Notes under the pieces: model-generated
Database searches by the model: none
What the model saw: only the letters and a program-made list of their open reading frames with translations
Told to the model about the DNA's origin: nothing
In this document: positions 1-54,902 of the stretch, in pieces
Position numbering within the stretch: position 1 is the first letter of the stretch
Layout: each line of letters starts with the position of its first letter
Position numbers and translations under genes: made by a program
Source: a virus
Taxonomy: Duplodnaviria > Caudoviricetes
Reading direction: 5' to 3' (one strand)
IMG/VR virus record: IMGVR_UViG_3300020195_000031
Span: 1 to 54,902 of that record
Length of the DNA stretch: 54,902 nt

Positions 1-10
1 TTCGACTGTT

Positions 11-955
11 TCATCGGCAAACTTCTCCGAGCCATTTGTCATTGGTAGAACCGTCTCCTTTCAACGGGTTGCGGTCAAATAATGCCTGACGAGCCTTAGA
101 ATCTTCTTCCGAAAGATCACGGAAAATCCATTCAGATTTCAAAATCGACCACATAGATTCTAGACGCCCCTTTAGTGCAAGCTGATAGCTTTCGCTTACT
201 CTCGTCCGCAGGGATGCAATCCGAATATTTGGAGGTCGATACGAGCCATCACAAGCCAATTGGTCGATACCAATAACGGCCTGCTGCGAACCAATCGTTT
301 CACCTGTCAGCCACAGATAAATAGCAAGCTGATCCGCCCACTCGGTATCAATATCCTCCAAGCAACAACTGATATCAATCATGATACCGGCGTGTTTCAT
401 CAATTGTACCGATTTGTGCATCCCACCACCGGGACGAATCTTAACATATCCTTTCTTCGGCGAAGTATTCCGTGAACCACAATACCCATTCACTTTCCAA
501 TCGTAAATGATTCTAGCACCCGTCTCCGAGATAAAGAATACGTCGGGCTTGCCCAACAACGGAATGCCAATATCCAAGCCAAGAGTGCCTTTGATTTCAA
601 ACTCGAAGCTCGGAAGCCCGACGCCTTTAGACAATTCCATCATCAGGTCAGCCAACGCTCCCGATTCTTGATACACCTTGAAGCAATGCTTCCCGGCAGC
701 GTCAGCAAAATCCCGGTTGTGCGGTTCGACCTGTGCTTCAAAAATCGTATCACGCTCGAAGCGAGGGTCTTTACCGACCAACCGTTCGTACAAGTAGCTC
801 TTGACTTCGGCATCGAACGCCGAACCGACGCTCATTGCATCCGTTTGTGCAAAACGATCCGGCCGTTCGTCGGCTAGATAGATGCGATAGTATTCGTCCC
901 TGTTGTTTTCAAACATCTTGAGACTTGTGGGGCTGATGTGCTTTGGAAATTTCAT
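11..955 (-). CDS. PD-(D/E)XK (Cas4/RecB-like) exonuclease
   Basis: N-terminal HISPTSLKMF, AMSVGSAFD, and nuclease motifs GKPD...YDWK...QLAIY. Confidence 0.75.
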   Translation of the reverse strand: MKFPKHISPTSLKMFENNRDEYYRIYLADERPDRFAQTDAMSVGSAFDAEVKSYLYERLVGKDPRFERDTIFEAQVEPHNRDFADAAGKHCFKVYQESGALADLMMELSKGVGLPSFEFEIKGTLGLDIGIPLLGKPDVFFISETGARIIYDWKVNGYCGSRNTSPKKGYVKIRPGGGMHKSVQLMKHAGIMIDISCCLEDIDTEWADQLAIYLWLTGETIGSQQAVIGIDQLACDGSYRPPNIRIASLRTRVSESYQLALKGRLESMWSILKSEWIFRDLSEEDSKARQALFDRNPLKGDGSTNDKWLGEVCR

Positions 956-1217
956 TACATTCCTTTAGGAAATTGATTTGCAAATCACGGCGACGAACCA
1001 TAAATGCTTGTAGCCGTATTTCTGGAGCTTGAAAACCATCCCAAGGGCCAAGCAAGGGAATGAATCGAGGATCATTTCCCGGAAGGTACGGCCACGCTAC
1101 TTCCTTGGACATGGCCGATAGGTCGCGTTGTGCTTGAATAGCCATCCGTGCCTGTTCGACGAGAGCATTGAGGCGACGAATCTCTGTGATTAGTTCGATT
1201 TCTTCGAGGTCGATCAT
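909..1217 (-). CDS. hypothetical protein
   Basis: 102-aa ORF, ATGA overlap with the upstream gene. Confidence 0.55.
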   Translation of the reverse strand: MIDLEEIELITEIRRLNALVEQARMAIQAQRDLSAMSKEVAWPYLPGNDPRFIPLLGPWDGFQAPEIRLQAFMVRRRDLQINFLKECNEISKAHQPHKSQDV

Positions 1218-1507
1218 TTATCACCTACTTCCGGTTCGTCGTCATACATTTCACGATCCTCAGTACCTTGAATGGGATTGATCTTCTGCCTTTCTTTAAT
1301 GGCATCCCGGTCGATCACCCATTCCCAACGATCCGTCGTCTCCTTGAATAAGGGAAGCCTTTTGACCAGTGGCGTATTACATTGGAAGCAGGTTATCCTT
1401 TTGAGGATTGTTGTTGGAATCACCGTTTGACATTTAGGACATTTGTTCATGCTTTCACATCCAATATAGAAAGGTTCGACGATGCCTGATAGTGCAGGTA
1501 CATTCAT
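1214..1507 (-). CDS. zinc-ribbon protein (start may be 1450)
   Basis: CPKC...CFQC motif pair; coupled to neighbours. Confidence 0.55.
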   Translation of the reverse strand: MNVPALSGIVEPFYIGCESMNKCPKCQTVIPTTILKRITCFQCNTPLVKRLPLFKETTDRWEWVIDRDAIKERQKINPIQGTEDREMYDDEPEVGDK

Positions 1508-2082
1508 ACTCCCGCCGCTTTGTGAGCGGTCTTAGTTTGGGTTCTTGATTTCCAAAGCACGTTATCCACGTTGCATTTTTTCACGGCTGTTTTGTTGTCG
1601 TTGTAGATTACAAAATCGGAGCCAGACATTCCGTACTCGTCAAACATTTGAATTGCTAACCGTATTGCTCGATGTTCAGCTTCATTGATATCTGTTTCAG
1701 GAATGATTCTTGAAACAATATTTATTTGGCCGTCACAGAACAAGAGGACAGCAGCAATTCGTGTTCGCCCATTCTTGGTGCTAGCATCAGTAAAGGCGGT
1801 ATGGGTCGTGACGGGTGACGAGTCAAAACTAGAAATCAACGCCATTGCTGCTTCGAGTTGACCCTTATCAGACTCAACATATTTATACTCTTTGACCTTT
1901 CTAATAAAAGTGGAAAATTTGCAAGAGTCGGAGCAGGCCATGCCATCTAGTTGGTACTTGTACCTCCGAAATCTATCGCACCAAAGATTATGCTTATCTA
2001 CTTTGAGGTGATATTGATTGCAGAGACGAAACCTGTTACCAAACTCTTGACGGAGTAAAGTTATATCATCCGTCGAGAACAT
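1504..2082 (-). CDS. RNase H-like protein with an extra N-terminal domain
   Basis: FTDAS, INEAEHRA, IYNDN and terminal AHKAA match the RNase HI motif order; GGAGG before ATG 2082. Confidence 0.7.
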   Translation of the reverse strand: MFSTDDITLLRQEFGNRFRLCNQYHLKVDKHNLWCDRFRRYKYQLDGMACSDSCKFSTFIRKVKEYKYVESDKGQLEAAMALISSFDSSPVTTHTAFTDASTKNGRTRIAAVLLFCDGQINIVSRIIPETDINEAEHRAIRLAIQMFDEYGMSGSDFVIYNDNKTAVKKCNVDNVLWKSRTQTKTAHKAAGV

Positions 2083-3121
2083 CACGCTTCCTCCAGTATT
2101 TTGCCTCCTTGGGGATTCCATCATCTGTTAGCTCACGGTACCTGAAAGTCACAAGCGTGCTGCGAGGAAAATGCTTAGCCCACACTGGAGACGGACATTC
2201 TGTATCAGGATTCAGTGCTGCCCACTTATACGCATAGTCAGTTTCAGGATTTGGGCATGTCAATTCGCGCTCAGAATCAGTAAAACCTGATAGCTCAAAA
2301 TACTTACCTTCCCAACGAACCTTCAATGCTCCCATCATACCGAGAAGCTTTGAACCCTTGTCCGTTGCACGACCCGTCGTATAACCGACCACCATTGCTT
2401 CGGCATCATTAAAAGGTTTCATCTTTAACAGGTTATGCGTCCGTTGAGGCAACCAACACGCCGACGGATTGCGGACGATGATACCTTCACCGCCTTGCTC
2501 GACGATACCGTCTAGCAATGCACCTAATCCAGCAAGAGGAACAGAATGTTGCTCATGCAGGACACAAACGTCGTTCCAAAAATCTTTCCTGCTTTGCAGA
2601 ACAGTGTAGATTTCACGAAACGGTTGCATCCGTCCAGCAAACTCTTCATAACCGTCCAAATAGGTCAGCACACCGGCTGGAAACACAATCTTTCGGCCTC
2701 CATTGATTCTAACCTCACCAGCACCCCAAACGACGGTTCGATTCGGAGAATCAATAACACGGTACTCGACACCCTGCCACGCATCATTGCCAAAAGCACT
2801 AACCGTTGAGCGGAGCCGTTGAAAGTTTCCTCGTCCCATGTACAACTCGCCATCCAAAGGAATTGGCGGCAGCTTATCAAGCCACCAATCGGGTGCTCGA
2901 ACGACCTTGGCATACCGTGACCAGAGGCCGGTAGCCTTGACTCGTTCCTTGAGCCTAGAATCTTTCTCAGTATTGGCGTAGGGAACCTCATCAGCCCAAC
3001 GACCTCGCGATACTCCACCGTCCCAATACGCCCTCATACCATCAAGTTTTTCGCTCCACCACCAACCTTTAATATCTTGAGTAGTATATTTTTGAGCCAA
3101 CATTAAAAATTCACGTTTCAT
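2066..3121 (-). CDS. ATP-dependent DNA ligase
   Basis: EKLDG (motif I), LDGELY, GGEGIIVR, LLKMK and a C-terminal OB-fold (TFRYRELTDDGIP). Confidence 0.92.
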   Translation of the reverse strand: MKREFLMLAQKYTTQDIKGWWWSEKLDGMRAYWDGGVSRGRWADEVPYANTEKDSRLKERVKATGLWSRYAKVVRAPDWWLDKLPPIPLDGELYMGRGNFQRLRSTVSAFGNDAWQGVEYRVIDSPNRTVVWGAGEVRINGGRKIVFPAGVLTYLDGYEEFAGRMQPFREIYTVLQSRKDFWNDVCVLHEQHSVPLAGLGALLDGIVEQGGEGIIVRNPSACWLPQRTHNLLKMKPFNDAEAMVVGYTTGRATDKGSKLLGMMGALKVRWEGKYFELSGFTDSERELTCPNPETDYAYKWAALNPDTECPSPVWAKHFPRSTLVTFRYRELTDDGIPKEAKYWRKRDVLDG

Positions 3122-3285
3122 ATCCTGCTCCTAAACAAAGTGTTGTCGTAGGTAAAGGCGTCATGAATTTGGTACTCAATAATATCCGAATCCCCTGTTA
3201 AGTCGGACTCTTCCACCTTTTCTACGATCACAATAGCTTCCGGGGTTGCTCTCTCAAGATGAGCAATCAATTCTTTAACGGTCAT
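3118..3285 (-). CDS. small hypothetical protein (MTVKELIAHLERATPEA...)
   Basis: 55-aa ORF below the track cutoff; ATGA overlaps at both ends; MTVxELI-type phage N-terminus. Confidence 0.6.
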   Translation of the reverse strand: MTVKELIAHLERATPEAIVIVEKVEESDLTGDSDIIEYQIHDAFTYDNTLFRSRI

Positions 3286-3476
3286 AGTAATCGTACTCCT
3301 TTGCGTATTACGCGGTGTCCGATATGAGATGGAAAATCTCTAGGCGAAGTAGGTTGGGTGCATTTTGAGCAGATACGATTGTGCGGGCCATAAGACTCAA
3401 ACATTTTCTCACAGCCACCGAGACAACGCCTAGGTGATGTCGGGAGCTTTTTTGGCCTGTTCCTTGATCGTTTCAT
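3282..3476 (-). CDS. small zinc-finger protein
   Basis: RRCLGGC...FES.GPHNRICSKC motif. Confidence 0.6.
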   Translation of the reverse strand: MKRSRNRPKKLPTSPRRCLGGCEKMFESYGPHNRICSKCTQPTSPRDFPSHIGHRVIRKGVRLL

Positions 3477-3825
3477 TGGGCTTACTCATGAAGGCGGCTA
3501 ATCTGGCCAATTCAACGTATAAGCCCCCACGAGTAACGCCATCAATATACTCACTAAGAGGCGTAACATCAACGCCACGCTCAGCGTACTCGTGAAGCAG
3601 ATCATCCATGATTTCAGGAACAAAATCTTGCCACGTTTTGGCGAATGCCCGATCTATTTCAGCATCGAAGGCCATTTCACCATTAGGATAATGACCCTTT
3701 AAATAATTTGCACAATGCTCGATTCGCTTGGATTCACCGACTCTGACCAGCATCTTGATTGTATTCAACAGGTGGTCATTAGACATTTCAGCAATATCGA
3801 CTTCTTTTGTTTTCCAATTTGGCAT
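3430..3825 (-). CDS. hypothetical phage protein
   Basis: WKTK...IAEMSNDHLLNTIKML pattern common in phage ORFs; start trimmed to MPNW. Confidence 0.55.
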   Translation of the reverse strand: MPNWKTKEVDIAEMSNDHLLNTIKMLVRVGESKRIEHCANYLKGHYPNGEMAFDAEIDRAFAKTWQDFVPEIMDDLLHEYAERGVDVTPLSEYIDGVTRGGLYVELARLAAFMSKPNETIKEQAKKAPDIT

Positions 3826-3848
3826 TTGAAAATCCTTTGTGCCGGATA

Positions 3849-4088
3849 TCATCCTTCCCAATAGTTGCGACAAACAACCTTCGGCTCCTTGTAGGTAGAA
3901 TCTTTTGCAATCTGCTTACACAGTGTGAGCGTCTTATTTGTCCAATAGGGACGATCCGGACTCGTCTCGTCACCTCCATTATCTTGAGCCATCTTTCGGG
4001 CTGCAAGGGGTGACGGTGCAGCAATAACGAAGCTGACTGCATCGCCATAGCTTGCTCTTTCAATACGTGTCAATAAATATAGTTTCAT
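3849..4088 (-). CDS. hypothetical protein
   Basis: MKLYLL...SFVIAAPS..ARKMA, typical small phage ORF; GGAGG RBS. Confidence 0.6.
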   Translation of the reverse strand: MKLYLLTRIERASYGDAVSFVIAAPSPLAARKMAQDNGGDETSPDRPYWTNKTLTLCKQIAKDSTYKEPKVVCRNYWEG

Positions 4089-4089
4089 G

Positions 4090-4356
4090 TCACGCCTCCA
4101 AAAGTAGGTCAAGCTCCGTCGCAAGATACCGAGCCATTTCTCGGTATATTCTGAGAACGTCTTTTCGTTGCGTCGGGCCAGTGGTTAGGTCAATACCCGC
4201 TGCTTTCAGAATCTTTTCATTCTGCGTGTGCCACCATTCAGTATCGGTGGATAATGTATTAGGATGTTGATTCCTTGCAAGTGTTAATGTCATTGCAATA
4301 TGCGACATGAAGCCCGGAGCTTCATTCGCTAGCAATGTTTCATAGGTTGTCAGCAT
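4090..4356 (-). CDS. hypothetical protein
   Basis: 88-aa ORF in operon order. Confidence 0.55.
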   Translation of the reverse strand: MLTTYETLLANEAPGFMSHIAMTLTLARNQHPNTLSTDTEWWHTQNEKILKAAGIDLTTGPTQRKDVLRIYREMARYLATELDLLLEA

Positions 4357-4366
4357 TTTAGTTCCT

Positions 4367-4394
4367 AAAAAGACGGCGGGTTGAACCCGCCGTC
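4367..4394 (-). terminator. intrinsic terminator
   Basis: GACGGCGGGT-TCA-ACCCGCCGTC stem followed by TTTTT on the minus strand. Confidence 0.75.
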
Positions 4395-4397
4395 CGG

Positions 4398-4541
4398 TTA
4401 TCGACCGAGGGCAAGGAAGATCGCCGCTGCCAATGCAGACGCTCCTAGCAAGAAATTCTGCATCTCAAATTGCACGTTTGTGATAGTGCAAAGGCCATAC
4501 AGTAGCAGAAAAATCGCTAGAAGGATGATTCCAATTTTCAT
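4398..4541 (-). CDS. 47-aa two-TM membrane protein
   Basis: MKIGIILLAIFLLLYGL...LLGASALAAAIFLALGR; GGAGG RBS; followed by a terminator; missed by the ORF track. Confidence 0.7.
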   Translation of the reverse strand: MKIGIILLAIFLLLYGLCTITNVQFEMQNFLLGASALAAAIFLALGR

Positions 4542-4567
4542 AAAACCTCCAAGTAATGCTCATGATT

Positions 4568-4864
4568 TTACGCTCCAAGATAGCCGAGAAGAGGCTGCTC
4601 TTTCTTCAAGCGACGCCGAACAGTACGCTTCGTTCCGTCCTTGCCAACCTGAATAGACATTACCGTTTTCGTGACCGCCTTGGCAACGTCACCAATACCA
4701 TCACGGTAATCACGGATTTTGATTCCAGCTTCTTTCAGCACCTTGTAGATAGTGCCGACCGAAAACTCATCGCCTTCGTAGCCTCGCACTGTTTTCTGGA
4801 TATACTTGGCGTGGTAGCCGCACATGCCGAGCAACTCAATACAGTGTCTCGTCGAGTCTAACAT
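4568..4864 (-). CDS. putative HTH DNA-binding protein
   Basis: GYHAKYIQ...FSVGTIYKVLKEAGIK helix-turn-helix-like pattern; basic C-terminus. Confidence 0.5.
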   Translation of the reverse strand: MLDSTRHCIELLGMCGYHAKYIQKTVRGYEGDEFSVGTIYKVLKEAGIKIRDYRDGIGDVAKAVTKTVMSIQVGKDGTKRTVRRRLKKEQPLLGYLGA

Positions 4865-4878
4865 GATATTTTCCTTTT

Positions 4879-5079
4879 TTAAATTGCCACGATCATTTTG
4901 ATTCTACCATCAGGTTGCTGTTCGGTTTTGTTGAGATTAAAGACGCGTTGATCGAGGGACATACAGGTCAGTGCTACTGCTGCAAAACCTTGTTTTGCTT
5001 CTAGCTCTGTCTCAGCACCTTCAACGAATACGTCCCATTTTCTGGATTCTTCGCAATACTCGAAGGTTACTTTGAACAT
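4879..5079 (-). CDS. hypothetical protein
   Basis: 66-aa ORF overlapping the helicase end. Confidence 0.5.
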   Translation of the reverse strand: MFKVTFEYCEESRKWDVFVEGAETELEAKQGFAAVALTCMSLDQRVFNLNKTEQQPDGRIKMIVAI

Positions 5080-6536
5080 TCATTTACCCAAATTAGGTGT
5101 TCTTGTGCTCGGGTGATGGCCACGTATTTCAGATTTTCTTCCTGCTTCACCTGCCACGGTTTTTTGGCAGACGGGTGTGGCAATAGCTCCGGATGCAGAA
5201 TGTAGACGGTTTTGGCTTCCAATCCTTTCGATTTGTGAACGGTCGCAAAGGTGACGCCGGGTGATGCAGAATCAGAAAAGATGTCGTTGATCTGTTTAAT
5301 GATTCCAGCAACATTATCGGTTCTGGTTCCGAGAGCAATGAGAGTATCGCACTTGTCTCCAATGGCCGCTGCCTCAACATCGCGTCCCATTGATTTGAGG
5401 CGTCCGACATTTGTACGACGAAATTCTTCGACTGCTTCGCTGAATCTGACAAGGTTATCCTCCGGTCTAAGCCCTAACGATTCGATGAAAGCAATCAGGC
5501 CCGTACCAATCTCACGCCCCAACACCTTAGCACGACGACCCTCCCGGATCATCCGTAGACAGTTTTGCACTAACGGGGCGGTCGTTCTGCACAAGGCGTA
5601 GTCGCCATCCATCGGCTTAAAATCTTTCGTTGTCGTCACCGATCCTTCGGGAGCCTTATCAGAAGCTTCGATATGCGGAACGATAGCCTGTGCCGCTTTG
5701 ACGACTTCCTTGGAGCAACGATAACAAATGCTCAAAGGTGCATGGGTAGCCTTTAACGCTACGGCCAGCTTGTCGATAGCATCAACGTCCGCCCCTCTGA
5801 ACCCGTAGATAGCCTGATAGTCATCACCGATAGCAACGATATGTCCGGTGTGATTCACCATCCGGCTAACCAGTTGAATCTGGCAAGGGTTCAAGTCCTG
5901 TGCTTCGTCGATGAATACCCAATCGTACTTTTCGATTGCCATATTGTGCAAAATCGGATAGTAGAGCATGTCATCGAAATCAATCCATGTATGCTCGCTA
6001 ACGCAATGCAGCCACGTTTCTTGCACGAGCGTCCGCCAATCGAAGGCTTTGAGAGCAGGCACTTCAATACCGTGCTTCTCACAAAGCTCGGCGACGAGTC
6101 CAAAATCAACCGTGCGTTCAGTGTACGCTTGAGCCTTGAGCAAACCGATCACCTTGGTAACCGGCATTTTGACTTTGTAATACTCTTTCTTTGATTCTGA
6201 ATTCAATTCCTTGAACCTCATAACGTCCCATTGCAAGATTTTCTGCGTCTTATCCTTGTCGATATTGTACCGACCACGCCAATGATTTCGGACGCAGCCA
6301 AAGCCGAACGAGCTTAGAGTCGAAGCCAGAACATTCTTAGGCACACGACGTTTGAGTTCGTCGGCAATCGTATTCGTGAATGTCCCGAAAAAGACCTTAC
6401 TTGTAGGATCAAGCTGCTCCAGACTCTTGATTGCTGTCGTCGTTTTGCCGGAACCGGCAACCGCTTTCACAATCAAATGACCAGAAGGATTCTTGATCCA
6501 ATCGAAGATAGCCTGTTGATACTTGGAAGGTGTCAT
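5067..6536 (-). CDS. UvrD/Rep-family SF1 helicase
   Basis: AVAGSGKTT, IDEAQD, GDDYQAIYGFRGA, YRCS, TVHKSKGLE, YVAITRA. Confidence 0.95.
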   Translation of the reverse strand: MTPSKYQQAIFDWIKNPSGHLIVKAVAGSGKTTTAIKSLEQLDPTSKVFFGTFTNTIADELKRRVPKNVLASTLSSFGFGCVRNHWRGRYNIDKDKTQKILQWDVMRFKELNSESKKEYYKVKMPVTKVIGLLKAQAYTERTVDFGLVAELCEKHGIEVPALKAFDWRTLVQETWLHCVSEHTWIDFDDMLYYPILHNMAIEKYDWVFIDEAQDLNPCQIQLVSRMVNHTGHIVAIGDDYQAIYGFRGADVDAIDKLAVALKATHAPLSICYRCSKEVVKAAQAIVPHIEASDKAPEGSVTTTKDFKPMDGDYALCRTTAPLVQNCLRMIREGRRAKVLGREIGTGLIAFIESLGLRPEDNLVRFSEAVEEFRRTNVGRLKSMGRDVEAAAIGDKCDTLIALGTRTDNVAGIIKQINDIFSDSASPGVTFATVHKSKGLEAKTVYILHPELLPHPSAKKPWQVKQEENLKYVAITRAQEHLIWVNECSK

Positions 6537-6549
6537 GTAAGTTCCGATG

Positions 6550-6777
6550 TTAAAGGTTAATTGATTCTAGAAGCTCGATCACTTCTTCCGTCCGGGAGCG
6601 TCATTCCAAGCGGTAGCACCTGAATATTCAGTTTTTTCCACAATATGGTTATGTAGTTTGCGGACTGATTCTTCGGCTAGAAAGATTGCACTATACGGAA
6701 ATTGATTTCCTTGCTTGTCTTGATAATAGTTACCTTGACACCAGCCATACTTTTTGATAATTTCCGATGGTTTCATA
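6550..6777 (-). pseudogene. DUF6197-like protein, frameshifted near the C-terminus
   Basis: IIKKYGWCQG...WNDAPGR; the expected tail (T)EEVIELLESINL continues in another frame after the stop at 6579. Confidence 0.45.
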
Positions 6778-6880
6778 TTAGTACGGCCCAACACTTTAGA
6801 CCCTTGAACCGTTCAGGGGTCGATCCAGTATGTACCCTCCTGTCTGGTCTTGAAGAAGAACAATACAGTATGCATCAATA

Positions 6881-7105
6881 CTAAATTTCTTCATTGAAAT
6901 GTTTCCTTGCTGCCTTGCGAGCGTCCTTGAAATCACCAACATATTGTTCGCCTGTGCGTCCCTTTCCTAAAAAGTAGAGTTTGCGTCCAGTAATGCGGTA
7001 ACTGCCTTTCGACGTATGAGCGATGAATCCTCCGACGCCATGCTCATTCCAATCTAGTTTTTCTTTAGCATCAAGATTAAAGTTTTTGAAATCACTTTGT
7101 GGCAT
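6881..7105 (-). CDS. hypothetical protein
   Basis: ORF from MPQSDF, coupled to the upstream gene. Confidence 0.5.
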   Translation of the reverse strand: MPQSDFKNFNLDAKEKLDWNEHGVGGFIAHTSKGSYRITGRKLYFLGKGRTGEQYVGDFKDARKAARKHFNEEI

Positions 7106-7583
7106 AGACCTTAGCTCCACGAGGCATACGTGTGAAATTCATTAGACGCTTGAAAGCCTGCTCTGCTTCACCGTCTGTTCGAGCCAGCACCTCACGCTTT
7201 GATGTTACGCCTTTGCTGGCCCACTCGATTGTCCAACCAATGATTGGAAACTCATTAACTTCGTATTCGACGCCAGCAAGCTTGAGACTGATGATAGACT
7301 CAAGATTGATATTTCGATAGCAGGTCTTGGCAATATCTTCACGCTTACTTTCAGGCTGTCCCTGCATATCAGCGTTAAATTTTTGAACGTCGAATACGCA
7401 ACAAAGATTCTTGTCGTCAGGATCGTACTTGGCACCACGACCTGTCACACCCAAACTGACGCCTTTACGACACAGTATGTCACGAACCTCACCCGTCGTC
7501 CGCTTGATGAATTTGACAGAGAATAGTTTGTTCTCGTCATACTCTTTGATCTTCTGTGCTGCTGTATCATTATTGATTTTCAT
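7092..7583 (-). CDS. SH3/WYL-like beta-barrel phage protein
   Basis: FSVKFIKRTTGEVR...VFDVQK...YRNINLESI pattern. Confidence 0.5.
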   Translation of the reverse strand: MKINNDTAAQKIKEYDENKLFSVKFIKRTTGEVRDILCRKGVSLGVTGRGAKYDPDDKNLCCVFDVQKFNADMQGQPESKREDIAKTCYRNINLESIISLKLAGVEYEVNEFPIIGWTIEWASKGVTSKREVLARTDGEAEQAFKRLMNFTRMPRGAKVYATK

Positions 7584-7800
7584 TACAAACCTTTCTTGGC
7601 ACACGGGCCACTGTCAAATTCAAATGCCTCAAACTCACGTTCAAGGGGAACCAGACCGTATTGTTTGATTGCTTTTCACTGTAGAGACTACACCACGGCA
7701 ATTTTGTAGCATTCAGAGCAATACGTAAATTTCTTTCATTGTCTGTATGAGCAACAAGGTAATTGCCACCCAGCCCAAAGGTAACGTATAATTTCATCAT
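7570..7800 (-). CDS. hypothetical protein
   Basis: MMKLYVTFG... ORF, start trimmed. Confidence 0.45.
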   Translation of the reverse strand: MMKLYVTFGLGGNYLVAHTDNERNLRIALNATKLPWCSLYSEKQSNNTVWFPLNVSLRHLNLTVARVPRKVCNENQ

Positions 7801-7981
7801 AGTCCCTATCGTCAAGGATAATTGTAATTGTTTTTTGCAGCAAAAGATTTGTGGCTCGTTTTGTCCTAATAAGAACAGTCGTTGCGACGCGTCCTTTATT
7901 CTTTTCAATCTCGCCAAGAATTATCGAATCGTCGGGCAAATCTTTTATCGCTTCACGAAGCTCGCCGATTGTTAGAGTCAT
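7736..7981 (-). CDS. hypothetical protein (MTLTIGELREAIKDLPDD...)
   Basis: typical small phage N-terminus; start trimmed to lie downstream of the terminator. Confidence 0.45.
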   Translation of the reverse strand: MTLTIGELREAIKDLPDDSIILGEIEKNKGRVATTVLIRTKRATNLLLQKTITIILDDRDYDEIIRYLWAGWQLPCCSYRQ

Positions 7982-7991
7982 TTTGCGCCTT

Positions 7992-8031
7992 AAAAGAAAA
8001 CGACGGCTAGACCGTACCGATCTAGCCGTCG
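7992..8031 (-). terminator. intrinsic terminator
   Basis: CGACGGCTAGA/TCTAGCCGTCG stem followed by TTTTCTTTT on the minus strand. Confidence 0.75.
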
Positions 8032-8042
8032 CGTCAGGAGGA

Positions 8043-8405
8043 CTAAAGTTCACAAACCTCTACGAGCACACAATCAGCTTTTTCTCCAACCTTGACAACC
8101 CGAACGGACTTGACGGGGATCGCCGGTTTGGAGACACCGTGTTTGCGGATTACCAACTCTCGTGCTTTTGGCATCAAGATACCCTTCCACCCAAACAATG
8201 CCTGATCTTCCATATCTCGACAAACCCACTTGACAGTACGACCGACGATACATGGAAGATAGATCAGACAATATAAGAATGGAGGATTTCCTTCTGTCAA
8301 TCCGACATGCAACTTCACCATTTTCGTCGGATCGTTTGCAGTTAGAATCATTCCCTCTGTGGGAGGGGCTTTCAGTGCAACATCATACTCTTCTTGCCAA
8401 GTCAT
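8043..8405 (-). CDS. hypothetical protein
   Basis: ORF from MTWQEEY overlapping the sigma gene end. Confidence 0.55.
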   Translation of the reverse strand: MTWQEEYDVALKAPPTEGMILTANDPTKMVKLHVGLTEGNPPFLYCLIYLPCIVGRTVKWVCRDMEDQALFGWKGILMPKARELVIRKHGVSKPAIPVKSVRVVKVGEKADCVLVEVCEL

Positions 8406-9063
8406 TTTTAGCACCCTTTTCAATTTCAAGAAATCTTTTTTCAATTGCTGTTCGCAATTGTGCAATTCGTTGAGGTGAGTAACACAAAATAGCACCGACT
8501 TCACGATCAGACAAGCCTTTAAGACGTAACCGAACAATCTCACGATCAACGGTTCCCGTACAAGCCTTGTCGATCATATCTCGCAATATTACACTATTTA
8601 GAAAACCAGCCTCAGCGATCTGCTCCGTGCTATCCTCACTCCGCGATGGGGGCCTGCGTTTCCCTTTGTATTTGCGGAATGTTGAATCAGGGACACGAAC
8701 ACAATGGTCATTGCAAAGGAACCTATCCAAATAGCTATGCACTGTTGCTATAATGTACGGCGTTATATTGTTGTCGTACATATTCTCTTTGGCCATACTG
8801 ACTGCTTCGGCGACAGCGAGAAAGCTCTCCGATACTAGATCGTTTGATTTTCGCAGCAGTCCCGAACGTGTCAAATAGCGGCCAACGATTTGTGAAGCTA
8901 TCCGAAGATGCCCTTGAATGATCGTATTCGCTACGCTCAGATCACCCTGTCTTAACCGGATCACCAGATTTTCAAGCTCAGTTGGGGATATAGGCTCTGG
9001 AAGCAATCTACTCATCCAGTGCTTGTAGCTCCTAGCCTTAATCCTCATGCGGCTAAGCAGCAT
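8383..9063 (-). CDS. RNA polymerase sigma-70-family factor (regions 2 and 4)
   Basis: LRQGD..VANTIIQGHLRIA..IVGRY...NDLVSE (region 2); DREIVRLRLKGLSDREVGAILCYSPQRIAQLR (region 4 HTH). Confidence 0.85.
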   Translation of the reverse strand: MLLSRMRIKARSYKHWMSRLLPEPISPTELENLVIRLRQGDLSVANTIIQGHLRIASQIVGRYLTRSGLLRKSNDLVSESFLAVAEAVSMAKENMYDNNITPYIIATVHSYLDRFLCNDHCVRVPDSTFRKYKGKRRPPSRSEDSTEQIAEAGFLNSVILRDMIDKACTGTVDREIVRLRLKGLSDREVGAILCYSPQRIAQLRTAIEKRFLEIEKGAKNDLARRV

Positions 9064-9331
9064 TAGTTTGACCCTTCTGGATTCGCAGGGTGACTGACCG
9101 TCGCGGAATTACGTCGATTGCGGAGCGTTTGTTCAATTGAACACGCACCGGATCAGGGTTGGCAACGAGTTGCACTTCTTCTCCGACAGGAAATGAGTGA
9201 ATGGTGAATGTCTTACCGCTTGAGTCTCGAAACACTTTACCGCTCTTAAAGGCGGTGGACAATTGTTTCGGGGTGGGGAGCTTACGATTCGCGGGGTATA
9301 AAACCGTCATAGGTTCCTTCCTAGGGTTCAA
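9053..9331 (-). CDS. hypothetical protein
   Basis: ORF in operon order. Confidence 0.45.
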   Translation of the reverse strand: MNPRKEPMTVLYPANRKLPTPKQLSTAFKSGKVFRDSSGKTFTIHSFPVGEEVQLVANPDPVRVQLNKRSAIDVIPRRSVTLRIQKGQTNAA

Positions 9332-9334
9332 TCT

Positions 9335-9790
9335 TTACCCGCCCCGGTCGGAGGCGGCAGTCTGTTGGCGAAGGAGCTTTTTGATTTTTGGATCAGACGA
9401 CGATACGTTACTACACATCAGTCTTGCTGTCTCGACAGCATCAGTAGTGAAGTAGTCTGCATCAGGATTCCTTTTGGGATTCCAAACTCTGATGACATAT
9501 TCGCCAAACTCATTTTTCCGAGATATAGTCACTTTTGAAATGTTTGATTGTAAATACCGGTCAACAGCACGTAGGATGTGTTTGCGTGGAATCTTGCCTT
9601 CAAGAAATAATTGCCAACCATAATTGTCCACGATTCCCGGTTTCAAATCTGCTACTGTGAGAGGACGTTTGATTTTAGCTTCAAAACAATCCCAACACGG
9701 CTGACCAGTCGTATAGTGACGACGCCAAAGATCATTGTTGACCATATACACTTCACTATATTCAAGACCGCATTTTTCGCATTCGTACAT
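9335..9790 (-). CDS. zinc-finger protein, apparent fusion of two small phage domains
   Basis: CEKC..YMVNNDLW..CWDC N-terminal half; NEFGEYVIR...ADYFT C-terminal half. Confidence 0.55.
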   Translation of the reverse strand: MYECEKCGLEYSEVYMVNNDLWRRHYTTGQPCWDCFEAKIKRPLTVADLKPGIVDNYGWQLFLEGKIPRKHILRAVDRYLQSNISKVTISRKNEFGEYVIRVWNPKRNPDADYFTTDAVETARLMCSNVSSSDPKIKKLLRQQTAASDRGG

Positions 9791-10272
9791 GATTTGCTCC
9801 AGATAGGTAAAACAGTATGCGTTAGACTGTTTTCGATTCTTGAGTCACCGACAGCACCTCCTTTTTAAGTAGTCGACGAACCTTTCGTCGTAGTTTTCTT
9901 TTAACGAATGCTCTCGCGGAACGAGCGTTCTGCGATTCGAAACTCGGTATCGACTCGTCCCGTTAAGCGTCTTGTGCTTCTCATGCGATCGCTCTCACTT
10001 CACGAGAATCAAACAAAGGTAGGTCACTTCGTTCCATCCAACATCCATTTGATTTTGGATGCAAAGCGACGACGACGATGAATGACGGATCGGCACATAC
10101 TCGATCTGCATCCAATTCTTCGTCGCTAAAATCTTTGCACGTACTCTGCCGTCTTGTCCTCAGTAGAAAGAGGCACAAATAACCTTTGACCGATTGCTAA
10201 TCCGTCTACTAACTGTTGTAGCATAATAGAGGAAACTGGATTGCATTTTCATTTTTGATGCTCCGGTGTAAA

Positions 10273-10458
10273 TTAGCTAACGTACCCGCACAGCAAAATC
10301 TCGTCCACACCAAACACCTGATTTTCGTCGCATTCGTTGCACTTGTAATTCTGAGCGTCTGGTTCACAACCAGCTTGCTCATGGCCGCAAGCAAGACAAA
10401 AGCCGATGCCTTCGTCCGCTTGTACTGCTCGTAGAACCTGTTCTAGTTTCAATTTCAT
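10273..10458 (-). CDS. zinc-ribbon protein
   Basis: GFCLACG..EPDAQNYKCNEC...VFG motif. Confidence 0.7.
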   Translation of the reverse strand: MKLKLEQVLRAVQADEGIGFCLACGHEQAGCEPDAQNYKCNECDENQVFGVDEILLCGYVS

Positions 10459-10670
10459 GAATAGTACTCGATAAGGAATTCAAGAACGTCTAAATGCTTC
10501 TCTTCCAATTCGTTGTACCGCGGCAGACCAGAATGAGCATCGCATTTGGTTATCAAATCTTTTTCCCAGTCTTCCATTTTGCGATACATTGAAATTTCCG
10601 GAGGCGGAAAATTGGCCAACGATTCTCGAACCAATGATGCCAATATTCCAATTTGATTAGGTTCTAACAT
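10455..10670 (-). CDS. hypothetical protein
   Basis: start trimmed to MLEPNQ (GGAG RBS); the longer ORF runs through RNA hairpins. Confidence 0.55.
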   Translation of the reverse strand: MLEPNQIGILASLVRESLANFPPPEISMYRKMEDWEKDLITKCDAHSGLPRYNELEEKHLDVLEFLIEYYS

Positions 10671-10695
10671 TTCGTTGCTCCAAAGGGTGTAGATT

Positions 10696-10734
10696 AAAAA
10701 GGTAGGGCCGGTGCAGCACGTACTGCACCGACCC
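10696..10734 (-). terminator. intrinsic terminator closing the candidate ncRNA
   Basis: ~13-bp stem GGGTCGGTGCAGT/GCTGCACCGGCCC with G-U pairs valid only on the minus strand, then TACCTTTTT. Confidence 0.75.
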
Positions 10735-11135
10735 GCCCCTTCACAAGAATAGACAGTAGTACCTGACGGTACTACTGCCTGAGTTTTTAAAATCCTTACG
10801 TCCAATCAGACCGGACTCAGGGAGGATTTGGCCGGGACATTCAATTCAAAACGATGCTGTCGGTCACGGTCGCCAACTCACTGTCGTCTTGAGTTTGGAA
10901 CCAACGGCGTCTCCATAGACATGAATCAATTGCTGCTTCGAGAGGTGTCAATTCACCTTATCCGACTTTTGGTCGGCACGCAAACTGCAACCCATTCGCA
11001 TTCGTTGATTGAAGAACCAATCGCCTATAGTCCATCAGAAGATTCCATAATCTTCCTTCGCTACTGCTTCGTGCGGTTACAGGAAAATTGATTCTGCCAT
11101 CAATTCCTGAATATCCTATTAACTTGCCAAGGAAC

Positions 11136-11158
11136 ATTTCTCAGAATCAAATCAATTT
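11136..11158. repeat. dispersed repeat ATTTCTCAGAATCAAATCAATTT
   Basis: identical 23-mer at 24653-24675; inverted partial copy at 11242-11260; tandem partial copy at 24638-24650. Confidence 0.85.
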
Positions 11159-11183
11159 TGATTCCGGCATCAGCCGTAACCTG

Positions 11184-11212
11184 ATGATAGGGCATTTGCT
11201 TAGCGTTGTCAA
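11184..11212 (-). promoter_or_regulatory. sigma70-type promoter
   Basis: TTGACA (11212-11207), 17-bp spacer, TATCAT (11189-11184). Confidence 0.8.
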
Positions 11213-11225
11213 GTGAGCAAAAAAG

Positions 11226-11234
11226 TTATCCACA
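11226..11234 (+). promoter_or_regulatory. perfect DnaA-box consensus
   Basis: TTATCCACA, intergenic, 13 bp upstream of the -35 element; single copy, could be chance. Confidence 0.35.
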
Positions 11235-11239
11235 TTTTA

Positions 11240-11704
11240 TCAATTGATTTGATTCTGGAAAAAACGATAGAACGTCCCGATATTGAGTTTGAAATCAGAA
11301 ACTTTGATGAGTGTCGGGCCAGTCGGATCGTAGATTCTAGAACCATCCCATGCAACTAAATGCCCCTTACCGCTTTCAGAATATGCTGTTATCAGTCCTT
11401 TAGATTGGAGTGTAATTTTCCAAAAATCAGGATGCTCGAATGTTCGACGCTCGGCCGTAAGTGGGTTGCAGACAGTGATGATTCGGTTATATGGTGACAG
11501 TGTTGCTTTTCGCTTCCAGCAACAAACCATCAACTCGTCTAAAAGAAAGCCGCGACGATTCGTCGGTTCGGGTGCATCCGGGAAAATAATCTCCGATCCG
11601 TCGTGGCCGATTTCCTGAACGAGAGCAAAAACGCTCTCGTTCAGGATCATCGCCAACGCTGTTATCGAACACGACCACCGATTAGGTTGTTTCAGTAGTA
11701 GCAT
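11240..11704 (-). CDS. papain-fold C39-like cysteine peptidase
   Basis: KQPNRWSC..TALAM (Q...C) and GHLVAWDG..IYDP (H...D). Confidence 0.7.
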   Translation of the reverse strand: MLLLKQPNRWSCSITALAMILNESVFALVQEIGHDGSEIIFPDAPEPTNRRGFLLDELMVCCWKRKATLSPYNRIITVCNPLTAERRTFEHPDFWKITLQSKGLITAYSESGKGHLVAWDGSRIYDPTGPTLIKVSDFKLNIGTFYRFFQNQIN

Positions 11705-11874
11705 TATCGCCTCTTGCAAGAGTGGTCTTTGCAGTAACAATCATCGCCGCACGGACAAGGAGAAGGCATTTCGTTAGCATGGTTGCAAAGGATTGGAGAA
11801 CGTCGATAGTTGCATGTTGGATTAGCGCAACCATTATCATTCCGTGCAGCACCGCACTCCTCGAACACTACCAT
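11704..11874 (-). CDS. Cys-rich small protein
   Basis: 9 Cys in 56 aa, ending CPCGDDCYCKDHSC. Confidence 0.5.
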   Translation of the reverse strand: MVVFEECGAARNDNGCANPTCNYRRSPILCNHANEMPSPCPCGDDCYCKDHSCKRR

Positions 11875-12046
11875 ATTTTGCTTTGTCGGTAGCCACCTCT
11901 TTTCGATTGATTTGAACATCACGGAGAAAATCGAAACTCAATCGAACCTTGTCTCCGTGGACAGCAACAACCTTAATAATTCCTAGAGGATTGGCTGGAT
12001 CGCCAATGACAATCTCTTCACCAATTCGGCGAGTCAGAGCGAGCAT
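11837..12046 (-). CDS. csrA: carbon storage regulator CsrA
   Basis: MLALTRRIGEEIVIG...VRLSF...VQINRKEV matches the CsrA/RsmA pattern. Confidence 0.9.
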   Translation of the reverse strand: MLALTRRIGEEIVIGDPANPLGIIKVVAVHGDKVRLSFDFLRDVQINRKEVATDKAKYGSVRGVRCCTE

Positions 12047-12272
12047 CTGGGATCCTTTCGATGTTCAAATCAATGCGAGTAAGTCCCTTCACCCGTACCA
12101 GATCACGATACGAAGGATTTGGGGCATAGGCTAATTTTTCAATAGTGTCTACTCTGTTTTGTTCATCTGCTTCATTCATTGCGTTGCAATATTCTTCGAG
12201 ACGCCGCACCATATCGCCTTCGATATCATGATCCGTGTGCGTCGCTATCCCGTTGATGATTTCGATTTTCAT
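12018..12272 (-). CDS. hypothetical protein
   Basis: 84-aa ORF overlapping the csrA start. Confidence 0.5.
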   Translation of the reverse strand: MKIEIINGIATHTDHDIEGDMVRRLEEYCNAMNEADEQNRVDTIEKLAYAPNPSYRDLVRVKGLTRIDLNIERIPDARSDSPNW

Positions 12273-12355
12273 CTTCTTGCAGCCTTTGTATGAATGCCCA
12301 GTCGATACTGGCTTTGAGTTGTTTCAATTTTGTTAGCATCTTTTGACGTTGATCC

Positions 12356-12862
12356 TCAGTCAGCGATTGCAGAAATTTCTTCATGCTGATTCTCCGCTAG
12401 GATAGATTCATCGAGTTCGACGACGCGACTAGCCACGCTACGAAGCTCTCTCGGAATACCAACACCGATGACGACACATTGCATTCCGCTACCCCGAACA
12501 TACTGCACAAGCTCTGCAAGATTCGGATTCGCTGATGCTAGAATCACTACGTCGACTCGACCCATTGTCCGAACAACATCACAGCAAAATCCAACCTCCC
12601 ACTGAACAAACGACACGATCTTATCGGCGATTTTAATTTCTTTTGGTTCCTTGAAGCGTGTCTCGAAGCCAAGATGTTTCAACGCTCGAATAAAGGATTC
12701 TGCCTCCGTTGTTCGCTGTCCTCCATACGCTACAGCACGTAACACTTCACCGTACTCGGTCATAAGATTCATCAGTTTTTGGTAGTCGATTCGTCGACCT
12801 TCAAACTTTTTACCGGCACAGTAGAACAGATTCGGAATATCTACAAACAGTCCGATTTTCAT
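12356..12862 (-). CDS. NYN (LabA/DUF88) PIN-fold protein
   Basis: GLFVDIPNL...IDYQKL...RAVAY...VILAS...ELRSVA; the usual SGDxD motif reads SANPN. Confidence 0.8.
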   Translation of the reverse strand: MKIGLFVDIPNLFYCAGKKFEGRRIDYQKLMNLMTEYGEVLRAVAYGGQRTTEAESFIRALKHLGFETRFKEPKEIKIADKIVSFVQWEVGFCCDVVRTMGRVDVVILASANPNLAELVQYVRGSGMQCVVIGVGIPRELRSVASRVVELDESILAENQHEEISAIAD

Positions 12863-12870
12863 TTTAATCC

Positions 12871-14820
12871 TCACTTGATTGGACAACCACCAGCCGAACA
12901 CTCGACGGAATCTATTTCACGCTCCGTATCATCGTCGATACTCGTTATTGGTTTTGATTTTGAACACAATTCATTATACCTTTCCTGTGTTATCGCCTCG
13001 AATGGAGCCTGCTTGAATCCATGCTTTTTAGCACGAAGAAGCGACGAGGTCTTAACATTATCCGGGTAGTTACGCTCCAACCATGTACGAATACTCGGTA
13101 ACTCATTGTCCGAATAATAGACCGTCGTGCTTACACTGTTGTCAGCCCAATGCGTCTGCAACCACTTTTGGTACTCAAGCTGATTGATTCCAGAAACGTC
13201 ACTCTCGGTCAATGTTCCCTTCGGGGTAGCAATCGGAAAACTCACGACCATCGTATTGTAGTCGTTACTGCCATCCAATTCTAGTTTCGGTTCAACGTGG
13301 AAGCCATTGGCTCGGCAACGATCAACGAGCGGATCGTTGGCTGCAAAACGGATTCTGCGAATCATGTACTTGGAGAATGCAGGATGACCACCCGGTGTCA
13401 CACCAGCCAAAAGACTCAATGTTCCGGATGGCTTGACGGTTGTAAGCTTGATAGAACGATTGATTCCGAGAGCAGCGGAGTAGGAGATATCCTCTTCTTC
13501 GATTGCTCGATAGGCGGCATTGAAGATGGACTCGGACTTGAGGTGTCCAGCTTGCAAAAATCCCGTGACTCCGATACCCAACCGCCGGTTTCGTTCAACG
13601 ACCTCTCTTGTTCGCGGATGGCTGAACCGGTGACGGGAGATGGTTTTAACGACTTTGTAGATGATTCTGGAAACTTCAATGAATTCCTCCTCGTCCTGAA
13701 TATTTGGCAAAAAGATTTCAGCCAAATTGCAGGCTTCGTAAGACTCAAGCGAAATCTCTCCACACGGGTTGGTTCCAACCACCAGAGGGTCAGGTCGATA
13801 ATCTTCCCCATCAGCCAAACGTCCGTAAGTACGACAATTATGCAGATTGATAAGCCCAAAACACTCGCTAACAGCGTCGCCATGACGATCTACCTCCGTG
13901 TAATTGTCCCAAAACAATTGTGGCAATTCTCGTAGATCATTCGTATCTACGGTATTGTTGCTCATTGCCCGCCAGTTGGGGATCGACCCACGACCAAAGG
14001 CTTTCGAGTTCAAAAACAATAGGTCGTCAGCGGAACCAATAGCAATCTCTGCACTACGACGAACATTACCTGCAACAACAATGCTGCCAATAATATTCTG
14101 AATATCAAGACAGTCAACTGGTCGCAGCTTCTTGCCAAAACGAGTACGCAGAACATTCACAATGTTCTGAATACCAATAACTAATTCTTCCGCCCCCGAA
14201 GCGACGCCACCAAATCCATTGATTTTAGACCCGCGTTCACGAATGCAATGCGTCGCATAATGTACTCGGTTGCCAGTGTAGTAGAAAGATTCTAGCACCC
14301 GTTTCAGTAGCTCGACCCATCCTTCGCGGTTATCAGCGACAATTAAGTCAACGTCATTGTCGTCAACACGCTGAACATCGGGATTGTACCTAATCTCCGG
14401 TAATGAATAGACGTACTCGGGCTTGATGTTGAAACCAACGCCACCGCCGAGCATCAATTCGTTGAACGTAAAAAGAAACGGCTCGATTGGATGATCCACG
14501 GCTACATGCCAACAGTTTTGCAAACTATCAGCCCCGACTTTACGGATCGTCGGCGTGCCAAGCGACCACAACGCACGACCAGACAGTGAGCATTTGAGGG
14601 TGAAGCAATAATGATACAAATCTTCAACTTCGGCTTGTGTCATCCACATGTCCAAATCTTCAACCAGACTCTTGATGCAACGATGCAGAGTCTGCCACCA
14701 TTCTTCGGTGCGTCCAGAATCAGTCATGCGTGCATATGTTCGCTTATATGTTACATAGCCGACCGCACCCCAAGGAACGGGCTTATTTTTGTACTTTTCA
14801 ACAAACGTCCAGCTAATCAT
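12871..14820 (-). CDS. nrdJ: class II (B12-dependent) ribonucleoside-triphosphate reductase
   Basis: YKRTYAR, GRALW, NC, VVAGNVRRSAEI, TNPCGEI, CNLAE, TTVKPSGT and C-terminal CSAGGCPIK. Confidence 0.95.
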   Translation of the reverse strand: MISWTFVEKYKNKPVPWGAVGYVTYKRTYARMTDSGRTEEWWQTLHRCIKSLVEDLDMWMTQAEVEDLYHYCFTLKCSLSGRALWSLGTPTIRKVGADSLQNCWHVAVDHPIEPFLFTFNELMLGGGVGFNIKPEYVYSLPEIRYNPDVQRVDDNDVDLIVADNREGWVELLKRVLESFYYTGNRVHYATHCIRERGSKINGFGGVASGAEELVIGIQNIVNVLRTRFGKKLRPVDCLDIQNIIGSIVVAGNVRRSAEIAIGSADDLLFLNSKAFGRGSIPNWRAMSNNTVDTNDLRELPQLFWDNYTEVDRHGDAVSECFGLINLHNCRTYGRLADGEDYRPDPLVVGTNPCGEISLESYEACNLAEIFLPNIQDEEEFIEVSRIIYKVVKTISRHRFSHPRTREVVERNRRLGIGVTGFLQAGHLKSESIFNAAYRAIEEEDISYSAALGINRSIKLTTVKPSGTLSLLAGVTPGGHPAFSKYMIRRIRFAANDPLVDRCRANGFHVEPKLELDGSNDYNTMVVSFPIATPKGTLTESDVSGINQLEYQKWLQTHWADNSVSTTVYYSDNELPSIRTWLERNYPDNVKTSSLLRAKKHGFKQAPFEAITQERYNELCSKSKPITSIDDDTEREIDSVECSAGGCPIK

Positions 14821-14822
14821 TA

Positions 14823-15176
14823 TTACCTCATTACGTGAAGATATTGATACCAGTTCTCCGGGCTAAAGAGTTTCTGGTATTCAGATTCGCAACAGGTGGT
14901 CAAAACATAGACAGGGCTGCCGAATGCCGAGAGCTTAGGAAAGACCTCGTGCTGGCCGGCAGTAAAAACGTCTCCGGATCGTCCCGGAACCTTTAGTTCG
15001 ATCAAACGGACGCGGTATTGCTTATGCGTTGCATACAAGTCCGGGAAGCCAGACTGGTACACACTACCGTGCATCTTCATCACAAACCATTGTCTCAAGG
15101 TCAGAAACTTCATCCACTCTTCCACCAACTGATCCTCTGGTCTCTTCGACGATCTGTTTGTTATCCTTGGCTCCAC
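14823..15176 (-). CDS. VRR-NUC / Holliday-junction-resolvase-like nuclease
   Basis: E...K.HG..YQSGFPDL...IELK...Q. Confidence 0.8.
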   Translation of the reverse strand: MEPRITNRSSKRPEDQLVEEWMKFLTLRQWFVMKMHGSVYQSGFPDLYATHKQYRVRLIELKVPGRSGDVFTAGQHEVFPKLSAFGSPVYVLTTCCESEYQKLFSPENWYQYLHVMR

Positions 15177-15328
15177 CGCAGCACCATATGGCTAGAAGAA
15201 GAAGTCGAACAGCTTGAACGAGCAAACCAATCCGAAGAAGCGGGCCGGGAGTGAGTAATGATTCCCGAATCTTTACAATGGCCGCGTTGCAATAATATCG
15301 AAGATCACCAACCTCACTGATAATTAGA

Positions 15329-15577
15329 TCAGACCCCTGCCTTGGGTTGAACTTGATTCGTTTTACCCACAGGACGTGCAACATCTTTTGCGATAGTGTT
15401 ACATTCTTCATCGGTCAAGATTCCTTTCTCTTTGAGAACGTGCATTAGAGCTAGAGTCGCTCGCAATGCTCCACTCATGGATTCAACGACTTTTGAAAGC
15501 TCACTCACGTGATGTGCTATCGCTTCCAGACCCTGCTGCGTTCCTTTTAGTTCGTTTCCGAATCTTTTGGACATCAC
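15329..15577 (-). CDS. hypothetical coiled-coil protein
   Basis: helical ORF with VLKEKGILTDEE. Confidence 0.5.
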   Translation of the reverse strand: MMSKRFGNELKGTQQGLEAIAHHVSELSKVVESMSGALRATLALMHVLKEKGILTDEECNTIAKDVARPVGKTNQVQPKAGV

Positions 15578-15920
15578 TCTTACCTTTCAAAATTGCCGGA
15601 CGGTTTTTCCATGATTCACGAATCAATTTGGCTTGAGCCTCGATCATTTTCTGCTCACGAAGGCCGACGATGCCTTGAATGTCATACATTGCCCACGCCG
15701 ATTCTGGAACCAATGCCCGAATACGCCGCCATTCTTGTACCTTTTCAGTTAGACTATCGAGATACGCCTCACACCGACCAAGCGTTTCCTCCTCGACATC
15801 ATCAGGATTCTTTAATGGCTTTGTTTTCAAATGGCTTGGTAGGATTGATGCTGAAAGCAAAACATCCATTTGTGCAGCGAGACGTTCTTGAATTTGTGAC
15901 CAACGAGTAAGGGTGTTCAT
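15501..15920 (-). CDS. hypothetical protein
   Basis: 139-aa ORF with GGAG RBS. Confidence 0.55.
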   Translation of the reverse strand: MNTLTRWSQIQERLAAQMDVLLSASILPSHLKTKPLKNPDDVEEETLGRCEAYLDSLTEKVQEWRRIRALVPESAWAMYDIQGIVGLREQKMIEAQAKLIRESWKNRPAILKGKSDVQKIRKRTKRNAAGSGSDSTSRE

Positions 15921-15937
15921 TACAAATCTCCGGGGTG

Positions 15938-15972
15938 AAAGACGACGAATCGGGGACTCCCCGGTTCGTCGT
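15938..15972 (-). terminator. stem-loop, likely terminator or processing site
   Basis: ACGACGAACCGGGG/CCCCGATTCGTCGT 14-bp stem followed by CTTT. Confidence 0.55.
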
Positions 15973-15980
15973 GAATGATT

Positions 15981-16661
15981 TTACCGATCAGCCGAGTCAG
16001 CCGGAAGCTCCGGCGGCGTCGACGGAGAAGGCTCATCGACCTGCACGTTACCGGTGAGAGGCGTCGGGGTGAGCCGACCGAGACGGCCGTAGCTCGGCAT
16101 ACCAGCACCAGTCTTGAACGTACCCTGCTCGCGGTCAGCCACAGCACCGTCACCAAGCTCCGTGTTGATGAATTCAGTCACTTCCTCCATGGCCGAATCA
16201 ATCTGGTCAATGGCTCCAGAATCAATGAACGTCTGGAGGCGAGCACCTTCCTGTCCAAGAATAAGCTGGAAGAAGTGCCAGAGCAGGTAGTTAAGCTGCC
16301 GGAACGGAGTGTTCGGCATATCCTGCAACTGCTGGAGAGTCATGAATCGAACGGGGTGCGAAAACTCCAGATTACCGCTGTTGGAGTTGTTGTACTTCTT
16401 CGCACGAACCCAAGCACGGGTGATCGCCGCAAGGAACGTCTGCGTGTTTTTGGAATCACCCGGCGTTACCGTCGCACCGACGTTTGCCGAATCGCACTCA
16501 AGACCCCAAAGAGCCTGCCGAGAAATCAGGTCAGCCATCGGGAGAAAGCGGCGATTCTGGAGATTCTGAATATGCACAGAAATCTTCTCGCCACCACGAG
16601 GAATCAGCGGAATGTCGGTAAGCTCGGTCGCCTGCGGACTTGCATTTGGAAATTGAGACAT
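15981..16661 (-). CDS. hypothetical protein, probably highly expressed
   Basis: 226 aa, AAAGGA RBS, GC-rich third codon positions like the capsid and SSB genes, followed by a hairpin. Confidence 0.7.
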   Translation of the reverse strand: MSQFPNASPQATELTDIPLIPRGGEKISVHIQNLQNRRFLPMADLISRQALWGLECDSANVGATVTPGDSKNTQTFLAAITRAWVRAKKYNNSNSGNLEFSHPVRFMTLQQLQDMPNTPFRQLNYLLWHFFQLILGQEGARLQTFIDSGAIDQIDSAMEEVTEFINTELGDGAVADREQGTFKTGAGMPSYGRLGRLTPTPLTGNVQVDEPSPSTPPELPADSADR

Positions 16662-16680
16662 TAAGGCATCCTTTCAAAAG

Positions 16681-18993
16681 TTACTTTCCGGCCCAGTTTT
16701 TCAGCTTTTGCTGCCACACCATCTTGATTAGCGGTACTTTTGGCCTGAATGATTCTACACACTCTAGGACATTCGCTTTTACTTGTTCTGAATACTCCGG
16801 TTTTGTAGGAGCCATCAATTCGTCATGAACATTCATCGGTACGACACGCCAATCACTAATGCCTACAGGTTGCACTTTCCATATGGCACACTGTACCGTC
16901 TTAGTGATTTTAGCACCGGGCGATTGAATCTCATGATTCGCCGCAGCACGCATGTTGGCTCCCTGAATGCCGAATGCTGCTGCAATCAACGCCGACATTG
17001 TGGCTCCTGCTGCTGTCTGTTCGCGGCCTTCGCGACGAGTTACCTTTATCTTGAGGTCTTTCCAGTCGTCAGGCACTTTGCTTGCCAAATCGAACAGTGC
17101 TTTGCAAATCTTGTTCTCTAAGGTGAAGTAGCGTCGAAACCCTAGAAACGATTCTACGAAATCTGCCGGATCATGCCAGAAAACTTTTGAACCGATGCCT
17201 GCTGGTTGTCGCATTGAACAAAACGCATCGAAAATTCTTTGTCTTGATTTCTTAACACCGAAGAACCGTTTCATCCACGAAGCTAACGCTGCCAGTGCAA
17301 CCTCTAATGGAATACCGAGCTTATTGACGAGAGTGTTTTCGTCACCGCCGTAGATTGCTTGAAAGACACCTTTCTTGCCTTTGTCATACAAGTCCGGATC
17401 GCAGCCTTTCGATTCCAAAATCTCTTTGTACGTCTTACCGGGAAACAATTCCATTGCGTACATTGCATGAATCTTCTGCGTGATCTTGCCCTTGCCGTTA
17501 CACTCTTTGCAAGCAGGATTCTTTGCTTCGCAGATCGGACATTCAATAATCTTCGTTATCTCTGCACGAAGATTCGGGTCATCGTAGACTGCATCGGCAA
17601 GCACAACCTCAAACGCATCAAAGTCCCCACCATCCAGTTGAAAATCAGGATCAGCAAGAGTGAAGCATTGCCTGACTTCTTTCTTGTGATTGATTCCTTG
17701 TGGATTCAATCCATCTGAACCGGACATACGATTCGAGAGTGTTCCAATCACGACGAAACTGGCGTGGAATCGTCCTGCTTGAATAATCTTATCGTATATT
17801 TCGGTTTCTTTCTTAGCCTTGCGAGCGTCCAAAACAGCTTGTGCTTTTATCGCTGCCGGATGCCCTTCCCATGATGCTATCGTTTCCAGAATCACACGCT
17901 TGGTGCTTATCTCACCTTGGTAATCCTGCATCGCCAACTGTTCAACCTCGTCAAGATCAGGCAGTATCCACCGCTTCACCGATGCCGGGTCTTTCGGAGC
18001 GAGTCTTGATTTTTTAATCGCGTCAGTCTTGAGAGCTTTGATGGCAGGAAGATTAACAGCATAACCACGCCAACGAACAGCACCCACCATGCAAGCGAGA
18101 ATACTGTCATCGTCGGAAGGCTCAGGCTGAAAATGATGATAGAGCTTTCTAGTATAATGCACATCATCAGTTGCGTATTGCTTCGCCAAAGGATTGTAAG
18201 CCCAATGGTCGATATGATGCTGAATAACAGCAGGCCAAGCATAAGTATCTTTCTTTCCTTGCTTGTGGTAGATCGTCCATTTCTTTTCAGGCGTGCTAAG
18301 TGCTAACGCATACGGAGCCCAACCGCACTCATCAGGATAGAAAGCCTTGTCGATTCCAACCTCATCGAATGTAACTACTTCTTCAACGCCTAGAGCGTGT
18401 TGTGCTAACGTCTTTAAGCCGCCGGACGGTTGAAACTTAAGCATCACATCTTTGAAGTCAGGATCAAAACCGCCTTTCTTTTTTCTGTCGTACACTTTCC
18501 AATTGGGAGCAAATCTATCTTTGCGTCTAGCAAAATAGATTCCATCAATCTCGATCCGTTTGCTTAACTCGTCAGCAAGCGGCTGGGCGATTGCTGTTGG
18601 AACCTTACGGATTCTAATATCCTTGCGTTCCATCAAAGATTGATACGGGCCTTTACGAGCATGAAGCATCAAGTCAATTGCACCAGCAGGTTTGAGGCAA
18701 GGCCCCATCCGCCCATGCGGTTCCATCATTGCAATCAATTCAATATTCTCTTCGGGAATGATTTCAGGATCAAGCTGACTGAAAATCGTGTACAATTTGC
18801 ATAGCTGAAAATGGTCAAAAGTTAAATTGAAGCCGACGACTGTTTGAGACATCATCCATTGGATTAGCTCTAATGTCTTACCTACAGGCTCCTGCCAAAC
18901 ATTGTGTAGATTGATTGGGCCATCATCTTCGGCCCATTGAATTAGGACGCACATACCATGCAGTCCACACGTTTCAGTGTCGTAGAAGATCAT
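16681..18993 (-). CDS. polA: family A DNA polymerase with 3'-5' exonuclease
   Basis: ExoI YDTET, ExoII FNLTFD, ExoIII YATDD; motif A DFDAFE, motif B KKGVFQAIYG, motif C VHDE. Confidence 0.93.
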   Translation of the reverse strand: MIFYDTETCGLHGMCVLIQWAEDDGPINLHNVWQEPVGKTLELIQWMMSQTVVGFNLTFDHFQLCKLYTIFSQLDPEIIPEENIELIAMMEPHGRMGPCLKPAGAIDLMLHARKGPYQSLMERKDIRIRKVPTAIAQPLADELSKRIEIDGIYFARRKDRFAPNWKVYDRKKKGGFDPDFKDVMLKFQPSGGLKTLAQHALGVEEVVTFDEVGIDKAFYPDECGWAPYALALSTPEKKWTIYHKQGKKDTYAWPAVIQHHIDHWAYNPLAKQYATDDVHYTRKLYHHFQPEPSDDDSILACMVGAVRWRGYAVNLPAIKALKTDAIKKSRLAPKDPASVKRWILPDLDEVEQLAMQDYQGEISTKRVILETIASWEGHPAAIKAQAVLDARKAKKETEIYDKIIQAGRFHASFVVIGTLSNRMSGSDGLNPQGINHKKEVRQCFTLADPDFQLDGGDFDAFEVVLADAVYDDPNLRAEITKIIECPICEAKNPACKECNGKGKITQKIHAMYAMELFPGKTYKEILESKGCDPDLYDKGKKGVFQAIYGGDENTLVNKLGIPLEVALAALASWMKRFFGVKKSRQRIFDAFCSMRQPAGIGSKVFWHDPADFVESFLGFRRYFTLENKICKALFDLASKVPDDWKDLKIKVTRREGREQTAAGATMSALIAAAFGIQGANMRAAANHEIQSPGAKITKTVQCAIWKVQPVGISDWRVVPMNVHDELMAPTKPEYSEQVKANVLECVESFRPKVPLIKMVWQQKLKNWAGK

Positions 18994-19120
18994 TTTGCCT
19001 CAAGTTCCTTTAACTTGATATATTCGGCGGCTTTGTTTTTCCAAAATTCTGCGTCCGCAACAAGTGCCTCTTTCTCGGTGAGATATTTGCTATCAGATTC
19101 ATACACATCAATAGAAACAT

Positions 19121-19969
19121 TTATTCTCCAACAGTAAGTTCAAGGTAGTCAGGACGCCACGCCTTGATTCTCTCGGTCAATTGAATATCACTAATCGTTC
19201 CAGTCGCCCAAGCGAAACCTGCTGCTAGAAGCAACAGGTGGTCGTCAGGCGGCTCTGTTCCAAGCGGAACCTGCTCCATTACGTGATCCAATAGGATGTT
19301 AATTTCTCCGGATGTTCGTGTTTTCTTATCCGTTTTCTTCGGCGGCTTCCGGCTGATGAAACGATCAACCTTTTCACCACGAGCCTTTGCTTCCTTGATT
19401 GACTTGACAACCGAATACTGTTCTTCGACAGTGGGCAAAGAAGCAATCTTCTTTAGCTCATATTGATTCAAGAATCCAGCACTGGCATCTGCTTGAATCT
19501 CATTCGGCAATTGAAGCAAAGCAAAACGAACCTGCACCCAACTGCTCGACATCTGAATACGCTTTGCAACGTCATCACGAGGAATACCGGCAAGATACAA
19601 AGCCTCAATAGCTTGGGCCTCTTGCAAAATATTCAATTCTTTTCGTTTCAGATTTTCGGAAAGATTGATTACTCTGGCATCAACCTCACGCATATGCGGT
19701 TTGATTTTGCACTCAATCTTCTCCATCTTCAAAATCATATGAGCATATGTTCGCCGAAAACCGGCGATCAGTTTGTATTTAAAACCCGTCTTAGTTCGTT
19801 CTGCGTCATCATAAGGCATGACGACGACGGGTTGATGCAAACCGTGTGCTCGAATATCCTTTGCCAAATCTTCAACGTCCGTCGGAGCTAGCGTCCCACG
19901 ACAGTTGAAATTGTCGTCAATATGGATTTCAGACAGTGGAAGGAATTGTGTTGTTTCTTGATTTTCCAT
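19121..19969 (-). CDS. ParB/Spo0J-like protein 1
   Basis: LAKDIRAHGLHQPV, LIAGFRR, SENLKRKELN and an HTH (DDVAKRIQMSSSWV). Confidence 0.88.
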   Translation of the reverse strand: MENQETTQFLPLSEIHIDDNFNCRGTLAPTDVEDLAKDIRAHGLHQPVVVMPYDDAERTKTGFKYKLIAGFRRTYAHMILKMEKIECKIKPHMREVDARVINLSENLKRKELNILQEAQAIEALYLAGIPRDDVAKRIQMSSSWVQVRFALLQLPNEIQADASAGFLNQYELKKIASLPTVEEQYSVVKSIKEAKARGEKVDRFISRKPPKKTDKKTRTSGEINILLDHVMEQVPLGTEPPDDHLLLLAAGFAWATGTISDIQLTERIKAWRPDYLELTVGE

Positions 19970-19971
19970 TT

Positions 19972-20100
19972 TTACACCTCAAGTTCCTCGTCGGGGCGTT
20001 CATCCTCTAGGATTTCGGAATCATCTTCATCTTCAATTTCTTCCTCATCCTCTCCAAGCGGGTTAGTTTCGTCAGCAATGTCCTCATCGAATTCTTCCAT
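19972..20100 (-). CDS. 42-aa hyperacidic peptide
   Basis: MEEFDEDIADE...EELEV, 25 of 42 residues D/E; AAAGG RBS; stop 2 nt before the parB start. Confidence 0.6.
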   Translation of the reverse strand: MEEFDEDIADETNPLGEDEEEIEDEDDSEILEDERPDEELEV

Positions 20101-20371
20101 TGGAGCCTTTCCGTTTGCCTGCTTCGACAAACTGTGTAATGAATGCGTCAGCCATCGCCTTGTCAGCACCATGCTGGCCAATTTGTTTTGGTTTGAAACG
20201 CATTGCAAACTTGATCGACAGTAGCTTGCTATATGCTGTCAGAATCACGATATCTTGCTGTGACAGCAACGCCTCTGGTTCGATAACCAACGTACAACGA
20301 TACCTTGGATCAATATGCTTTCGCACGATTGTCAGGGCAGCGTAAGCATTTACCAAAGCGATATTATCCAT
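20084..20371 (-). CDS. hypothetical protein
   Basis: TAATG overlap with the helicase stop. Confidence 0.55.
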   Translation of the reverse strand: MDNIALVNAYAALTIVRKHIDPRYRCTLVIEPEALLSQQDIVILTAYSKLLSIKFAMRFKPKQIGQHGADKAMADAFITQFVEAGKRKGSNGRIR

Positions 20372-22290
20372 TATGTTCCTTCATACAATGCTTTGATTTC
20401 ACCGAGTGTAATTGCTTGCAACCCACGCTTTTTCTTAATGTTGTCAAATACATGACGATCCGACGGTAAGTGAAAAGCGTCAATGATTGTAGCACCACGG
20501 TTGATATCCATTCCCATGCGATGGATACGATCTTCCGATTGAATACGATCATCTGCATTGAACGTATTGCTGAAATAATAACTGGACGGTGAAGCGGTAA
20601 GCGTTAGTCCTGTTCCTGATGATGCCGGATGAGCCGACCAACAAAGCTTCGGATGATTCTTAAAATCTTCTTGGAAGATTCTAACTAATTCTTCCGGTTG
20701 TTCCTTAATGATTTCACCATCACCGCCGTGCATTGTCCATTTGCTTTCAGAAACTTGAATCACTCGCCAACCTTCGTGCAAGGCTTTCTTTGTAATGCGA
20801 TGGACAGTACCAGTGAAGCCACCAAAAACGACGAGACGACCAATATCCTCGTGTTCGTCCAACAGATCAATTAAGCCTTCATCCTTGGGCGTGTCAATGA
20901 TAACAGTTTCACGAGCTACCTTATCTTGCCGGCCACTACCTTCGCAGTTAGAACAATCGGTCACTCGTTCTTCTGCACTGATTTCACCAGCTTGAACCGG
21001 ATTACCTTCTGCATTGAGCCATTCTTTGTATTTGCCTGAGCCAAGACAAACCTCGCACTCTTCTGTTTCGCCAGTCTTGTGCATTCGATACTGGAATCCA
21101 TCGCTAAGCTCTCGCAATCGTTCTAACGCTAGGGCGGCATTGCGTGCTGTTTTTGCAATCAATCCGGCTGCTCGCAGAATGGAAGGGGTTGGCTTGTAGA
21201 TCAATTCCCGATATTGTTTCTCAGGAAGATCAAGACATTCCTTTTTGAGTTTGACAATTACCAAACCTTTCATACGTTGATGCAAGATTTCAACCTCATT
21301 CTTGCACGCAACAAAATCATGAAACTTCGATGGATCAGTACACATCGCAGCTTCATGATTATCGTGGCCCTTTAGCTCGCCGCAAAGATTGCATTTGTTG
21401 GTAGCATCTTTCCATGTCGCAATATGCGGAAACTTTCCACCTTGGATTGATTCTTTCTCGACGATAACCGCTAACCGTTCCTTGAATAGATGGATGTTTC
21501 CTTCGATCAAGAATCCCGGTCTTGCAACAAAACATTGATGCCACCAATCGGCAGGACTCTTGGGAGCCGGTGCACCGCATAGCTCGACGACATATGCCTC
21601 ATCGCCCCAATCTTGACGCACGCCTCTTGCTAACTCTCTAGCAGCTTCGGAGCGTTGCGATGACGGATTCTTTAAGCGAGCAGACTCATCGAACACAACC
21701 AACCGTGGAGCCTTCTGACCTTTCCAATCTTTCATGATCTTGACCAGACCTTGAAAGGTAATGAATCTAGGGACAATCTTACTTTTCCACTTGTTGAATT
21801 CTGCCCTCACACTAACCAATGCACTCTTGGGAGCAACGTACCAAAATGATTCTGAATTCAATGGGCCAATATGGTGGGCAGCTTCGATCAGTGTTAGCGT
21901 CTTGCCTGTTCCCATTTCACCAGCAACGATACAACATTTCCGGGTCAGAATATGAGCAGTCATGTCAATCTGATGCTGACGTAACGGAAAGATTGGAGTG
22001 AATGGTTTGAGCGGAGCATCGTAAAGAGCGTATGGATTGCCACCAAGCATACGCTCCAATTGAAACAGATTGTGTTCTGTTATCGGAGCCGACCAAATCT
22101 TTCGTGGAGGTTTTTCAAATCCATGATACTTGCGACCTTCCATCTTCTTGATTTCTTCATTCAACGGTTTCCAGAATCCAAACTTGAAGAAGATGCGGTC
22201 GTTCGCTACGACAAGTGTTCCGGGCTTACGTTGACGACCAACCGTTAGCTTGACTTCGTAGGCGCCCATTGTCAGAGGAATCATGGACAC
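20371..22290 (-). CDS. SNF2-family helicase/ATPase with zinc-finger insertions
   Basis: GEMGTGKT, VFDES, GTGLTLTA, QSEDRIHRMG. Confidence 0.88.
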   Translation of the reverse strand: MSMIPLTMGAYEVKLTVGRQRKPGTLVVANDRIFFKFGFWKPLNEEIKKMEGRKYHGFEKPPRKIWSAPITEHNLFQLERMLGGNPYALYDAPLKPFTPIFPLRQHQIDMTAHILTRKCCIVAGEMGTGKTLTLIEAAHHIGPLNSESFWYVAPKSALVSVRAEFNKWKSKIVPRFITFQGLVKIMKDWKGQKAPRLVVFDESARLKNPSSQRSEAARELARGVRQDWGDEAYVVELCGAPAPKSPADWWHQCFVARPGFLIEGNIHLFKERLAVIVEKESIQGGKFPHIATWKDATNKCNLCGELKGHDNHEAAMCTDPSKFHDFVACKNEVEILHQRMKGLVIVKLKKECLDLPEKQYRELIYKPTPSILRAAGLIAKTARNAALALERLRELSDGFQYRMHKTGETEECEVCLGSGKYKEWLNAEGNPVQAGEISAEERVTDCSNCEGSGRQDKVARETVIIDTPKDEGLIDLLDEHEDIGRLVVFGGFTGTVHRITKKALHEGWRVIQVSESKWTMHGGDGEIIKEQPEELVRIFQEDFKNHPKLCWSAHPASSGTGLTLTASPSSYYFSNTFNADDRIQSEDRIHRMGMDINRGATIIDAFHLPSDRHVFDNIKKKRGLQAITLGEIKALYEGT

Positions 22291-22766
22291 TCCAGTTTGA
22301 ATAAGTCTTTGTTAGCCGGACGCTTCCTACACCTTGGCCAGAGGTATTCTTCGATCTTTAGTTTTTCAAAACAATCGTAGAGTTGATTGCCTATCCAATT
22401 GAGCCTAGCATCAACAGTCCCATTACAAAGAGCTAAGACGATTCGCTTCCACTCTGTAAGCGTCGTCGTTATGATGCAGCTACGGTAGCCGAGAGTCTCC
22501 TCACTTAGCAAGACGTTTTTTGTTTCTGCAATCAATAATGGGACGATATCGCGATCACAAGCAATGAAGAAACCGACGAACATATGGTCAAAGATATTGC
22601 CACAAATGCCAAGACTCTCAAGACTCATCACGTAAGTCCGAGGGTCATTTTGTGTGTATCCTGCATTGTCCGCTTCCTTTGATAGATGCCGACTTAGGTA
22701 TTTTTCACTCAATTGAAGAAGGGGTCTCCAATTGATTTGAGGTAATGAAATCAGTTGAACATCCAT
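22281..22766 (-). CDS. degenerate ThyX-fold protein
   Basis: MDVQLIS, NIFDHMFVGFFI (cf. SPFEH..FTF.I), SCIITTTLTEWKRIVLALC (cf. T.IVVTMN.REW..F..LRC); no RHR motif. Confidence 0.5.
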   Translation of the reverse strand: MDVQLISLPQINWRPLLQLSEKYLSRHLSKEADNAGYTQNDPRTYVMSLESLGICGNIFDHMFVGFFIACDRDIVPLLIAETKNVLLSEETLGYRSCIITTTLTEWKRIVLALCNGTVDARLNWIGNQLYDCFEKLKIEEYLWPRCRKRPANKDLFKLECP

Positions 22767-22769
22767 AAA

Positions 22770-22841
22770 TACATCCGGCAGGACTCGAACCTGCGAATAG
22801 ATAGTACGAGACTATCCGCTTTGCCACTTAGCTACGGATGT
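22770..22841 (-). tRNA. tRNA or tRNA-like element, nominal anticodon UCG, non-canonical loop, no encoded CCA
   Basis: ACATCCG/CGGATGT acceptor stem, TAGCTAAGTGGCAAAGC D-arm, GATAG-TCTCGTA-CTATC anticodon arm, GCAGG-TTCGAGT-CCTGC T-arm. Confidence 0.85.
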
Positions 22842-22845
22842 TCCA

Positions 22846-22877
22846 AAGGGCGTCCGTTTCCGCCGAAACGGACGCCC
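22846..22877 (-). terminator. 13-bp hairpin between the SSB gene and the tRNA
   Basis: GGGCGTCCGTTTC/GAAACGGACGCCC followed by only TTT; weak terminator or processing stem. Confidence 0.55.
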
Positions 22878-22883
22878 AAGCCC

Positions 22884-23549
22884 TTACACGACCCGACCAC
22901 CGGCAGGAGCATCCACCGTCTCAACATCAGACTTCGGAGGAACCTCACGGAATTTGAGGGCAGCCTCTTTAACATCGTCAATCGTCGGAACATCGAGTGC
23001 CTTGGAGCAAGGCGTCACAAGCGGGCCATACCACTTGTACTTGGACTTCGGAGGAGCAATCAGATGGGACTTGAGCGTCGCACCTTTCAGCATCAATTCT
23101 TTCAGATTCGGTGCCTCACGGCGAGCCGTCTTGCTCGACATGAAGTACGTTGCAAACTTTGCAACCTTCGGAATGTAGATCAAGAAACATGGCCCATACA
23201 TGCAGCCAGAATCTTTCACTTCCGACTCCGACATGATCCTTTTGAATTCGATGTCATTCGGGTCTGTTACCGTCGTGACCGTATTGTCAATCACCCGCAT
23301 GGCCATCGGCTGCCAATCCACCGGGATGATATCAACTTCTTCACCGAGCCGGGTGCATTTCTTCTGTGAAACCACACCGTACTCACCTGCACCGATTTGC
23401 TTCTCAGCCACAAGCTGGCTGTTCAACCCGCCAAGAGTCAGATAAGGCAGATAGGCCGACCCTGCGGCCATATCATTGAACACCTTATCATCGTAACGAG
23501 CAGGAAGGAGGGTTTCAAGCTCGCCCATTGGAATCAAGTCAGTTGACAT
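22884..23549 (-). CDS. putative single-stranded DNA-binding protein
   Basis: position in the replication cluster, YLPYLTL..NS, CMYGP..LIY..FATYFM pattern, strong codon bias; function inferred. Confidence 0.5.
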   Translation of the reverse strand: MSTDLIPMGELETLLPARYDDKVFNDMAAGSAYLPYLTLGGLNSQLVAEKQIGAGEYGVVSQKKCTRLGEEVDIIPVDWQPMAMRVIDNTVTTVTDPNDIEFKRIMSESEVKDSGCMYGPCFLIYIPKVAKFATYFMSSKTARREAPNLKELMLKGATLKSHLIAPPKSKYKWYGPLVTPCSKALDVPTIDDVKEAALKFREVPPKSDVETVDAPAGGRVV

Positions 23550-23594
23550 GTCTTTACCTTTTTGTGTTTGTGTTTGTGTTGAAAATCAAAAATT

Positions 23595-23612
23595 TGGCTA
23601 GAAGATATTGAT
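23595..23612. repeat. 18-bp inverted repeat, left copy
   Basis: TGGCTAGAAGATATTGAT is the exact reverse complement of 24686-24703. Confidence 0.9.
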
Positions 23613-23619
23613 TTCCAAA

Positions 23620-24606
23620 TCAAGCCGCTACCGGCTGCTGACCACGCTTGGCATCGAGAGCCTCACGAACGATTCGAGCCTCTTCTTCCTGCTTACGCTT
23701 CCGCTCGGCCTTACGAGCCTCCCTGTCGGAAGTCTCCTTAGCCTTGCGGGTTTCGTAATCAGCCTTCTGCTTGGCGAGCGACGCCTCATCCAGACCGAGA
23801 ACCCACTCAAGAGTTACGCGAGCACCATCTTCGGCATTCTTCGCCTTGGCGTTCTTGAGCAAATCCTTGAGAACGGTGAGATTCACGTACTGTTCACGAA
23901 GCTCCGGCAGCTTACGGAGCCGAGGAATCGCATTGAATTCCTCCGCACCGGGAGCGCGACCAGCACGGCGAGCATCACGGATTTCCTTAGCACGAGCATT
24001 CACCGTCGGTGAAAACTCGGAAGGACTCATCGTCATCGCACGCTCAATGAAGGGAACCTGCTCCTCGGTCGGAAGCTTTGCAAGAGCAAAGGCATTCGAC
24101 ACAATGATTTTGCCTGCATCAACAAGCTTCTGGATATCCTCAGAAAGCTTGAGAAGGCCGAGACGGGAATGAATCCAAGCCGGAGAAACGCACAGATCAG
24201 TAGCAATCTGGGCAACAGTCAGCGTCGGGCTGTTAGCCATCATGCGTTGAAGCTGATGAGTGAATTCAACCGGACGGGTTTCGACTTTGTGCAGGTTGGC
24301 CATGACCTGCATATGCAGGACTTCCTGCTTCTCAACTGATTTCACAATCGCCGGAATCTTCGTAAGGCCAGCGTCCTGCGAAGCGGTGAAACGGTGCAGA
24401 CCGTCGATCAACTCGTAGAATTCCGTGCCACCAGCGTCCTTCATCGGACGGACAGAAATGGCGTTCAGAATACCGCTTTTGCGGATTGAATCAACAAGAC
24501 CCTTGTATTGTTCGGACTCCCGGTTGACACTACGCAAGGCAACTTCGTTTTCACGAATATCCTTGAGAGGAATCAACATTGGTTGCCCTTGATTACCGTC
24601 AGACAT
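23620..24606 (-). CDS. ParB/Spo0J-like protein 2 with charged C-terminal coiled coil
   Basis: LVDSIRKSGILNAISVR, YELIDGLHR, ANL, HTH (QIATDLCVSPAWIHSRLGLLKL). Confidence 0.88.
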   Translation of the reverse strand: MSDGNQGQPMLIPLKDIRENEVALRSVNRESEQYKGLVDSIRKSGILNAISVRPMKDAGGTEFYELIDGLHRFTASQDAGLTKIPAIVKSVEKQEVLHMQVMANLHKVETRPVEFTHQLQRMMANSPTLTVAQIATDLCVSPAWIHSRLGLLKLSEDIQKLVDAGKIIVSNAFALAKLPTEEQVPFIERAMTMSPSEFSPTVNARAKEIRDARRAGRAPGAEEFNAIPRLRKLPELREQYVNLTVLKDLLKNAKAKNAEDGARVTLEWVLGLDEASLAKQKADYETRKAKETSDREARKAERKRKQEEEARIVREALDAKRGQQPVAA

Positions 24607-24685
24607 GTGCAAGCTCCCTGTAGGGTGGTGAATGATGCCAGAATCAAATCGAATTTCTCAGAATCAAATCAATTTGCCGAATTTC

Positions 24686-24703
24686 ATCAATATCTTCTAG
24701 CCA
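24686..24703. repeat. 18-bp inverted repeat, right copy
   Basis: ATCAATATCTTCTAGCCA. Confidence 0.9.
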
Positions 24704-24740
24704 TCATATAATACGCCCATTTCCTACTTTTCTCTAATCG
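24701..24740 (-). promoter_or_regulatory. phage promoter-like motif, copy 1 (leftward replication operon)
   Basis: GATTAGAGAAAAGTAGGAAATGGGCGTATTATATGATGG on the minus strand. Confidence 0.7.
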
Positions 24741-24869
24741 TTCGCCTGATCGCGCGAGCCGGGCAGTTAGTGAATGAGAGGTAACCGGCAAGGCGTATAC
24801 TTTTCCTATTCTCTTTTTCTTTTTGTATACAACTACCTATAACTAAATAACTAACTAACTAAGAAAAAG
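24741..24869. other. candidate replication origin / AT-rich spacer
   Basis: T-tracts, two GTATAC sites and tandem TAAC repeats between divergent motifs, next to the primase-helicase. Confidence 0.35.
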
Positions 24870-24908
24870 GATTAGAGAAAAGTAGGAAATAAGCGTATTA
24901 TATGATGG
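24870..24908 (+). promoter_or_regulatory. phage promoter-like motif, copy 2 (rightward primase operon)
   Basis: GATTAGAGAAAAGTAGGAAATAAGCGTATTATATGATGG, 37/39 identical to copy 1. Confidence 0.7.
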
Positions 24909-24970
24909 AGAGATTGCTGCGTTTCACTCCACTGATTTGATTTTACATTTTGAGTCTAGGAACAATTCAC

Positions 24971-27664
24971 ATGACGACCCGCACAGAGGCAATAACCAAT
25001 TTTCTTAATGCCCGAACACACCCTGATCTAGCTGCCTTATACAACTATGATATGGAGGTACAGGTTCTAGTAGCTCAAGACGGCGGAGAAAGAATCAATG
25101 GTGAATATCAAGGCCGTAAATGGCATGGGTGGACGGACGGTATTCAGGTGTGGAAGCCTTTTCGTGTTCCCTATAACGCAGGCACTAAGCCAGAATTCAC
25201 TGATTCAGAAATCAAATTCGATCTAGACGCTCATGCCGAAGGTATTGGCATGACTGGATGGGATTGGGTGAAGCGTTGTTCTCGGTGGGTCGCGTTTGAT
25301 TTTGATGCCATTGTTGGCCACTCGGAGAGACACAATGCTAAGCTATCTGTAGAACAGTTGCAAGAGGTTGAAAGCAAAGCGAAAGAGATACCTTGGATAT
25401 CTGTTAGACGCTCTGCTGGAGGAAAGGGCCTTCACCTCTACGTTTTCCTTGATCCTGTTGTTGATACTGCTAACCATCATGAACATGCTGCTCTTGCTCG
25501 CAGCATTCTTGGCACTTTGAGTGCGATGACTGGCTTTGATTTTGACAGCAAAGTAGATATATGCGGCGGGAACATGTGGGTGTGGCATCGCAAGATGCAA
25601 TCATCCAATGGTCTTACTCTCGTCAAGCAAGGTGAGCCGTTAGATAATGTTCCTGTTAACTGGCGTGACCATCTAGAGGTTGTAAAGGGTAAGAGTCGGC
25701 GTAATCTGCCTTCCTTTGTCAAAGAAACAGGCGTCGAGCTTGACATCTTTGACCAGTTGTGCGGGACACAAAGCAATGTACCTCTCGATGACGATCATAA
25801 GAAACTGTTGACGTTTCTGCAATCAAACGAGTCGTTTGCATGGTGGGATCAAGATAGGCATATGCTCGTTTGTCATTCACATGATCTAAAGGTTGCCCAC
25901 GACGAGTTGCACCTTAAAGGAATTTTTCATACTCTCGCACAAGGTACGGAAAGTGGTCAAGATCAAAACTGCTATGCCTTCCCTCTCCGAGCAGGTGCAT
26001 GGGTTGTTCGCCGGCATACAAAAGGTGTCGCAGAACACACGACATGGGATCAGGACGCCAGCGGATGGACTCGCTGTTTCTACAATCAAGAACCGGATCT
26101 CAAAACAGCTTGTCAAGCCTTCGGAGCTATCGAAGATCCGAAAACGGGTCAGTTTGTTTTCCGCGAAGCAGAAATGGCCATCGAAGCTGCAAAAGCTCTT
26201 GGCAAAACTATAAGCCTGCCTGCATCAATGGGAATCCATCGCACGACGAAACTATCTGTGCATAAGAGTGGTCGTTTGGTTTGCGAAATTGATGCTACAC
26301 CGCACGACGATGCGAAGTCTCTCCAAGGGTGGCTGGCTAAGAAAGACAAGTGGATAAAGGTGTTTGATGGTAGAATCGAAAACCGAAAAGACGATCTTGA
26401 GGTTGAAAACTATGACGATCTAATCAGGCACGTTGTAGTGGAAAGCTCACGAGCCGACTACGGGTGGCTTATTAGAAGCATGGGAGCGTGGAACGAAGAA
26501 CCGTTGACTCATATCAATGCTGCTCTCAAAGCAATGGGACTCAATCCCAAAGAGCTTAGTGGCGTCGTAGGTAAGGCTGTCGTGCAATGCTGGTTGTTAG
26601 TGAATCGTCCGTTTCAGCCCGAGTATCCGGGCGATAGACAATGGAATCGGAATGCTGCACAGTTACGCTTCACACCCTCACAGGAAGAAAATCTGACGTA
26701 TCCTACGTGGCTCAAGCTGCTTGACCATTGCGGTGAAGGATTGAATGAAGCGATTTCAACAAACAAATGGTGCAAGGAAAATGCCGTTAAGACTGGTTCA
26801 GACTACTTGAAGATATGGGTAGCCAGTATGTTCCAAGAGCCGGAGCAGCCGCTACCGTATCTGTTCTTTTATTCGCCGGAACAGAATACTGGCAAGTCGT
26901 CGTTTCATGAAGCCCTCTCATTACTGATGACACGAGGCTATCAACGAGCAGATAACGCATTGATTTCACAATCGGGCTTCAACGGTGAATTGGAATCCAC
27001 TGTATTGTGCGTCGTTGAAGAAACTGACCTCAAGAAAAATAAGACTGCATCCAACCGCATTAAGGATTGGGTTACAGGCCGGCAAATCAATATTCATAAG
27101 AAGCAGAATACGCCGTATCACGTAATCAATACAACGCATTGGGTGCAATGTTCCAACGACTACGATGCTTGTCCGATGTTCCCCGGCGATACGCGTATCG
27201 TTATGATTCGCGTACCTGCTTTGAAAGAAATGATTCCGAAACGTGATCTGATTCCTCTACTTGAAAAGGAGGCTGCTAATTTTCTCGGTGCTGTCATGCG
27301 TCTCGAATTACCACGCTCCAATGATCGCTTGAATGTTCCTGTAATCGAAACCGCTGAAAAATCAGCAGCTATTGAAAGCAATAAGACATCGCTCCAATTG
27401 TTCATTGAGAAATTTACTTACAATGTTCCCGGAGAGACGATTGAATTCGCCGAATTTTATGACAGGTATCTTGAGTATCTTGACGTTTCTGAGGTCGGCG
27501 ACTGGTCAAAGAAACGAACCAGTCAAGAGTTTCCACCGCACTATCCGAAGGGTGGAGCAACATGGGCGAAGAACAAATTGCATGTAGGCAATATCTCATG
27601 GGAAAATAAAGAAGCGTCTGGAATCAAATTGCACGTTAACAATGGAGTGATGACTAAGCTATGA
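24971..27664 (+). CDS. primase-polymerase (AEP-like) / SF3 helicase fusion
   Basis: VAFDFD and RRSAGGKGLHLY (AEP motifs I and II); EQNTGKS Walker A, VVEE Walker B, CSN sensor. Confidence 0.85.
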   Translation: MTTRTEAITNFLNARTHPDLAALYNYDMEVQVLVAQDGGERINGEYQGRKWHGWTDGIQVWKPFRVPYNAGTKPEFTDSEIKFDLDAHAEGIGMTGWDWVKRCSRWVAFDFDAIVGHSERHNAKLSVEQLQEVESKAKEIPWISVRRSAGGKGLHLYVFLDPVVDTANHHEHAALARSILGTLSAMTGFDFDSKVDICGGNMWVWHRKMQSSNGLTLVKQGEPLDNVPVNWRDHLEVVKGKSRRNLPSFVKETGVELDIFDQLCGTQSNVPLDDDHKKLLTFLQSNESFAWWDQDRHMLVCHSHDLKVAHDELHLKGIFHTLAQGTESGQDQNCYAFPLRAGAWVVRRHTKGVAEHTTWDQDASGWTRCFYNQEPDLKTACQAFGAIEDPKTGQFVFREAEMAIEAAKALGKTISLPASMGIHRTTKLSVHKSGRLVCEIDATPHDDAKSLQGWLAKKDKWIKVFDGRIENRKDDLEVENYDDLIRHVVVESSRADYGWLIRSMGAWNEEPLTHINAALKAMGLNPKELSGVVGKAVVQCWLLVNRPFQPEYPGDRQWNRNAAQLRFTPSQEENLTYPTWLKLLDHCGEGLNEAISTNKWCKENAVKTGSDYLKIWVASMFQEPEQPLPYLFFYSPEQNTGKSSFHEALSLLMTRGYQRADNALISQSGFNGELESTVLCVVEETDLKKNKTASNRIKDWVTGRQINIHKKQNTPYHVINTTHWVQCSNDYDACPMFPGDTRIVMIRVPALKEMIPKRDLIPLLEKEAANFLGAVMRLELPRSNDRLNVPVIETAEKSAAIESNKTSLQLFIEKFTYNVPGETIEFAEFYDRYLEYLDVSEVGDWSKKRTSQEFPPHYPKGGATWAKNKLHVGNISWENKEASGIKLHVNNGVMTKL

Positions 27665-27843
27665 AAAAGAACCAGTCTCAAATAAAATCAACGACCATTA
27701 CTTATAATGAGAGTGATAAGAAAACTGGTGTTGATTTTCGCGACGGTAAATTATCCTATGTCGGTATGTTCATAGATCATTGGAAGCCTGCGGAATGCTT
27801 GAAAAAACTTGCCGCTATTGTAAAGGAACACCAATGCGGATAA
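27661..27843 (+). CDS. hypothetical protein
   Basis: ATGA overlap with the primase stop. Confidence 0.5.
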   Translation: MKKNQSQIKSTTITYNESDKKTGVDFRDGKLSYVGMFIDHWKPAECLKKLAAIVKEHQCG

Positions 27844-28382
27844 TCGGTTTTGGGCATCGTCGCAGGGTCGGTAAAGATACCTGTGCCAAGTTTCTAAGCA
27901 TCATTCTGAGGATGAAGAATCGTGATGTTAAGAAGGTTGGTTTTTCAGATGAACTTTACCGCATCTGCCATCAACTCTACAAGTGGGCAGGCTTCAAGAC
28001 TAAGGAGTATTACGAAGAACATGGCCATCTAAAGGAAGTCAAACTCGCCGCTGTCAATCGAACACCGAGAGAGATTCTTATTGACGTTGGCATGAAGATG
28101 CGTGAACAAGACCCTTACGTCTGGATCGACCAAGCTTTGCGTGGAACGCATTGTGAGTTTCTAATCATGGCGGATGTTCGTTTTCACAATGAAGTTTCTA
28201 GAATCAAAGAGCTTGGCGGACAATGTATCAAAATTGAACGTCCCGGTATTGAGAAATTTGACGATCCAGCGGATGCTGACCTCAAGAATTGGGATCAGTG
28301 GGATCAGATATTGGTGAACGATGGCACGTTAAGTAATCTCAATGACCAGATGATGACTTTAGCGGAGAATCTTCTTGCTTAG
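27834..28382 (+). CDS. deoxynucleoside monophosphate kinase
   Basis: IIGFGHRRRVGKDT, TPREILIDVG, DVRFHNE, ILVNDGTL. Confidence 0.88.
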   Translation: MRIIGFGHRRRVGKDTCAKFLSIILRMKNRDVKKVGFSDELYRICHQLYKWAGFKTKEYYEEHGHLKEVKLAAVNRTPREILIDVGMKMREQDPYVWIDQALRGTHCEFLIMADVRFHNEVSRIKELGGQCIKIERPGIEKFDDPADADLKNWDQWDQILVNDGTLSNLNDQMMTLAENLLA

Positions 28383-28469
28383 AGTTTGGATCGAAATGAC
28401 TGCTTTTGATTCTTTGATTCTAGCAGCTACGATTTGTTGCTGTTTCTTTAATCTATAATTGGTGGAAAC

Positions 28470-28829
28470 ATGGCTAAGAAACTTCTAATCTTGGACAACC
28501 ATCCTTTTGCTTTCCCTGAAATGCAGGTTTTTCCTGCCTACGTGTATAACGTGGTCGATGGCGATACCATTGATTGTGTGATCGCCTTGCCCTTTGACAA
28601 CATCGGATACGAACGCTTACGAGTCCGCGGTATCGACACGCCGGAACGTGGACAATTTGGTTGGGACGAAGCGACGAGTCTAACTGCTTCCCTTGTAATG
28701 GGAAAGCAGGTGAAAATCATTACCTACAAGGATAACAAGACGCTTGGACGATACGTTGCAGACGTATTCTTTATGACGAAAAGTGGTTGGGTTTCTCTCG
28801 CTGGTGAACTGAAAAGGAATAACTTTTGA
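28470..28829 (+). CDS. thermonuclease (SNase-like)
   Basis: VVDGDTI, RVRGIDTPE, GRYVADV. Confidence 0.88.
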   Translation: MAKKLLILDNHPFAFPEMQVFPAYVYNVVDGDTIDCVIALPFDNIGYERLRVRGIDTPERGQFGWDEATSLTASLVMGKQVKIITYKDNKTLGRYVADVFFMTKSGWVSLAGELKRNNF

Positions 28830-29244
28830 AATGCCTGCTCAAAATATATTCTCGTTTTCGTTCAGAGGAAACACGCTTTTGGGATTTGGTAAATATTAAA
28901 AGTGAACTTGAATGTTGGCTTTGGCAAGGCTATATTAAGAAAGATAGTGGTTTGCGACAGACAATAAAGAAACTGTTCGTTACGCATACGCAAACAAAAT
29001 TGGGCCCATCGGATCTTTATTTGTTTTGCACAAGTGCGATACTCGGGCATGTGTCAACCCGGCACATTTGTTTCTAGGCACAAATGATGAGAATATGCAA
29101 GACATGCTTAGTAAAAATAGGCAACAAGATCACCGCACATTGTTTCCCGAAACAAAAAAGAAAATCCTGCAATTATTCATTGCAGGATTTTCAAGAAACT
29201 CTATTGCAAAACAATGTAATTGTTCTTGCGATACAGTTTGTTAA
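28829..29244 (+). pseudogene. frameshifted HNH endonuclease
   Basis: RFWDLV...ECWLWQG in one frame; YAYANKIGPI..VLHKCDTRACVNPAHL..GTNDEN in the -1 frame from about 28950. Confidence 0.8.
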
Positions 29245-29265
29245 TTCTTTTTGAAAGGCTTTCTG

Positions 29266-29889
29266 ATGGCAATGTCGCTCATACACTTAAATGGGAACTT
29301 GCTTTGTAGTATAGATACCGAAACGACTGGCCTTATTCCCGGCAAACACGATATTATCCAAGTAGCCGTCGTACCGCTTGATTCTAACCTCCAACCATTG
29401 AAAGAGATTCACGGTCGGCTGTTGCTTCCTTTTGTTCTTGACATCATTCCAAAGCGTCCACACAATATTGAAAAGGAAGCAATGCGTGTCAACGGGAGGC
29501 AGCTATCCGAATTGATGCGGACAGCTACCGAACCGTTCAAAGCTGCCGACATGTTCGAGGAATGGTTTGAGAGTTTGAAATTGGGCATAGGCAAAAAGAT
29601 AGCCCCGCTCGGACAGAATTATCCGTTTGATCGTGGTTTCTTAATCGACTGGTTGGGTGATCTTAACTACGATCAGTTTTTTGATTACAACATCAGAGAC
29701 ACCAAGAGTACAGCACTCTTTCTTAACGATCTGGCCGACTCGAAGGCTGAACCTTGCCCGTATCCAAAGTATAAGCTGTCGTCTCTTTGCGAACGCCTAG
29801 GTGTCTCTCTAGAGAAGGCACACGATGCTCTGGCTGACGCACGGGCAACGGCGGAGGTGTATCGTCGGATGATTCTAGCTGCGAAATAA
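29266..29889 (+). CDS. DEDDh 3'-5' exonuclease (DnaQ/RNase T-like)
   Basis: IDTETTGL, QNYPFD, RDT, AHDALADA. Confidence 0.9.
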   Translation: MAMSLIHLNGNLLCSIDTETTGLIPGKHDIIQVAVVPLDSNLQPLKEIHGRLLLPFVLDIIPKRPHNIEKEAMRVNGRQLSELMRTATEPFKAADMFEEWFESLKLGIGKKIAPLGQNYPFDRGFLIDWLGDLNYDQFFDYNIRDTKSTALFLNDLADSKAEPCPYPKYKLSSLCERLGVSLEKAHDALADARATAEVYRRMILAAK

Positions 29890-29917
29890 GCATCCAAGTC
29901 CATTTACCTGTTCTCCG

Positions 29918-29956
29918 AAGCCGCTCGTCTGCGTCAAGCAGGCGGGCGGCTTTTTT
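29918..29956 (+). terminator. intrinsic terminator ending the rightward operon
   Basis: AAGCCGCTCGTCTGC/GCAGGCGGGCGGCTT stem plus T-tract; G-U pairs valid on the plus strand. Confidence 0.85.
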
Positions 29957-30041
29957 GTACCCATCAGATTTTCGGGGAGGAATCCAAATCACACCAGTGA
30001 TTTTGTTATGCCGGACGCCGCGAGGCAGATTATCAGGACGT

Positions 30042-30272
30042 TCATGCTCCATTGCTTAACCTTTGATTATGCTGTTGACTGAACCATTCAGAAACAAGGG
30101 GTGCAAGAATTGCTAGTGCTTCGGACGTTATGCCAGTATCGTGCATCAGTTGAGCCAGACGATGCCTGATTTCCGAATCAGATTCATAAAAGATGAATCC
30201 TAGCAAAAAACCGGACATGAAAACTGCTGTCCGTCTTGTTGCCGTTCCGAAAAAAGCCAGCAACTTACTCAT
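30042..30272 (-). CDS. small membrane protein, holin candidate
   Basis: hydrophobic segment AVFMSGFLLGFIFY; near the end of the late operon. Confidence 0.4.
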   Translation of the reverse strand: MSKLLAFFGTATRRTAVFMSGFLLGFIFYESDSEIRHRLAQLMHDTGITSEALAILAPLVSEWFSQQHNQRLSNGA

Positions 30273-30624
30273 TCTTTGCCTCCTTAATAACGTCGCGAAT
30301 GACGGTCGTGCTTCTCAAAAAGATACGCTTCAACGTCGGGGTGAGTCTAGCATCTTTATTCACGTAATCGTCGTGCTTGTCAGCAACAGCAATCATCGGA
30401 GGTTCAAAGTTTTTGACAGACACTTCATTCTTTTCTAGCTGCTGCCGGACGATAGATGATTTCAACTTCATTACTGCTTTGACAGTGCTAAGCAGCTTAG
30501 TATCAGCATCGACATACGCATCATGCCGATCCAAGACAGGGTTCGTCATGTCTCGAATGTTTGCTGTTGAAATCTGTCCGACGCAACCGGGCAACGCAAG
30601 AATCAAGAGAAGAAACCAACGCAT
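30265..30624 (-). CDS. lipoprotein with internal duplication (spanin candidate)
   Basis: MRWFLLLILALPGC lipobox; repeats VLDRHDAYVDAD and VADKHDDYVNKD. Confidence 0.65.
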   Translation of the reverse strand: MRWFLLLILALPGCVGQISTANIRDMTNPVLDRHDAYVDADTKLLSTVKAVMKLKSSIVRQQLEKNEVSVKNFEPPMIAVADKHDDYVNKDARLTPTLKRIFLRSTTVIRDVIKEAKNE

Positions 30625-30634
30625 AGTGTGCCTT

Positions 30635-30952
30635 TCAAAGGGCGGCCTTAATTCCAGCAAGCAACATATTCAATCCTAGAGCCACAGTTTTTTCGACAGC
30701 TTCCCAAACATTGTTGACAGCTTTGAGACGATTCTTTTCAGCAAGCCCACGAACCTGCCCGAACAACTCTTTGACGGCAGCAGCCCGGATCACTTCATTT
30801 GGAACCTGCATGATCGCAACAAAGTCGTCCATAATATCTCTTGCGAAGTTTTCAACATCTTCAACTGCTCCGGTCGTTGTAGACTTGAGCAAGTCTTTCA
30901 AGATACCTTTTGCGTCTTTTGCAAGCTGTTCAAAATCCAAGTCGAGTTTCAT
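30635..30952 (-). CDS. hypothetical helical protein
   Basis: GAGG RBS before MKLDLDF; amphipathic C-terminus. Confidence 0.6.
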   Translation of the reverse strand: MKLDLDFEQLAKDAKGILKDLLKSTTTGAVEDVENFARDIMDDFVAIMQVPNEVIRAAAVKELFGQVRGLAEKNRLKAVNNVWEAVEKTVALGLNMLLAGIKAAL

Positions 30953-30953
30953 G

Positions 30954-31271
30954 TTACCTCTTCCAACCGAATGTTCGGTTTGTTGTTGGGTTACGAAGCC
31001 CACGAAACGGATGCAGGCATCCGTGTTTGGGCAATTTCTCTTTGTACGCTGCCAGATTAAGAATATCTTTCTGGTTCTTAGTGATATTGCATTTGCAAAC
31101 GCCGCAATACGTTTGGCCTTGCGGAGTTTGTTTCAATCTGTTGCAAGAATCACACGTTTCTATTCTCTCTTTAAAAATCTCCAATGAGACTTTTGGCCGA
31201 GTGACAATCACTTTTAACGCTTCTAACGCATTAGCAAAAGTCAAATTTCTTTCTTCGATTTCCATATACAT
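30954..31271 (-). CDS. zinc-binding protein
   Basis: ERIETCDSC...CGVCKC...GC..P....W. Confidence 0.6.
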   Translation of the reverse strand: MYMEIEERNLTFANALEALKVIVTRPKVSLEIFKERIETCDSCNRLKQTPQGQTYCGVCKCNITKNQKDILNLAAYKEKLPKHGCLHPFRGLRNPTTNRTFGWKR

Positions 31272-31623
31272 TTTCTACGTTTGGGGTTTTCGCGGATAAA
31301 AACTTTGACGTTTCTGTTTTCCCAAATTGCGACCCACAACAGCTTTCAACCAATGTTACTGTGCTATTTTTTCGCCGTTTCAAGATACCAAGAGCCGTCG
31401 ATAATACACAGTATGGAGTATTGATTCCACAAACAATATAGTGTTTGTGTTTTCCTAATTTTTCAGCAAAGGTGGCTCCAACAACAACATCATCATCCAT
31501 TTCTTTCAGGCAATGAAAAACACATTTGCCTTTTGCTGCTGTTAAAAGACTCTTGTATATTCGACTAGGTGGAAATTTGACAAAACAAATTGGGCCATCG
31601 TGTGAACGAATCAAAGGCATCAT
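31231..31623 (-). CDS. isochorismatase/nicotinamidase-like cysteine hydrolase, N-terminally truncated
   Basis: IVCGINTPYCVLSTA...VTLVESCCGS family motif; no IDxQ aspartate motif. Confidence 0.55.
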   Translation of the reverse strand: MMPLIRSHDGPICFVKFPPSRIYKSLLTAAKGKCVFHCLKEMDDDVVVGATFAEKLGKHKHYIVCGINTPYCVLSTALGILKRRKNSTVTLVESCCGSQFGKTETSKFLSAKTPNVENVYGNRRKKFDFC

Positions 31624-31625
31624 GC

Positions 31626-32156
31626 TCAATACCTCCAAGACTTAAAATTATGGTGATTAAAATATCGCGACCACAGTGGCAATTCAATCAGCGAAGCAGC
31701 ATAACATGTCCCAAAAGTTTTGCTGATTAGATCAGGGCCAGTAACGTGCATCGTCAAGTCTCTGTCCAGTGTCCGTATGCGCTCAGCATTGTCGATAATA
31801 GTTTGCAACGCCCACTTAATGGGTACTGCTCCCGGAACAGCACCCATTATACAGTTGCCTGCCCCGCTGAATTGTTTGACTGCCCAACAATCAAACAGAT
31901 CCAGCCACGTTGGATATTGCAATGGTTCAACGTCGATATCCACGTATAATCCACCATACCGATACAGCACTTCCAATCGCAGAATGTCAGCGGCCAAACC
32001 CACATTAGGACATTCGGATATTAGATTGCCTGTTACTGGCTTCTCGATAGTGGCCCATGTTTTTACCTCCCACTTGGGGTAGATGATTCTGTAATCAAAA
32101 ACTGCCGGACGTATTTTGTCACCGATCCAAACATGATGGATGATTTTGGGAATCAT
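31626..32156 (-). CDS. glycosyltransferase, GT32/OCH1-like (DXD)
   Basis: MIPKIIHHVWIG, ADILRLEVLYRYGGLYVDID, TGP, HH..SW. Confidence 0.9.
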   Translation of the reverse strand: MIPKIIHHVWIGDKIRPAVFDYRIIYPKWEVKTWATIEKPVTGNLISECPNVGLAADILRLEVLYRYGGLYVDIDVEPLQYPTWLDLFDCWAVKQFSGAGNCIMGAVPGAVPIKWALQTIIDNAERIRTLDRDLTMHVTGPDLISKTFGTCYAASLIELPLWSRYFNHHNFKSWRY

Positions 32157-32641
32157 AGTGTCACCGAAACCGAACCGGCACAGAACGATAATGAGTTCAG
32201 CGAAAATGTGCCTGCCAAATTACCGCCCGAGCATGTCACACCAGTGATTACTTTGAAGCCTGTCCAGATTGAATCTGACCCGCCCCAATCAACATCCGTA
32301 CCGGTATAATCAATACGTGCAGCAACCTCACCAGTATCTACATCGCAGCGAACAATAAGAACCATCTTTTCAGCGGGTAGACCTGTCGGGGTTTTCTTCC
32401 ATATCCATTCATGGTATGTAGTCAGGTCTTGATAGGACTTATCCTCGGAATAGGTACCATTTGCATCAGTGCAGAATGAACTACCAACAGCACCTGTCAC
32501 CTCTGGAGAATTCGACGGTGTTGCACGACAGTCTGGAAAACATCCTTCTGCGCAACATTCACAGTTTTCAGCATCAGCGGTGAAAACAATTAAGCCACCG
32601 TCAAAGACAATCTTACCGTCGATGAAAAGGATACTTGCCAT
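32153..32641 (-). CDS. Cys-rich putative virion/tail-tip protein
   Basis: CECC.EGCFPDC; TAATG overlap with the large tail gene. Confidence 0.55.
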   Translation of the reverse strand: MASILFIDGKIVFDGGLIVFTADAENCECCAEGCFPDCRATPSNSPEVTGAVGSSFCTDANGTYSEDKSYQDLTTYHEWIWKKTPTGLPAEKMVLIVRCDVDTGEVAARIDYTGTDVDWGGSDSIWTGFKVITGVTCSGGNLAGTFSLNSLSFCAGSVSVTL

Positions 32642-35600
32642 TATGGACACTCCACACCAGTATGAACGTCCGTCCAACCAGACTCGGTGTTTGCATCAGG
32701 CAGCACAGTGATGACTTGGGTTTTCTTCTGCAACTTGCGTGTTGTGCCATCGACTTGCATATTAGTAACCACCGTTATGGTGACGGGAGTTACCTTTACC
32801 CACTCCGCGCCATCAAACTTGAGCAAATCGCCCGATGCTGGTGCCAGTGTGTCGTCAACGTCTTTCAGATGCTTGAGCATCTGCGGAACGTAAAACTCGT
32901 CTTGCTCCGTTGGCGTATCCTGATTGATTTCCTCAAGACAGTGTCCGCGTGCATCATGCTTGAGGCTATGACCATTGATTTCAACCTTCGTGCCTTTAGC
33001 TGTAGTGTTTGAGCCATCTTCGGTTACGATCACCGATGAGACATTTGGAAATTCAAAAGCCTCGTCAGCAGCCGCAGGCCCAATATGGTTAAAATCAGCG
33101 GTATTGAATCCTGTACCGACTTCAATATCATTAGTTATTTCAAGCCACAAATCATCTGGATTGATTCTGACAACAAAATCGTCATTGTTGCCAAAATTAC
33201 CATTAAGATGACCCTTCGCATCACTGTTGTACGTTATCGTCTTGAAATTGATCTGCCCACTACTGGTGATTTGTTCGAGGCAGTTGATTTCGTTAAGACC
33301 ATCAACAGCCTGCGGATCAGAGTGTTTTAGAGTGTAGAATGCAATGGCAGCATCCGTGAAAATCATTTCGATCCACGGATCTTCGGTAAGTAATACCTCT
33401 TCCAAGTATCCGGGAGTCTCACCTGCCTTTGCAGCGACCAATCTATCAGTAGCGGCCACAGTATCAATAAGCACCTCGATAGGTTCGCCGCAATCGAAGC
33501 CTTCGTCACCAACCCAACCATCTGCCTCAAAGTTAAAATGTCCAGAGTAGTCAAATTTGCGGCATTGTGGAAATACTCTCAATACGCTTCTCGCAACGTC
33601 CCATTCAAACTTGGGGCTAAAAAGAACAGCATGCCCGCCGGGGCATCCGGTATCATGATTAGCCTGCATCATTTCAGTAAAGGTTCCCGAATCACCATCT
33701 TCGATCTTCTGAACATGCACAAGAGTAGGAGAAGAAACGGTATTGATTTCCTCTTCAATTTCGCCAACAAACTGCCCCGGAAGAACCCATGTGAACATGC
33801 AACTCGTTGCCACCTGAACAAAAGGTATCGAACGATTGAACCACCAGATTCCTCGACCCTCTGATGTAGTGGTATGGTAGATGTCAACGATTTCACCGTC
33901 GTAGACCCAACCAACAGGAGCATGCGGAAATGCTCCAGAAGCGACAACCATTTCTGCGAGATTGAATGCTACAATCTGAATATCATCAAGGTCGCTACCA
34001 CCGCCACCCTTGTGTTTCAGAATGTTGTAAGCAACATCCGTGATTCCACCAGCAAGATTCAGAAGCTTGACATTGTACTTCATCCCACCTTCATTGTAGC
34101 CATCTTCGTCTCTTGAGTTTTCAAAAACAACACCATGCCATGCTCGCGTTACGAGACGATGGCAAATATGCACACCGTCCTGTCCACGCTCGACCTCGAT
34201 CCAGTCGCCTACTCTTAGATTGTGTTGCGGATTGGTGTCAACAACAACTCGTTCCGTGTGTGTCGCTGGCTTGAACCAACCGTCCATATAGTAATCAACA
34301 TAGAACGTGTTCTTGAATTCTTCATGCACTCGAACAATCTTAGCAAGTCTCTTGCTAGAAGATTCTAGCTTCCGTAGCTCACGCATCACCTCGTCGACGC
34401 CGAATTCATCGCGAGCATAGAAAACAGCAGCATTGCTTTCTTCAAACAAGTCAGCAGGATTATCAGGAATACTATCACCTGAGTCGTCGAGCCATGCCAG
34501 AGGATGCGTCGTGACACTTCCCGCAATTGCAGGCGTCCAAAGAGACAAGTGAACCAATCCATCATGCACTGGATTGTGAACACTATAGACGACTGTTTTC
34601 TGAAACAATGAACCTAGCAAACCAGTGCTGTAGTTTGTTGCTACAGTGTCATACACTTCTAGACCGAATGCTTCTGGAAACGCTGTAGCATGAAAGAGCC
34701 GCCAAACATTCGAGTATCGGGTTCCCCAAAAGAGCAACGATTTGTCGACGAGAGTAGCATCGTTGTAGATATACATCTCTACTTGCTGTTCTCGCTTGCC
34801 GTACTTGTCAAAATTATTCTCGTAGACCTGCTGAGCATCAACATCGAAAGGCTCTGGAGCATACGACCGTCGCCACTTGCCAACCAATCGTGTAGTAACT
34901 TCTTCGGCAGGAGTAAATTCAAGAACCGGACTATTCTCAAGAGTCTTTGCTTCATTGAGTGTGAAATCTGTTGAAGGTTCTCCGGAGAGGTACCTGATCT
35001 TAATTGTCGGCCCATCGCAAATCAAAGCACAACGGGCCTGCCAAGCAATCTCTTGACATACTGCTAGAGCGTCCGGACGTTCACTGATTGTAAAGTGCGA
35101 TGGGTAATTCGTTAAGGCTGCAGCGACGCTAGCAAACGTCGATCCGTCGGTTAGCAGGTCTGTGTAGCTATCCAACAGGTACTCAATGATTGCAGCCGTA
35201 TTGCTACCAATCGTCGATTCCAATGTTACATAGATTTGAGCCTTATCCCACGCCTGACCTTTCAATGTATCTAGCGGTCGAATGAATTCAATCGTCGTTA
35301 CATTTTGCGGCCCTGATTCTAGATTCGTTTCTCGGGACAGATTGATTGTATACAGTATCTTCGGAATCGGGCTAAAAAATGCGTGACCCTCTTCGTCTTG
35401 CCACACTCCATAGACAGCAAGCACTTCTTCCGAAGTAAAGAGGTTAGCAATGTACACGTCACCAACAGGAGGATTCCATTGCCGAATGTCTTGCCCTGAT
35501 CGAGCAGACCAAAAAGCATTCTTGATGAATTTGAGCAATTCCAGTTGATGAATCAAACCACCAAACGGGCTCTTTAGAGTGTCGTCGACGTTCTCAAACT

Positions 35601-37023
35601 CTTTGATCTTGTCAAGCGATTCTGTAACTTCATTTTTGAAATCTTCAATTTCAAGAATCAAACCGTTACGAGCGATAGCGTGAACAGCATTGAATTTTGA
35701 TACTTGCGTAGCAAGTCCCCATTCTTGAACACGCCCTAAGACACCACTATTAGCTTCGTCAAGATGGGCTTCATCAATCGTCTTGGAGCCGATAAGACGA
35801 TCTTTTCTCCAAGGATATTTGAACCATACCTTTGTGCCTTCTTGTCGAACACAAAGATTCTCCGCGATAATGGTGTTATCTTCTGCAGCCCATCTTTGGT
35901 ATTTTTCAAGGGTCGCTTCTTCTCTCTCGACAGCGGCTTCGGCTTCCGCAATTTCTTCGGACGAGCTTTCCTGCTGTAAAACAATGGCAAGCAGTTGTCG
36001 AGCTTTGACAACATCAGCTTGCTGCTCAATAGCCCTCGTAGTGTTGTAATCATACGGAGTAAAAGTATAGACAAAATGATTCGCAAGATCAATATCTTTG
36101 CGAACAAGCCAAGCCACTTTGGGGTTGTAATAATCTGGATCGTCGATGGGACGAATAGCACATTGCACATCCTCCCACTTGGCAGCATTAGCCGTCGTAA
36201 TTTCAAAAACACCATTATTAAATTGACCCTTGAAAATTATACCATCAATCTCAAGAGTGATTTCTTCATTTTGAGGAAATCGAGAAATATCTTCAACGAA
36301 GATTAGATTTTGCTTCGGGAGTTCAAAATCATCATTATCAATATCAGTATGTAAAACGGATTCGAGGTGTGCAACTGGCTTAAGATGAAAGTTTTTAATT
36401 TTCTCGCCGGCTGCAAGAGGAGCGGTGTAGTCCCAAAGCTTATCGTTAAAAATATTGGCACCAAGATTCATCGGCTTGGTGATGCGTGAGCGTGGAGTCT
36501 CCTGCACAAGAATAGCAGGCGAGTGTGCTACCTTTCCAAAGACCATCGGCCACGGCTTATTGATTGCAACATCATTATTGGCTCCGAATTGGTCTTGCTC
36601 AACCTGATGCCCAATCGCATTGCTCGTATAGGCAGAGGTAAGATCGAAACGAAACTTGCGTTCACCTTCTGACCACTGTACCAACGAAGATACTTTGCCT
36701 CGGAAGATTGCGGTAGGGACACCGGCTTCTTCGGCAAAGTAGTGATACAGGATACACGTTGATCCTTCGGTTTCCGCTGTATCAACAATAGTTTTTAGGT
36801 GGCCGTCAAAATCATCAAGCTCAAGACTGGTATACGCAATCATTCCAAAATTGTTTTGCGTTTTCTCACTACGGATACCAGAAAAAGAAAGAATACGGCC
36901 AGACCAACCAGAGAAGCTTTTGTCAGCATAAAGATACGTGCCGCCGCTAAGCCAATTGATTTGAGCAACAAGAATGGGTTCTTGTGCCTGCGGGCCTACG
37001 CCAGTTTGATTCGTTGTTCTCAT
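32641..37023 (-). CDS. large tail tip/hub protein
   Basis: 1460 aa, downstream of the tape measure and distal-tail genes; WPMVFG hub-like motif; C-terminal LKHLKDVD..GDLLKFDGAEW fibre-type repeat. Confidence 0.7.
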   Translation of the reverse strand: MRTTNQTGVGPQAQEPILVAQINWLSGGTYLYADKSFSGWSGRILSFSGIRSEKTQNNFGMIAYTSLELDDFDGHLKTIVDTAETEGSTCILYHYFAEEAGVPTAIFRGKVSSLVQWSEGERKFRFDLTSAYTSNAIGHQVEQDQFGANNDVAINKPWPMVFGKVAHSPAILVQETPRSRITKPMNLGANIFNDKLWDYTAPLAAGEKIKNFHLKPVAHLESVLHTDIDNDDFELPKQNLIFVEDISRFPQNEEITLEIDGIIFKGQFNNGVFEITTANAAKWEDVQCAIRPIDDPDYYNPKVAWLVRKDIDLANHFVYTFTPYDYNTTRAIEQQADVVKARQLLAIVLQQESSSEEIAEAEAAVEREEATLEKYQRWAAEDNTIIAENLCVRQEGTKVWFKYPWRKDRLIGSKTIDEAHLDEANSGVLGRVQEWGLATQVSKFNAVHAIARNGLILEIEDFKNEVTESLDKIKEFENVDDTLKSPFGGLIHQLELLKFIKNAFWSARSGQDIRQWNPPVGDVYIANLFTSEEVLAVYGVWQDEEGHAFFSPIPKILYTINLSRETNLESGPQNVTTIEFIRPLDTLKGQAWDKAQIYVTLESTIGSNTAAIIEYLLDSYTDLLTDGSTFASVAAALTNYPSHFTISERPDALAVCQEIAWQARCALICDGPTIKIRYLSGEPSTDFTLNEAKTLENSPVLEFTPAEEVTTRLVGKWRRSYAPEPFDVDAQQVYENNFDKYGKREQQVEMYIYNDATLVDKSLLFWGTRYSNVWRLFHATAFPEAFGLEVYDTVATNYSTGLLGSLFQKTVVYSVHNPVHDGLVHLSLWTPAIAGSVTTHPLAWLDDSGDSIPDNPADLFEESNAAVFYARDEFGVDEVMRELRKLESSSKRLAKIVRVHEEFKNTFYVDYYMDGWFKPATHTERVVVDTNPQHNLRVGDWIEVERGQDGVHICHRLVTRAWHGVVFENSRDEDGYNEGGMKYNVKLLNLAGGITDVAYNILKHKGGGGSDLDDIQIVAFNLAEMVVASGAFPHAPVGWVYDGEIVDIYHTTTSEGRGIWWFNRSIPFVQVATSCMFTWVLPGQFVGEIEEEINTVSSPTLVHVQKIEDGDSGTFTEMMQANHDTGCPGGHAVLFSPKFEWDVARSVLRVFPQCRKFDYSGHFNFEADGWVGDEGFDCGEPIEVLIDTVAATDRLVAAKAGETPGYLEEVLLTEDPWIEMIFTDAAIAFYTLKHSDPQAVDGLNEINCLEQITSSGQINFKTITYNSDAKGHLNGNFGNNDDFVVRINPDDLWLEITNDIEVGTGFNTADFNHIGPAAADEAFEFPNVSSVIVTEDGSNTTAKGTKVEINGHSLKHDARGHCLEEINQDTPTEQDEFYVPQMLKHLKDVDDTLAPASGDLLKFDGAEWVKVTPVTITVVTNMQVDGTTRKLQKKTQVITVLPDANTESGWTDVHTGVECP

Positions 37024-37418
37024 ACGACTTCCTCAAATTCTAATTCGACCTCAGATTCTTTGTAGCTTGAAAAAGTTACAGGTGTTGTTAACATCTTCGC
37101 TATTAGGGATTGGTCAATTGTGCCGCCAAAATCTTGTGTAATCGGTAGACCAGTATTATTCTGACGTTGCGATTCCATGAACGTCACTCCCATATTCTGC
37201 CCATGATAGGTCAGAATAAAGGAGCGAAGTTCTAGATATTTGGCCCGAGATAAGATAATCACTGTAACAGTGAATCGTCGACGGCATTCTGTTTTTACTT
37301 TCGTTCGGCGAATACCGGACATTGATCTACGAATCTCTACTTTTTGGTCAAAAATCTCACGCGGAAAATCCCGCGTGCGACCAATGAATGAAGCAGATTG
37401 ACAGGTTAACATCATCAT
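37020..37418 (-). CDS. putative distal tail protein
   Basis: position; RRSMSG...LEFEEV pattern. Confidence 0.5.
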   Translation of the reverse strand: MMMLTCQSASFIGRTRDFPREIFDQKVEIRRSMSGIRRTKVKTECRRRFTVTVIILSRAKYLELRSFILTYHGQNMGVTFMESQRQNNTGLPITQDFGGTIDQSLIAKMLTTPVTFSSYKESEVELEFEEVV

Positions 37419-37825
37419 ACCTGTTCACCTTCAAAACTGAATTCCACTTCCCACACTCTAGCATCCTCACACGCTGTTGATCGTCGCACTTGACGAATTT
37501 TGATTGGTGACTCAATTACACCAACCCACTCTTGCTCAAACTCGTCATAAAGGGTGATATCTAATCCTGCTGTAACGCAAACAAATTCTCGAAGATTATC
37601 GACCTGACTCTTTGACAATGAAGTAAAAGTGTACTGGAGGATTTCAACATCATTCCATGTCGTTGGTCGAACCTGCACTAAGCGACCACCAACAGTTTCA
37701 CGCGTCAGTGTTCGAGGATCAAGAATCTGATTCGTTGTCGATGGAGTATTTAGTTCTACAGTAAGCATTGCGTATTCGAGACGGATCGGGAAGCGTTCTG
37801 CTTCGACACAGACATTTCCTGCCAT
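37415..37825 (-). CDS. putative distal tail protein
   Basis: position; TVGGRL...YTFTSL...W.G.I...FSFEG pattern. Confidence 0.5.
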   Translation of the reverse strand: MAGNVCVEAERFPIRLEYAMLTVELNTPSTTNQILDPRTLTRETVGGRLVQVRPTTWNDVEILQYTFTSLSKSQVDNLREFVCVTAGLDITLYDEFEQEWVGVIESPIKIRQVRRSTACEDARVWEVEFSFEGEQV

Positions 37826-38214
37826 TAGGAGTATCTCCCATTTTCAATCAAGGGTAATTTTATAACAGCAACGTGCTGTTGTAAGGAAAGCTCCGACTCT
37901 AACGGGCGACCAAAATCTGAGGGCGAACGCACAACACTAGATTCTAGACTCAATTCATGACTCAAAACCCTACCAGCATTGATGCCAGAAGCAGCATCCG
38001 AAAGAGCAAGGGTTGAACCTAGTGTTTCGGCGTGTGTTCGGTGCATCGTTTGCGAGAGGAAAAGCGTGTCATCAATTTCTTTCTCGTGCGTTCGCCCTGA
38101 TGCCTGACTCAAAGACAATTCACTTTCAAGACTAAAATTCAATGCCATAGGTTCTCGATCAAATTGATGATCGAGAGCCAAGGCACTGATAATAGTTTTT
38201 TGAAAGATTGCCAT
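37825..38214 (-). CDS. virion protein with short L-x-L-S repeats
   Basis: repeats ESELSLSQ / DTLFLSQ / STLALSD / HELSLES / ESELSLQQ. Confidence 0.55.
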   Translation of the reverse strand: MAIFQKTIISALALDHQFDREPMALNFSLESELSLSQASGRTHEKEIDDTLFLSQTMHRTHAETLGSTLALSDAASGINAGRVLSHELSLESSVVRSPSDFGRPLESELSLQQHVAVIKLPLIENGRYS

Positions 38215-38215
38215 T

Positions 38216-38707
38216 TTAAGCACTCACACTGTAGGTGATTCTGAGAACATCGTCATCAATCACAGGCAGATTAGCAGAAAACAATGCAGTCGCCCACAAC
38301 GTAGCTGCACCAGTGCTACCCTTTGTGTCGATGCTCGCAATAAAGATACCACGAATGCCAACAGTGGCACTAATAGTGAAAACAACCGGCGCAGCATTTG
38401 TAATGACCTGACCCGATGCAGCTCCCTCAGTCCATGCTGGACGCGTCGCTTCATCATAGTCAGAGCTTTCCGTCCATCCTGAATGGGAAGCATGTGTATC
38501 TCCAGCAGCGAGGGCTGTGTACCCTGAATTGTTAATCAGGCCAACGTACCATGCAGGAATCTGCGTGGCCCCATTGAACATGATATTAAGCAGGGCATCC
38601 TTGCCCTGATTCGTAATATCGTTGTGAAAATCATATTCGCCGATTACTTTGCCGTTGCGAACGTGTTCAACAATGAACCGTCCCTTCAAAGATAATTTGT
38701 CAATCAT
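38216..38707 (-). CDS. virion structural (tail fibre anchor-like) protein
   Basis: HNDITNQGKDALLN...WYVGL...DDVLRITY pattern. Confidence 0.6.
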   Translation of the reverse strand: MIDKLSLKGRFIVEHVRNGKVIGEYDFHNDITNQGKDALLNIMFNGATQIPAWYVGLINNSGYTALAAGDTHASHSGWTESSDYDEATRPAWTEGAASGQVITNAAPVVFTISATVGIRGIFIASIDTKGSTGAATLWATALFSANLPVIDDDVLRITYSVSA

Positions 38708-41700
38708 GTTGTACTCGTTGGGGTAAGGTTAACCGTTCCGCGTTGAATCTCTCGGCGTAACGCACGCCCAAGAGCAATAACATTTTCAGGGCTGGCTTCG
38801 GGGCCAGATACAGTGATATTGATTTCACCAACATTCGTCGTCACACTAGCTGTAGCATTTGCGGCATTAGGAAGTAACGGTGAACCACGATCACTGACCT
38901 TCGGGGGAGGTAGACGTTCAGTGATTGTTTCTTGTAGCTTCTTAAGAGAGTTAATCAATTCCTGTGTCGTAGTTTGCCCTGCCTTGTGTTGCCGAGACAA
39001 TTCGTTGATAACCGCTTTGATTCCCTCTTCATTGATTTTAGACGTATTTAGTAAGTCTTGAGCCTCTTTTTGTTTCGCTACAGCATCATTGCGATCTTGT
39101 GCAGCCTGTTGGAATTTCTTGATTTCGTCTAAGAAGTCTTGGAGTAAGCCTTGTGTTGCTTCGGCTTGTTTTTTATTTCGCTCAGCTTCGGCCAAAACCC
39201 CTGGGCTATATGTAACTCCCTCTCGCAAAACTGGAAAGTTTTTAACAATTGCCGCAATCGTTGTTTGCAATGTTTCAAATTGCTTAATGATTTTTTGAGA
39301 AACGCCTTCGGGGTCTTTTGTCGTTTTAAATTCTGCAATATTTTCTAGTAACGCATCAAGGGATTGTTTTGCATTGCCCGTAAGCTGACCTGCTTTTACG
39401 GGTTCGCTGAAAGTCAAACCTGTTGAGCCAACCAAATCTTCAATAATGGTTTCAAAATCTTTAAGCGTATTTCCGAAGATGACCGATGCTTCGTCTCGTC
39501 GTGCAGTAAAGGCGGCTCGCAAATCACCAGCAACTTTGACAAAGTTCGTCAAGTCGATTGTCAAATCGGAGACGGCCTTTTCTGCAAGTTTCAAAGCTGC
39601 ATTTGATTTCTCAATCGCTACAGCTTCTTGAAGTCTAAGCTGTTTTGCTTCCAAAGACTGGACAAGGTTAAATTTGTCAATAGGATTGATTCCAGCCCCA
39701 CCAAGGTCAAGCTTCTTGATTTTGTCAAGGGCTTCGGCGACTTCTGCTAAGCCCCCATCCGTTGCTGCGGCTTCGGAGATATCTTGCAGATGTTCATCTA
39801 GTTGTGCGAAGATTGATTTTTGAAACTCTAGATGTTTCTCTTTTGCTTTTTGAATCGCTTCTTGACGAGCCTGTTCTTCGCGTTGAAACTTGAGTCGTTC
39901 CTCAGCAAGAGCATTGAAAGTTGTCTCAAGCTCAATTAGACGTTGCCGAGCCTTTTCACGAGCCTCATGAGACTTTTTCTCATCTTGGCTCAAGTTGAGA
40001 TTGATCTGGAATCGACGCTCAAGGAGCCTATTGATTTCTTCGTATAGGCGAAGCACCTCTTCCGGATTGGCGTCCTGACCATTCTGCAACGCCTGTGCTT
40101 TTGTTCGAAGCTCATTCGTTCGCTTCAAGAGAGCATCTAGTTGCTTCGCAGGGTCATCAATCTGCGAGAAGGAACGCTCAAAGATTCCGGACTCGTTGTC
40201 AATCGTCAATTGGCGAGTCAGATCAATGAGTTTTTCAATTGCTTTTTCAGAATCTTTCAACGAATCTTCGGTCAGCTTCAAAGCCTTATCCATTGCACTT
40301 TCAATACTCTTACCGGCGGCCTTGAACGCCTTTTCAGCCTTCTTTGCACTACTTTCTGCCGCATCACCCAAACCGTTCAAAACCAATCGAATGGCAGCAA
40401 GGACTCTAGCATATTCACCTTCAACTGCCCCAATCTGATCTTTCAGCCCTTCTTGAACCTTTGTGAAACCTACGCCTTCGGCGTCACGAGCATCAGCATT
40501 TAGTTTTCGCAACGCGAGGCTGAATTCCGATAACCTATCTCTTGCTGCTTGCGCTTCAACACCTGCTGAAATAATTTTGTCAATAACGAAACCGAGACCA
40601 AGAGTAAGGCCGAAAGACACAACGCCTTGCAAGGCAGAGAATGCCCCACGCAACAGAGTTATAGATGTACGAACACCAAGAATCCTATTAGCAGCAATGG
40701 ATGCTTGTACAGCAGTCACCTGCCCCCAAGCGAGCGTTGCCAGTTTGACAACACCCCATCCGATGGCCAATTCTTTCACAATATTCAGAAGCGGGATAAT
40801 CCCGTCTTTCATTTCACCGAAAAGCTTACCAGATTGATTCAAGAATCTAATGAAAGGTTGACCAAAGCTTTCTTGTAGAGCGATACCAAGGGACTTGACC
40901 TGCTTCTCAAGTTGTTTGGCCTGATTCTCGAAAATGATTGTAGAAGCGGTTGCCGCCAGATTACTTGGGTCTTTCAGTTGGCCAACGGCTTCGGCATGTT
41001 GACGACGCAATTCTGCATTGCGTACAGTCTGTTCAGCCGCTCGACGGCCACGAAGATCAGGGAACAATTCAGCGAGTGCTTCCTGACCTTCGCCTGTTCG
41101 CTCAAACTGATTGAACAATTCTTTCATGAACCCGGTCAAACGCAGAGCAGCAATACCTTGACGTACTGTGCTGAAACCCATCTTGTCCAGAGTTTCTTGC
41201 AGCACCTTGGACGGCTTCGACATTCTGTTGAACAGGTTGCCGAGGTTCGTCATCGTCGTATGCGTGTTGACGCCTTGACGACTGATGACGGCAATCGAGG
41301 CTCCCATTTCCTCAAACGTGATGCCTAACGGTGCGGCGGTTGCTGAAAGGTTACCGATTTCAGCAAGCTCACTAGCTGTCGAGCGAGAGATATCAATAAG
41401 TCTAAAGAGAACGTCCGTAAGGTGTTCCGCTTCTTGAGTAGACAACTGGAACGCATTGACAAGACTGGATAGAGCCTTAGCGGTCGTCGCAACGTCCGTG
41501 ACACCGATCAGCGAGAGTCTAAGTGCAGCGTTCAAAAACTGAACAGCTTCCGCACCTTGAGCAATCTGGTCAGAAATGATTTGATAAGCGGCGGCCGCCG
41601 TATCCGTATTATCTGCACCAAACGCTCGCGACACTCTGTTAATAGTGTCAGCCCACTGGCTGAAAGACAGTTGAGCATTTTGTGAAATCGTTCTGATTTC

Positions 41701-43245
41701 GGAAATCTTTTTCTGGAATTCTGCCGAAGCACGCACTGATTCAAAAATCGCACTCGTCAACCGGCCAACGACAAGATGGATTTGCTGAACAAGCAGCAAA
41801 CGGGCAAAGAATGACCAGCGGTTGATGAGAGTATCAACCGATCGTTTTTGGTCATCATTGTTCTTGATGATCCGGTCAGAATTTGATTTTAGCTTCTTTG
41901 TTGCGTTGTCATGGGTCTGCATCAATCCAAGCAAGGCACGTTGGATCGCTGACAATCGCTGAATGGTTCCGGTTGAAAAAGCGGTATATGCTTTTTGGTA
42001 ATCAAGGAGCGTCGCCTTGCCCTTGAGCATAGGCTCAATGAGTTTGTTAAGGGAGATTGTTACTCTGTTAATATCAGGGAAGGCCGCATTCGCTGGTATT
42101 GATGGCGTAAATTGCTGTGCCAGAATATCAGCACCGGCACCACGCTGATTAGCAAATGATTCTGCCCTCGCTTGAACATTCGCTAATTCGCGAGAAACAG
42201 CTAATTGCTTAATCAATTCCCCTGTTGCCTTTTGAGCAGCGAGTGCAATTTTTCTTTGTGCTTGCTCTAGTTTTTGCTGAGCAGCCTCTTGCTTTGCTGC
42301 CGTTCGAGCGATGGCTTCTGTAGCATCCTGATGCCGCTGCATCAAGTTAAGAAGCGTTCGTTGAATCGGCGATAGCTGTTGAACAGTTCTTGTTGAAAAT
42401 GCCTGATACGCAGTTTGATAATCTGCCAATGATGCCTTACCCGCACGCATGGGGTCTAAGAGGCTATTCAAAGCAAATGTGATTTTATTCACATCTCTTT
42501 GGATAGCATTCGCTGGAATTGCTGTTGTTCCAAATTGTCTTGCAAGAAGATCGGTACCAACTTGACGTTGGCCTTGAATTGTTTCTGACCGCGATTTTGT
42601 TTCTGCTTGCACTCTTGCTAATTCTTTAGCAGCAGCCAATTGCTTAAGCAATTCGCCCTTTGCATTACGAGCAAGCAATGCAGCTTTTTCATAAGCTTTT
42701 TGGGCAGCTAATGCTGCTTTCTCATGAGCCTTTTCTTGTTGCTTAACTAGGCCAACAATACGGCGGATAACAGTAACAAGCCCAGCTTCCATATCTGTGG
42801 CAGCAACTGAACTACCATTTGAAATCGCTGCAAAAAGCTCATCATATCTTTCTTTCGTCACTCCAGACGCAGCGGCGGCTTTTTTCAGCTGTGTTAAAAG
42901 CGGAGTAAAATGTTGCGTGGTGTTGGCACTAGCATCCCCGAAAACATTTCCAAAACCTGTAAATTTCCCTCTTGCGGGTGAGACAATACGATTCGTTTCG
43001 GCGTTTCGTGTCTTGAGCAATTCAGTTTGGCGTCTCAATTCACCATTCAATCCGCCTACTGCTTTCTTCATCCGGTTAACTGATGCAATAGCCTTGACGT
43101 TAGAAGCATTCTGTTTTGCTTCTTGGTCAATAATCCCTTTCAGCGTATTAGTAAGGGCCTTAGAGGCTGTATTGATATTCGACAACGCAGCTAATGCACT
43201 ACGTGCATCGCCAAGAATTTTGATGAAATCGGTCGTTGTTGCCAT
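38704..43245 (-). CDS. tail tape measure protein
   Basis: 1513 aa, Ala/Leu/Gln-rich helical; TP901-type core (AAAAYQIIS, GITFEEMGASIA); follows the chaperone genes. Confidence 0.92.
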   Translation of the reverse strand: MATTTDFIKILGDARSALAALSNINTASKALTNTLKGIIDQEAKQNASNVKAIASVNRMKKAVGGLNGELRRQTELLKTRNAETNRIVSPARGKFTGFGNVFGDASANTTQHFTPLLTQLKKAAAASGVTKERYDELFAAISNGSSVAATDMEAGLVTVIRRIVGLVKQQEKAHEKAALAAQKAYEKAALLARNAKGELLKQLAAAKELARVQAETKSRSETIQGQRQVGTDLLARQFGTTAIPANAIQRDVNKITFALNSLLDPMRAGKASLADYQTAYQAFSTRTVQQLSPIQRTLLNLMQRHQDATEAIARTAAKQEAAQQKLEQAQRKIALAAQKATGELIKQLAVSRELANVQARAESFANQRGAGADILAQQFTPSIPANAAFPDINRVTISLNKLIEPMLKGKATLLDYQKAYTAFSTGTIQRLSAIQRALLGLMQTHDNATKKLKSNSDRIIKNNDDQKRSVDTLINRWSFFARLLLVQQIHLVVGRLTSAIFESVRASAEFQKKISEIRTISQNAQLSFSQWADTINRVSRAFGADNTDTAAAAYQIISDQIAQGAEAVQFLNAALRLSLIGVTDVATTAKALSSLVNAFQLSTQEAEHLTDVLFRLIDISRSTASELAEIGNLSATAAPLGITFEEMGASIAVISRQGVNTHTTMTNLGNLFNRMSKPSKVLQETLDKMGFSTVRQGIAALRLTGFMKELFNQFERTGEGQEALAELFPDLRGRRAAEQTVRNAELRRQHAEAVGQLKDPSNLAATASTIIFENQAKQLEKQVKSLGIALQESFGQPFIRFLNQSGKLFGEMKDGIIPLLNIVKELAIGWGVVKLATLAWGQVTAVQASIAANRILGVRTSITLLRGAFSALQGVVSFGLTLGLGFVIDKIISAGVEAQAARDRLSEFSLALRKLNADARDAEGVGFTKVQEGLKDQIGAVEGEYARVLAAIRLVLNGLGDAAESSAKKAEKAFKAAGKSIESAMDKALKLTEDSLKDSEKAIEKLIDLTRQLTIDNESGIFERSFSQIDDPAKQLDALLKRTNELRTKAQALQNGQDANPEEVLRLYEEINRLLERRFQINLNLSQDEKKSHEAREKARQRLIELETTFNALAEERLKFQREEQARQEAIQKAKEKHLEFQKSIFAQLDEHLQDISEAAATDGGLAEVAEALDKIKKLDLGGAGINPIDKFNLVQSLEAKQLRLQEAVAIEKSNAALKLAEKAVSDLTIDLTNFVKVAGDLRAAFTARRDEASVIFGNTLKDFETIIEDLVGSTGLTFSEPVKAGQLTGNAKQSLDALLENIAEFKTTKDPEGVSQKIIKQFETLQTTIAAIVKNFPVLREGVTYSPGVLAEAERNKKQAEATQGLLQDFLDEIKKFQQAAQDRNDAVAKQKEAQDLLNTSKINEEGIKAVINELSRQHKAGQTTTQELINSLKKLQETITERLPPPKVSDRGSPLLPNAANATASVTTNVGEINITVSGPEASPENVIALGRALRREIQRGTVNLTPTSTT

Positions 43246-43248
43246 AGG

Positions 43249-43794
43249 TTACTTAAGGTGAGGATTCGTTCGGGTCGCCTTAACTTTCCAACGGTTCATC
43301 GTCTTGCCAATTAACTTTACAAGGTCTTGCCGTAAAACAACGATCGCTTCCCCGCGTACCTTGTCTAGAAGGTTCCAAGGCATTTTCTTTTGCACTCGCC
43401 TAAAACCCGGATTGGTGGCATCATTTTTAAGAAAATGATCTGTTCCAATATCCATATTCCATTCACGAAAACCTTTATCTTCTCGGATGGATTCTGTCAC
43501 AGCATTGGATGGATATTTGTACGGGTCAAAAAGCTCTTCAAACTCTTCAATGTCTAAAATATTATGCGTCGTGTAATCCACTGGCACGCCGTAATGTTCA
43601 GCGATATCTTCAAAGCCTCGTTTTGCTTGGCCTGTCAAAACAGGCAATCCTTTAGGAGCATCTTGAAGAATTGCATTCAAAATCGTTTGAATACATTTTG
43701 CAAACGCTTCTTCAAAATCCTCTCGCACGCCTTTGATTACAGCATCAACATCAAAGCTTGTGAGGCTAAAATCAATTCTTAGAGTAGGTAACAT
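43249..43794 (-). CDS. putative tail-completion (HK97 gp10-like) protein
   Basis: PVLTGQAK resembles the PVDTG motif. Confidence 0.4.
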   Translation of the reverse strand: MLPTLRIDFSLTSFDVDAVIKGVREDFEEAFAKCIQTILNAILQDAPKGLPVLTGQAKRGFEDIAEHYGVPVDYTTHNILDIEEFEELFDPYKYPSNAVTESIREDKGFREWNMDIGTDHFLKNDATNPGFRRVQKKMPWNLLDKVRGEAIVVLRQDLVKLIGKTMNRWKVKATRTNPHLK

Positions 43795-43824
43795 AAGACT
43801 CTCCGCAAACAAACCGCGGTGTTT

Positions 43825-44058
43825 TCACACCGCAGCTTGTATCATTGCCTTATCGCGTTCATGTTCCTCATGTTCACGAATTTCGGCATATGCTAATAGT
43901 TGGGCTTGCACCCACAAATTACAATCATCGTACTTGATTTCAACATCAGGAGGCAGAATTTTTAGGCGTTCACAGGCTCGCCAGACGGAGTAGAGGGCTG
44001 TTCGTCCTCCGGGAGTGATTCTGATGGCTCCACCAATGCCCGCCGACCAGCTAAAAAA
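43825..44058 (-). CDS. tail assembly chaperone frameshift extension (gpT part)
   Basis: -1 frame open from slippery T TTT TTA (44058-44052) to TGA at 43825: ...LYSVWRACERLKILPP...QAQLLAYAEIRE... Confidence 0.8.
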   Translation of the reverse strand, partial: FFSWSAGIGGAIRITPGGRTALYSVWRACERLKILPPDVEIKYDDCNLWVQAQLLAYAEIREHEEHERDKAMIQAAV

Positions 44059-44495
44059 CGCTTTCGTGCCTCTTCGATTTTTCGATCATCCAAACAATTC
44101 GCTTCCAACACGCCACCAAGAATGCGGCTTTGTTCGATTTGGCTTAGACCAACGGTTTCCATTTCCTTAACGTAGTTGCCCCACGTTTTTGGATCTTCCA
44201 TGTCAACAGTATCCCATACCAGTCCGTCGGTGGCTTCGACGGCTTTCAGGAAAATCCAATTCATTCGACGTTCGCCATACTCGGCCATCTGCTTCACGAA
44301 CGATTTGTTTTTCAAATCAGGTTCCGGGTCTTTGCCGGGCGTTCGCATCACAGGAGGCTTTGGGGCCGGACAAAGGGAATCGAATTCCTTGAAGTCCAAA
44401 ACCGCACGGCACTTAAAGACAATCTGATTATCTTCACCGCGTGGCAGGATTACATCGACTTCATTCGGCCCAAGATTTTGACCCGCAAGTTTCAT
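43962..44495 (-). CDS. tail assembly chaperone (gpG)
   Basis: between the tail tube and tape measure genes, with a slippery site at RKRFL. Confidence 0.8.
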   Translation of the reverse strand: MKLAGQNLGPNEVDVILPRGEDNQIVFKCRAVLDFKEFDSLCPAPKPPVMRTPGKDPEPDLKNKSFVKQMAEYGERRMNWIFLKAVEATDGLVWDTVDMEDPKTWGNYVKEMETVGLSQIEQSRILGGVLEANCLDDRKIEEARKRFLAGRRALVEPSESLPEDEQPSTPSGEPVNA

Positions 44496-44507
44496 ACTAT
44501 TTTCCTT

Positions 44508-44990
44508 TTACGATCCGAGCGTTCCGCTCAACACAGCAGTCTTAGCGTTGCATTGTCCGGTGACAGAAATCTGACCACCCCGAGAATCATGTTCCAGCGT
44601 TTCCCAACGGAAATCCGGGAACGTAATAGTGTCGTCAATCACCGGATCTGAGCAATCGGGGTTGTAGTTCAAAACGACATCAACGGCATACGGCTCACAG
44701 GCATCCGCCGAAGTTGTTGCCCAATCACTCGCTTCTCCAATATTCTTGAAAGCATCTTCAAGATTCGTTGTCCCGTTGCCTGACAGACGTTCCCACTGGA
44801 AGTCCATCCGAAGCTCAAGAGGAATCTCATCACCTTCACGCACGGTGTCAATGAGACCCTTATCAAGAGCGTATTCCATATTCCGACGCTCGGAATAGGT
44901 CAGGTTGCCTTCACCGATTTTAACTTCAATGAAGTTCGCTCCGCCGTCTTGCACCTGAATAGTGCAATATTTCAAATCAAGCTTTGCCAT
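44508..44990 (-). CDS. major tail (tube) protein
   Basis: 160 aa, acidic and beta-rich, directly upstream of the chaperone. Confidence 0.7.
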   Translation of the reverse strand: MAKLDLKYCTIQVQDGGANFIEVKIGEGNLTYSERRNMEYALDKGLIDTVREGDEIPLELRMDFQWERLSGNGTTNLEDAFKNIGEASDWATTSADACEPYAVDVVLNYNPDCSDPVIDDTITFPDFRWETLEHDSRGGQISVTGQCNAKTAVLSGTLGS

Positions 44991-45000
44991 GATACTTTCC

Positions 45001-45462
45001 TTATGTTGATAGAGTCATCTGGTACCGCCCATCGACTGTTCCTTGTAGCAAAGTGGTATCGTCTTTAATTTTGCCGTAATAATTCCATGAAGCCTTTCCG
45101 CGGATGTCCATACAGCCAAATTGGTCTTGGTCATCAATTTCGGCACTTCCCAATTTGAGCATTGCGATGCTTGTGGCGAAACTCGCTAAAAAGATTCCGC
45201 CAATCTCATGTACCCTGAACCTATTGATATTTTTTTCGTCCACACTTACAAGGATGTTGAGTCTACACTCAAAACGAAAACAATTCTTTGACAGTTCTTC
45301 AACTTGAGGGCCAAGGAGACGAAATTCAGAATACTCTGCTAGAGTTTGTGTCTTTCGTTCTTCGCCTTCAATATGAATCAAAATACCGGCATCGTCTGCG
45401 GCATCATAAAAATGCTTTGCAAAAGATGCCCAAATCCATTTTGGCCAACTCACGTTAAACAT
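45001..45462 (-). CDS. putative tail terminator protein
   Basis: synteny and size. Confidence 0.5.
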   Translation of the reverse strand: MFNVSWPKWIWASFAKHFYDAADDAGILIHIEGEERKTQTLAEYSEFRLLGPQVEELSKNCFRFECRLNILVSVDEKNINRFRVHEIGGIFLASFATSIAMLKLGSAEIDDQDQFGCMDIRGKASWNYYGKIKDDTTLLQGTVDGRYQMTLST

Positions 45463-45949
45463 TTGTCACCTCTTGTTCGAGACTGCCCAAATGTTGATGA
45501 ATTGACTTGTCGATAATCTGTGAGAATTTTGTGTTTTTCGTTTCTTTAACCTTTAGAGTTAATCCACGCTCAACTTCATACTCAAGAAAATCAACGATTT
45601 CCCATCTTCGCTCATCGTACACTACCCACATTGTTTCTTTATTGATTTCAAAACCGGCAGGCAAATCTTCGGGGTCAATAATGATTCCGCGTGTAGCGGC
45701 ATCATAAAAAGCACCCATTGAAAAGTTACGTGACGTTAAGATGTACGCCAAGTCGTATTGAAATTCAGTAAAGTTTCTAGAATCAAGAACGATTGCTCTT
45801 TTGACATGTAGTACCGATTTTGTCTCGGAGGCCAAACCTGTTTCTCGATCTGTCGTTGACGTATCACGACGATAGACATCAATGGGATATCCCATCCGAC
45901 GCTTCATCTGATAGAGCAAAGACCTGATATGTCGGTTTGGTCGAATCAT
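45455..45949 (-). CDS. putative head-closure protein
   Basis: synteny; G.PI.VY...D.ETG...VVYDERRWEI pattern. Confidence 0.5.
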   Translation of the reverse strand: MIRPNRHIRSLLYQMKRRMGYPIDVYRRDTSTTDRETGLASETKSVLHVKRAIVLDSRNFTEFQYDLAYILTSRNFSMGAFYDAATRGIIIDPEDLPAGFEINKETMWVVYDERRWEIVDFLEYEVERGLTLKVKETKNTKFSQIIDKSIHQHLGSLEQEVTNV

Positions 45950-46308
45950 GGTTTTCGCTCAAGTTCAAGCAATCTGCGTTCAAATTCAAGCCGCTGTGAC
46001 TTGATTTTTTCTAATTCAATGCTCATGTCTACTATCTTAGTTTGAATAGCCAAGACATTTGCTTCAAGTTTTTGAATTAGTATCGGATTGTTTGACTGTT
46101 TAAGCTGATCTTCTCTCGTTTGCTGGGCTAATAGTGCTGTTTCGTTTGTTGTTTTTGCAATCATTACAAGCATCGTGTTCATGCTTGCAACACTCGATTG
46201 AACACTTGCCGCCCAAGGGATTGCTCCAACAATCGCAGCAGTTATCAAAACAGCGACAATACCCATTGTCCACGGTGTAAATTTGGGCATCTTTATCTCT
46301 GGTTCCAT
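45946..46308 (-). CDS. single-TM coiled-coil protein (i-spanin-like topology)
   Basis: TM segment WTMGIVAVLITAAIVGAIPWA followed by a coiled coil. Confidence 0.55.
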   Translation of the reverse strand: MEPEIKMPKFTPWTMGIVAVLITAAIVGAIPWAASVQSSVASMNTMLVMIAKTTNETALLAQQTREDQLKQSNNPILIQKLEANVLAIQTKIVDMSIELEKIKSQRLEFERRLLELERKP

Positions 46309-46327
46309 AAAAAGACTCCTTAATATT

Positions 46328-46364
46328 GTAGCCGTGGGTGGCCGCCCACCCACGGACTACTTTT
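46328..46364. terminator. hairpin/terminator after the capsid gene
   Basis: GTAG-CCGTGGGTGG/CCACCCACGG-A-CTAC stem; T-tract on the plus side. Confidence 0.6.
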
Positions 46365-46376
46365 CAGGGAGCCGAA

Positions 46377-47798
46377 TTAACCAAACATAACAGCACCGAG
46401 CTTATCCTCAAGCTTGGCAACGCCGCCAAGCATATCAACAGTCACCAGATGACCCTGATCCATACCAAGGTAAGTGATCGTGATACGCAGAGACAGACCC
46501 TTATGGTTCACAACACTGGACAACGCACCCGTACCCTGCTTCGGCGTAGCCAGAGGACGAGTAATCAAAGCAATCGCATTCTTGTGGAATGCCCAATTGT
46601 AGTTGCCCGGAGGGCCGTAGTTGACGTTCGCACCGTCGGCTACCGCGATTTCAAGGGGCCGATCAAGCATGAACTGCTTGTTTGCAGAATCAGTAGCAAC
46701 CACGGCGTACTTGGCAACCGTTGACGGGGCAGCCGTTCCAAAGGTCACGAGAGTACCAACCTCGGGGGCGATCGTCACAGACTGATCGACAATGATCCAG
46801 CCGTGCCAACCAGCACGGTAGCCAGCAACCGACGCCGTACCACCAGCGTCCAGCGTGGTAGCCGTCTGATTCACCGTATCACAGGTATACATCAGAACAG
46901 CCGCACCGCTAGTCGTGGCAGCCTTAATCGGAGGCCACACGGTGAAGCTAACACCTGCAGAAACAGAAACGACCAGATGGGGCTGCATATCGCCAGCCAC
47001 CGTAAGGAAGTTTCCAGCAACGGCACCCGTCGTGGCCGTGACCGGCAGAACGGTCGCGTTAGCAAGGGTGCTAGCGTCCGTCGTCGTGCTGGCAGCCGTA
47101 GTACCAGTCACAATCGCGGGCTGATTTTGAGCCATCGCAATGGTGAATTGGAATTTGCGACCAAGAATCGCCTCACGGAGAGCAGAACCGTCGTCACCGA
47201 GCTTATCAGCCTCGGTGAATTCATCAATCTCAAGGAGGTTGGTTTCGGTGTCCGGCGTGACGATCAGCCAGCGACCGCCAACATACGCCTTGTTCTTATT
47301 CATGACGTTACGAACGCCAAGAATCGTGTTCTTCGTCGCGGCAGTACCAAGCTTGCCGAACGTATTGGTGAAAGCAAACTGGCTGATCGCGAAGGTAGAA
47401 ACAACGAGGTCAATCGCACGAGCGATAGACAGTACCGCAGGAGACAGGTACATGTCAATCAAGTCTTTGAACGCAAGAGACTCTTCGCCATCCTTGATGA
47501 TGAACGAGGTGTGCCAGTGCTGGTTCAAAGTCACAGGAATGTTATCAGTGATAGCATCCTGCACAGTGACCTGTTCACGATCAATCTTACGTTGGGCGGT
47601 GAATTCACGGGGCTTCCGAGTATTCACAACGTCACCGAAACGGGCAATAATGGGTTCAAAATCACGGTGAATCAGATTCGCCACAACCATATTCTCTTCC
47701 AGAATCGCCAAGCCTTCATTGGCCCAAAATTCTGGATTCATCGCCTCAGCATTCTCATTTTCGTAGAAGCCGACAGTAGTAGGACAGAAATCAAACAT
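46377..47798 (-). CDS. major capsid protein, P22 gp5-like with inserted domains
   Basis: PEFWANEGLAILEENMV.ANLIHRDFE...GDVVNTRKP and AFHKNAIAL.TRPL; start trimmed to MFDF (AGGA RBS). Confidence 0.9.
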   Translation of the reverse strand: MFDFCPTTVGFYENENAEAMNPEFWANEGLAILEENMVVANLIHRDFEPIIARFGDVVNTRKPREFTAQRKIDREQVTVQDAITDNIPVTLNQHWHTSFIIKDGEESLAFKDLIDMYLSPAVLSIARAIDLVVSTFAISQFAFTNTFGKLGTAATKNTILGVRNVMNKNKAYVGGRWLIVTPDTETNLLEIDEFTEADKLGDDGSALREAILGRKFQFTIAMAQNQPAIVTGTTAASTTTDASTLANATVLPVTATTGAVAGNFLTVAGDMQPHLVVSVSAGVSFTVWPPIKAATTSGAAVLMYTCDTVNQTATTLDAGGTASVAGYRAGWHGWIIVDQSVTIAPEVGTLVTFGTAAPSTVAKYAVVATDSANKQFMLDRPLEIAVADGANVNYGPPGNYNWAFHKNAIALITRPLATPKQGTGALSSVVNHKGLSLRITITYLGMDQGHLVTVDMLGGVAKLEDKLGAVMFG

Positions 47799-48576
47799 GT
47801 TGTTTTCCTGTTGCACGGACACCGGGGATGTTCCCTTTAGCTCGCTCTTCCCGGTACTTAGCCGGGTCTTTGAGAATAGCTGAAAGGTTTTCAGACACCG
47901 ACCCTGACCCTGCATTGGGCATCGTACCCAAGCCGCCAGTTGATTTGTTCTTGAAAAGATTTCCCCACTTTTTGGGGTGCTTCGTCATCTTCTCGATAAT
48001 CTCGGAAGGTGATCCTGAAATCTTTTCAATCTTCCCGTCTTTGTCAGGAATGTCCCAAGAGGTCTTAGGAACAAGATTTCCTGTTTTCTTTCCGCCCGCA
48101 TCAATCTCTTCTGCCAGTTCAGTGTTGGGGCCTAGCAACGCAACGACTTGTTCAGGATCATAGGCATCGTGCTGCATAGCCCCATCCAAAATCGCCCGCT
48201 GAATAGAAGCCTTGGTATAGCGATTTTTCCAAGTCTCCCGATCAGTGGTAAGTGAATCAACTGCTTCTTTGTGCTTGCGAGCGGATTCCGTCCGCTCATG
48301 CTCCGTCTGTTCTTCCTTGGTGCGTAAAGACTTTTGGACATCTTCCAACTGGGTCTGTAATTCGTTACGTTGTGCTTCTGTCAGCCCTTTGGCTTTCAAT
48401 GCACTTGTTAACCCATCTTCCGACTTCTTCAATTTTGCTTGCCATTCTTTTCGCTCTTTGGCGACAAGTGAATTCACATGGTCTTGCGTGAACGTCTTGT
48501 TCTTGTCGTCTACCGGCGGTTCAACGGGTGGCTCGACCGGCGGATCTTCAAAGAAACCAACTGTGACGTTAGACAT
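47791..48576 (-). CDS. capsid scaffolding protein
   Basis: KTFTQDHVNSLV, long coiled coil, NLFK...GG.G; immediately upstream of the capsid gene. Confidence 0.85.
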   Translation of the reverse strand: MSNVTVGFFEDPPVEPPVEPPVDDKNKTFTQDHVNSLVAKERKEWQAKLKKSEDGLTSALKAKGLTEAQRNELQTQLEDVQKSLRTKEEQTEHERTESARKHKEAVDSLTTDRETWKNRYTKASIQRAILDGAMQHDAYDPEQVVALLGPNTELAEEIDAGGKKTGNLVPKTSWDIPDKDGKIEKISGSPSEIIEKMTKHPKKWGNLFKNKSTGGLGTMPNAGSGSVSENLSAILKDPAKYREERAKGNIPGVRATGKQHV

Positions 48577-48591
48577 AACTGCTCCCTGAAA

Positions 48592-48990
48592 CTAAGACAC
48601 CCTACTAAGTTTGATGGTTTTGTCTTCGCGCAGATATGGCATCAAATGCTTCCATGCAGTTGCACTAGGAATTCCTGCCATAACATGATCGCCGACACCG
48701 GATCGGTCGTAGGTTGTACTGATCCCCACATAGCGTTGACTCGTAACCCTCGCCGTTTCTTCTTCGACTTCCGGGTCTACTCCGTCAAGAAGCGCGAGTG
48801 CAATTTCACAACAAGCGATTTTAATGTCATCAGGAACCGGATCAGGCAAGTCAATAAAATCGAGAAGATCGACCATTCGGGTTGCTGTTGCCAACGCCTT
48901 GATTTTATCAGCAGGCGTAGCATCGTCCCACGGAGACGTATGGAGACGCTCTTCAAAATAAGCCATTGCGTATGTTAAGTCTGCGTGCAT
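48592..48990 (-). CDS. head-tail adaptor-like protein
   Basis: A.AYF.ER...W...KAL..AT..D.L...VPDDIKIACCEIA...L.PYL pattern. Confidence 0.7.
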   Translation of the reverse strand: MHADLTYAMAYFEERLHTSPWDDATPADKIKALATATRMVDLLDFIDLPDPVPDDIKIACCEIALALLDGVDPEVEEETARVTSQRYVGISTTYDRSGVGDHVMAGIPSATAWKHLMPYLREDKTIKLSRVS

Positions 48991-49829
48991 CCATCTTCCT
49001 TTCTATTGAACATGTATTTCCGGATGTAGTCGTTTTGACTATTTTTAGACCACTCAAAAACACCATCGTCATTGAGTCTCAAATCAGTCGGATTAAAAGT
49101 TTTAAGCGGTTCATGTCGTCGCATGTATTTGCGATCTGGTATTGACCCGTGCCAAAATGTTCGGACTGTTCCGTCTACGCAGGCGAGCGATTGCGGGCCA
49201 AGCGTCTTGCACCAAGCAAGGTAGTGGGCGATATACTCTTTATTGTGCCTAGGAACAAACGAATTCATTTTAATTCGTTGAAGCCAATGTTTTTCGCCGT
49301 AGACACAGCCTTGCAAAAAGAGTACGTCTCCGCCTCCCACAATACCGTACTCGTACAAGCCTTTCTTCCAAAGGTCTATATTGATTCCACAAGCAAAACC
49401 TGATCCTCGACTCTGCATTCCTTTTCCTTGAACCCAACGAAAGATAGCTCCGGTAAAGGTTCCTTCTTTCTCGCGTTCATAACGAGTAAAGGGTTGCACA
49501 ACCGTATAGTCGTCCATCGCGTCAACGGTTCGTTTGAACCAATCAGGTTCAAGGAATTCGATATCTCCGTCTAACCAAATGATTTTGTCGAAACCTTCTC
49601 GAATCAATCTTTGGGCGAGGAGATTCAGGAGACGTTCTTTATGCCAGAGCCAACTCGTTGACCGGGCAATCATTGTTGCTTGAATCAACGGTTCGTCATT
49701 TTGAAGTAGTTGGATCGTCGCGTGCGGCACATTCCCTAATTGATTCCGAAATCTCTCATAGTTTTCTCTTCTGGATGTCCAATTGCATGGATTCCAGTAA
49801 CATGAGATTGTTATTGGGTTGTTAGGCAT
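48975..49829 (-). CDS. glycosyltransferase-like protein (GT-A, DXD)
   Basis: LWHKERLLN, IIWLDGDI, VVQPF, IVGGGD, WHG motifs. Confidence 0.65.
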   Translation of the reverse strand: MPNNPITISCYWNPCNWTSRRENYERFRNQLGNVPHATIQLLQNDEPLIQATMIARSTSWLWHKERLLNLLAQRLIREGFDKIIWLDGDIEFLEPDWFKRTVDAMDDYTVVQPFTRYEREKEGTFTGAIFRWVQGKGMQSRGSGFACGINIDLWKKGLYEYGIVGGGDVLFLQGCVYGEKHWLQRIKMNSFVPRHNKEYIAHYLAWCKTLGPQSLACVDGTVRTFWHGSIPDRKYMRRHEPLKTFNPTDLRLNDDGVFEWSKNSQNDYIRKYMFNRKEDGCTQT

Positions 49830-50298
49830 TTAGATGGCTGTTGGTGTACATTTCGAGAATCAAAGTAGTCAGCCCGTCGTAGTAGTCGCCTACGGCTACT
49901 TTGAAACCGAGCTTATCGAGAACGCCTTCGGTGGAAATAGACTTTTCAGTATTTGCCAAGATAGGTTTTTCGATTTCAGTGACAAGATCGACCATGATGA
50001 AGTCCGATTCTGACTGCAAAATGATCTGCCACACATCGTTATCTTCAAACTTTTCTCCGGATTCAGTGATTATCTGCCGGAGGGTTTTCATTTCCTCCAG
50101 TAGCTCTGCTTGGATCAATGTCATCATTTTTGGCCTTTCAGTAACTGTCATGTCTACGTCAAACACTTCACCACTCTCAAGCTTACGTCTTAGAAGCACC
50201 TGTGCAGCCCGCTTACAAAAGGTAACTACCCAATCGCCACCATCACTAGGACGATAAATAGCCACCAAATCGTTTTGGACTTTACATCTTAGGTGCAT
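49822..50298 (-). CDS. hypothetical protein
   Basis: ORF overlapping the portal end. Confidence 0.5.
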   Translation of the reverse strand: MHLRCKVQNDLVAIYRPSDGGDWVVTFCKRAAQVLLRRKLESGEVFDVDMTVTERPKMMTLIQAELLEEMKTLRQIITESGEKFEDNDVWQIILQSESDFIMVDLVTEIEKPILANTEKSISTEGVLDKLGFKVAVGDYYDGLTTLILEMYTNSHLNA

Positions 50299-51910
50299 TC
50301 TTTTCGGCTCCTGCATCCGTTGATGGACTCAAATCAGGAACGCCTCGTGCTGCTGGTGCTTCCGCGATTCTAGAAGCACGGTCTTTCTTGGCTTCTTCTG
50401 GAATGCCTAGAGCAATAGCAGCATCTTTATTGCTCATGATTCCAGCTTCAACGGCGGCAAAGACGGTCTCCGGGTCGGTTGTAAGAATCGTTGCTTTGTC
50501 AATCTCTGCAAGGATTGTGTCCAGAATCTTTTCCGTCACTCGACCAGCAAGAAGGGTCGTGGCAATCATCTTGCCGACTTCCTTCTTATACGTTATGCTC
50601 GGTGCGGCAGCGGAGCGTTCTTGGAGCTTCTCGATCTCGTCGAGAATATCTCTGTCGCTCTTGAGCGAGTACCTCTTGGGGTACGTTACGTCGGCAGGTT
50701 CGGTCTTTTCGTACTTGGCCCATATCTTCGCCAAGCATCGTTCACCAATCTCTAACACCAAACCGATGGCAGATAAGCCAGCTTCAAGACCCTTCTGATC
50801 CATTTCCTTGCTATCGGCGGAAGAGTGTTTAGGTTGCACACCGGAAAGAGCAAGATTGAGGAGGACACGAATATCCTCTTTCATCTGCTTTTCTTTTTCC
50901 ATCGAAGCCTTGAGAGGCTCGGTAGGCGGAGCAATGAAGCCGGGTCGCTCCATTCCTTTTGCATAGGCTCGTCCGTGCGTCGTGCCAGTCGTGATATTGT
51001 CATCCGTCTTACTTACCTCGCCATCCTCTGTTCCGTCGGGTTGACGCTTGATATGGCTACCGGTTTTGGAATCACGTTGTTCAGTGTAGAACGGGTAATT
51101 CGCTTTCAGGATGTAGCCAAGGTCTGCCGATTCAGTGTTAAGGAGAGCGATTTGGTAATCACAAATGTCCTGCATCAGTGAGATAGTGATTTCAAAAACA
51201 TGAAACGGAATCTGATCGAGATCCAAAATCTGTTCGGGGCCGTCTTTGATTGTCTCACCCTTCTCGCCTTCGAGAAGGAATTGAACATGCACCTTATTAT
51301 CTTCGGCGATCCATGCTTTGCGGAAGCGTTCAATGCAACCACTAGGGACACCTAGCTCTTTGTCAATGACCATTGTATGGTCGCGAAGCAAAACACTCTG
51401 ATAGTCCCAAGGGTCGCCATTCTTGCTTGGCAACCATGATCGGATATCTTCGGCTTTGTAGACGTACATGTACGGCGAGTCGGTTTTAAGTGCTTGAGTC
51501 GCCGAGTCCGGAATCGGTTGCCGGTCGACCCATACACCAACCTTCCGCATCGTTAACACTTCATGAAGAATCTGGTTGCCGATAAAGGCATCCATACTGG
51601 AACCACGAAGATCAACGCCTTTGCCTTTTCCTTTGATCGCGTCTTGATAGTTAGCCGGGCCACCTTTTCGAGAGACGCTAGAGATTCGTTGAAAGATCGC
51701 ATTTCTTACATCAAGGATACTACTTTTGGCAAAGGCGGGATTGTAAGTGATTGCTGATCGTTCATTAAAATCATCATCATCTTCGCGTTGCGAAAATTTA
51801 ATCAAATACCGATTGATGAATTTGCGGCCACCCTCAAAAGTGAGTCGCCACTTCTCATAATTCTCTGCATCAGAAATATAGTCAGGATGTTTGATTCCAC
51901 TTAGGCTCAT
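50282..51910 (-). CDS. portal protein
   Basis: 542 aa after TerL; KHPDY...W..WR.T.EGG...YL...RE...F.ER pattern. Confidence 0.85.
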   Translation of the reverse strand: MSLSGIKHPDYISDAENYEKWRLTFEGGRKFINRYLIKFSQREDDDDFNERSAITYNPAFAKSSILDVRNAIFQRISSVSRKGGPANYQDAIKGKGKGVDLRGSSMDAFIGNQILHEVLTMRKVGVWVDRQPIPDSATQALKTDSPYMYVYKAEDIRSWLPSKNGDPWDYQSVLLRDHTMVIDKELGVPSGCIERFRKAWIAEDNKVHVQFLLEGEKGETIKDGPEQILDLDQIPFHVFEITISLMQDICDYQIALLNTESADLGYILKANYPFYTEQRDSKTGSHIKRQPDGTEDGEVSKTDDNITTGTTHGRAYAKGMERPGFIAPPTEPLKASMEKEKQMKEDIRVLLNLALSGVQPKHSSADSKEMDQKGLEAGLSAIGLVLEIGERCLAKIWAKYEKTEPADVTYPKRYSLKSDRDILDEIEKLQERSAAAPSITYKKEVGKMIATTLLAGRVTEKILDTILAEIDKATILTTDPETVFAAVEAGIMSNKDAAIALGIPEEAKKDRASRIAEAPAARGVPDLSPSTDAGAEKNAPKM

Positions 51911-53556
51911 AGGAAACTTCCAATATCGGAATTGCTGACAACAGACGCTGCCAGCGGGAGAGCGATTTCAGCGTAATTGTGAGCGTGACCGTAGTGGTCT
52001 GCGGCAGTATTCTGCCATCGGCCTATCGGATTACCTTCGGCGTCTTTTTCGTAGACACGAACAAGGGCCTTAATCTGCTTCTTATATTCGTCGGGTAGAT
52101 CGTAAGGGATTGCGATGGTATGTTTCTGGAATCGAGACAAGCTCAGATCGAGCCAGCTTGTTCTATCTACGTTGATTTGATGATCTTCGTAGAAGTCATC
52201 TTCGCCACGCACTGTGATGCCTTTGGCGGCAACGCCTCGCGAGTAGTAACAAAGCTTGACATAGCCGGGGAAGCGGTCAGCGAATTCTTTGGCTTTGCGT
52301 TGCTCCGGAAACTTGTCAACAACACAACCATGAATCTGATACGTCCGCATCACCTTGTCAAGATCTTCAAATTCTTTGAGCTTGAAGGCCCGAATCATTT
52401 TCGGTGTGCTGTAGACATTGATATCCGGCCCCATCACTACGTCCCATTCCAAAATCTCGCAATGCAGGAAGGAGCCAACGTCGACGCCCATCGTCCGTAG
52501 TTTGGATGGATTGATTGCAGCATCATTATTGTAACTGTGCTGGCACTTGGTAAAATCATCATCCGTAACTTGAGCGCCTTTTACAAGGTGGGCAAGACCA
52601 AGCTTATTGTTGTAAAAGTGCGTTTCTTCCGTCGGGTCGGACAGGCCGGCAATGTAAGAACGGGCAAATTCCACCGGACTGATGGTGGATGAATACATCT
52701 GATTCACCGACCACGCTAGAATCTCAGGATCTTTCTTGGCTACGACTTCCCACGTTCCGTCGGCGAGCCAAGCCCATTTGTTCTTTGAATCTAATTTCCC
52801 TTTACATTCCTTGCATTGCATGTACGAGTCGTGGATTCTAGGATCAATTAAGGATTCGCTCGTACAGACGAAACAGTCGGGAAAGGTTAGCTCCGTATGT
52901 CTTGAACACAAGGGGCATTTGAAGAAGAACCTTTGCTCTGTACTGACCTGCACTTCTTTGTCGATGCCCCAATTGGGGATCGTCGGCGTTGAAATCTTCC
53001 ACACCTGCTTATACATTTGACCCGACATACGTTCAATGGCAAACTTGGCATTCGTTTGATCCATCGCATCATATTCGTCGAGTACCATGAAGCCGACGGG
53101 GATTGAGCGGAGACCAGATTCAGAATGTGAACCTCGAATGTACAGACTCGTCGGCCCGGCCCGCTTATGGCCGACGTTTTTAACATCAGAAAAGAGTTTT
53201 TTAAGGTGCTCGCTCAATTCGAGCATAACGTCAAACCGTGATGCGGAAAAGTCACCGGCGTCCGGCGTCTTATTCGGAAGAACATACAAGCAGTCGATTC
53301 GACGAACGTCGATCATGAAGAAGGTACGTTGTAAGACTGTTTGAGTGTACGCAGCCTGTGCGGACTTTCTTCCGTTGTTGACCGGAGCCTCCGAGTCGTG
53401 CATTGCTCGCGACCACGGATGGTACTTGAAAGTTAATGGCCCCGGTATAGGATTACCGAGAACGATGTACTTTTGTGCCCAATCAGAACACTTTTGTACG
53501 GATCGTCGATTAAGGCCAGCCTTAATAGATTCCTTGATTTGGTCAGCTAGCTTCAT
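51907..53556 (-). CDS. terminase large subunit, lambda GpA-like
   Basis: RKSAQAAYT, LDEYD, ISTPT, CPLC...CKEC, MGVDVG, DHYGHA. Confidence 0.9.
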   Translation of the reverse strand: MKLADQIKESIKAGLNRRSVQKCSDWAQKYIVLGNPIPGPLTFKYHPWSRAMHDSEAPVNNGRKSAQAAYTQTVLQRTFFMIDVRRIDCLYVLPNKTPDAGDFSASRFDVMLELSEHLKKLFSDVKNVGHKRAGPTSLYIRGSHSESGLRSIPVGFMVLDEYDAMDQTNAKFAIERMSGQMYKQVWKISTPTIPNWGIDKEVQVSTEQRFFFKCPLCSRHTELTFPDCFVCTSESLIDPRIHDSYMQCKECKGKLDSKNKWAWLADGTWEVVAKKDPEILAWSVNQMYSSTISPVEFARSYIAGLSDPTEETHFYNNKLGLAHLVKGAQVTDDDFTKCQHSYNNDAAINPSKLRTMGVDVGSFLHCEILEWDVVMGPDINVYSTPKMIRAFKLKEFEDLDKVMRTYQIHGCVVDKFPEQRKAKEFADRFPGYVKLCYYSRGVAAKGITVRGEDDFYEDHQINVDRTSWLDLSLSRFQKHTIAIPYDLPDEYKKQIKALVRVYEKDAEGNPIGRWQNTAADHYGHAHNYAEIALPLAASVVSNSDIGSFL

Positions 53557-54452
53557 AGGAGGGCATCAGCAATTTCCACCAGAGCGTGAGAGTCAGAAAT
53601 ATGATTCCCGACGACGAGAATCAACTCTTGACCAAATTCCAACGCAACGTCTTTATCCACAAGGAGTCCCATGCTCACCTCAAGCCGATGGCAGGATGTT
53701 ACTAATTTCTCGACATCAGTAACGAGCGTCGAAATTGAGTTAGTCTCGAAGAGCAGGTCGGATGCATCTTTGCACTTGTTCAACTTCTCTTCGATTAACA
53801 GTCTTAGAACGCCGATTTCACCCCTGACGGAAACGACGCGTTCTTGGCTAAGGTAGGACGATAATTCGTCGCCCCATTTTGCTAGCTTGTAGTTGGATGG
53901 GGCAGTACCGGATTCTACCCGGTGCAACCGATCCATCATTGCCGTCACATCTTCGATCAGTTTGTCAATAACCGTCGGGTCGGGGGCAAATTTTCTTGCA
54001 GCCATAATGACGTTATGGCTGAGAAGAAGAAGATCATTCTTTTCCATTACTGCGTCGAGTGAATGTTCTACTTTTGCACAGGAGACTGCAAGAGAATTGA
54101 TTTGTAGAATCAATCTGCTTAGGACGCCGGAATGGAGAAGAAGATCGTTGCCGACGAGTTCAAGACGTTTTTGAACAAGGAAACGAAGAATCGCTATTTC
54201 GTCCCTCAGGGATTTGATAGACGTAGAATCACTGAATTCATCAAGGCGGGTTTGATGCGAAGCTAAGCGGTAACGAAAAAGATTATTTTTGTCTCGTGCT
54301 GACTGGTTCCCACCGTGGCACGGGCAATATTTTGAGCCTTCGACAGCCTTTAGCCAACACTGGCCGCGACTGCTGATAACAGCTTGGCATCTGTTGGGAT
54401 GCGATTCATCGACTCTTGTTATTTCAAATCTGTGAATATCTGTTAGTGACAT
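53553..54452 (-). CDS. putative terminase small subunit with zinc finger and internal duplication
   Basis: directly upstream of TerL; RCQA...QC...YCPCHGG; repeats SLRDEIAILRFL and SVRGEIGVLRLL. Confidence 0.6.
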   Translation of the reverse strand: MSLTDIHRFEITRVDESHPNRCQAVISSRGQCWLKAVEGSKYCPCHGGNQSARDKNNLFRYRLASHQTRLDEFSDSTSIKSLRDEIAILRFLVQKRLELVGNDLLLHSGVLSRLILQINSLAVSCAKVEHSLDAVMEKNDLLLLSHNVIMAARKFAPDPTVIDKLIEDVTAMMDRLHRVESGTAPSNYKLAKWGDELSSYLSQERVVSVRGEIGVLRLLIEEKLNKCKDASDLLFETNSISTLVTDVEKLVTSCHRLEVSMGLLVDKDVALEFGQELILVVGNHISDSHALVEIADALL

Positions 54453-54471
54453 AATAGTCTTTCCTCTATAC

Positions 54472-54505
54472 TATATTACGCTCATTTCCTACTTTTCTCT
54501 AATCG
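54472..54505 (-). promoter_or_regulatory. phage promoter-like motif, copy 3 (virion operon)
   Basis: CGATTAGAGAAAAGTAGGAAATGAGCGTAATATA, about 20 nt before the TerS start. Confidence 0.7.
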
Positions 54506-54765
54506 AAAATGAAAAATGAAAATGATTCGAGAATCTTTAGCGGCACCCGGTACACTTTTAGAAAAGGTGTTCGGTTTTTAGAATTTTCTAAGTTTTTAGA
54601 AAATTATAAAATTTTCTAAGATTGTTCGGTTCGTCGGTTCTTGGTGAAAGGTCAAAATCGAAAATGGATTTCTCGAACAACAGGGTTAGGCGTCGCCAGC
54701 GACGCTAACCGCGTCGATGGGGGGTGAGCGTTACGCTACTCCATCACGTTCACGGAGTAGTATGC

Positions 54766-54902
54766 TCAGCCGCTTTGCGTTTTCTGCGGCGGCTTGCAGC
54801 AGTCGTGCAGCGGTAGCCGCTGATTCATCATTTTGGCAAGCTATGAGCAGGGCGCGAGCCGCATCAATGTCTCTACCGATCTTTGAATCGAGTGTGCTTC
54901 GG
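54766..54902 (-). CDS. 3' part of a small ORF running off the window edge
   Basis: only minus frame open to 54766: ...STLDSKIGRDIDAARALL...QSG*. Confidence 0.4.

What the first reader, a model, noticed from the sequence alone, without database searches (positions are those of the whole stretch)
10696..11212. ~480-nt structured non-coding transcript near phage csrA
Seen: a near-consensus sigma70 promoter (TTGACA-17-TATCAT) and a strong terminator enclose about 480 nt with no convincing ORF in an otherwise gene-dense genome. Minus-strand pairings include a 5' stem GGTTACGG/CTGTAACC, hairpins GAAGATT/AATCTTC (ATGGA at the loop), CCGAC/GTCGG and a 12-bp stem at 10752-10779. AAATCCT/AGGATTT crossed with CCTGAGT/ACTCAGG is pseudoknot-like. 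G-U pairs favour the minus strand. About ten GGA motifs occur, clustered in the 5' third. Known: CsrB/RsmZ sRNAs titrate CsrA via GGA loops. Inference: a novel early phage ncRNA, possibly forming a CsrA plus sponge circuit. GGA enrichment overall is modest.
Basis: partly seen in the sequence, partly recalled or inferred. Interest (0 to 1): 0.8.

Follow-up and report, generated by a model that had tools for sequence, protein, structure and literature searches.

The report
Phage promoter-terminator unit without gene
A 480-base stretch of an uncultured phage carries a good promoter and terminator but no gene; it is probably a non-coding leader transcript that stops before the phage's sigma-factor genes, and nothing ties it to CsrA.

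Summary
The anatomy is real. A TTGACA-17-TATCAT promoter (11212-11184, minus strand) is followed by about 480 nt with no credible ORF. Then come two 13-bp hairpins, the second with a U-run, ending 26 nt before the next gene. This is the largest ORF-free gap in the window. The "structured" claim is weaker. Without the two 3' hairpins the fold z-score is -3.66, and 3 of 41 background windows do as well. GGA is not enriched (10 against 7.3 expected), and only 2 of 10 GGA sit in hairpin loops. Rfam gives nothing. No homologue of the RNA body was found in any collection searched, so covariation could not be tested. New context: the promoter sits inside a 21-nt inverted repeat of an operator-like motif (GATTTGATTCTG) that recurs before a parB-like gene. 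In related phages the same motif and promoter lie between a conserved 154-aa gene and a phage sigma-factor gene. Here that gene pair is split by a 2.2-kb insertion that begins with this unit. Best reading (0.4): a terminated leader or insulator transcript that gates read-through into the inserted genes and the sigma gene. A CsrA sponge is unsupported (about 0.08). Interest is modest.

The parts
11242..11262 (+). Upstream arm of a 21-nt inverted repeat (AATTGATTTGATTCTGGAAAA). It holds the operator-like 12-mer GATTTGATTCTG at 11246-11257.
11184..11212 (-). Sigma-70-type promoter TTGACA-17-TATCAT (11 of 12). The start of transcription is inferred near 11177.
   Evidence: the start site is inferred, not mapped
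11137..11157 (-). Downstream arm of the inverted repeat, at about +20 to +40 of the transcript. Positions 11136-11158 are identical to 24653-24675, just upstream of the parB-like gene.
10697..11177 (-). Predicted non-coding transcript of about 480 nt (leader). The core is closed by long-range helices: nt 46-58/434-446, 65-73/338-346, 74-85/273-284 and 87-95/250-258.
   Evidence: no ORF support
11084..11098 (+). Shortened operator-like site AATTGATTCTG. It pairs in the RNA model with 10923-10931.
10923..10933 (-). Operator-like half site (AATTGATTC).
11031..11056 (-). Cluster of three A(N)GGA motifs. It includes the 7-bp hairpin GAAGAUU-AUGG-AAUCUUC (11038-11055) and is the only plausible CsrA-type site cluster.
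   Evidence: it is 1 of 10 such clusters on the minus strand
10751..10780 (-). First 13-bp hairpin, with a weak U tail. It could be a pause site, a processing site or a weak terminator.
10696..10741 (-). Intrinsic terminator: 13-bp stem at 10734-10705 (9 GC), extendable by AAGG/CCUU, then a U-run at 10700-10696.
10455..10670 (-). First gene after the terminator (71 aa; GGAG 7 nt before the ATG). No promoter-like site lies between the terminator and this gene.
11240..11704 (-). Upstream conserved gene of 154 aa (166 aa from the first TTG), family unknown. In related phages it is the partner of the sigma gene.
8383..9063 (-). Phage sigma-70-family factor (226 aa). In relatives it directly follows the 154-aa gene; here it lies 2177 nt away.
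11837..12046 (-). Phage csrA homologue (69 aa).

Best explanation
This is a lineage-specific, ORF-free transcription unit that works mainly in cis. A host-type (sigma-70) promoter is bracketed by two inverted copies of a phage operator. In related phages this promoter stands directly before the phage sigma-factor gene. Here it is followed by about 480 nt of moderately structured non-coding RNA and two successive hairpins, the second an intrinsic terminator. Transcripts from this promoter, and from the long upstream operon that has no terminator of its own, should therefore mostly stop 26 nt before the next gene. That would yield a discrete RNA of about 480 nt. The inserted small genes, and probably the sigma-factor gene, would then depend on read-through or antitermination. 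The RNA is thus a terminated leader or insulator, and the unit acts as a timing and dosage gate in front of the sigma module.

Shown: the sequence anatomy, the absence of coding signal, and the synteny and operator conservation in relatives.

Inferred: that the promoter and terminator work in the unknown host, that the operator binds a repressor, and that read-through is regulated.
For: The promoter and tandem terminators are on the same strand as all neighbouring genes. The only strong minus-strand terminators in 1-24.6 kb are this pair and 8032-8000, which together bracket the module that holds the sigma gene. Between the terminator and the 71-aa gene there are 26 nt with an SD sequence and no promoter-like site. 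The next promoter-like sites are weak (9 of 12) and lie after the 61-aa gene. The terminator stem has pair probability 0.99, so no thermodynamic alternative fold competes with it.

In 30 related loci that hold both genes, the sigma gene starts 300 nt or less after the 154-aa gene in 24, and 301-1062 nt after it in 6. In the window the distance is 2177 nt. The operator word ATTGATTTGATT lies just after the 154-aa gene in 9 of 85 related loci. In L004 and L051 copies flank the spacer's promoter-like region. The operator 12-mer occurs 4 times in the window against 0.85 expected: 2 bracket this promoter and 2 lie in tandem before the parB-like gene.

There is no coding signal and there are no protein homologues.
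Against: There are no expression data of any kind. The host is unknown, so promoter and terminator function are extrapolated from the E. coli-type consensus. No antiterminator gene (Q-, N- or LoaP-like) was recognised among the 41 proteins scanned, and no nut-, put- or boxA-like element was recognised by eye. A pure terminated leader needs only a few dozen nucleotides, so 480 nt with 9-12-bp long-range helices (P 0.98-0.99) is more than this model requires. The terminator's U-run is separated from the core stem by 4 nt, so its efficiency is uncertain. The weak promoter-like sites at 10272-10223 could serve the sigma gene on their own.
Confidence: 0.4

Rival explanations
1. A stand-alone, trans-acting structured non-coding RNA of a new family. 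Its target is unknown and is not CsrA. It would be made as a discrete 480-nt species, and its fold would be the functional part.
For: It has its own promoter and terminator. The core fold has z -3.66 on the sense strand against -2.46 on the antisense strand. Long-range helices of 12, 9 and 9 bp have P of 0.68 or more, and two of them reach 0.98-0.99. There is no ORF.
Against: The fold is not exceptional for this genome: 3 of 41 background windows are as good, and a coding stretch reaches z -6.59. One of the long helices is simply two inverted operator half sites. There is no Rfam match. No homologue was found in any collection searched. No outstanding antisense target appears among 74 phage translation-start regions: 5 of 40 shuffled RNAs did as well.
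Confidence: 0.2
2. Non-functional filler. The 2.2-kb insertion would be decaying accessory DNA. The promoter would be the ancestral sigma-gene promoter, and the terminator a module boundary brought in by recombination. The RNA in between would have no role of its own.
For: The insertion is 48% ORF-free (569 + 482 of 2177 nt) against 5.4% for the window. It holds the two largest gaps. Its genes (71, 61 and 151 aa) and the RNA are absent from all 85 related loci. The junction takes other insertions in 4-6 relatives. GC content equals the genome's, 0.468 against 0.462.
Against: No remnant of any gene is detectable: 22 stop-to-stop segments gave nothing below E 0.02 against 393 kb of related loci. 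Four metagenome runs from four studies hold the stretch without a single difference, although these are near-identical strains. Two perfect or near-perfect 13-bp hairpins and an 11/12 promoter do not look like decay.
Confidence: 0.22
3. A CsrA-binding RNA. It would be either a sponge for the phage or host CsrA, or a leader whose termination or downstream translation is set by CsrA bound at the A(N)GGA cluster near nt 120-150.
For: The phage csrA is 650 nt upstream and aligns over residues 1-52 with solved CsrA proteins. There are 7 A(N)GGA sites against 3.27 +/- 1.94 in background windows. Three of them lie within 30 nt at 11031-11056, one in a 7-bp hairpin loop. A second UAUGGA hairpin loop sits at nt 265. 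MAGs of candidate host clades carry 8-10 CsrA-family genes.
Against: GGA density is 1 per 48 nt, against about 1 per 16-17 nt in CsrB and RsmZ (recalled figure). It is 10 against 7.3 expected, and 23% of background windows reach this. Only 2 of 10 GGA are in loops, and 5 of 10 are fully paired with P(unpaired) 0.02 or less. The triple cluster is 1 of 10 on this strand. No Csr/Rsm Rfam family matches at E <= 10. A sponge encoded beside its own CsrA lacks an obvious logic.
Confidence: 0.08
4. The unit encodes one or more very small proteins, for example the 59-aa ORF that starts 6 nt after the operator, or its inner start MDYRRLV.
For: The ORF 11137-10958 is on the transcribed strand and starts just after GAGAA.
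Against: Its codon log-odds of -0.113 equal the wrong-frame null. It has no Pfam, PHROG or 5.8-billion-protein homologue. The SD sequences are poor or absent. The start region lies inside a P 0.98 helix.
Confidence: 0.05

Closest known systems
Lambda PR'-tR' leader ('6S' transcript) and similar promoter-proximal terminated leaders of lambdoid late operons (recalled from textbook knowledge, not from a call)
   Same: A constitutive-looking promoter is followed by an ORF-free leader and an intrinsic terminator directly in front of a gene block. A short discrete RNA is made unless termination is overcome.
   Different: This unit is 480 nt rather than about 200. It stands before a sigma-factor module, not structural genes. 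No Q-like protein or Q-binding element was recognised. The promoter is bracketed by operators.
Phage 'morons': independent promoter-gene-terminator units inserted between genes that are adjacent in related phages (recalled concept)
   Same: It lies between two genes that are neighbours in 24 of 30 related loci, and it has its own promoter and terminator.
   Different: It carries no protein-coding gene. The promoter seems ancestral to the site, since the operator motif is shared with relatives, rather than imported.
CsrB/CsrC/RsmX/Y/Z sponge RNAs
   Same: It is non-coding, has a Rho-independent terminator and some A(N)GGA motifs, and a csrA gene lies nearby.
   Different: Its GGA density is about three-fold lower than in these sponges and is not above the genome background. 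Most GGA are base-paired in the model. No Rfam match was found.
Type III toxin-antitoxin RNAs (ToxI-like): promoter, RNA, terminator, then a gene
   Same: The order of parts is the same: promoter, non-coding RNA, terminator, then an ORF immediately after.
   Different: There are no tandem repeats in the RNA. The downstream protein is 71 aa and has no ToxN-like family hit.

Membership tests
CsrB/Rsm-type CsrA sponge RNA | Many GGA / A(N)GGA motifs, far above background (about one per 15-25 nt; recalled figure) | tested here: not met
   There are 10 GGA in 485 nt against 7.31 expected, and 23% of background windows have 10 or more. A(N)GGA sites number 7 against 3.27 +/- 1.94.
CsrB/Rsm-type CsrA sponge RNA | GGA motifs presented in hairpin loops or single-stranded stretches | tested here: not met
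   Only 2 of 10 GGA are in hairpin loops. Five of 10 have P(unpaired) of 0.02 or less on all three bases. This rests on a model, not on probing.
CsrB/Rsm-type CsrA sponge RNA | Match to a curated Csr/Rsm covariance model | tested here: not met
   No such family appears among 5 chance-level Rfam matches at E <= 10, and none at the gathering score.
CsrB/Rsm-type CsrA sponge RNA | Binds CsrA with high affinity and titrates it | not testable with these tools
   This needs EMSA or co-immunoprecipitation.
Intrinsic (Rho-independent) terminator | GC-rich stem-loop followed by a U-run | tested here: met
   10734-10705 has 13 pairs, 9 of them GC, with tail TACCTTTTTA and P(pair) 0.99. The U-run starts 4 nt after the core stem.
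Sigma-70-type promoter | -35 and -10 hexamers near consensus with a 16-18-nt spacer | tested here: met
   TTGACA-17-TATCAT, 11 of 12. There are 2 such sites in the window against 0.81 in shuffles. Activity was not tested.
Lambdoid terminated late leader with Q-type antitermination | An antiterminator protein gene and its binding or pause element at the promoter | tested here: inconclusive
   No antiterminator family appears among the Pfam hits of 16 proteins or the PHROG hits of 41 proteins. Many neighbours are of unknown function, and the record is only 58% complete.
Phage moron | Inserted between genes that are adjacent in related phages, with its own promoter and terminator | tested here: met
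Phage moron | Carries a protein-coding gene | tested here: not met
Type III antitoxin RNA (ToxI-like) | Tandem direct repeats of about 30-40 nt | tested here: not met
   TRF at minimum score 30 reports no array in 10696-11212. There is no direct-repeat family longer than 18 nt.
Known large structured RNAs of phages and bacteria in Rfam (GOLLD, ROOL, HEARO, OLE, group I/II introns, ribozymes) | Match to the family covariance model | tested here: not met

The most novel reading that the evidence does not exclude
The RNA is a CsrA-responsive leader. Phage (or host) CsrA would bind the A(N)GGA cluster at nt 120-150 and the UAUGGA loops of a new 480-nt RNA. That binding would set how much transcription passes the tandem terminators into the phage's sigma-factor module. 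The result would be an RNA-protein timer coupling an early csrA gene to the late-gene switch, in a phage of a CsrA-rich host clade (possibly Planctomycetota).
Probability: 0.07. Interest if true: 0.7.

Novelty: new member of a known kind. Interest (0 to 1): 0.3.

Why it matters
If the leader reading holds, this phage shows how a regulatory junction can be rebuilt. A repressor-controlled promoter in front of the phage sigma factor is conserved across many uncultured phages. Here a non-coding, terminated transcript has been inserted, which would delay or damp the switch to sigma-dependent genes. That is a small, ordinary addition to what is known of phage timing circuits. It would matter more only if the RNA proves to act in trans or to bind CsrA, because no phage-encoded partner RNA for a phage CsrA is described in the papers I saw. 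Those were passages of PMC7366521, which reports csrA in 30 of 2517 phage genomes, and the listings. This is not an exhaustive search. The operator motif and the conserved gene pair (154-aa gene and sigma factor) are the more reusable results.

Tried and rejected
HOMOLOGUE SEARCHES FOR THE RNA, ALL EMPTY:
- blastn (words of 11) against 50,697 phage records and 72,556 plasmids.
- blastn and nhmmer against 82 related loci, then 3 MAG loci and 119 motif-fetched loci.
- Whole genomes of 3 MAGs.
- 401 genomes of the phylum of the Pirellulales MAG. 8 of 401 had only 20-30-nt matches at per-genome E of 5.6e-4 to 8e-3, and 3 of these lay in the operator part, nt 4-48.

SCANS FOR CLOSE RELATIVES OF THE PHAGE:
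- The 166-aa protein gave 2 loci at 34-35% identity.
- The 71-aa protein gave none.
- The NYN protein gave none.
- The metagenome scan gave 80 loci, best 41% identity.
- The genome scan gave 3 loci.
No relative was close enough to align the RNA, so covariation was not tested.

SEQUENCING RUNS: no RNA holder was listed. Four DNA runs (microbial mat metagenomes, four studies, one possibly the source) hold the stretch as contigs, with no other letters, indels or joints. This gave no variation to use and no sign of an inverted promoter segment.

OTHER NEGATIVE RESULTS:
- The viral scan for the operator word returned more than 119 single, chance-like hits. None encoded a relative of the window's proteins.
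- The antisense-target scan showed nothing beyond shuffles.
- blastn-short of the RNA against the window showed only the operator copies.
- The two ORF-poor gaps are not paralogous.
- The 71-aa gene's in-frame extension to TTG 10805, which would make the terminators coding, was rejected. Its codon score is -0.069 against +0.180 for the 71-aa part, and the Atlas holds the 71-aa form.
- An invertible promoter switch was considered because 21-nt inverted repeats flank 84 nt. It was rejected because the same motif occurs as tandem direct copies elsewhere and no joint was seen.

ADMINISTRATIVE: the earlier-findings tool was not open. One search timed out and was repeated.

Full report
WHAT THE WINDOW IS. 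The window is one IMG/VR virus record of 54,902 bp, classed as linear and about 58% complete. Its large terminase is at most 25% identical to that of any phage in GenBank. Four microbial-mat metagenome runs hold the stretch. Genes 1-24.6 kb all run on the minus strand and encode replication and nucleotide-metabolism functions: class II ribonucleotide reductase, family A DNA polymerase, helicases, ligase, two ParB-like proteins, an NYN protein and a CsrA homologue. A tiling of ORFs of 55 aa or more covers 94.6% of the window.

THE OBSERVATION. On the minus strand the promoter TTGACA-17-TATCAT lies at 11212-11184 (11 of 12), 28 nt after the stop of the upstream gene (11240). About 480 nt further on lie two 13-bp hairpins. 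The first is 10780-10751 with a weak tail. The second is 10734-10705 (9 GC pairs) followed by a U-run. The next gene starts at ATG 10670 with GGAG 7 nt upstream. Its in-frame extension to TTG 10805 has a null-like codon score (-0.069 against +0.180), and the ESM Atlas holds the 71-aa form. Sites of 11/12 or better number 2 in the window against 0.81 in shuffles. The hexamers alone are therefore not remarkable, but their position is. The gap 10671-11239 is the largest ORF-free gap of the window.

CODING TESTS. The longest ORFs inside are 59 aa (minus) and 87 aa (plus). They score -0.113 and -0.179 in codon log-odds. Wrong-frame ORFs score -0.125 +/- 0.152 (n = 298), and presumed small genes mostly score +0.1 to +0.3. 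They have no Pfam or PHROG hit and no homologue in the 5.8-billion-protein collection. Twenty-two stop-to-stop segments of all six frames found nothing below E 0.02 in 393 kb of related loci or in the rest of the phage. I take the region as non-coding.

STRUCTURE. The full 485 nt folds with z -7.62 on the sense strand and -5.79 on the antisense strand. Without the two 3' hairpins, the core 10785-11180 gives -3.66 and -2.46. Forty-one other 396-nt windows of the minus strand give mean -1.42 and sd 1.71. Three of these are at or below -3.66, and one of the three is a coding stretch that the tool scores at -6.59. The model has high-probability long-range helices: nt 74-85/273-284 (12 bp), 65-73/338-346 (9 bp), 46-58/434-446, and 87-95/250-258. 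The last of these consists of two inverted operator half sites. His 5' stem is not in the MFE, and the pseudoknot cannot be judged. So the RNA is plausibly structured, but not beyond what this genome's background shows.

CsrA LINK. The csrA homologue (11837-12046) is real: Pfam E 1.3e-12, and it aligns over residues 1-52 to solved CsrA proteins. The RNA has 10 GGA against 7.31 expected, and 23% of windows reach that. In the first 160 nt there are 6, reached by 3.1% of windows. Seven GGA are of the A(N)GGA kind, against 3.27 +/- 1.94. The triple at 11031-11056 is 1 of 10 such clusters on this strand. Two of 10 GGA sit in hairpin loops, both as UAUGGA. Rfam gives only one tRNA in the window at gathering scores, and five chance-level matches in the region at E <= 10, none of them Csr/Rsm. 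csrA is absent from all 85 related loci, so no co-occurrence test is possible. Passages of PMC7366521 report csrA in 30 of 2517 phage genomes. The listings showed no phage-encoded sponge, but I did not search exhaustively. The sponge idea is not excluded, but it has no positive support.

CONTEXT THAT CHANGES THE READING.
- Operator motif. The promoter lies inside a 21-nt inverted repeat, 11137-11157 and 11242-11262, 90% complementary with 84 nt between the arms. Its core, GATTTGATTCTG, occurs 4 times in the window against 0.85 expected. The other two copies are tandem, 20 nt apart, just before the parB-like gene, and 23 nt are identical between the two places. The 9-mer TTTGATTCT occurs 12 times against 1.16 expected. 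AATTGAT is 17-fold denser in 10690-11270 than in the window as a whole.
- Conserved gene pair. The upstream 154-aa gene belongs to a family found in 2 viral, 80 metagenome and 3 MAG loci at 25-54% identity. It has no Pfam or PDB relative. In these loci the next gene is the homologue of window 8383-9063 (tblastn down to E 6e-28). A profile of 12 members matches solved sigma factors: SigF 1l0o_C at E 3e-21, and RpoS and RpoD at about 1e-12.
- Spacing. Among the 30 loci where both genes are detected, the extrapolated spacing is 300 nt or less in 24 and 301-1062 nt in 6. In the window it is 2177 nt.
- Operator in relatives. The word ATTGATTTGATT lies just after the 154-aa gene in 9 of 85 loci. By my arithmetic, about 0.05 chance copies are expected in 393 kb. 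In L004 and L051 copies flank the spacer.
- The insertion. It holds the RNA unit, genes of 71 and 61 aa, a second ORF-poor gap (9791-10272, z -3.07), and genes of 151 and 92 aa. None of these is found in the related loci.
- Terminators. The only strong minus-strand terminators in 1-24.6 kb are the pair at 10780/10734 and one at 8032-8000, after the sigma module.

MECHANISM. Taken together, the promoter is most simply the ancestral, operator-controlled promoter of the sigma-factor module. In this phage it now runs into 480 nt of non-coding RNA and a tandem terminator. Transcripts from it, and from the upstream operon, which has no terminator before this point, should end at about 10697. The 71-aa and 61-aa genes have no promoter-like site of their own. 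They therefore depend on read-through, and the sigma gene probably does as well. I therefore read the RNA as a terminated leader or insulator, with confidence 0.4. The terminator stem has P 0.99 in the ensemble, so any regulation would be by a factor, not by a riboswitch-like refolding. No such factor was identified. The length and the long-range helices leave room for a function of the RNA itself (0.2) or for CsrA binding (0.08). The high non-coding share of the insertion leaves room for mere filler (0.22), and a small protein is unlikely (0.05).

LIMITS.
- No homologue of the RNA body was found by any route.
- No RNA data exist here.
- The host is unknown. Relatives of the gene pair lie in MAGs labelled Pirellulales, Thermoguttaceae and Gammaproteobacteria. 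The two planctomycete MAGs hold 10 and 8 CsrA-family matches, and the phage CsrA is 46% identical to the nearest.
- The comparisons with lambda 6S, morons, ToxI and the Csr/Rsm site densities are recalled knowledge, not results of calls.
- Supplementary tables of PMC7366521, which list the csrA-bearing phages, could not be seen.

VERDICT. This is a real, orphan, ORF-free promoter-to-terminator unit. I class it as a new member of a known kind (a phage leader or non-coding moron-like unit). The CsrA-sponge interpretation is unsupported. Interest 0.3.

Noticed in passing
window 11142-11153(-), 11246-11257(+), 24639-24650(-), 24659-24670(-); the 9-mer also at 4897, 6190, 10005, 28200, 28405, 28413, 35654, 49856: An operator-like motif is over-represented. 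GATTTGATTCTG occurs 4 times against 0.85 expected, and TTTGATTCT 12 times against 1.16. It brackets the promoter studied here and stands in tandem before the parB-like gene. Several copies lie 20-50 nt upstream of start codons on the same strand. The binding protein is unknown.
   Followed up: partly
window 11240-11704 and 8383-9063; loci L003-L087: A 154-aa protein of unknown family (invariant Cys and His residues, no Pfam or PDB match) and a phage sigma-70-family factor form a conserved adjacent gene pair. The pair occurs in many uncultured phage contigs and in MAGs labelled Pirellulales, Thermoguttaceae and Gammaproteobacteria. The operator word ATTGATTTGATT is conserved in their spacer in 9 of 85 loci, although the proteins are only 25-40% identical.
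   Followed up: partly
window 9791-10272: A second ORF-poor gap of 482 nt lies 400 nt downstream of the first, inside the same 2.2-kb insertion. Its fold has z -3.07. It holds only 27-32-aa ORFs with some SD-like sequences, one TTTGATTCT copy and weak promoter-like sites at 10272-10223. It shows no similarity to the first gap.
   Followed up: partly
window 24696-24742 and 24867-24913: A 47-nt inverted repeat (89% complementary, 124 nt between the arms) lies in the 343-nt divergent intergenic region between the leftward operon and the primase-helicase gene. There are mirror-image promoter-like sites (TAGAGA-17-TATTAT on both strands) and an AT-rich TAAC/TAGT tract. This is a candidate divergent early-promoter or origin region.
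   Followed up: no
window 37900-38295 (minus strand): A stretch spanning two overlapping ORFs in the tail-gene region folds far better than shuffles (z -6.59 by the tool, -7.94 in my scan). This is stronger than the core of the RNA studied here, and the reason is unknown.
   Followed up: no
window 8000-8032 (minus strand): The strongest terminator-like hairpin of the left arm (15 pairs, 9 GC, tail TTTCTTTTAA) lies just after ORF 8043-8549. It closes the module that contains the sigma-factor gene.
   Followed up: no
genomes G001 and G002 (MAGs behind L086, L087): The Pirellulales and Thermoguttaceae MAGs hold 10 and 8 matches to the CsrA family (Pfam PF02599), nearly all above the cut-off. This is an unusually large CsrA complement in the clades that may host relatives of this phage.
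   Followed up: no
window 22770-22841: A single tRNA-Arg (anticodon TCG) gene lies on the minus strand between replication genes.
   Followed up: no

Follow-up and report, generated by a model that had tools for sequence, protein, structure and literature searches.

The scaffolding protein and the major capsid protein of this tailed phage begin with the same short N-terminal tag. The tag probably represents a removable leader peptide, a type that has not been described so far for phage assembly. We propose, at a probability of about 0.6, that this leader is removed from virion proteins by a candidate peptidase that the phage itself encodes. The whole stretch of DNA analyzed, 54,902 bp in length and hereafter called the window, corresponds to ~58% of a genome as estimated by CheckV. 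Among this phage and its relatives, the leader co-varies between the proteins of one phage, ends at a fixed junction and is carried by head and tail proteins alike, and a conserved Cys/His protein co-occurs with it and is lost jointly with it. We infer that the leader is cut, that the Cys/His protein is the enzyme and that the cut serves the purpose set out below.

The scaffolding protein gene lies at 47791..48576 on the minus strand (261 aa), directly upstream of the capsid gene and overlapping it. The protein begins MSNVTVGFFEDPP, and its start is the sole possible one because an in-frame stop is located five codons upstream. Its identity is indicated by gene position and by weak matches, namely phrog_2303 'head scaffolding protein' (3.5e-4) and the Pfam families DUF4355 and Phage_scaffold, both under the cut-off; homologues are found in every related genome examined. 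The major capsid protein gene, at 46377..47798 on the minus strand (473 aa), encodes a P22-type coat recognized by both Pfam and PHROG. It is a member of PF11651 (P22_CoatProtein), scoring 93 bits against a cut-off of 24 (E 2.2e-26), and it matches phrog_283 at 1.4e-53. The open frame of the capsid gene extends back to 47915, and the start chosen is the ATG at 47798, which agrees with the homologues and with the database protein P0001 (473 aa, 100% identical). From this ATG, where the capsid and scaffold genes overlap by 8 nt up to the scaffold stop, the capsid begins MFDFCPTTVGFYENEN. Since the PF11651 match, which places capsid residues 26–473 on profile positions 13–423, begins only at residue 26, the shared motif of the capsid lies outside the profile, in an N-terminal extension.

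A six-frame translation of the window yields two occurrences of TVGF[FY]E and no more, at 48547–48564 and 47760–47777, both on the minus strand. These positions are scaffold residues 5–10 and capsid residues 8–13, which confirms the sharing of the motif by the two N-termini that the original prediction had reported. At the five identical residues of the motif the codons are the same in 2/5, so the likeness between scaffold and capsid is at the protein level. Alignment with related scaffolds places the putative scaffold leader, MSNVTVGFF, at residues 1–9 (48550..48576, minus strand) with its predicted junction at F9/E10, and an acidic, Pro-rich linker follows (EDPPVEPPVEPPVDD). The putative capsid leader is MFDFCPTTVGFY, residues 1–12 (47763..47798, minus strand), with its predicted junction at Y12/E13. 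When the first 22 residues of 58 window genes are scored pairwise (1653 pairs; mean 12.8, sd 3.3), the scaffold–capsid pair reaches 32 and is tied at the top with one unrelated pair, and another pair reaches 31. Because the top score is shared with an unrelated pair, the window by itself proves nothing beyond chance; the proof comes from the related phages. A third tagged protein in the window was also sought, and ORF 11-955 and the helicase at 20371-22290 have N-termini resembling the capsid leader (scores of 29 and 28). This resemblance is due to chance, because both N-termini are conserved regardless of leader type, even in a leaderless relative, G028.

For comparison, we used 53 non-redundant scaffold–capsid loci of related phages. 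Within one phage, capsid and scaffold N-termini reach a mean score of 29.8 (median 31), against 17.7 across phages (median 17). A capsid's own scaffold takes rank 1 of 53 for 22 capsids and falls in the top three for 33. The leader is 10–20 residues long, and its sequence varies between phages and matches among the proteins of one phage. At the family level, its core can be written as [KR]-x-[FW]-x-x-[VA]-[YF] then [ADE], with the leader ending in an aromatic or Gly residue before A, D or E. The expectation of a processing-signal motif co-conserved in relatives therefore holds for the whole phage-specific leader of 10–20 residues but not for the literal TVGF[FY]E. The comparative data also support, at the sequence level, the idea that the N-terminal likeness may be a processing signal analogous to that of the 80alpha/Prp system with a different motif. 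Gene conversion between the two gene starts was considered as another source of the likeness; at identical leader residues, 86/184 codons are identical against 77.3 expected (p = 0.11). Gene conversion is not supported by these counts, and the likeness appears to reflect selection at the protein level.

The tag had been assigned to scaffold and capsid only, a restriction that does not hold, since the tail tube, tape measure and tail fibre proteins of relatives begin with it too. The window encodes a tail-tube-like protein (44508..44990, minus strand, 160 aa) that is leaderless here (MAKLDLK...). Its assignment comes from the Atlas, where its feature score to a cluster made up to 80% of Phi812_tail_tube is 0.96 and its TM values to tail tube families are 0.62–0.70. 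Among 42 non-redundant homologues of the tube protein, 19 begin M/AQIDLK, and 23 have an upstream extension directly before AQIDLK, one of the 23 being a mere shifted Met start. The tube extension scores 24.9 on average against the capsid leader of its own phage and 15.0 across phages. The tape measure protein of the window (38704..43245, minus strand; Pfam PhageMin_Tail, 2e-23) is leaderless as well (MATTTDFIKILG...), and the tape measures of the relatives G021 and G006 carry the respective phage's own ..WYG leader. In G021, one ..WYG leader is present on the scaffold, the capsid, the tape measure (assigned by PHROG), the tail tube homologue and a fibre in which the Mtd_N domain begins at residue 11; the scores of this leader are reached by none of 50,406 internal sequence windows. 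Additional tagged proteins are also found in G006, G008, G016 and G009, and small proteins too carry the phage-specific leader in relatives. Structural mimicry, in which the N-terminus of the scaffold imitates the N-arm of the capsid and both use one pocket, was considered as the main reading; it was dropped because the same tag is present on tape measure, tube and fibre proteins.

Canonical spacing of the capsid junction is seen in 91 of the 120 homologues. In these capsids, P1 is Y in 56, F in 18 and G in 7, P1′ is A in 41, D in 23 and E in 8, and P2 is V in 39 and A in 19. At the scaffold junction (29 aligned pairs), P1 is Y in 11, F in 9, G in 3 and H in 2, and P1′ is E in 16 and D in 8. 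Leaderless capsids begin M/AN[DS]xDA.. exactly at the junction, with a stop just upstream, and the capsids of the distantly related cultured phages R5C and Pan1 also begin M/AN.. at this position, that of Hiyaa beginning VANT... Leaderless scaffolds begin inside or after the linker. Both proteins are leaderless in at least three lineages, and the capsid leader has been lost at least three separate times with the scaffold leader retained. Further leaderless capsids, obtained by pattern scans of viral and metagenome contigs, are located on short contigs only, apart from one 72.9-kb record. From these alignments, the exact scissile bond would lie within one or two residues of the junction.

The head module contains no recognizable prohead protease, as had been observed originally, in a search of 40 window ORFs in Pfam and of ten head-module ORFs in PHROGs. 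The Pfam scan, which includes all ORFs of at least 150 aa and mostly those above ~130 aa, matches 0/40 ORFs to protease families, and a classical prohead protease of the ClpP/S49 type (HK97/T4 type) is not among them. The conserved head modules of the relatives are likewise without a prohead protease, as judged by comparison of gene content only.

The candidate leader peptidase is a stand-alone Cys/His peptidase-like protein encoded at 11240..11704 on the minus strand, which is 154 aa long when read from the ATG at 11704; the longest reading of this ORF begins at TTG 11740. Its gene is set among replication and nucleotide-metabolism genes, outside the head module. The family comprises 1870 cluster representatives (E≤1e-3), and in 92 members Cys12 and His115 are invariant and Asp126 is conserved in at least 90%. 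A Gln is located six residues before the Cys in most of 13 aligned family sequences. The Gln, Cys, His, Asp order of C39 catalytic residues, which is the same in 17 true C39 domains, is thus present in the family, and catalysis is predicted. The Atlas model of the protein has a pTM of 0.83 and neighbours at TM 0.64–0.65 to clusters carrying PF03412. An hhalign comparison with the 17 C39 domains gives a probability of 69.9% (E 4.1e-5) over 67 columns in the N-terminal half only, and this match aligns the Gln..Cys motif. Based on the Atlas models and this one profile–profile match, the fold is predicted to be C39-like. The original prediction of an own C39-like peptidase at this locus agrees with the order of Gln, Cys, His and Asp but not with the HMM searches: the window peptidase has no match to the Pfam C39 HMMs (PF03412/PF13529) at E≤0.01 or at E≤10, C39_2 is matched by 1/92 family members (E 0.25), and the same two HMMs find nothing in the six frames of the window at E≤10. 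The family has no sequence match in Pfam, PDB or PHROG, and tblastn with the peptidase gives no match in 50,697 cultured phage records.

Of the 20 leader-bearing records with a completeness of at least 50%, the window included, 18 have a peptidase homologue. The remaining two records end just before the peptidase region, and the neighbouring NYN, ligase and 314-aa genes are absent from them too; this check of the peptidase region covers the 20 records, and 11 leader-bearing records that are <50% complete gave no match. The leaderless G028 is near-complete, with both ends abutting in the gene order of its sister G029. No peptidase homologue is found in G028 at E≤1, and the syntenic slot of the peptidase is filled by unrelated ORFs. 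We took as core genes the 24 window genes that each of the four leader-bearing comparison genomes retains, and G028 is without only two of them, the peptidase and one gene that falls in the contig-end gap. The peptidase is thus the only assessable core gene absent from G028. Co-loss inside the clade is seen in this one near-complete genome, which still misses ~1.2 kb and is also without non-core genes, e.g. ribonucleotide reductase. Three cultured phages with complete genomes, whose P22-type coat is distantly related and leaderless, have no peptidase homologue either (0/3 at E≤1).

We suggest that a large clade of siphophages, all uncultured and with P22-type coats, may share a tag-and-peptidase system. 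Every phage would place its own version of the leader on its scaffold and capsid, and many relatives would also place it on tube, tape measure, fibre and small proteins. In the window, scaffold residues 1–9 and capsid residues 1–12 would be the removable leader, the C39-like Cys/His protein at 11240-11704 would recognize it, and the cut would fall after the aromatic or Gly residue. The mature N-termini would be those of the leaderless homologues, which are (A/D/E)-N-D-x-D-A-F-I-P-E-x-W for the capsid and A-Q-I-D-L-K for the tube. The leader may keep self-assembling virion proteins in a pre-assembly state, or route them via a common factor, until it is processed. As a more specific form of this proposal, to which we give slightly less than an even chance, the arrangement would be one of private addressing, in which a co-evolving phage-encoded C39-like peptidase reads and removes the phage-specific leaders of head and tail proteins and thereby licenses assembly.

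The leader may instead be retained, as a docking tag to a common partner or for mutual pairing, and the partner could be the Cys/His protein itself, in the role of a chaperone, or a different assembly factor. The co-variation and the portability of the leader demand only a shared binding partner and no cut, and C39-like domains exist that bind substrates yet do not cleave them. We nevertheless regard retention as unlikely, since Cys12 and His115 are invariant in the 92 members, as expected for an active enzyme, and leaderless homologues begin precisely at the junction in two protein families. The loss of the capsid leader on at least three occasions, with the scaffold leader kept, indicates that the capsid body functions without the tag, and a tag carried by capsid, tube, tape measure and fibre alike cannot have been fitted into every one of those different lattices. 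The 80alpha system provides a precedent for docking: the N-terminus of the scaffold is required for assembly and its cleavage is dispensable, and the authors propose a common chaperone (PMC5744158). The essential role of a leader thus need not be its removal.

Cleavage of the leader by a host protease in the manner of Prp, with another role for the phage Cys/His protein, is quite improbable. Host Prp cuts between F and A and takes 13–14 N-terminal residues off both 80alpha proteins, scaffold and capsid (PMC5744158), and the commonest junction in our set, an aromatic residue followed by Ala, resembles this F/A site. However, the leaders are unlike the L27 motif, given as MLxx(D/N)LQ(F/L)F'A(S/H)KK in PMC9405229; neither the L27-type core that marks the Prp system nor an NLQ-type core is found by eye in the leaders listed, among 120 capsid and 53 scaffold N-termini. 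No Prp gene (PF04327) is present in the window, and the phage peptidase is lost along with the leaders. Leaders that differ between phages and match within a phage are better explained by a recognizer that the phage carries and that co-evolves with them than by a single conserved substrate of the host. The MAG labels of the seven genome matches are inconsistent, which leaves a host enzyme some probability. Of the two enzymes originally named, a host protease and the phage's own peptidase, the phage enzyme is the favoured candidate because the leaders are unlike L27 and variable from phage to phage and because the peptidase gene is present and lost with the leader. Chance likeness of two N-termini with no common function is scarcely credible: one unrelated window pair among the 1653 also scores 32, and the two look-alikes of the capsid leader (ORF 11-955 and the helicase) proved to be chance, but this explanation is contradicted by the within-phage co-variation over 53 non-redundant loci, by at least three lineages in which both proteins are without the leader and by the same tag on further virion proteins.

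The proposed removal of the leader by the phage-encoded peptidase can be compared with known systems. In 80alpha, scaffold and capsid have a short N-terminal sequence in common although they are unrelated elsewhere, as in the window. The cut follows an aromatic residue and removes ~13–14 residues, a position that is predicted in our case, and a cysteine protease is encoded outside the head module, a role for which we have a candidate enzyme. In related phages the tag is further present on virion proteins that are not homologous to each other, a tail protein among them; the phi13 tail protein bears the same motif as the 80alpha scaffold and capsid (PMC5744158). The tag of 80alpha copies the conserved ribosomal L27 extension of its host, and its enzyme is encoded by the host (family C108, clan CR), whereas the tag here is phage-specific and unlike L27, the candidate enzyme is phage-encoded and C39-like, and the capsid is P22-type. 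PMC9405229 describes a cysteine protease of phage Cp-1 that trims a ~40-residue N-terminal extension from the capsid protein. A phage-encoded cysteine protease and an N-terminal capsid extension are thus features in common, with the enzyme a candidate in our case; however, the Cp-1 enzyme is placed with Prp in clan CR, and the cited description of it names no common tag on scaffold and tail proteins (PMC9405229).

The candidate resembles the C39 domains of exporters in having a Gln a few residues before the Cys, followed by His and Asp, and in its similar predicted fold and its profile–profile match. The C39 domains of bacteriocin and peptide exporters remove N-terminal leaders of 15–30 residues from several precursor peptides, and the known C39 enzymes cut after the Gly-Gly (or Gly-Ala/Ser) that closes the leader. 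In contrast, the candidate has no HMM-level match, is a stand-alone protein of ~150 aa with no ABC transporter fusion, and would act at V/A then Y/F (Val/Ala-Tyr/Phe) and not at Gly-Gly or Gly-Ala/Ser; its putative substrates are large structural proteins that stay in the cytoplasm. The T4-type prohead protease removes a short N-terminal tag common to several head proteins during maturation. It is a serine protease with another fold, encoded by a head-module gene, and it acts inside the prohead and not on tail proteins. The N-terminal capsid targeting sequences on the internal proteins of T4, which are removed in maturation, are similar to the tag described here, which is putatively removed. 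P22 has a coat of the same family and a separate scaffolding protein, and it is not known to undergo maturation cleavage. Cultured phages with a distantly related coat of the P22 type differ from the present phage in that their capsids begin MAN../VAN.., with neither a leader nor such a peptidase.

The prevailing view is that tailed phages mature by means of serine prohead proteases that work within the head, with the host Prp of 80alpha-like phages as the known exception. The literature covered, which lies outside subscription journals, yields the 80alpha/Prp papers as the sole relevant ones and links no C39-like enzyme to the processing of phage capsid or tail proteins. If the proposed reading is true, a cysteine peptidase encoded by the phage, paired with a leader that is particular to each phage and sits on head and tail proteins alike, would add a third maturation solution. 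The enzyme would also be the first maturation protease of clan CA in a tailed phage to process both tail and head proteins. The system would be widespread, given the 1870 peptidase cluster representatives and several hundred related capsids, and it would account for the N-terminal extension of these P22-type coats. It would also supply a rule to predict mature N-termini in metagenomic phages, and virion proteins could be found through the tag. The leader-and-peptidase logic of bacteriocin maturation would then be reused for building a virion. Consisting of two components, leader and peptidase, the system would offer a simple test of how N-terminal processing controls self-assembly, a question that is open for 80alpha.

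All members of the clade are uncultured. A search for the host of the phage gave seven species-genome matches, whose MAG labels are inconsistent, ranging from Saccharibacteria to methanogens, and yielded no usable host. Of three of those MAGs searched for the candidate peptidase, one has it, on a small contig.

The scaffold and capsid genes belong to the head module of a structural operon on the minus strand, which runs from a GpA-type large terminase (51907–53556; Pfam and phrog_675) through the portal (50282–51910; phrog_145), two ORFs with no assigned family, an adaptor-like ORF (48592–48990), the scaffold (47791–48576), the capsid (46377–47798), four small ORFs and a tail-tube-like ORF (44508–44990) to the tape measure (38704–43245). 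The original prediction took TVGF[FY]E, common to the scaffold and capsid N-termini, as a candidate maturation-cleavage signal. The scaffold N-terminus, translated from the ATG at 48576, is MSNVTVGFFEDPP, and no other start is possible, given a stop codon five codons ahead of it. The capsid begins MFDFCPTTVGFYENEN from the ATG at 47798; its frame stays open farther upstream, and this ATG, which has an 8-nt overlap with the scaffold stop, is also where an identical 473-aa database protein starts. The capsid belongs to the P22-type coat proteins (PF11651, 2.2e-26), and the profile starts only at its residue 26; thus, the motif lies in an extension outside the family profile. TVGF[FY]E has just two sites in the six-frame translation of the window, those in the scaffold and capsid, as predicted, and these are the only tagged proteins of the window itself. 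As a chance control, 58 window genes were compared over their first 22 residues in all 1653 pairs; the scaffold–capsid pair scores 32, an unrelated pair equals it and a further one reaches 31, so the likeness is not significant in the window alone. Two weaker look-alikes of the leader (the N-terminal tag) in the window proved to be chance on further checking.

The co-conservation that had been proposed as a check is found in the relatives as likeness of the two N-termini within each phage, the literal TVGF[FY]E not being conserved. Capsid relatives number 674 at E<=1e-10 among 8000 candidates scored, with no cultured-organism name among the 120 matches listed, and their N-terminal pattern is hydrophobic-x-x-[FW]-x-x-[VA]-[YF], then [ADE]-N-[DS]-x-D-A-[FY]-[IV]-P-E-x-W. 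An IMG/VR profile scan gave 491 relatives, and 80 loci were retained, in which the scaffold is the ORF upstream of the capsid and its N-terminus mirrors that of the capsid of the same phage. With a slash for the inferred junction, capsid and scaffold read KMFAPVY/ANDN and KMFVPVY/EDAA at locus L006, KARFVGY/DNSL and RARFVGF/DGDG at L058, and RSRSWYG/VNDN and KDRSWYG/EGDG at L064; L080 shows the same pattern (MMYQIKWVG/ANDVD and MSYQIKWVG/EDEV). The best ungapped score averages 29.8 within a phage versus 17.7 between phages for 53 non-redundant loci, whose low scorers include L005, L015, L071 and L073, where the contig ends inside the scaffold gene, and the leaderless L046. Its own scaffold ranks first of 53 for 22 capsids and within the top three for 33. 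Codons at identical leader residues are identical at 86 of 184 positions versus 77.3 expected (p = 0.11); recent gene conversion between the two gene starts is not supported, and selection at the peptide level maintains the likeness.

Leaderless capsids begin M-A-N-[SDLV]-x-D-A.., closely preceded by a stop codon; those of R5C and Pan1, cultured phages with a distant P22-type coat, begin likewise, and the Hiyaa capsid opens with VANT.. instead. Among the leaderless-capsid phages, the scaffold is also without a leader in the L047/L101 lineage, L127, L125 and L123/L130, and keeps it in L121/L129, L131 and perhaps L124; among the loci compared, none clearly has a leader on the capsid alone. A quick maximum-likelihood tree built from 62 capsid cores requires at least three changes for the state with neither leader and three for the scaffold-only state; 'both' was the default label for the remaining loci, including a few whose scaffold is truncated or unseen.

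The tag extends to tail proteins. Homologues of ORF 44508–44990 resemble the tail tube, with an Atlas feature score of 0.96 to a Phi812_tail_tube cluster and TM values of 0.62–0.70 to tube families. Nineteen of 42 non-redundant homologues begin M/AQIDLK, and the other 23 have an extension immediately before AQIDLK, one being merely a shifted Met start; the window's copy is leaderless (MAKLDLK). The extension scores a mean of 24.9 against the capsid leader of its own phage and 15.0 across phages. In the relative G021, a ..WYG leader stands on five proteins, namely the scaffold, the capsid, the tape measure (identified through PHROG tape-measure families), the tube homologue and a 535-aa protein with an Mtd_N tail-fibre domain from residue 11, and these N-termini score higher than all 50,406 internal sequence windows of G021. 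The tape measure and tube are tagged in G006, and the tube in G008 and G016. G009 bears the leader on two 91-aa paralogues in tandem (26226–26513 and 26545–26832, locus L155; ..ATSY/DS.. and ..ASSF/DA..). A 254-aa ORF at 70019–70783 of G009 may also bear one (..PFASVF/GDDGG), and L054, L071 and L072 have two tandem copies of the tube-like gene, both leaderless, with leaders on their own capsid and scaffold. A tag present on head and tail proteins, whose leaderless homologues start exactly at the tag's end, is what is expected of a removable leader and is difficult to square with a fitted structural element.

The ORF at 11240–11704 (minus strand), which had been proposed as a C39-like peptidase, matched no sequence in Pfam, PHROG or PDB, whether searched as a protein or as profiles of 13 and 92 homologues, and Pfam C39 models have no match in the window. 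Its family contains 1870 cluster representatives at E<=1e-3, nearly all of about 150 aa, with 381 of them at E<=1e-30. Cys12 and His115 show no variation, and at least 90% of members keep Asp126, His34 and others. In most of 13 aligned sequences a Gln precedes the Cys by six residues, and the Gln-Cys-His-Asp order is also found in the 17 bona fide C39 domains compared. The Atlas model (pTM 0.83) has neighbours at TM 0.64–0.65 in Peptidase_C39-bearing clusters, and profile–profile comparison with the 17 C39 domains gives a probability of 69.9% (E 4.1e-5, 67 columns) with the Gln..Cys motif aligned. The putative leader cut site, Val/Ala then Tyr/Phe, is unlike Gly-Gly. We call the product a putative Cys/His peptidase with a predicted C39-like fold and not a C39 member.

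A peptidase homologue was found in 15 of 27 related IMG/VR records and in 2 of 7 in a second set. With the window included, it is present in 18 of the 20 leader-bearing records with a completeness rating of 50% or more, both complete ones among them; the exceptions, G010 and G030, end just short of the peptidase region and also lack its NYN, ligase and 314-aa neighbours. No homologue matched in 11 leader-bearing records rated below 50% complete. The single long record of the leaderless lineage, G028 (72.9 kb), has a leader-bearing sister, G029, at 72% identity, and is short by only ~1.2 kb because its ends correspond to adjacent genes of G029. The peptidase was not found in G028 by protein search (E<=0.1) or profile (E<=1), and unrelated ORFs occupy its slot between conserved flanking genes. 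Of the 24 real window genes with homologues in all of the leader-bearing G029, G008, G021 and G009, G028 retains 22, the absent ones being the peptidase and a gene in the contig-end gap. The family is present in none of three complete cultured leaderless phages, and tblastn against cultured phage records gave no match. The correlation of peptidase and leader is clean, with loss within the clade known from one genome. The slot in G028 holds a 214-aa ORF, sigma factor-like by eye only, plus other small ORFs; in the comparison of G028 with G029 (L114–L120), ribonucleotide reductase and several small genes of the sister are also absent from G028.

The best-supported reading, with a probability of roughly 0.6, is removal of the leader by the candidate phage peptidase. 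The cut would follow the aromatic or Gly residue at the leader's end and yield the same N-termini that leaderless relatives make directly; a recogniser encoded by the phage would let leaders drift between phages and stay matched within one. The tag may delay or coordinate assembly, which is plausible because every tagged protein self-assembles. A non-proteolytic role for the leader is a less likely rival, kept alive by Staphylococcus phage 80alpha, in which the scaffold N-terminal sequence is essential to assembly and its cleavage dispensable (PMC5744158). Less probable still is cutting by a host enzyme that acts on a conserved substrate of the cell, as host Prp trims the capsid N-terminus in 80alpha, since this would keep leaders constant, whereas here they drift between phages, are unlike the L27 motif given in PMC9405229, and accompany a phage-encoded candidate enzyme.

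Removal by a phage peptidase would not be a new kind of system, because N-terminal capsid trimming by cysteine proteases is already known, by Prp for 80alpha and by a phage enzyme for the Cp-1 capsid, according to PMC9405229. What appears new is the enzyme family of ORF 11240–11704, a phage-specific leader co-varying between proteins, its spread across head and tail proteins, and the association with P22-type coats; no prior report of such a system was found in the full-text literature, a coverage that leaves out most subscription journals.

The window record, an IMG/VR virus contig, has a CheckV completeness of ~58%, and complete relatives measure 84–97 kb. Outside the structural operon, replication and nucleotide-metabolism genes fill the window, with PolA, a UvrD-type helicase, ribonucleotide reductase, ligase, an NYN gene and two ParB-like genes (19121–19969 and 23620–24612, both minus strand; ParB_N plus HTH_ParB) that flank a helicase-like gene and are kept in every relative compared. 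Two further minus-strand ORFs encode a 284-aa protein of no known family between portal and scaffold (48975–49829), where relatives have different genes, and a 176-aa protein matching a glycosyltransferase DXD-region family (31626–32156; Gly_transf_sug, 1.8e-8). Among the capsids, a subgroup comprising L028 (record G010) and the database homologues P0049 and P0112 has an Arg/Gly-rich N-terminal extension (..RRGIRAGGL..) unlike the leader of the L028 scaffold (..NRYF/EDPP). In the relative L001 (2975–4030), the capsid gene is split by a ~1-kb insert: the first exon, directly after the scaffold stop, holds the leader and N-arm, and the remainder follows the insert, which encodes a LAGLIDADG_3 domain (6.5e-9) in a 246-aa ORF and also gives a weak match to a group I intron (23 bits, E 0.0018, under the gathering score). 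Finally, the capsid homologues L076 (around 3001) and P0113 lack everything ahead of the ..ENMV..HRDF region, a stop standing just before it; possible reasons are an interrupted gene, as in L001, or a miscalled start.
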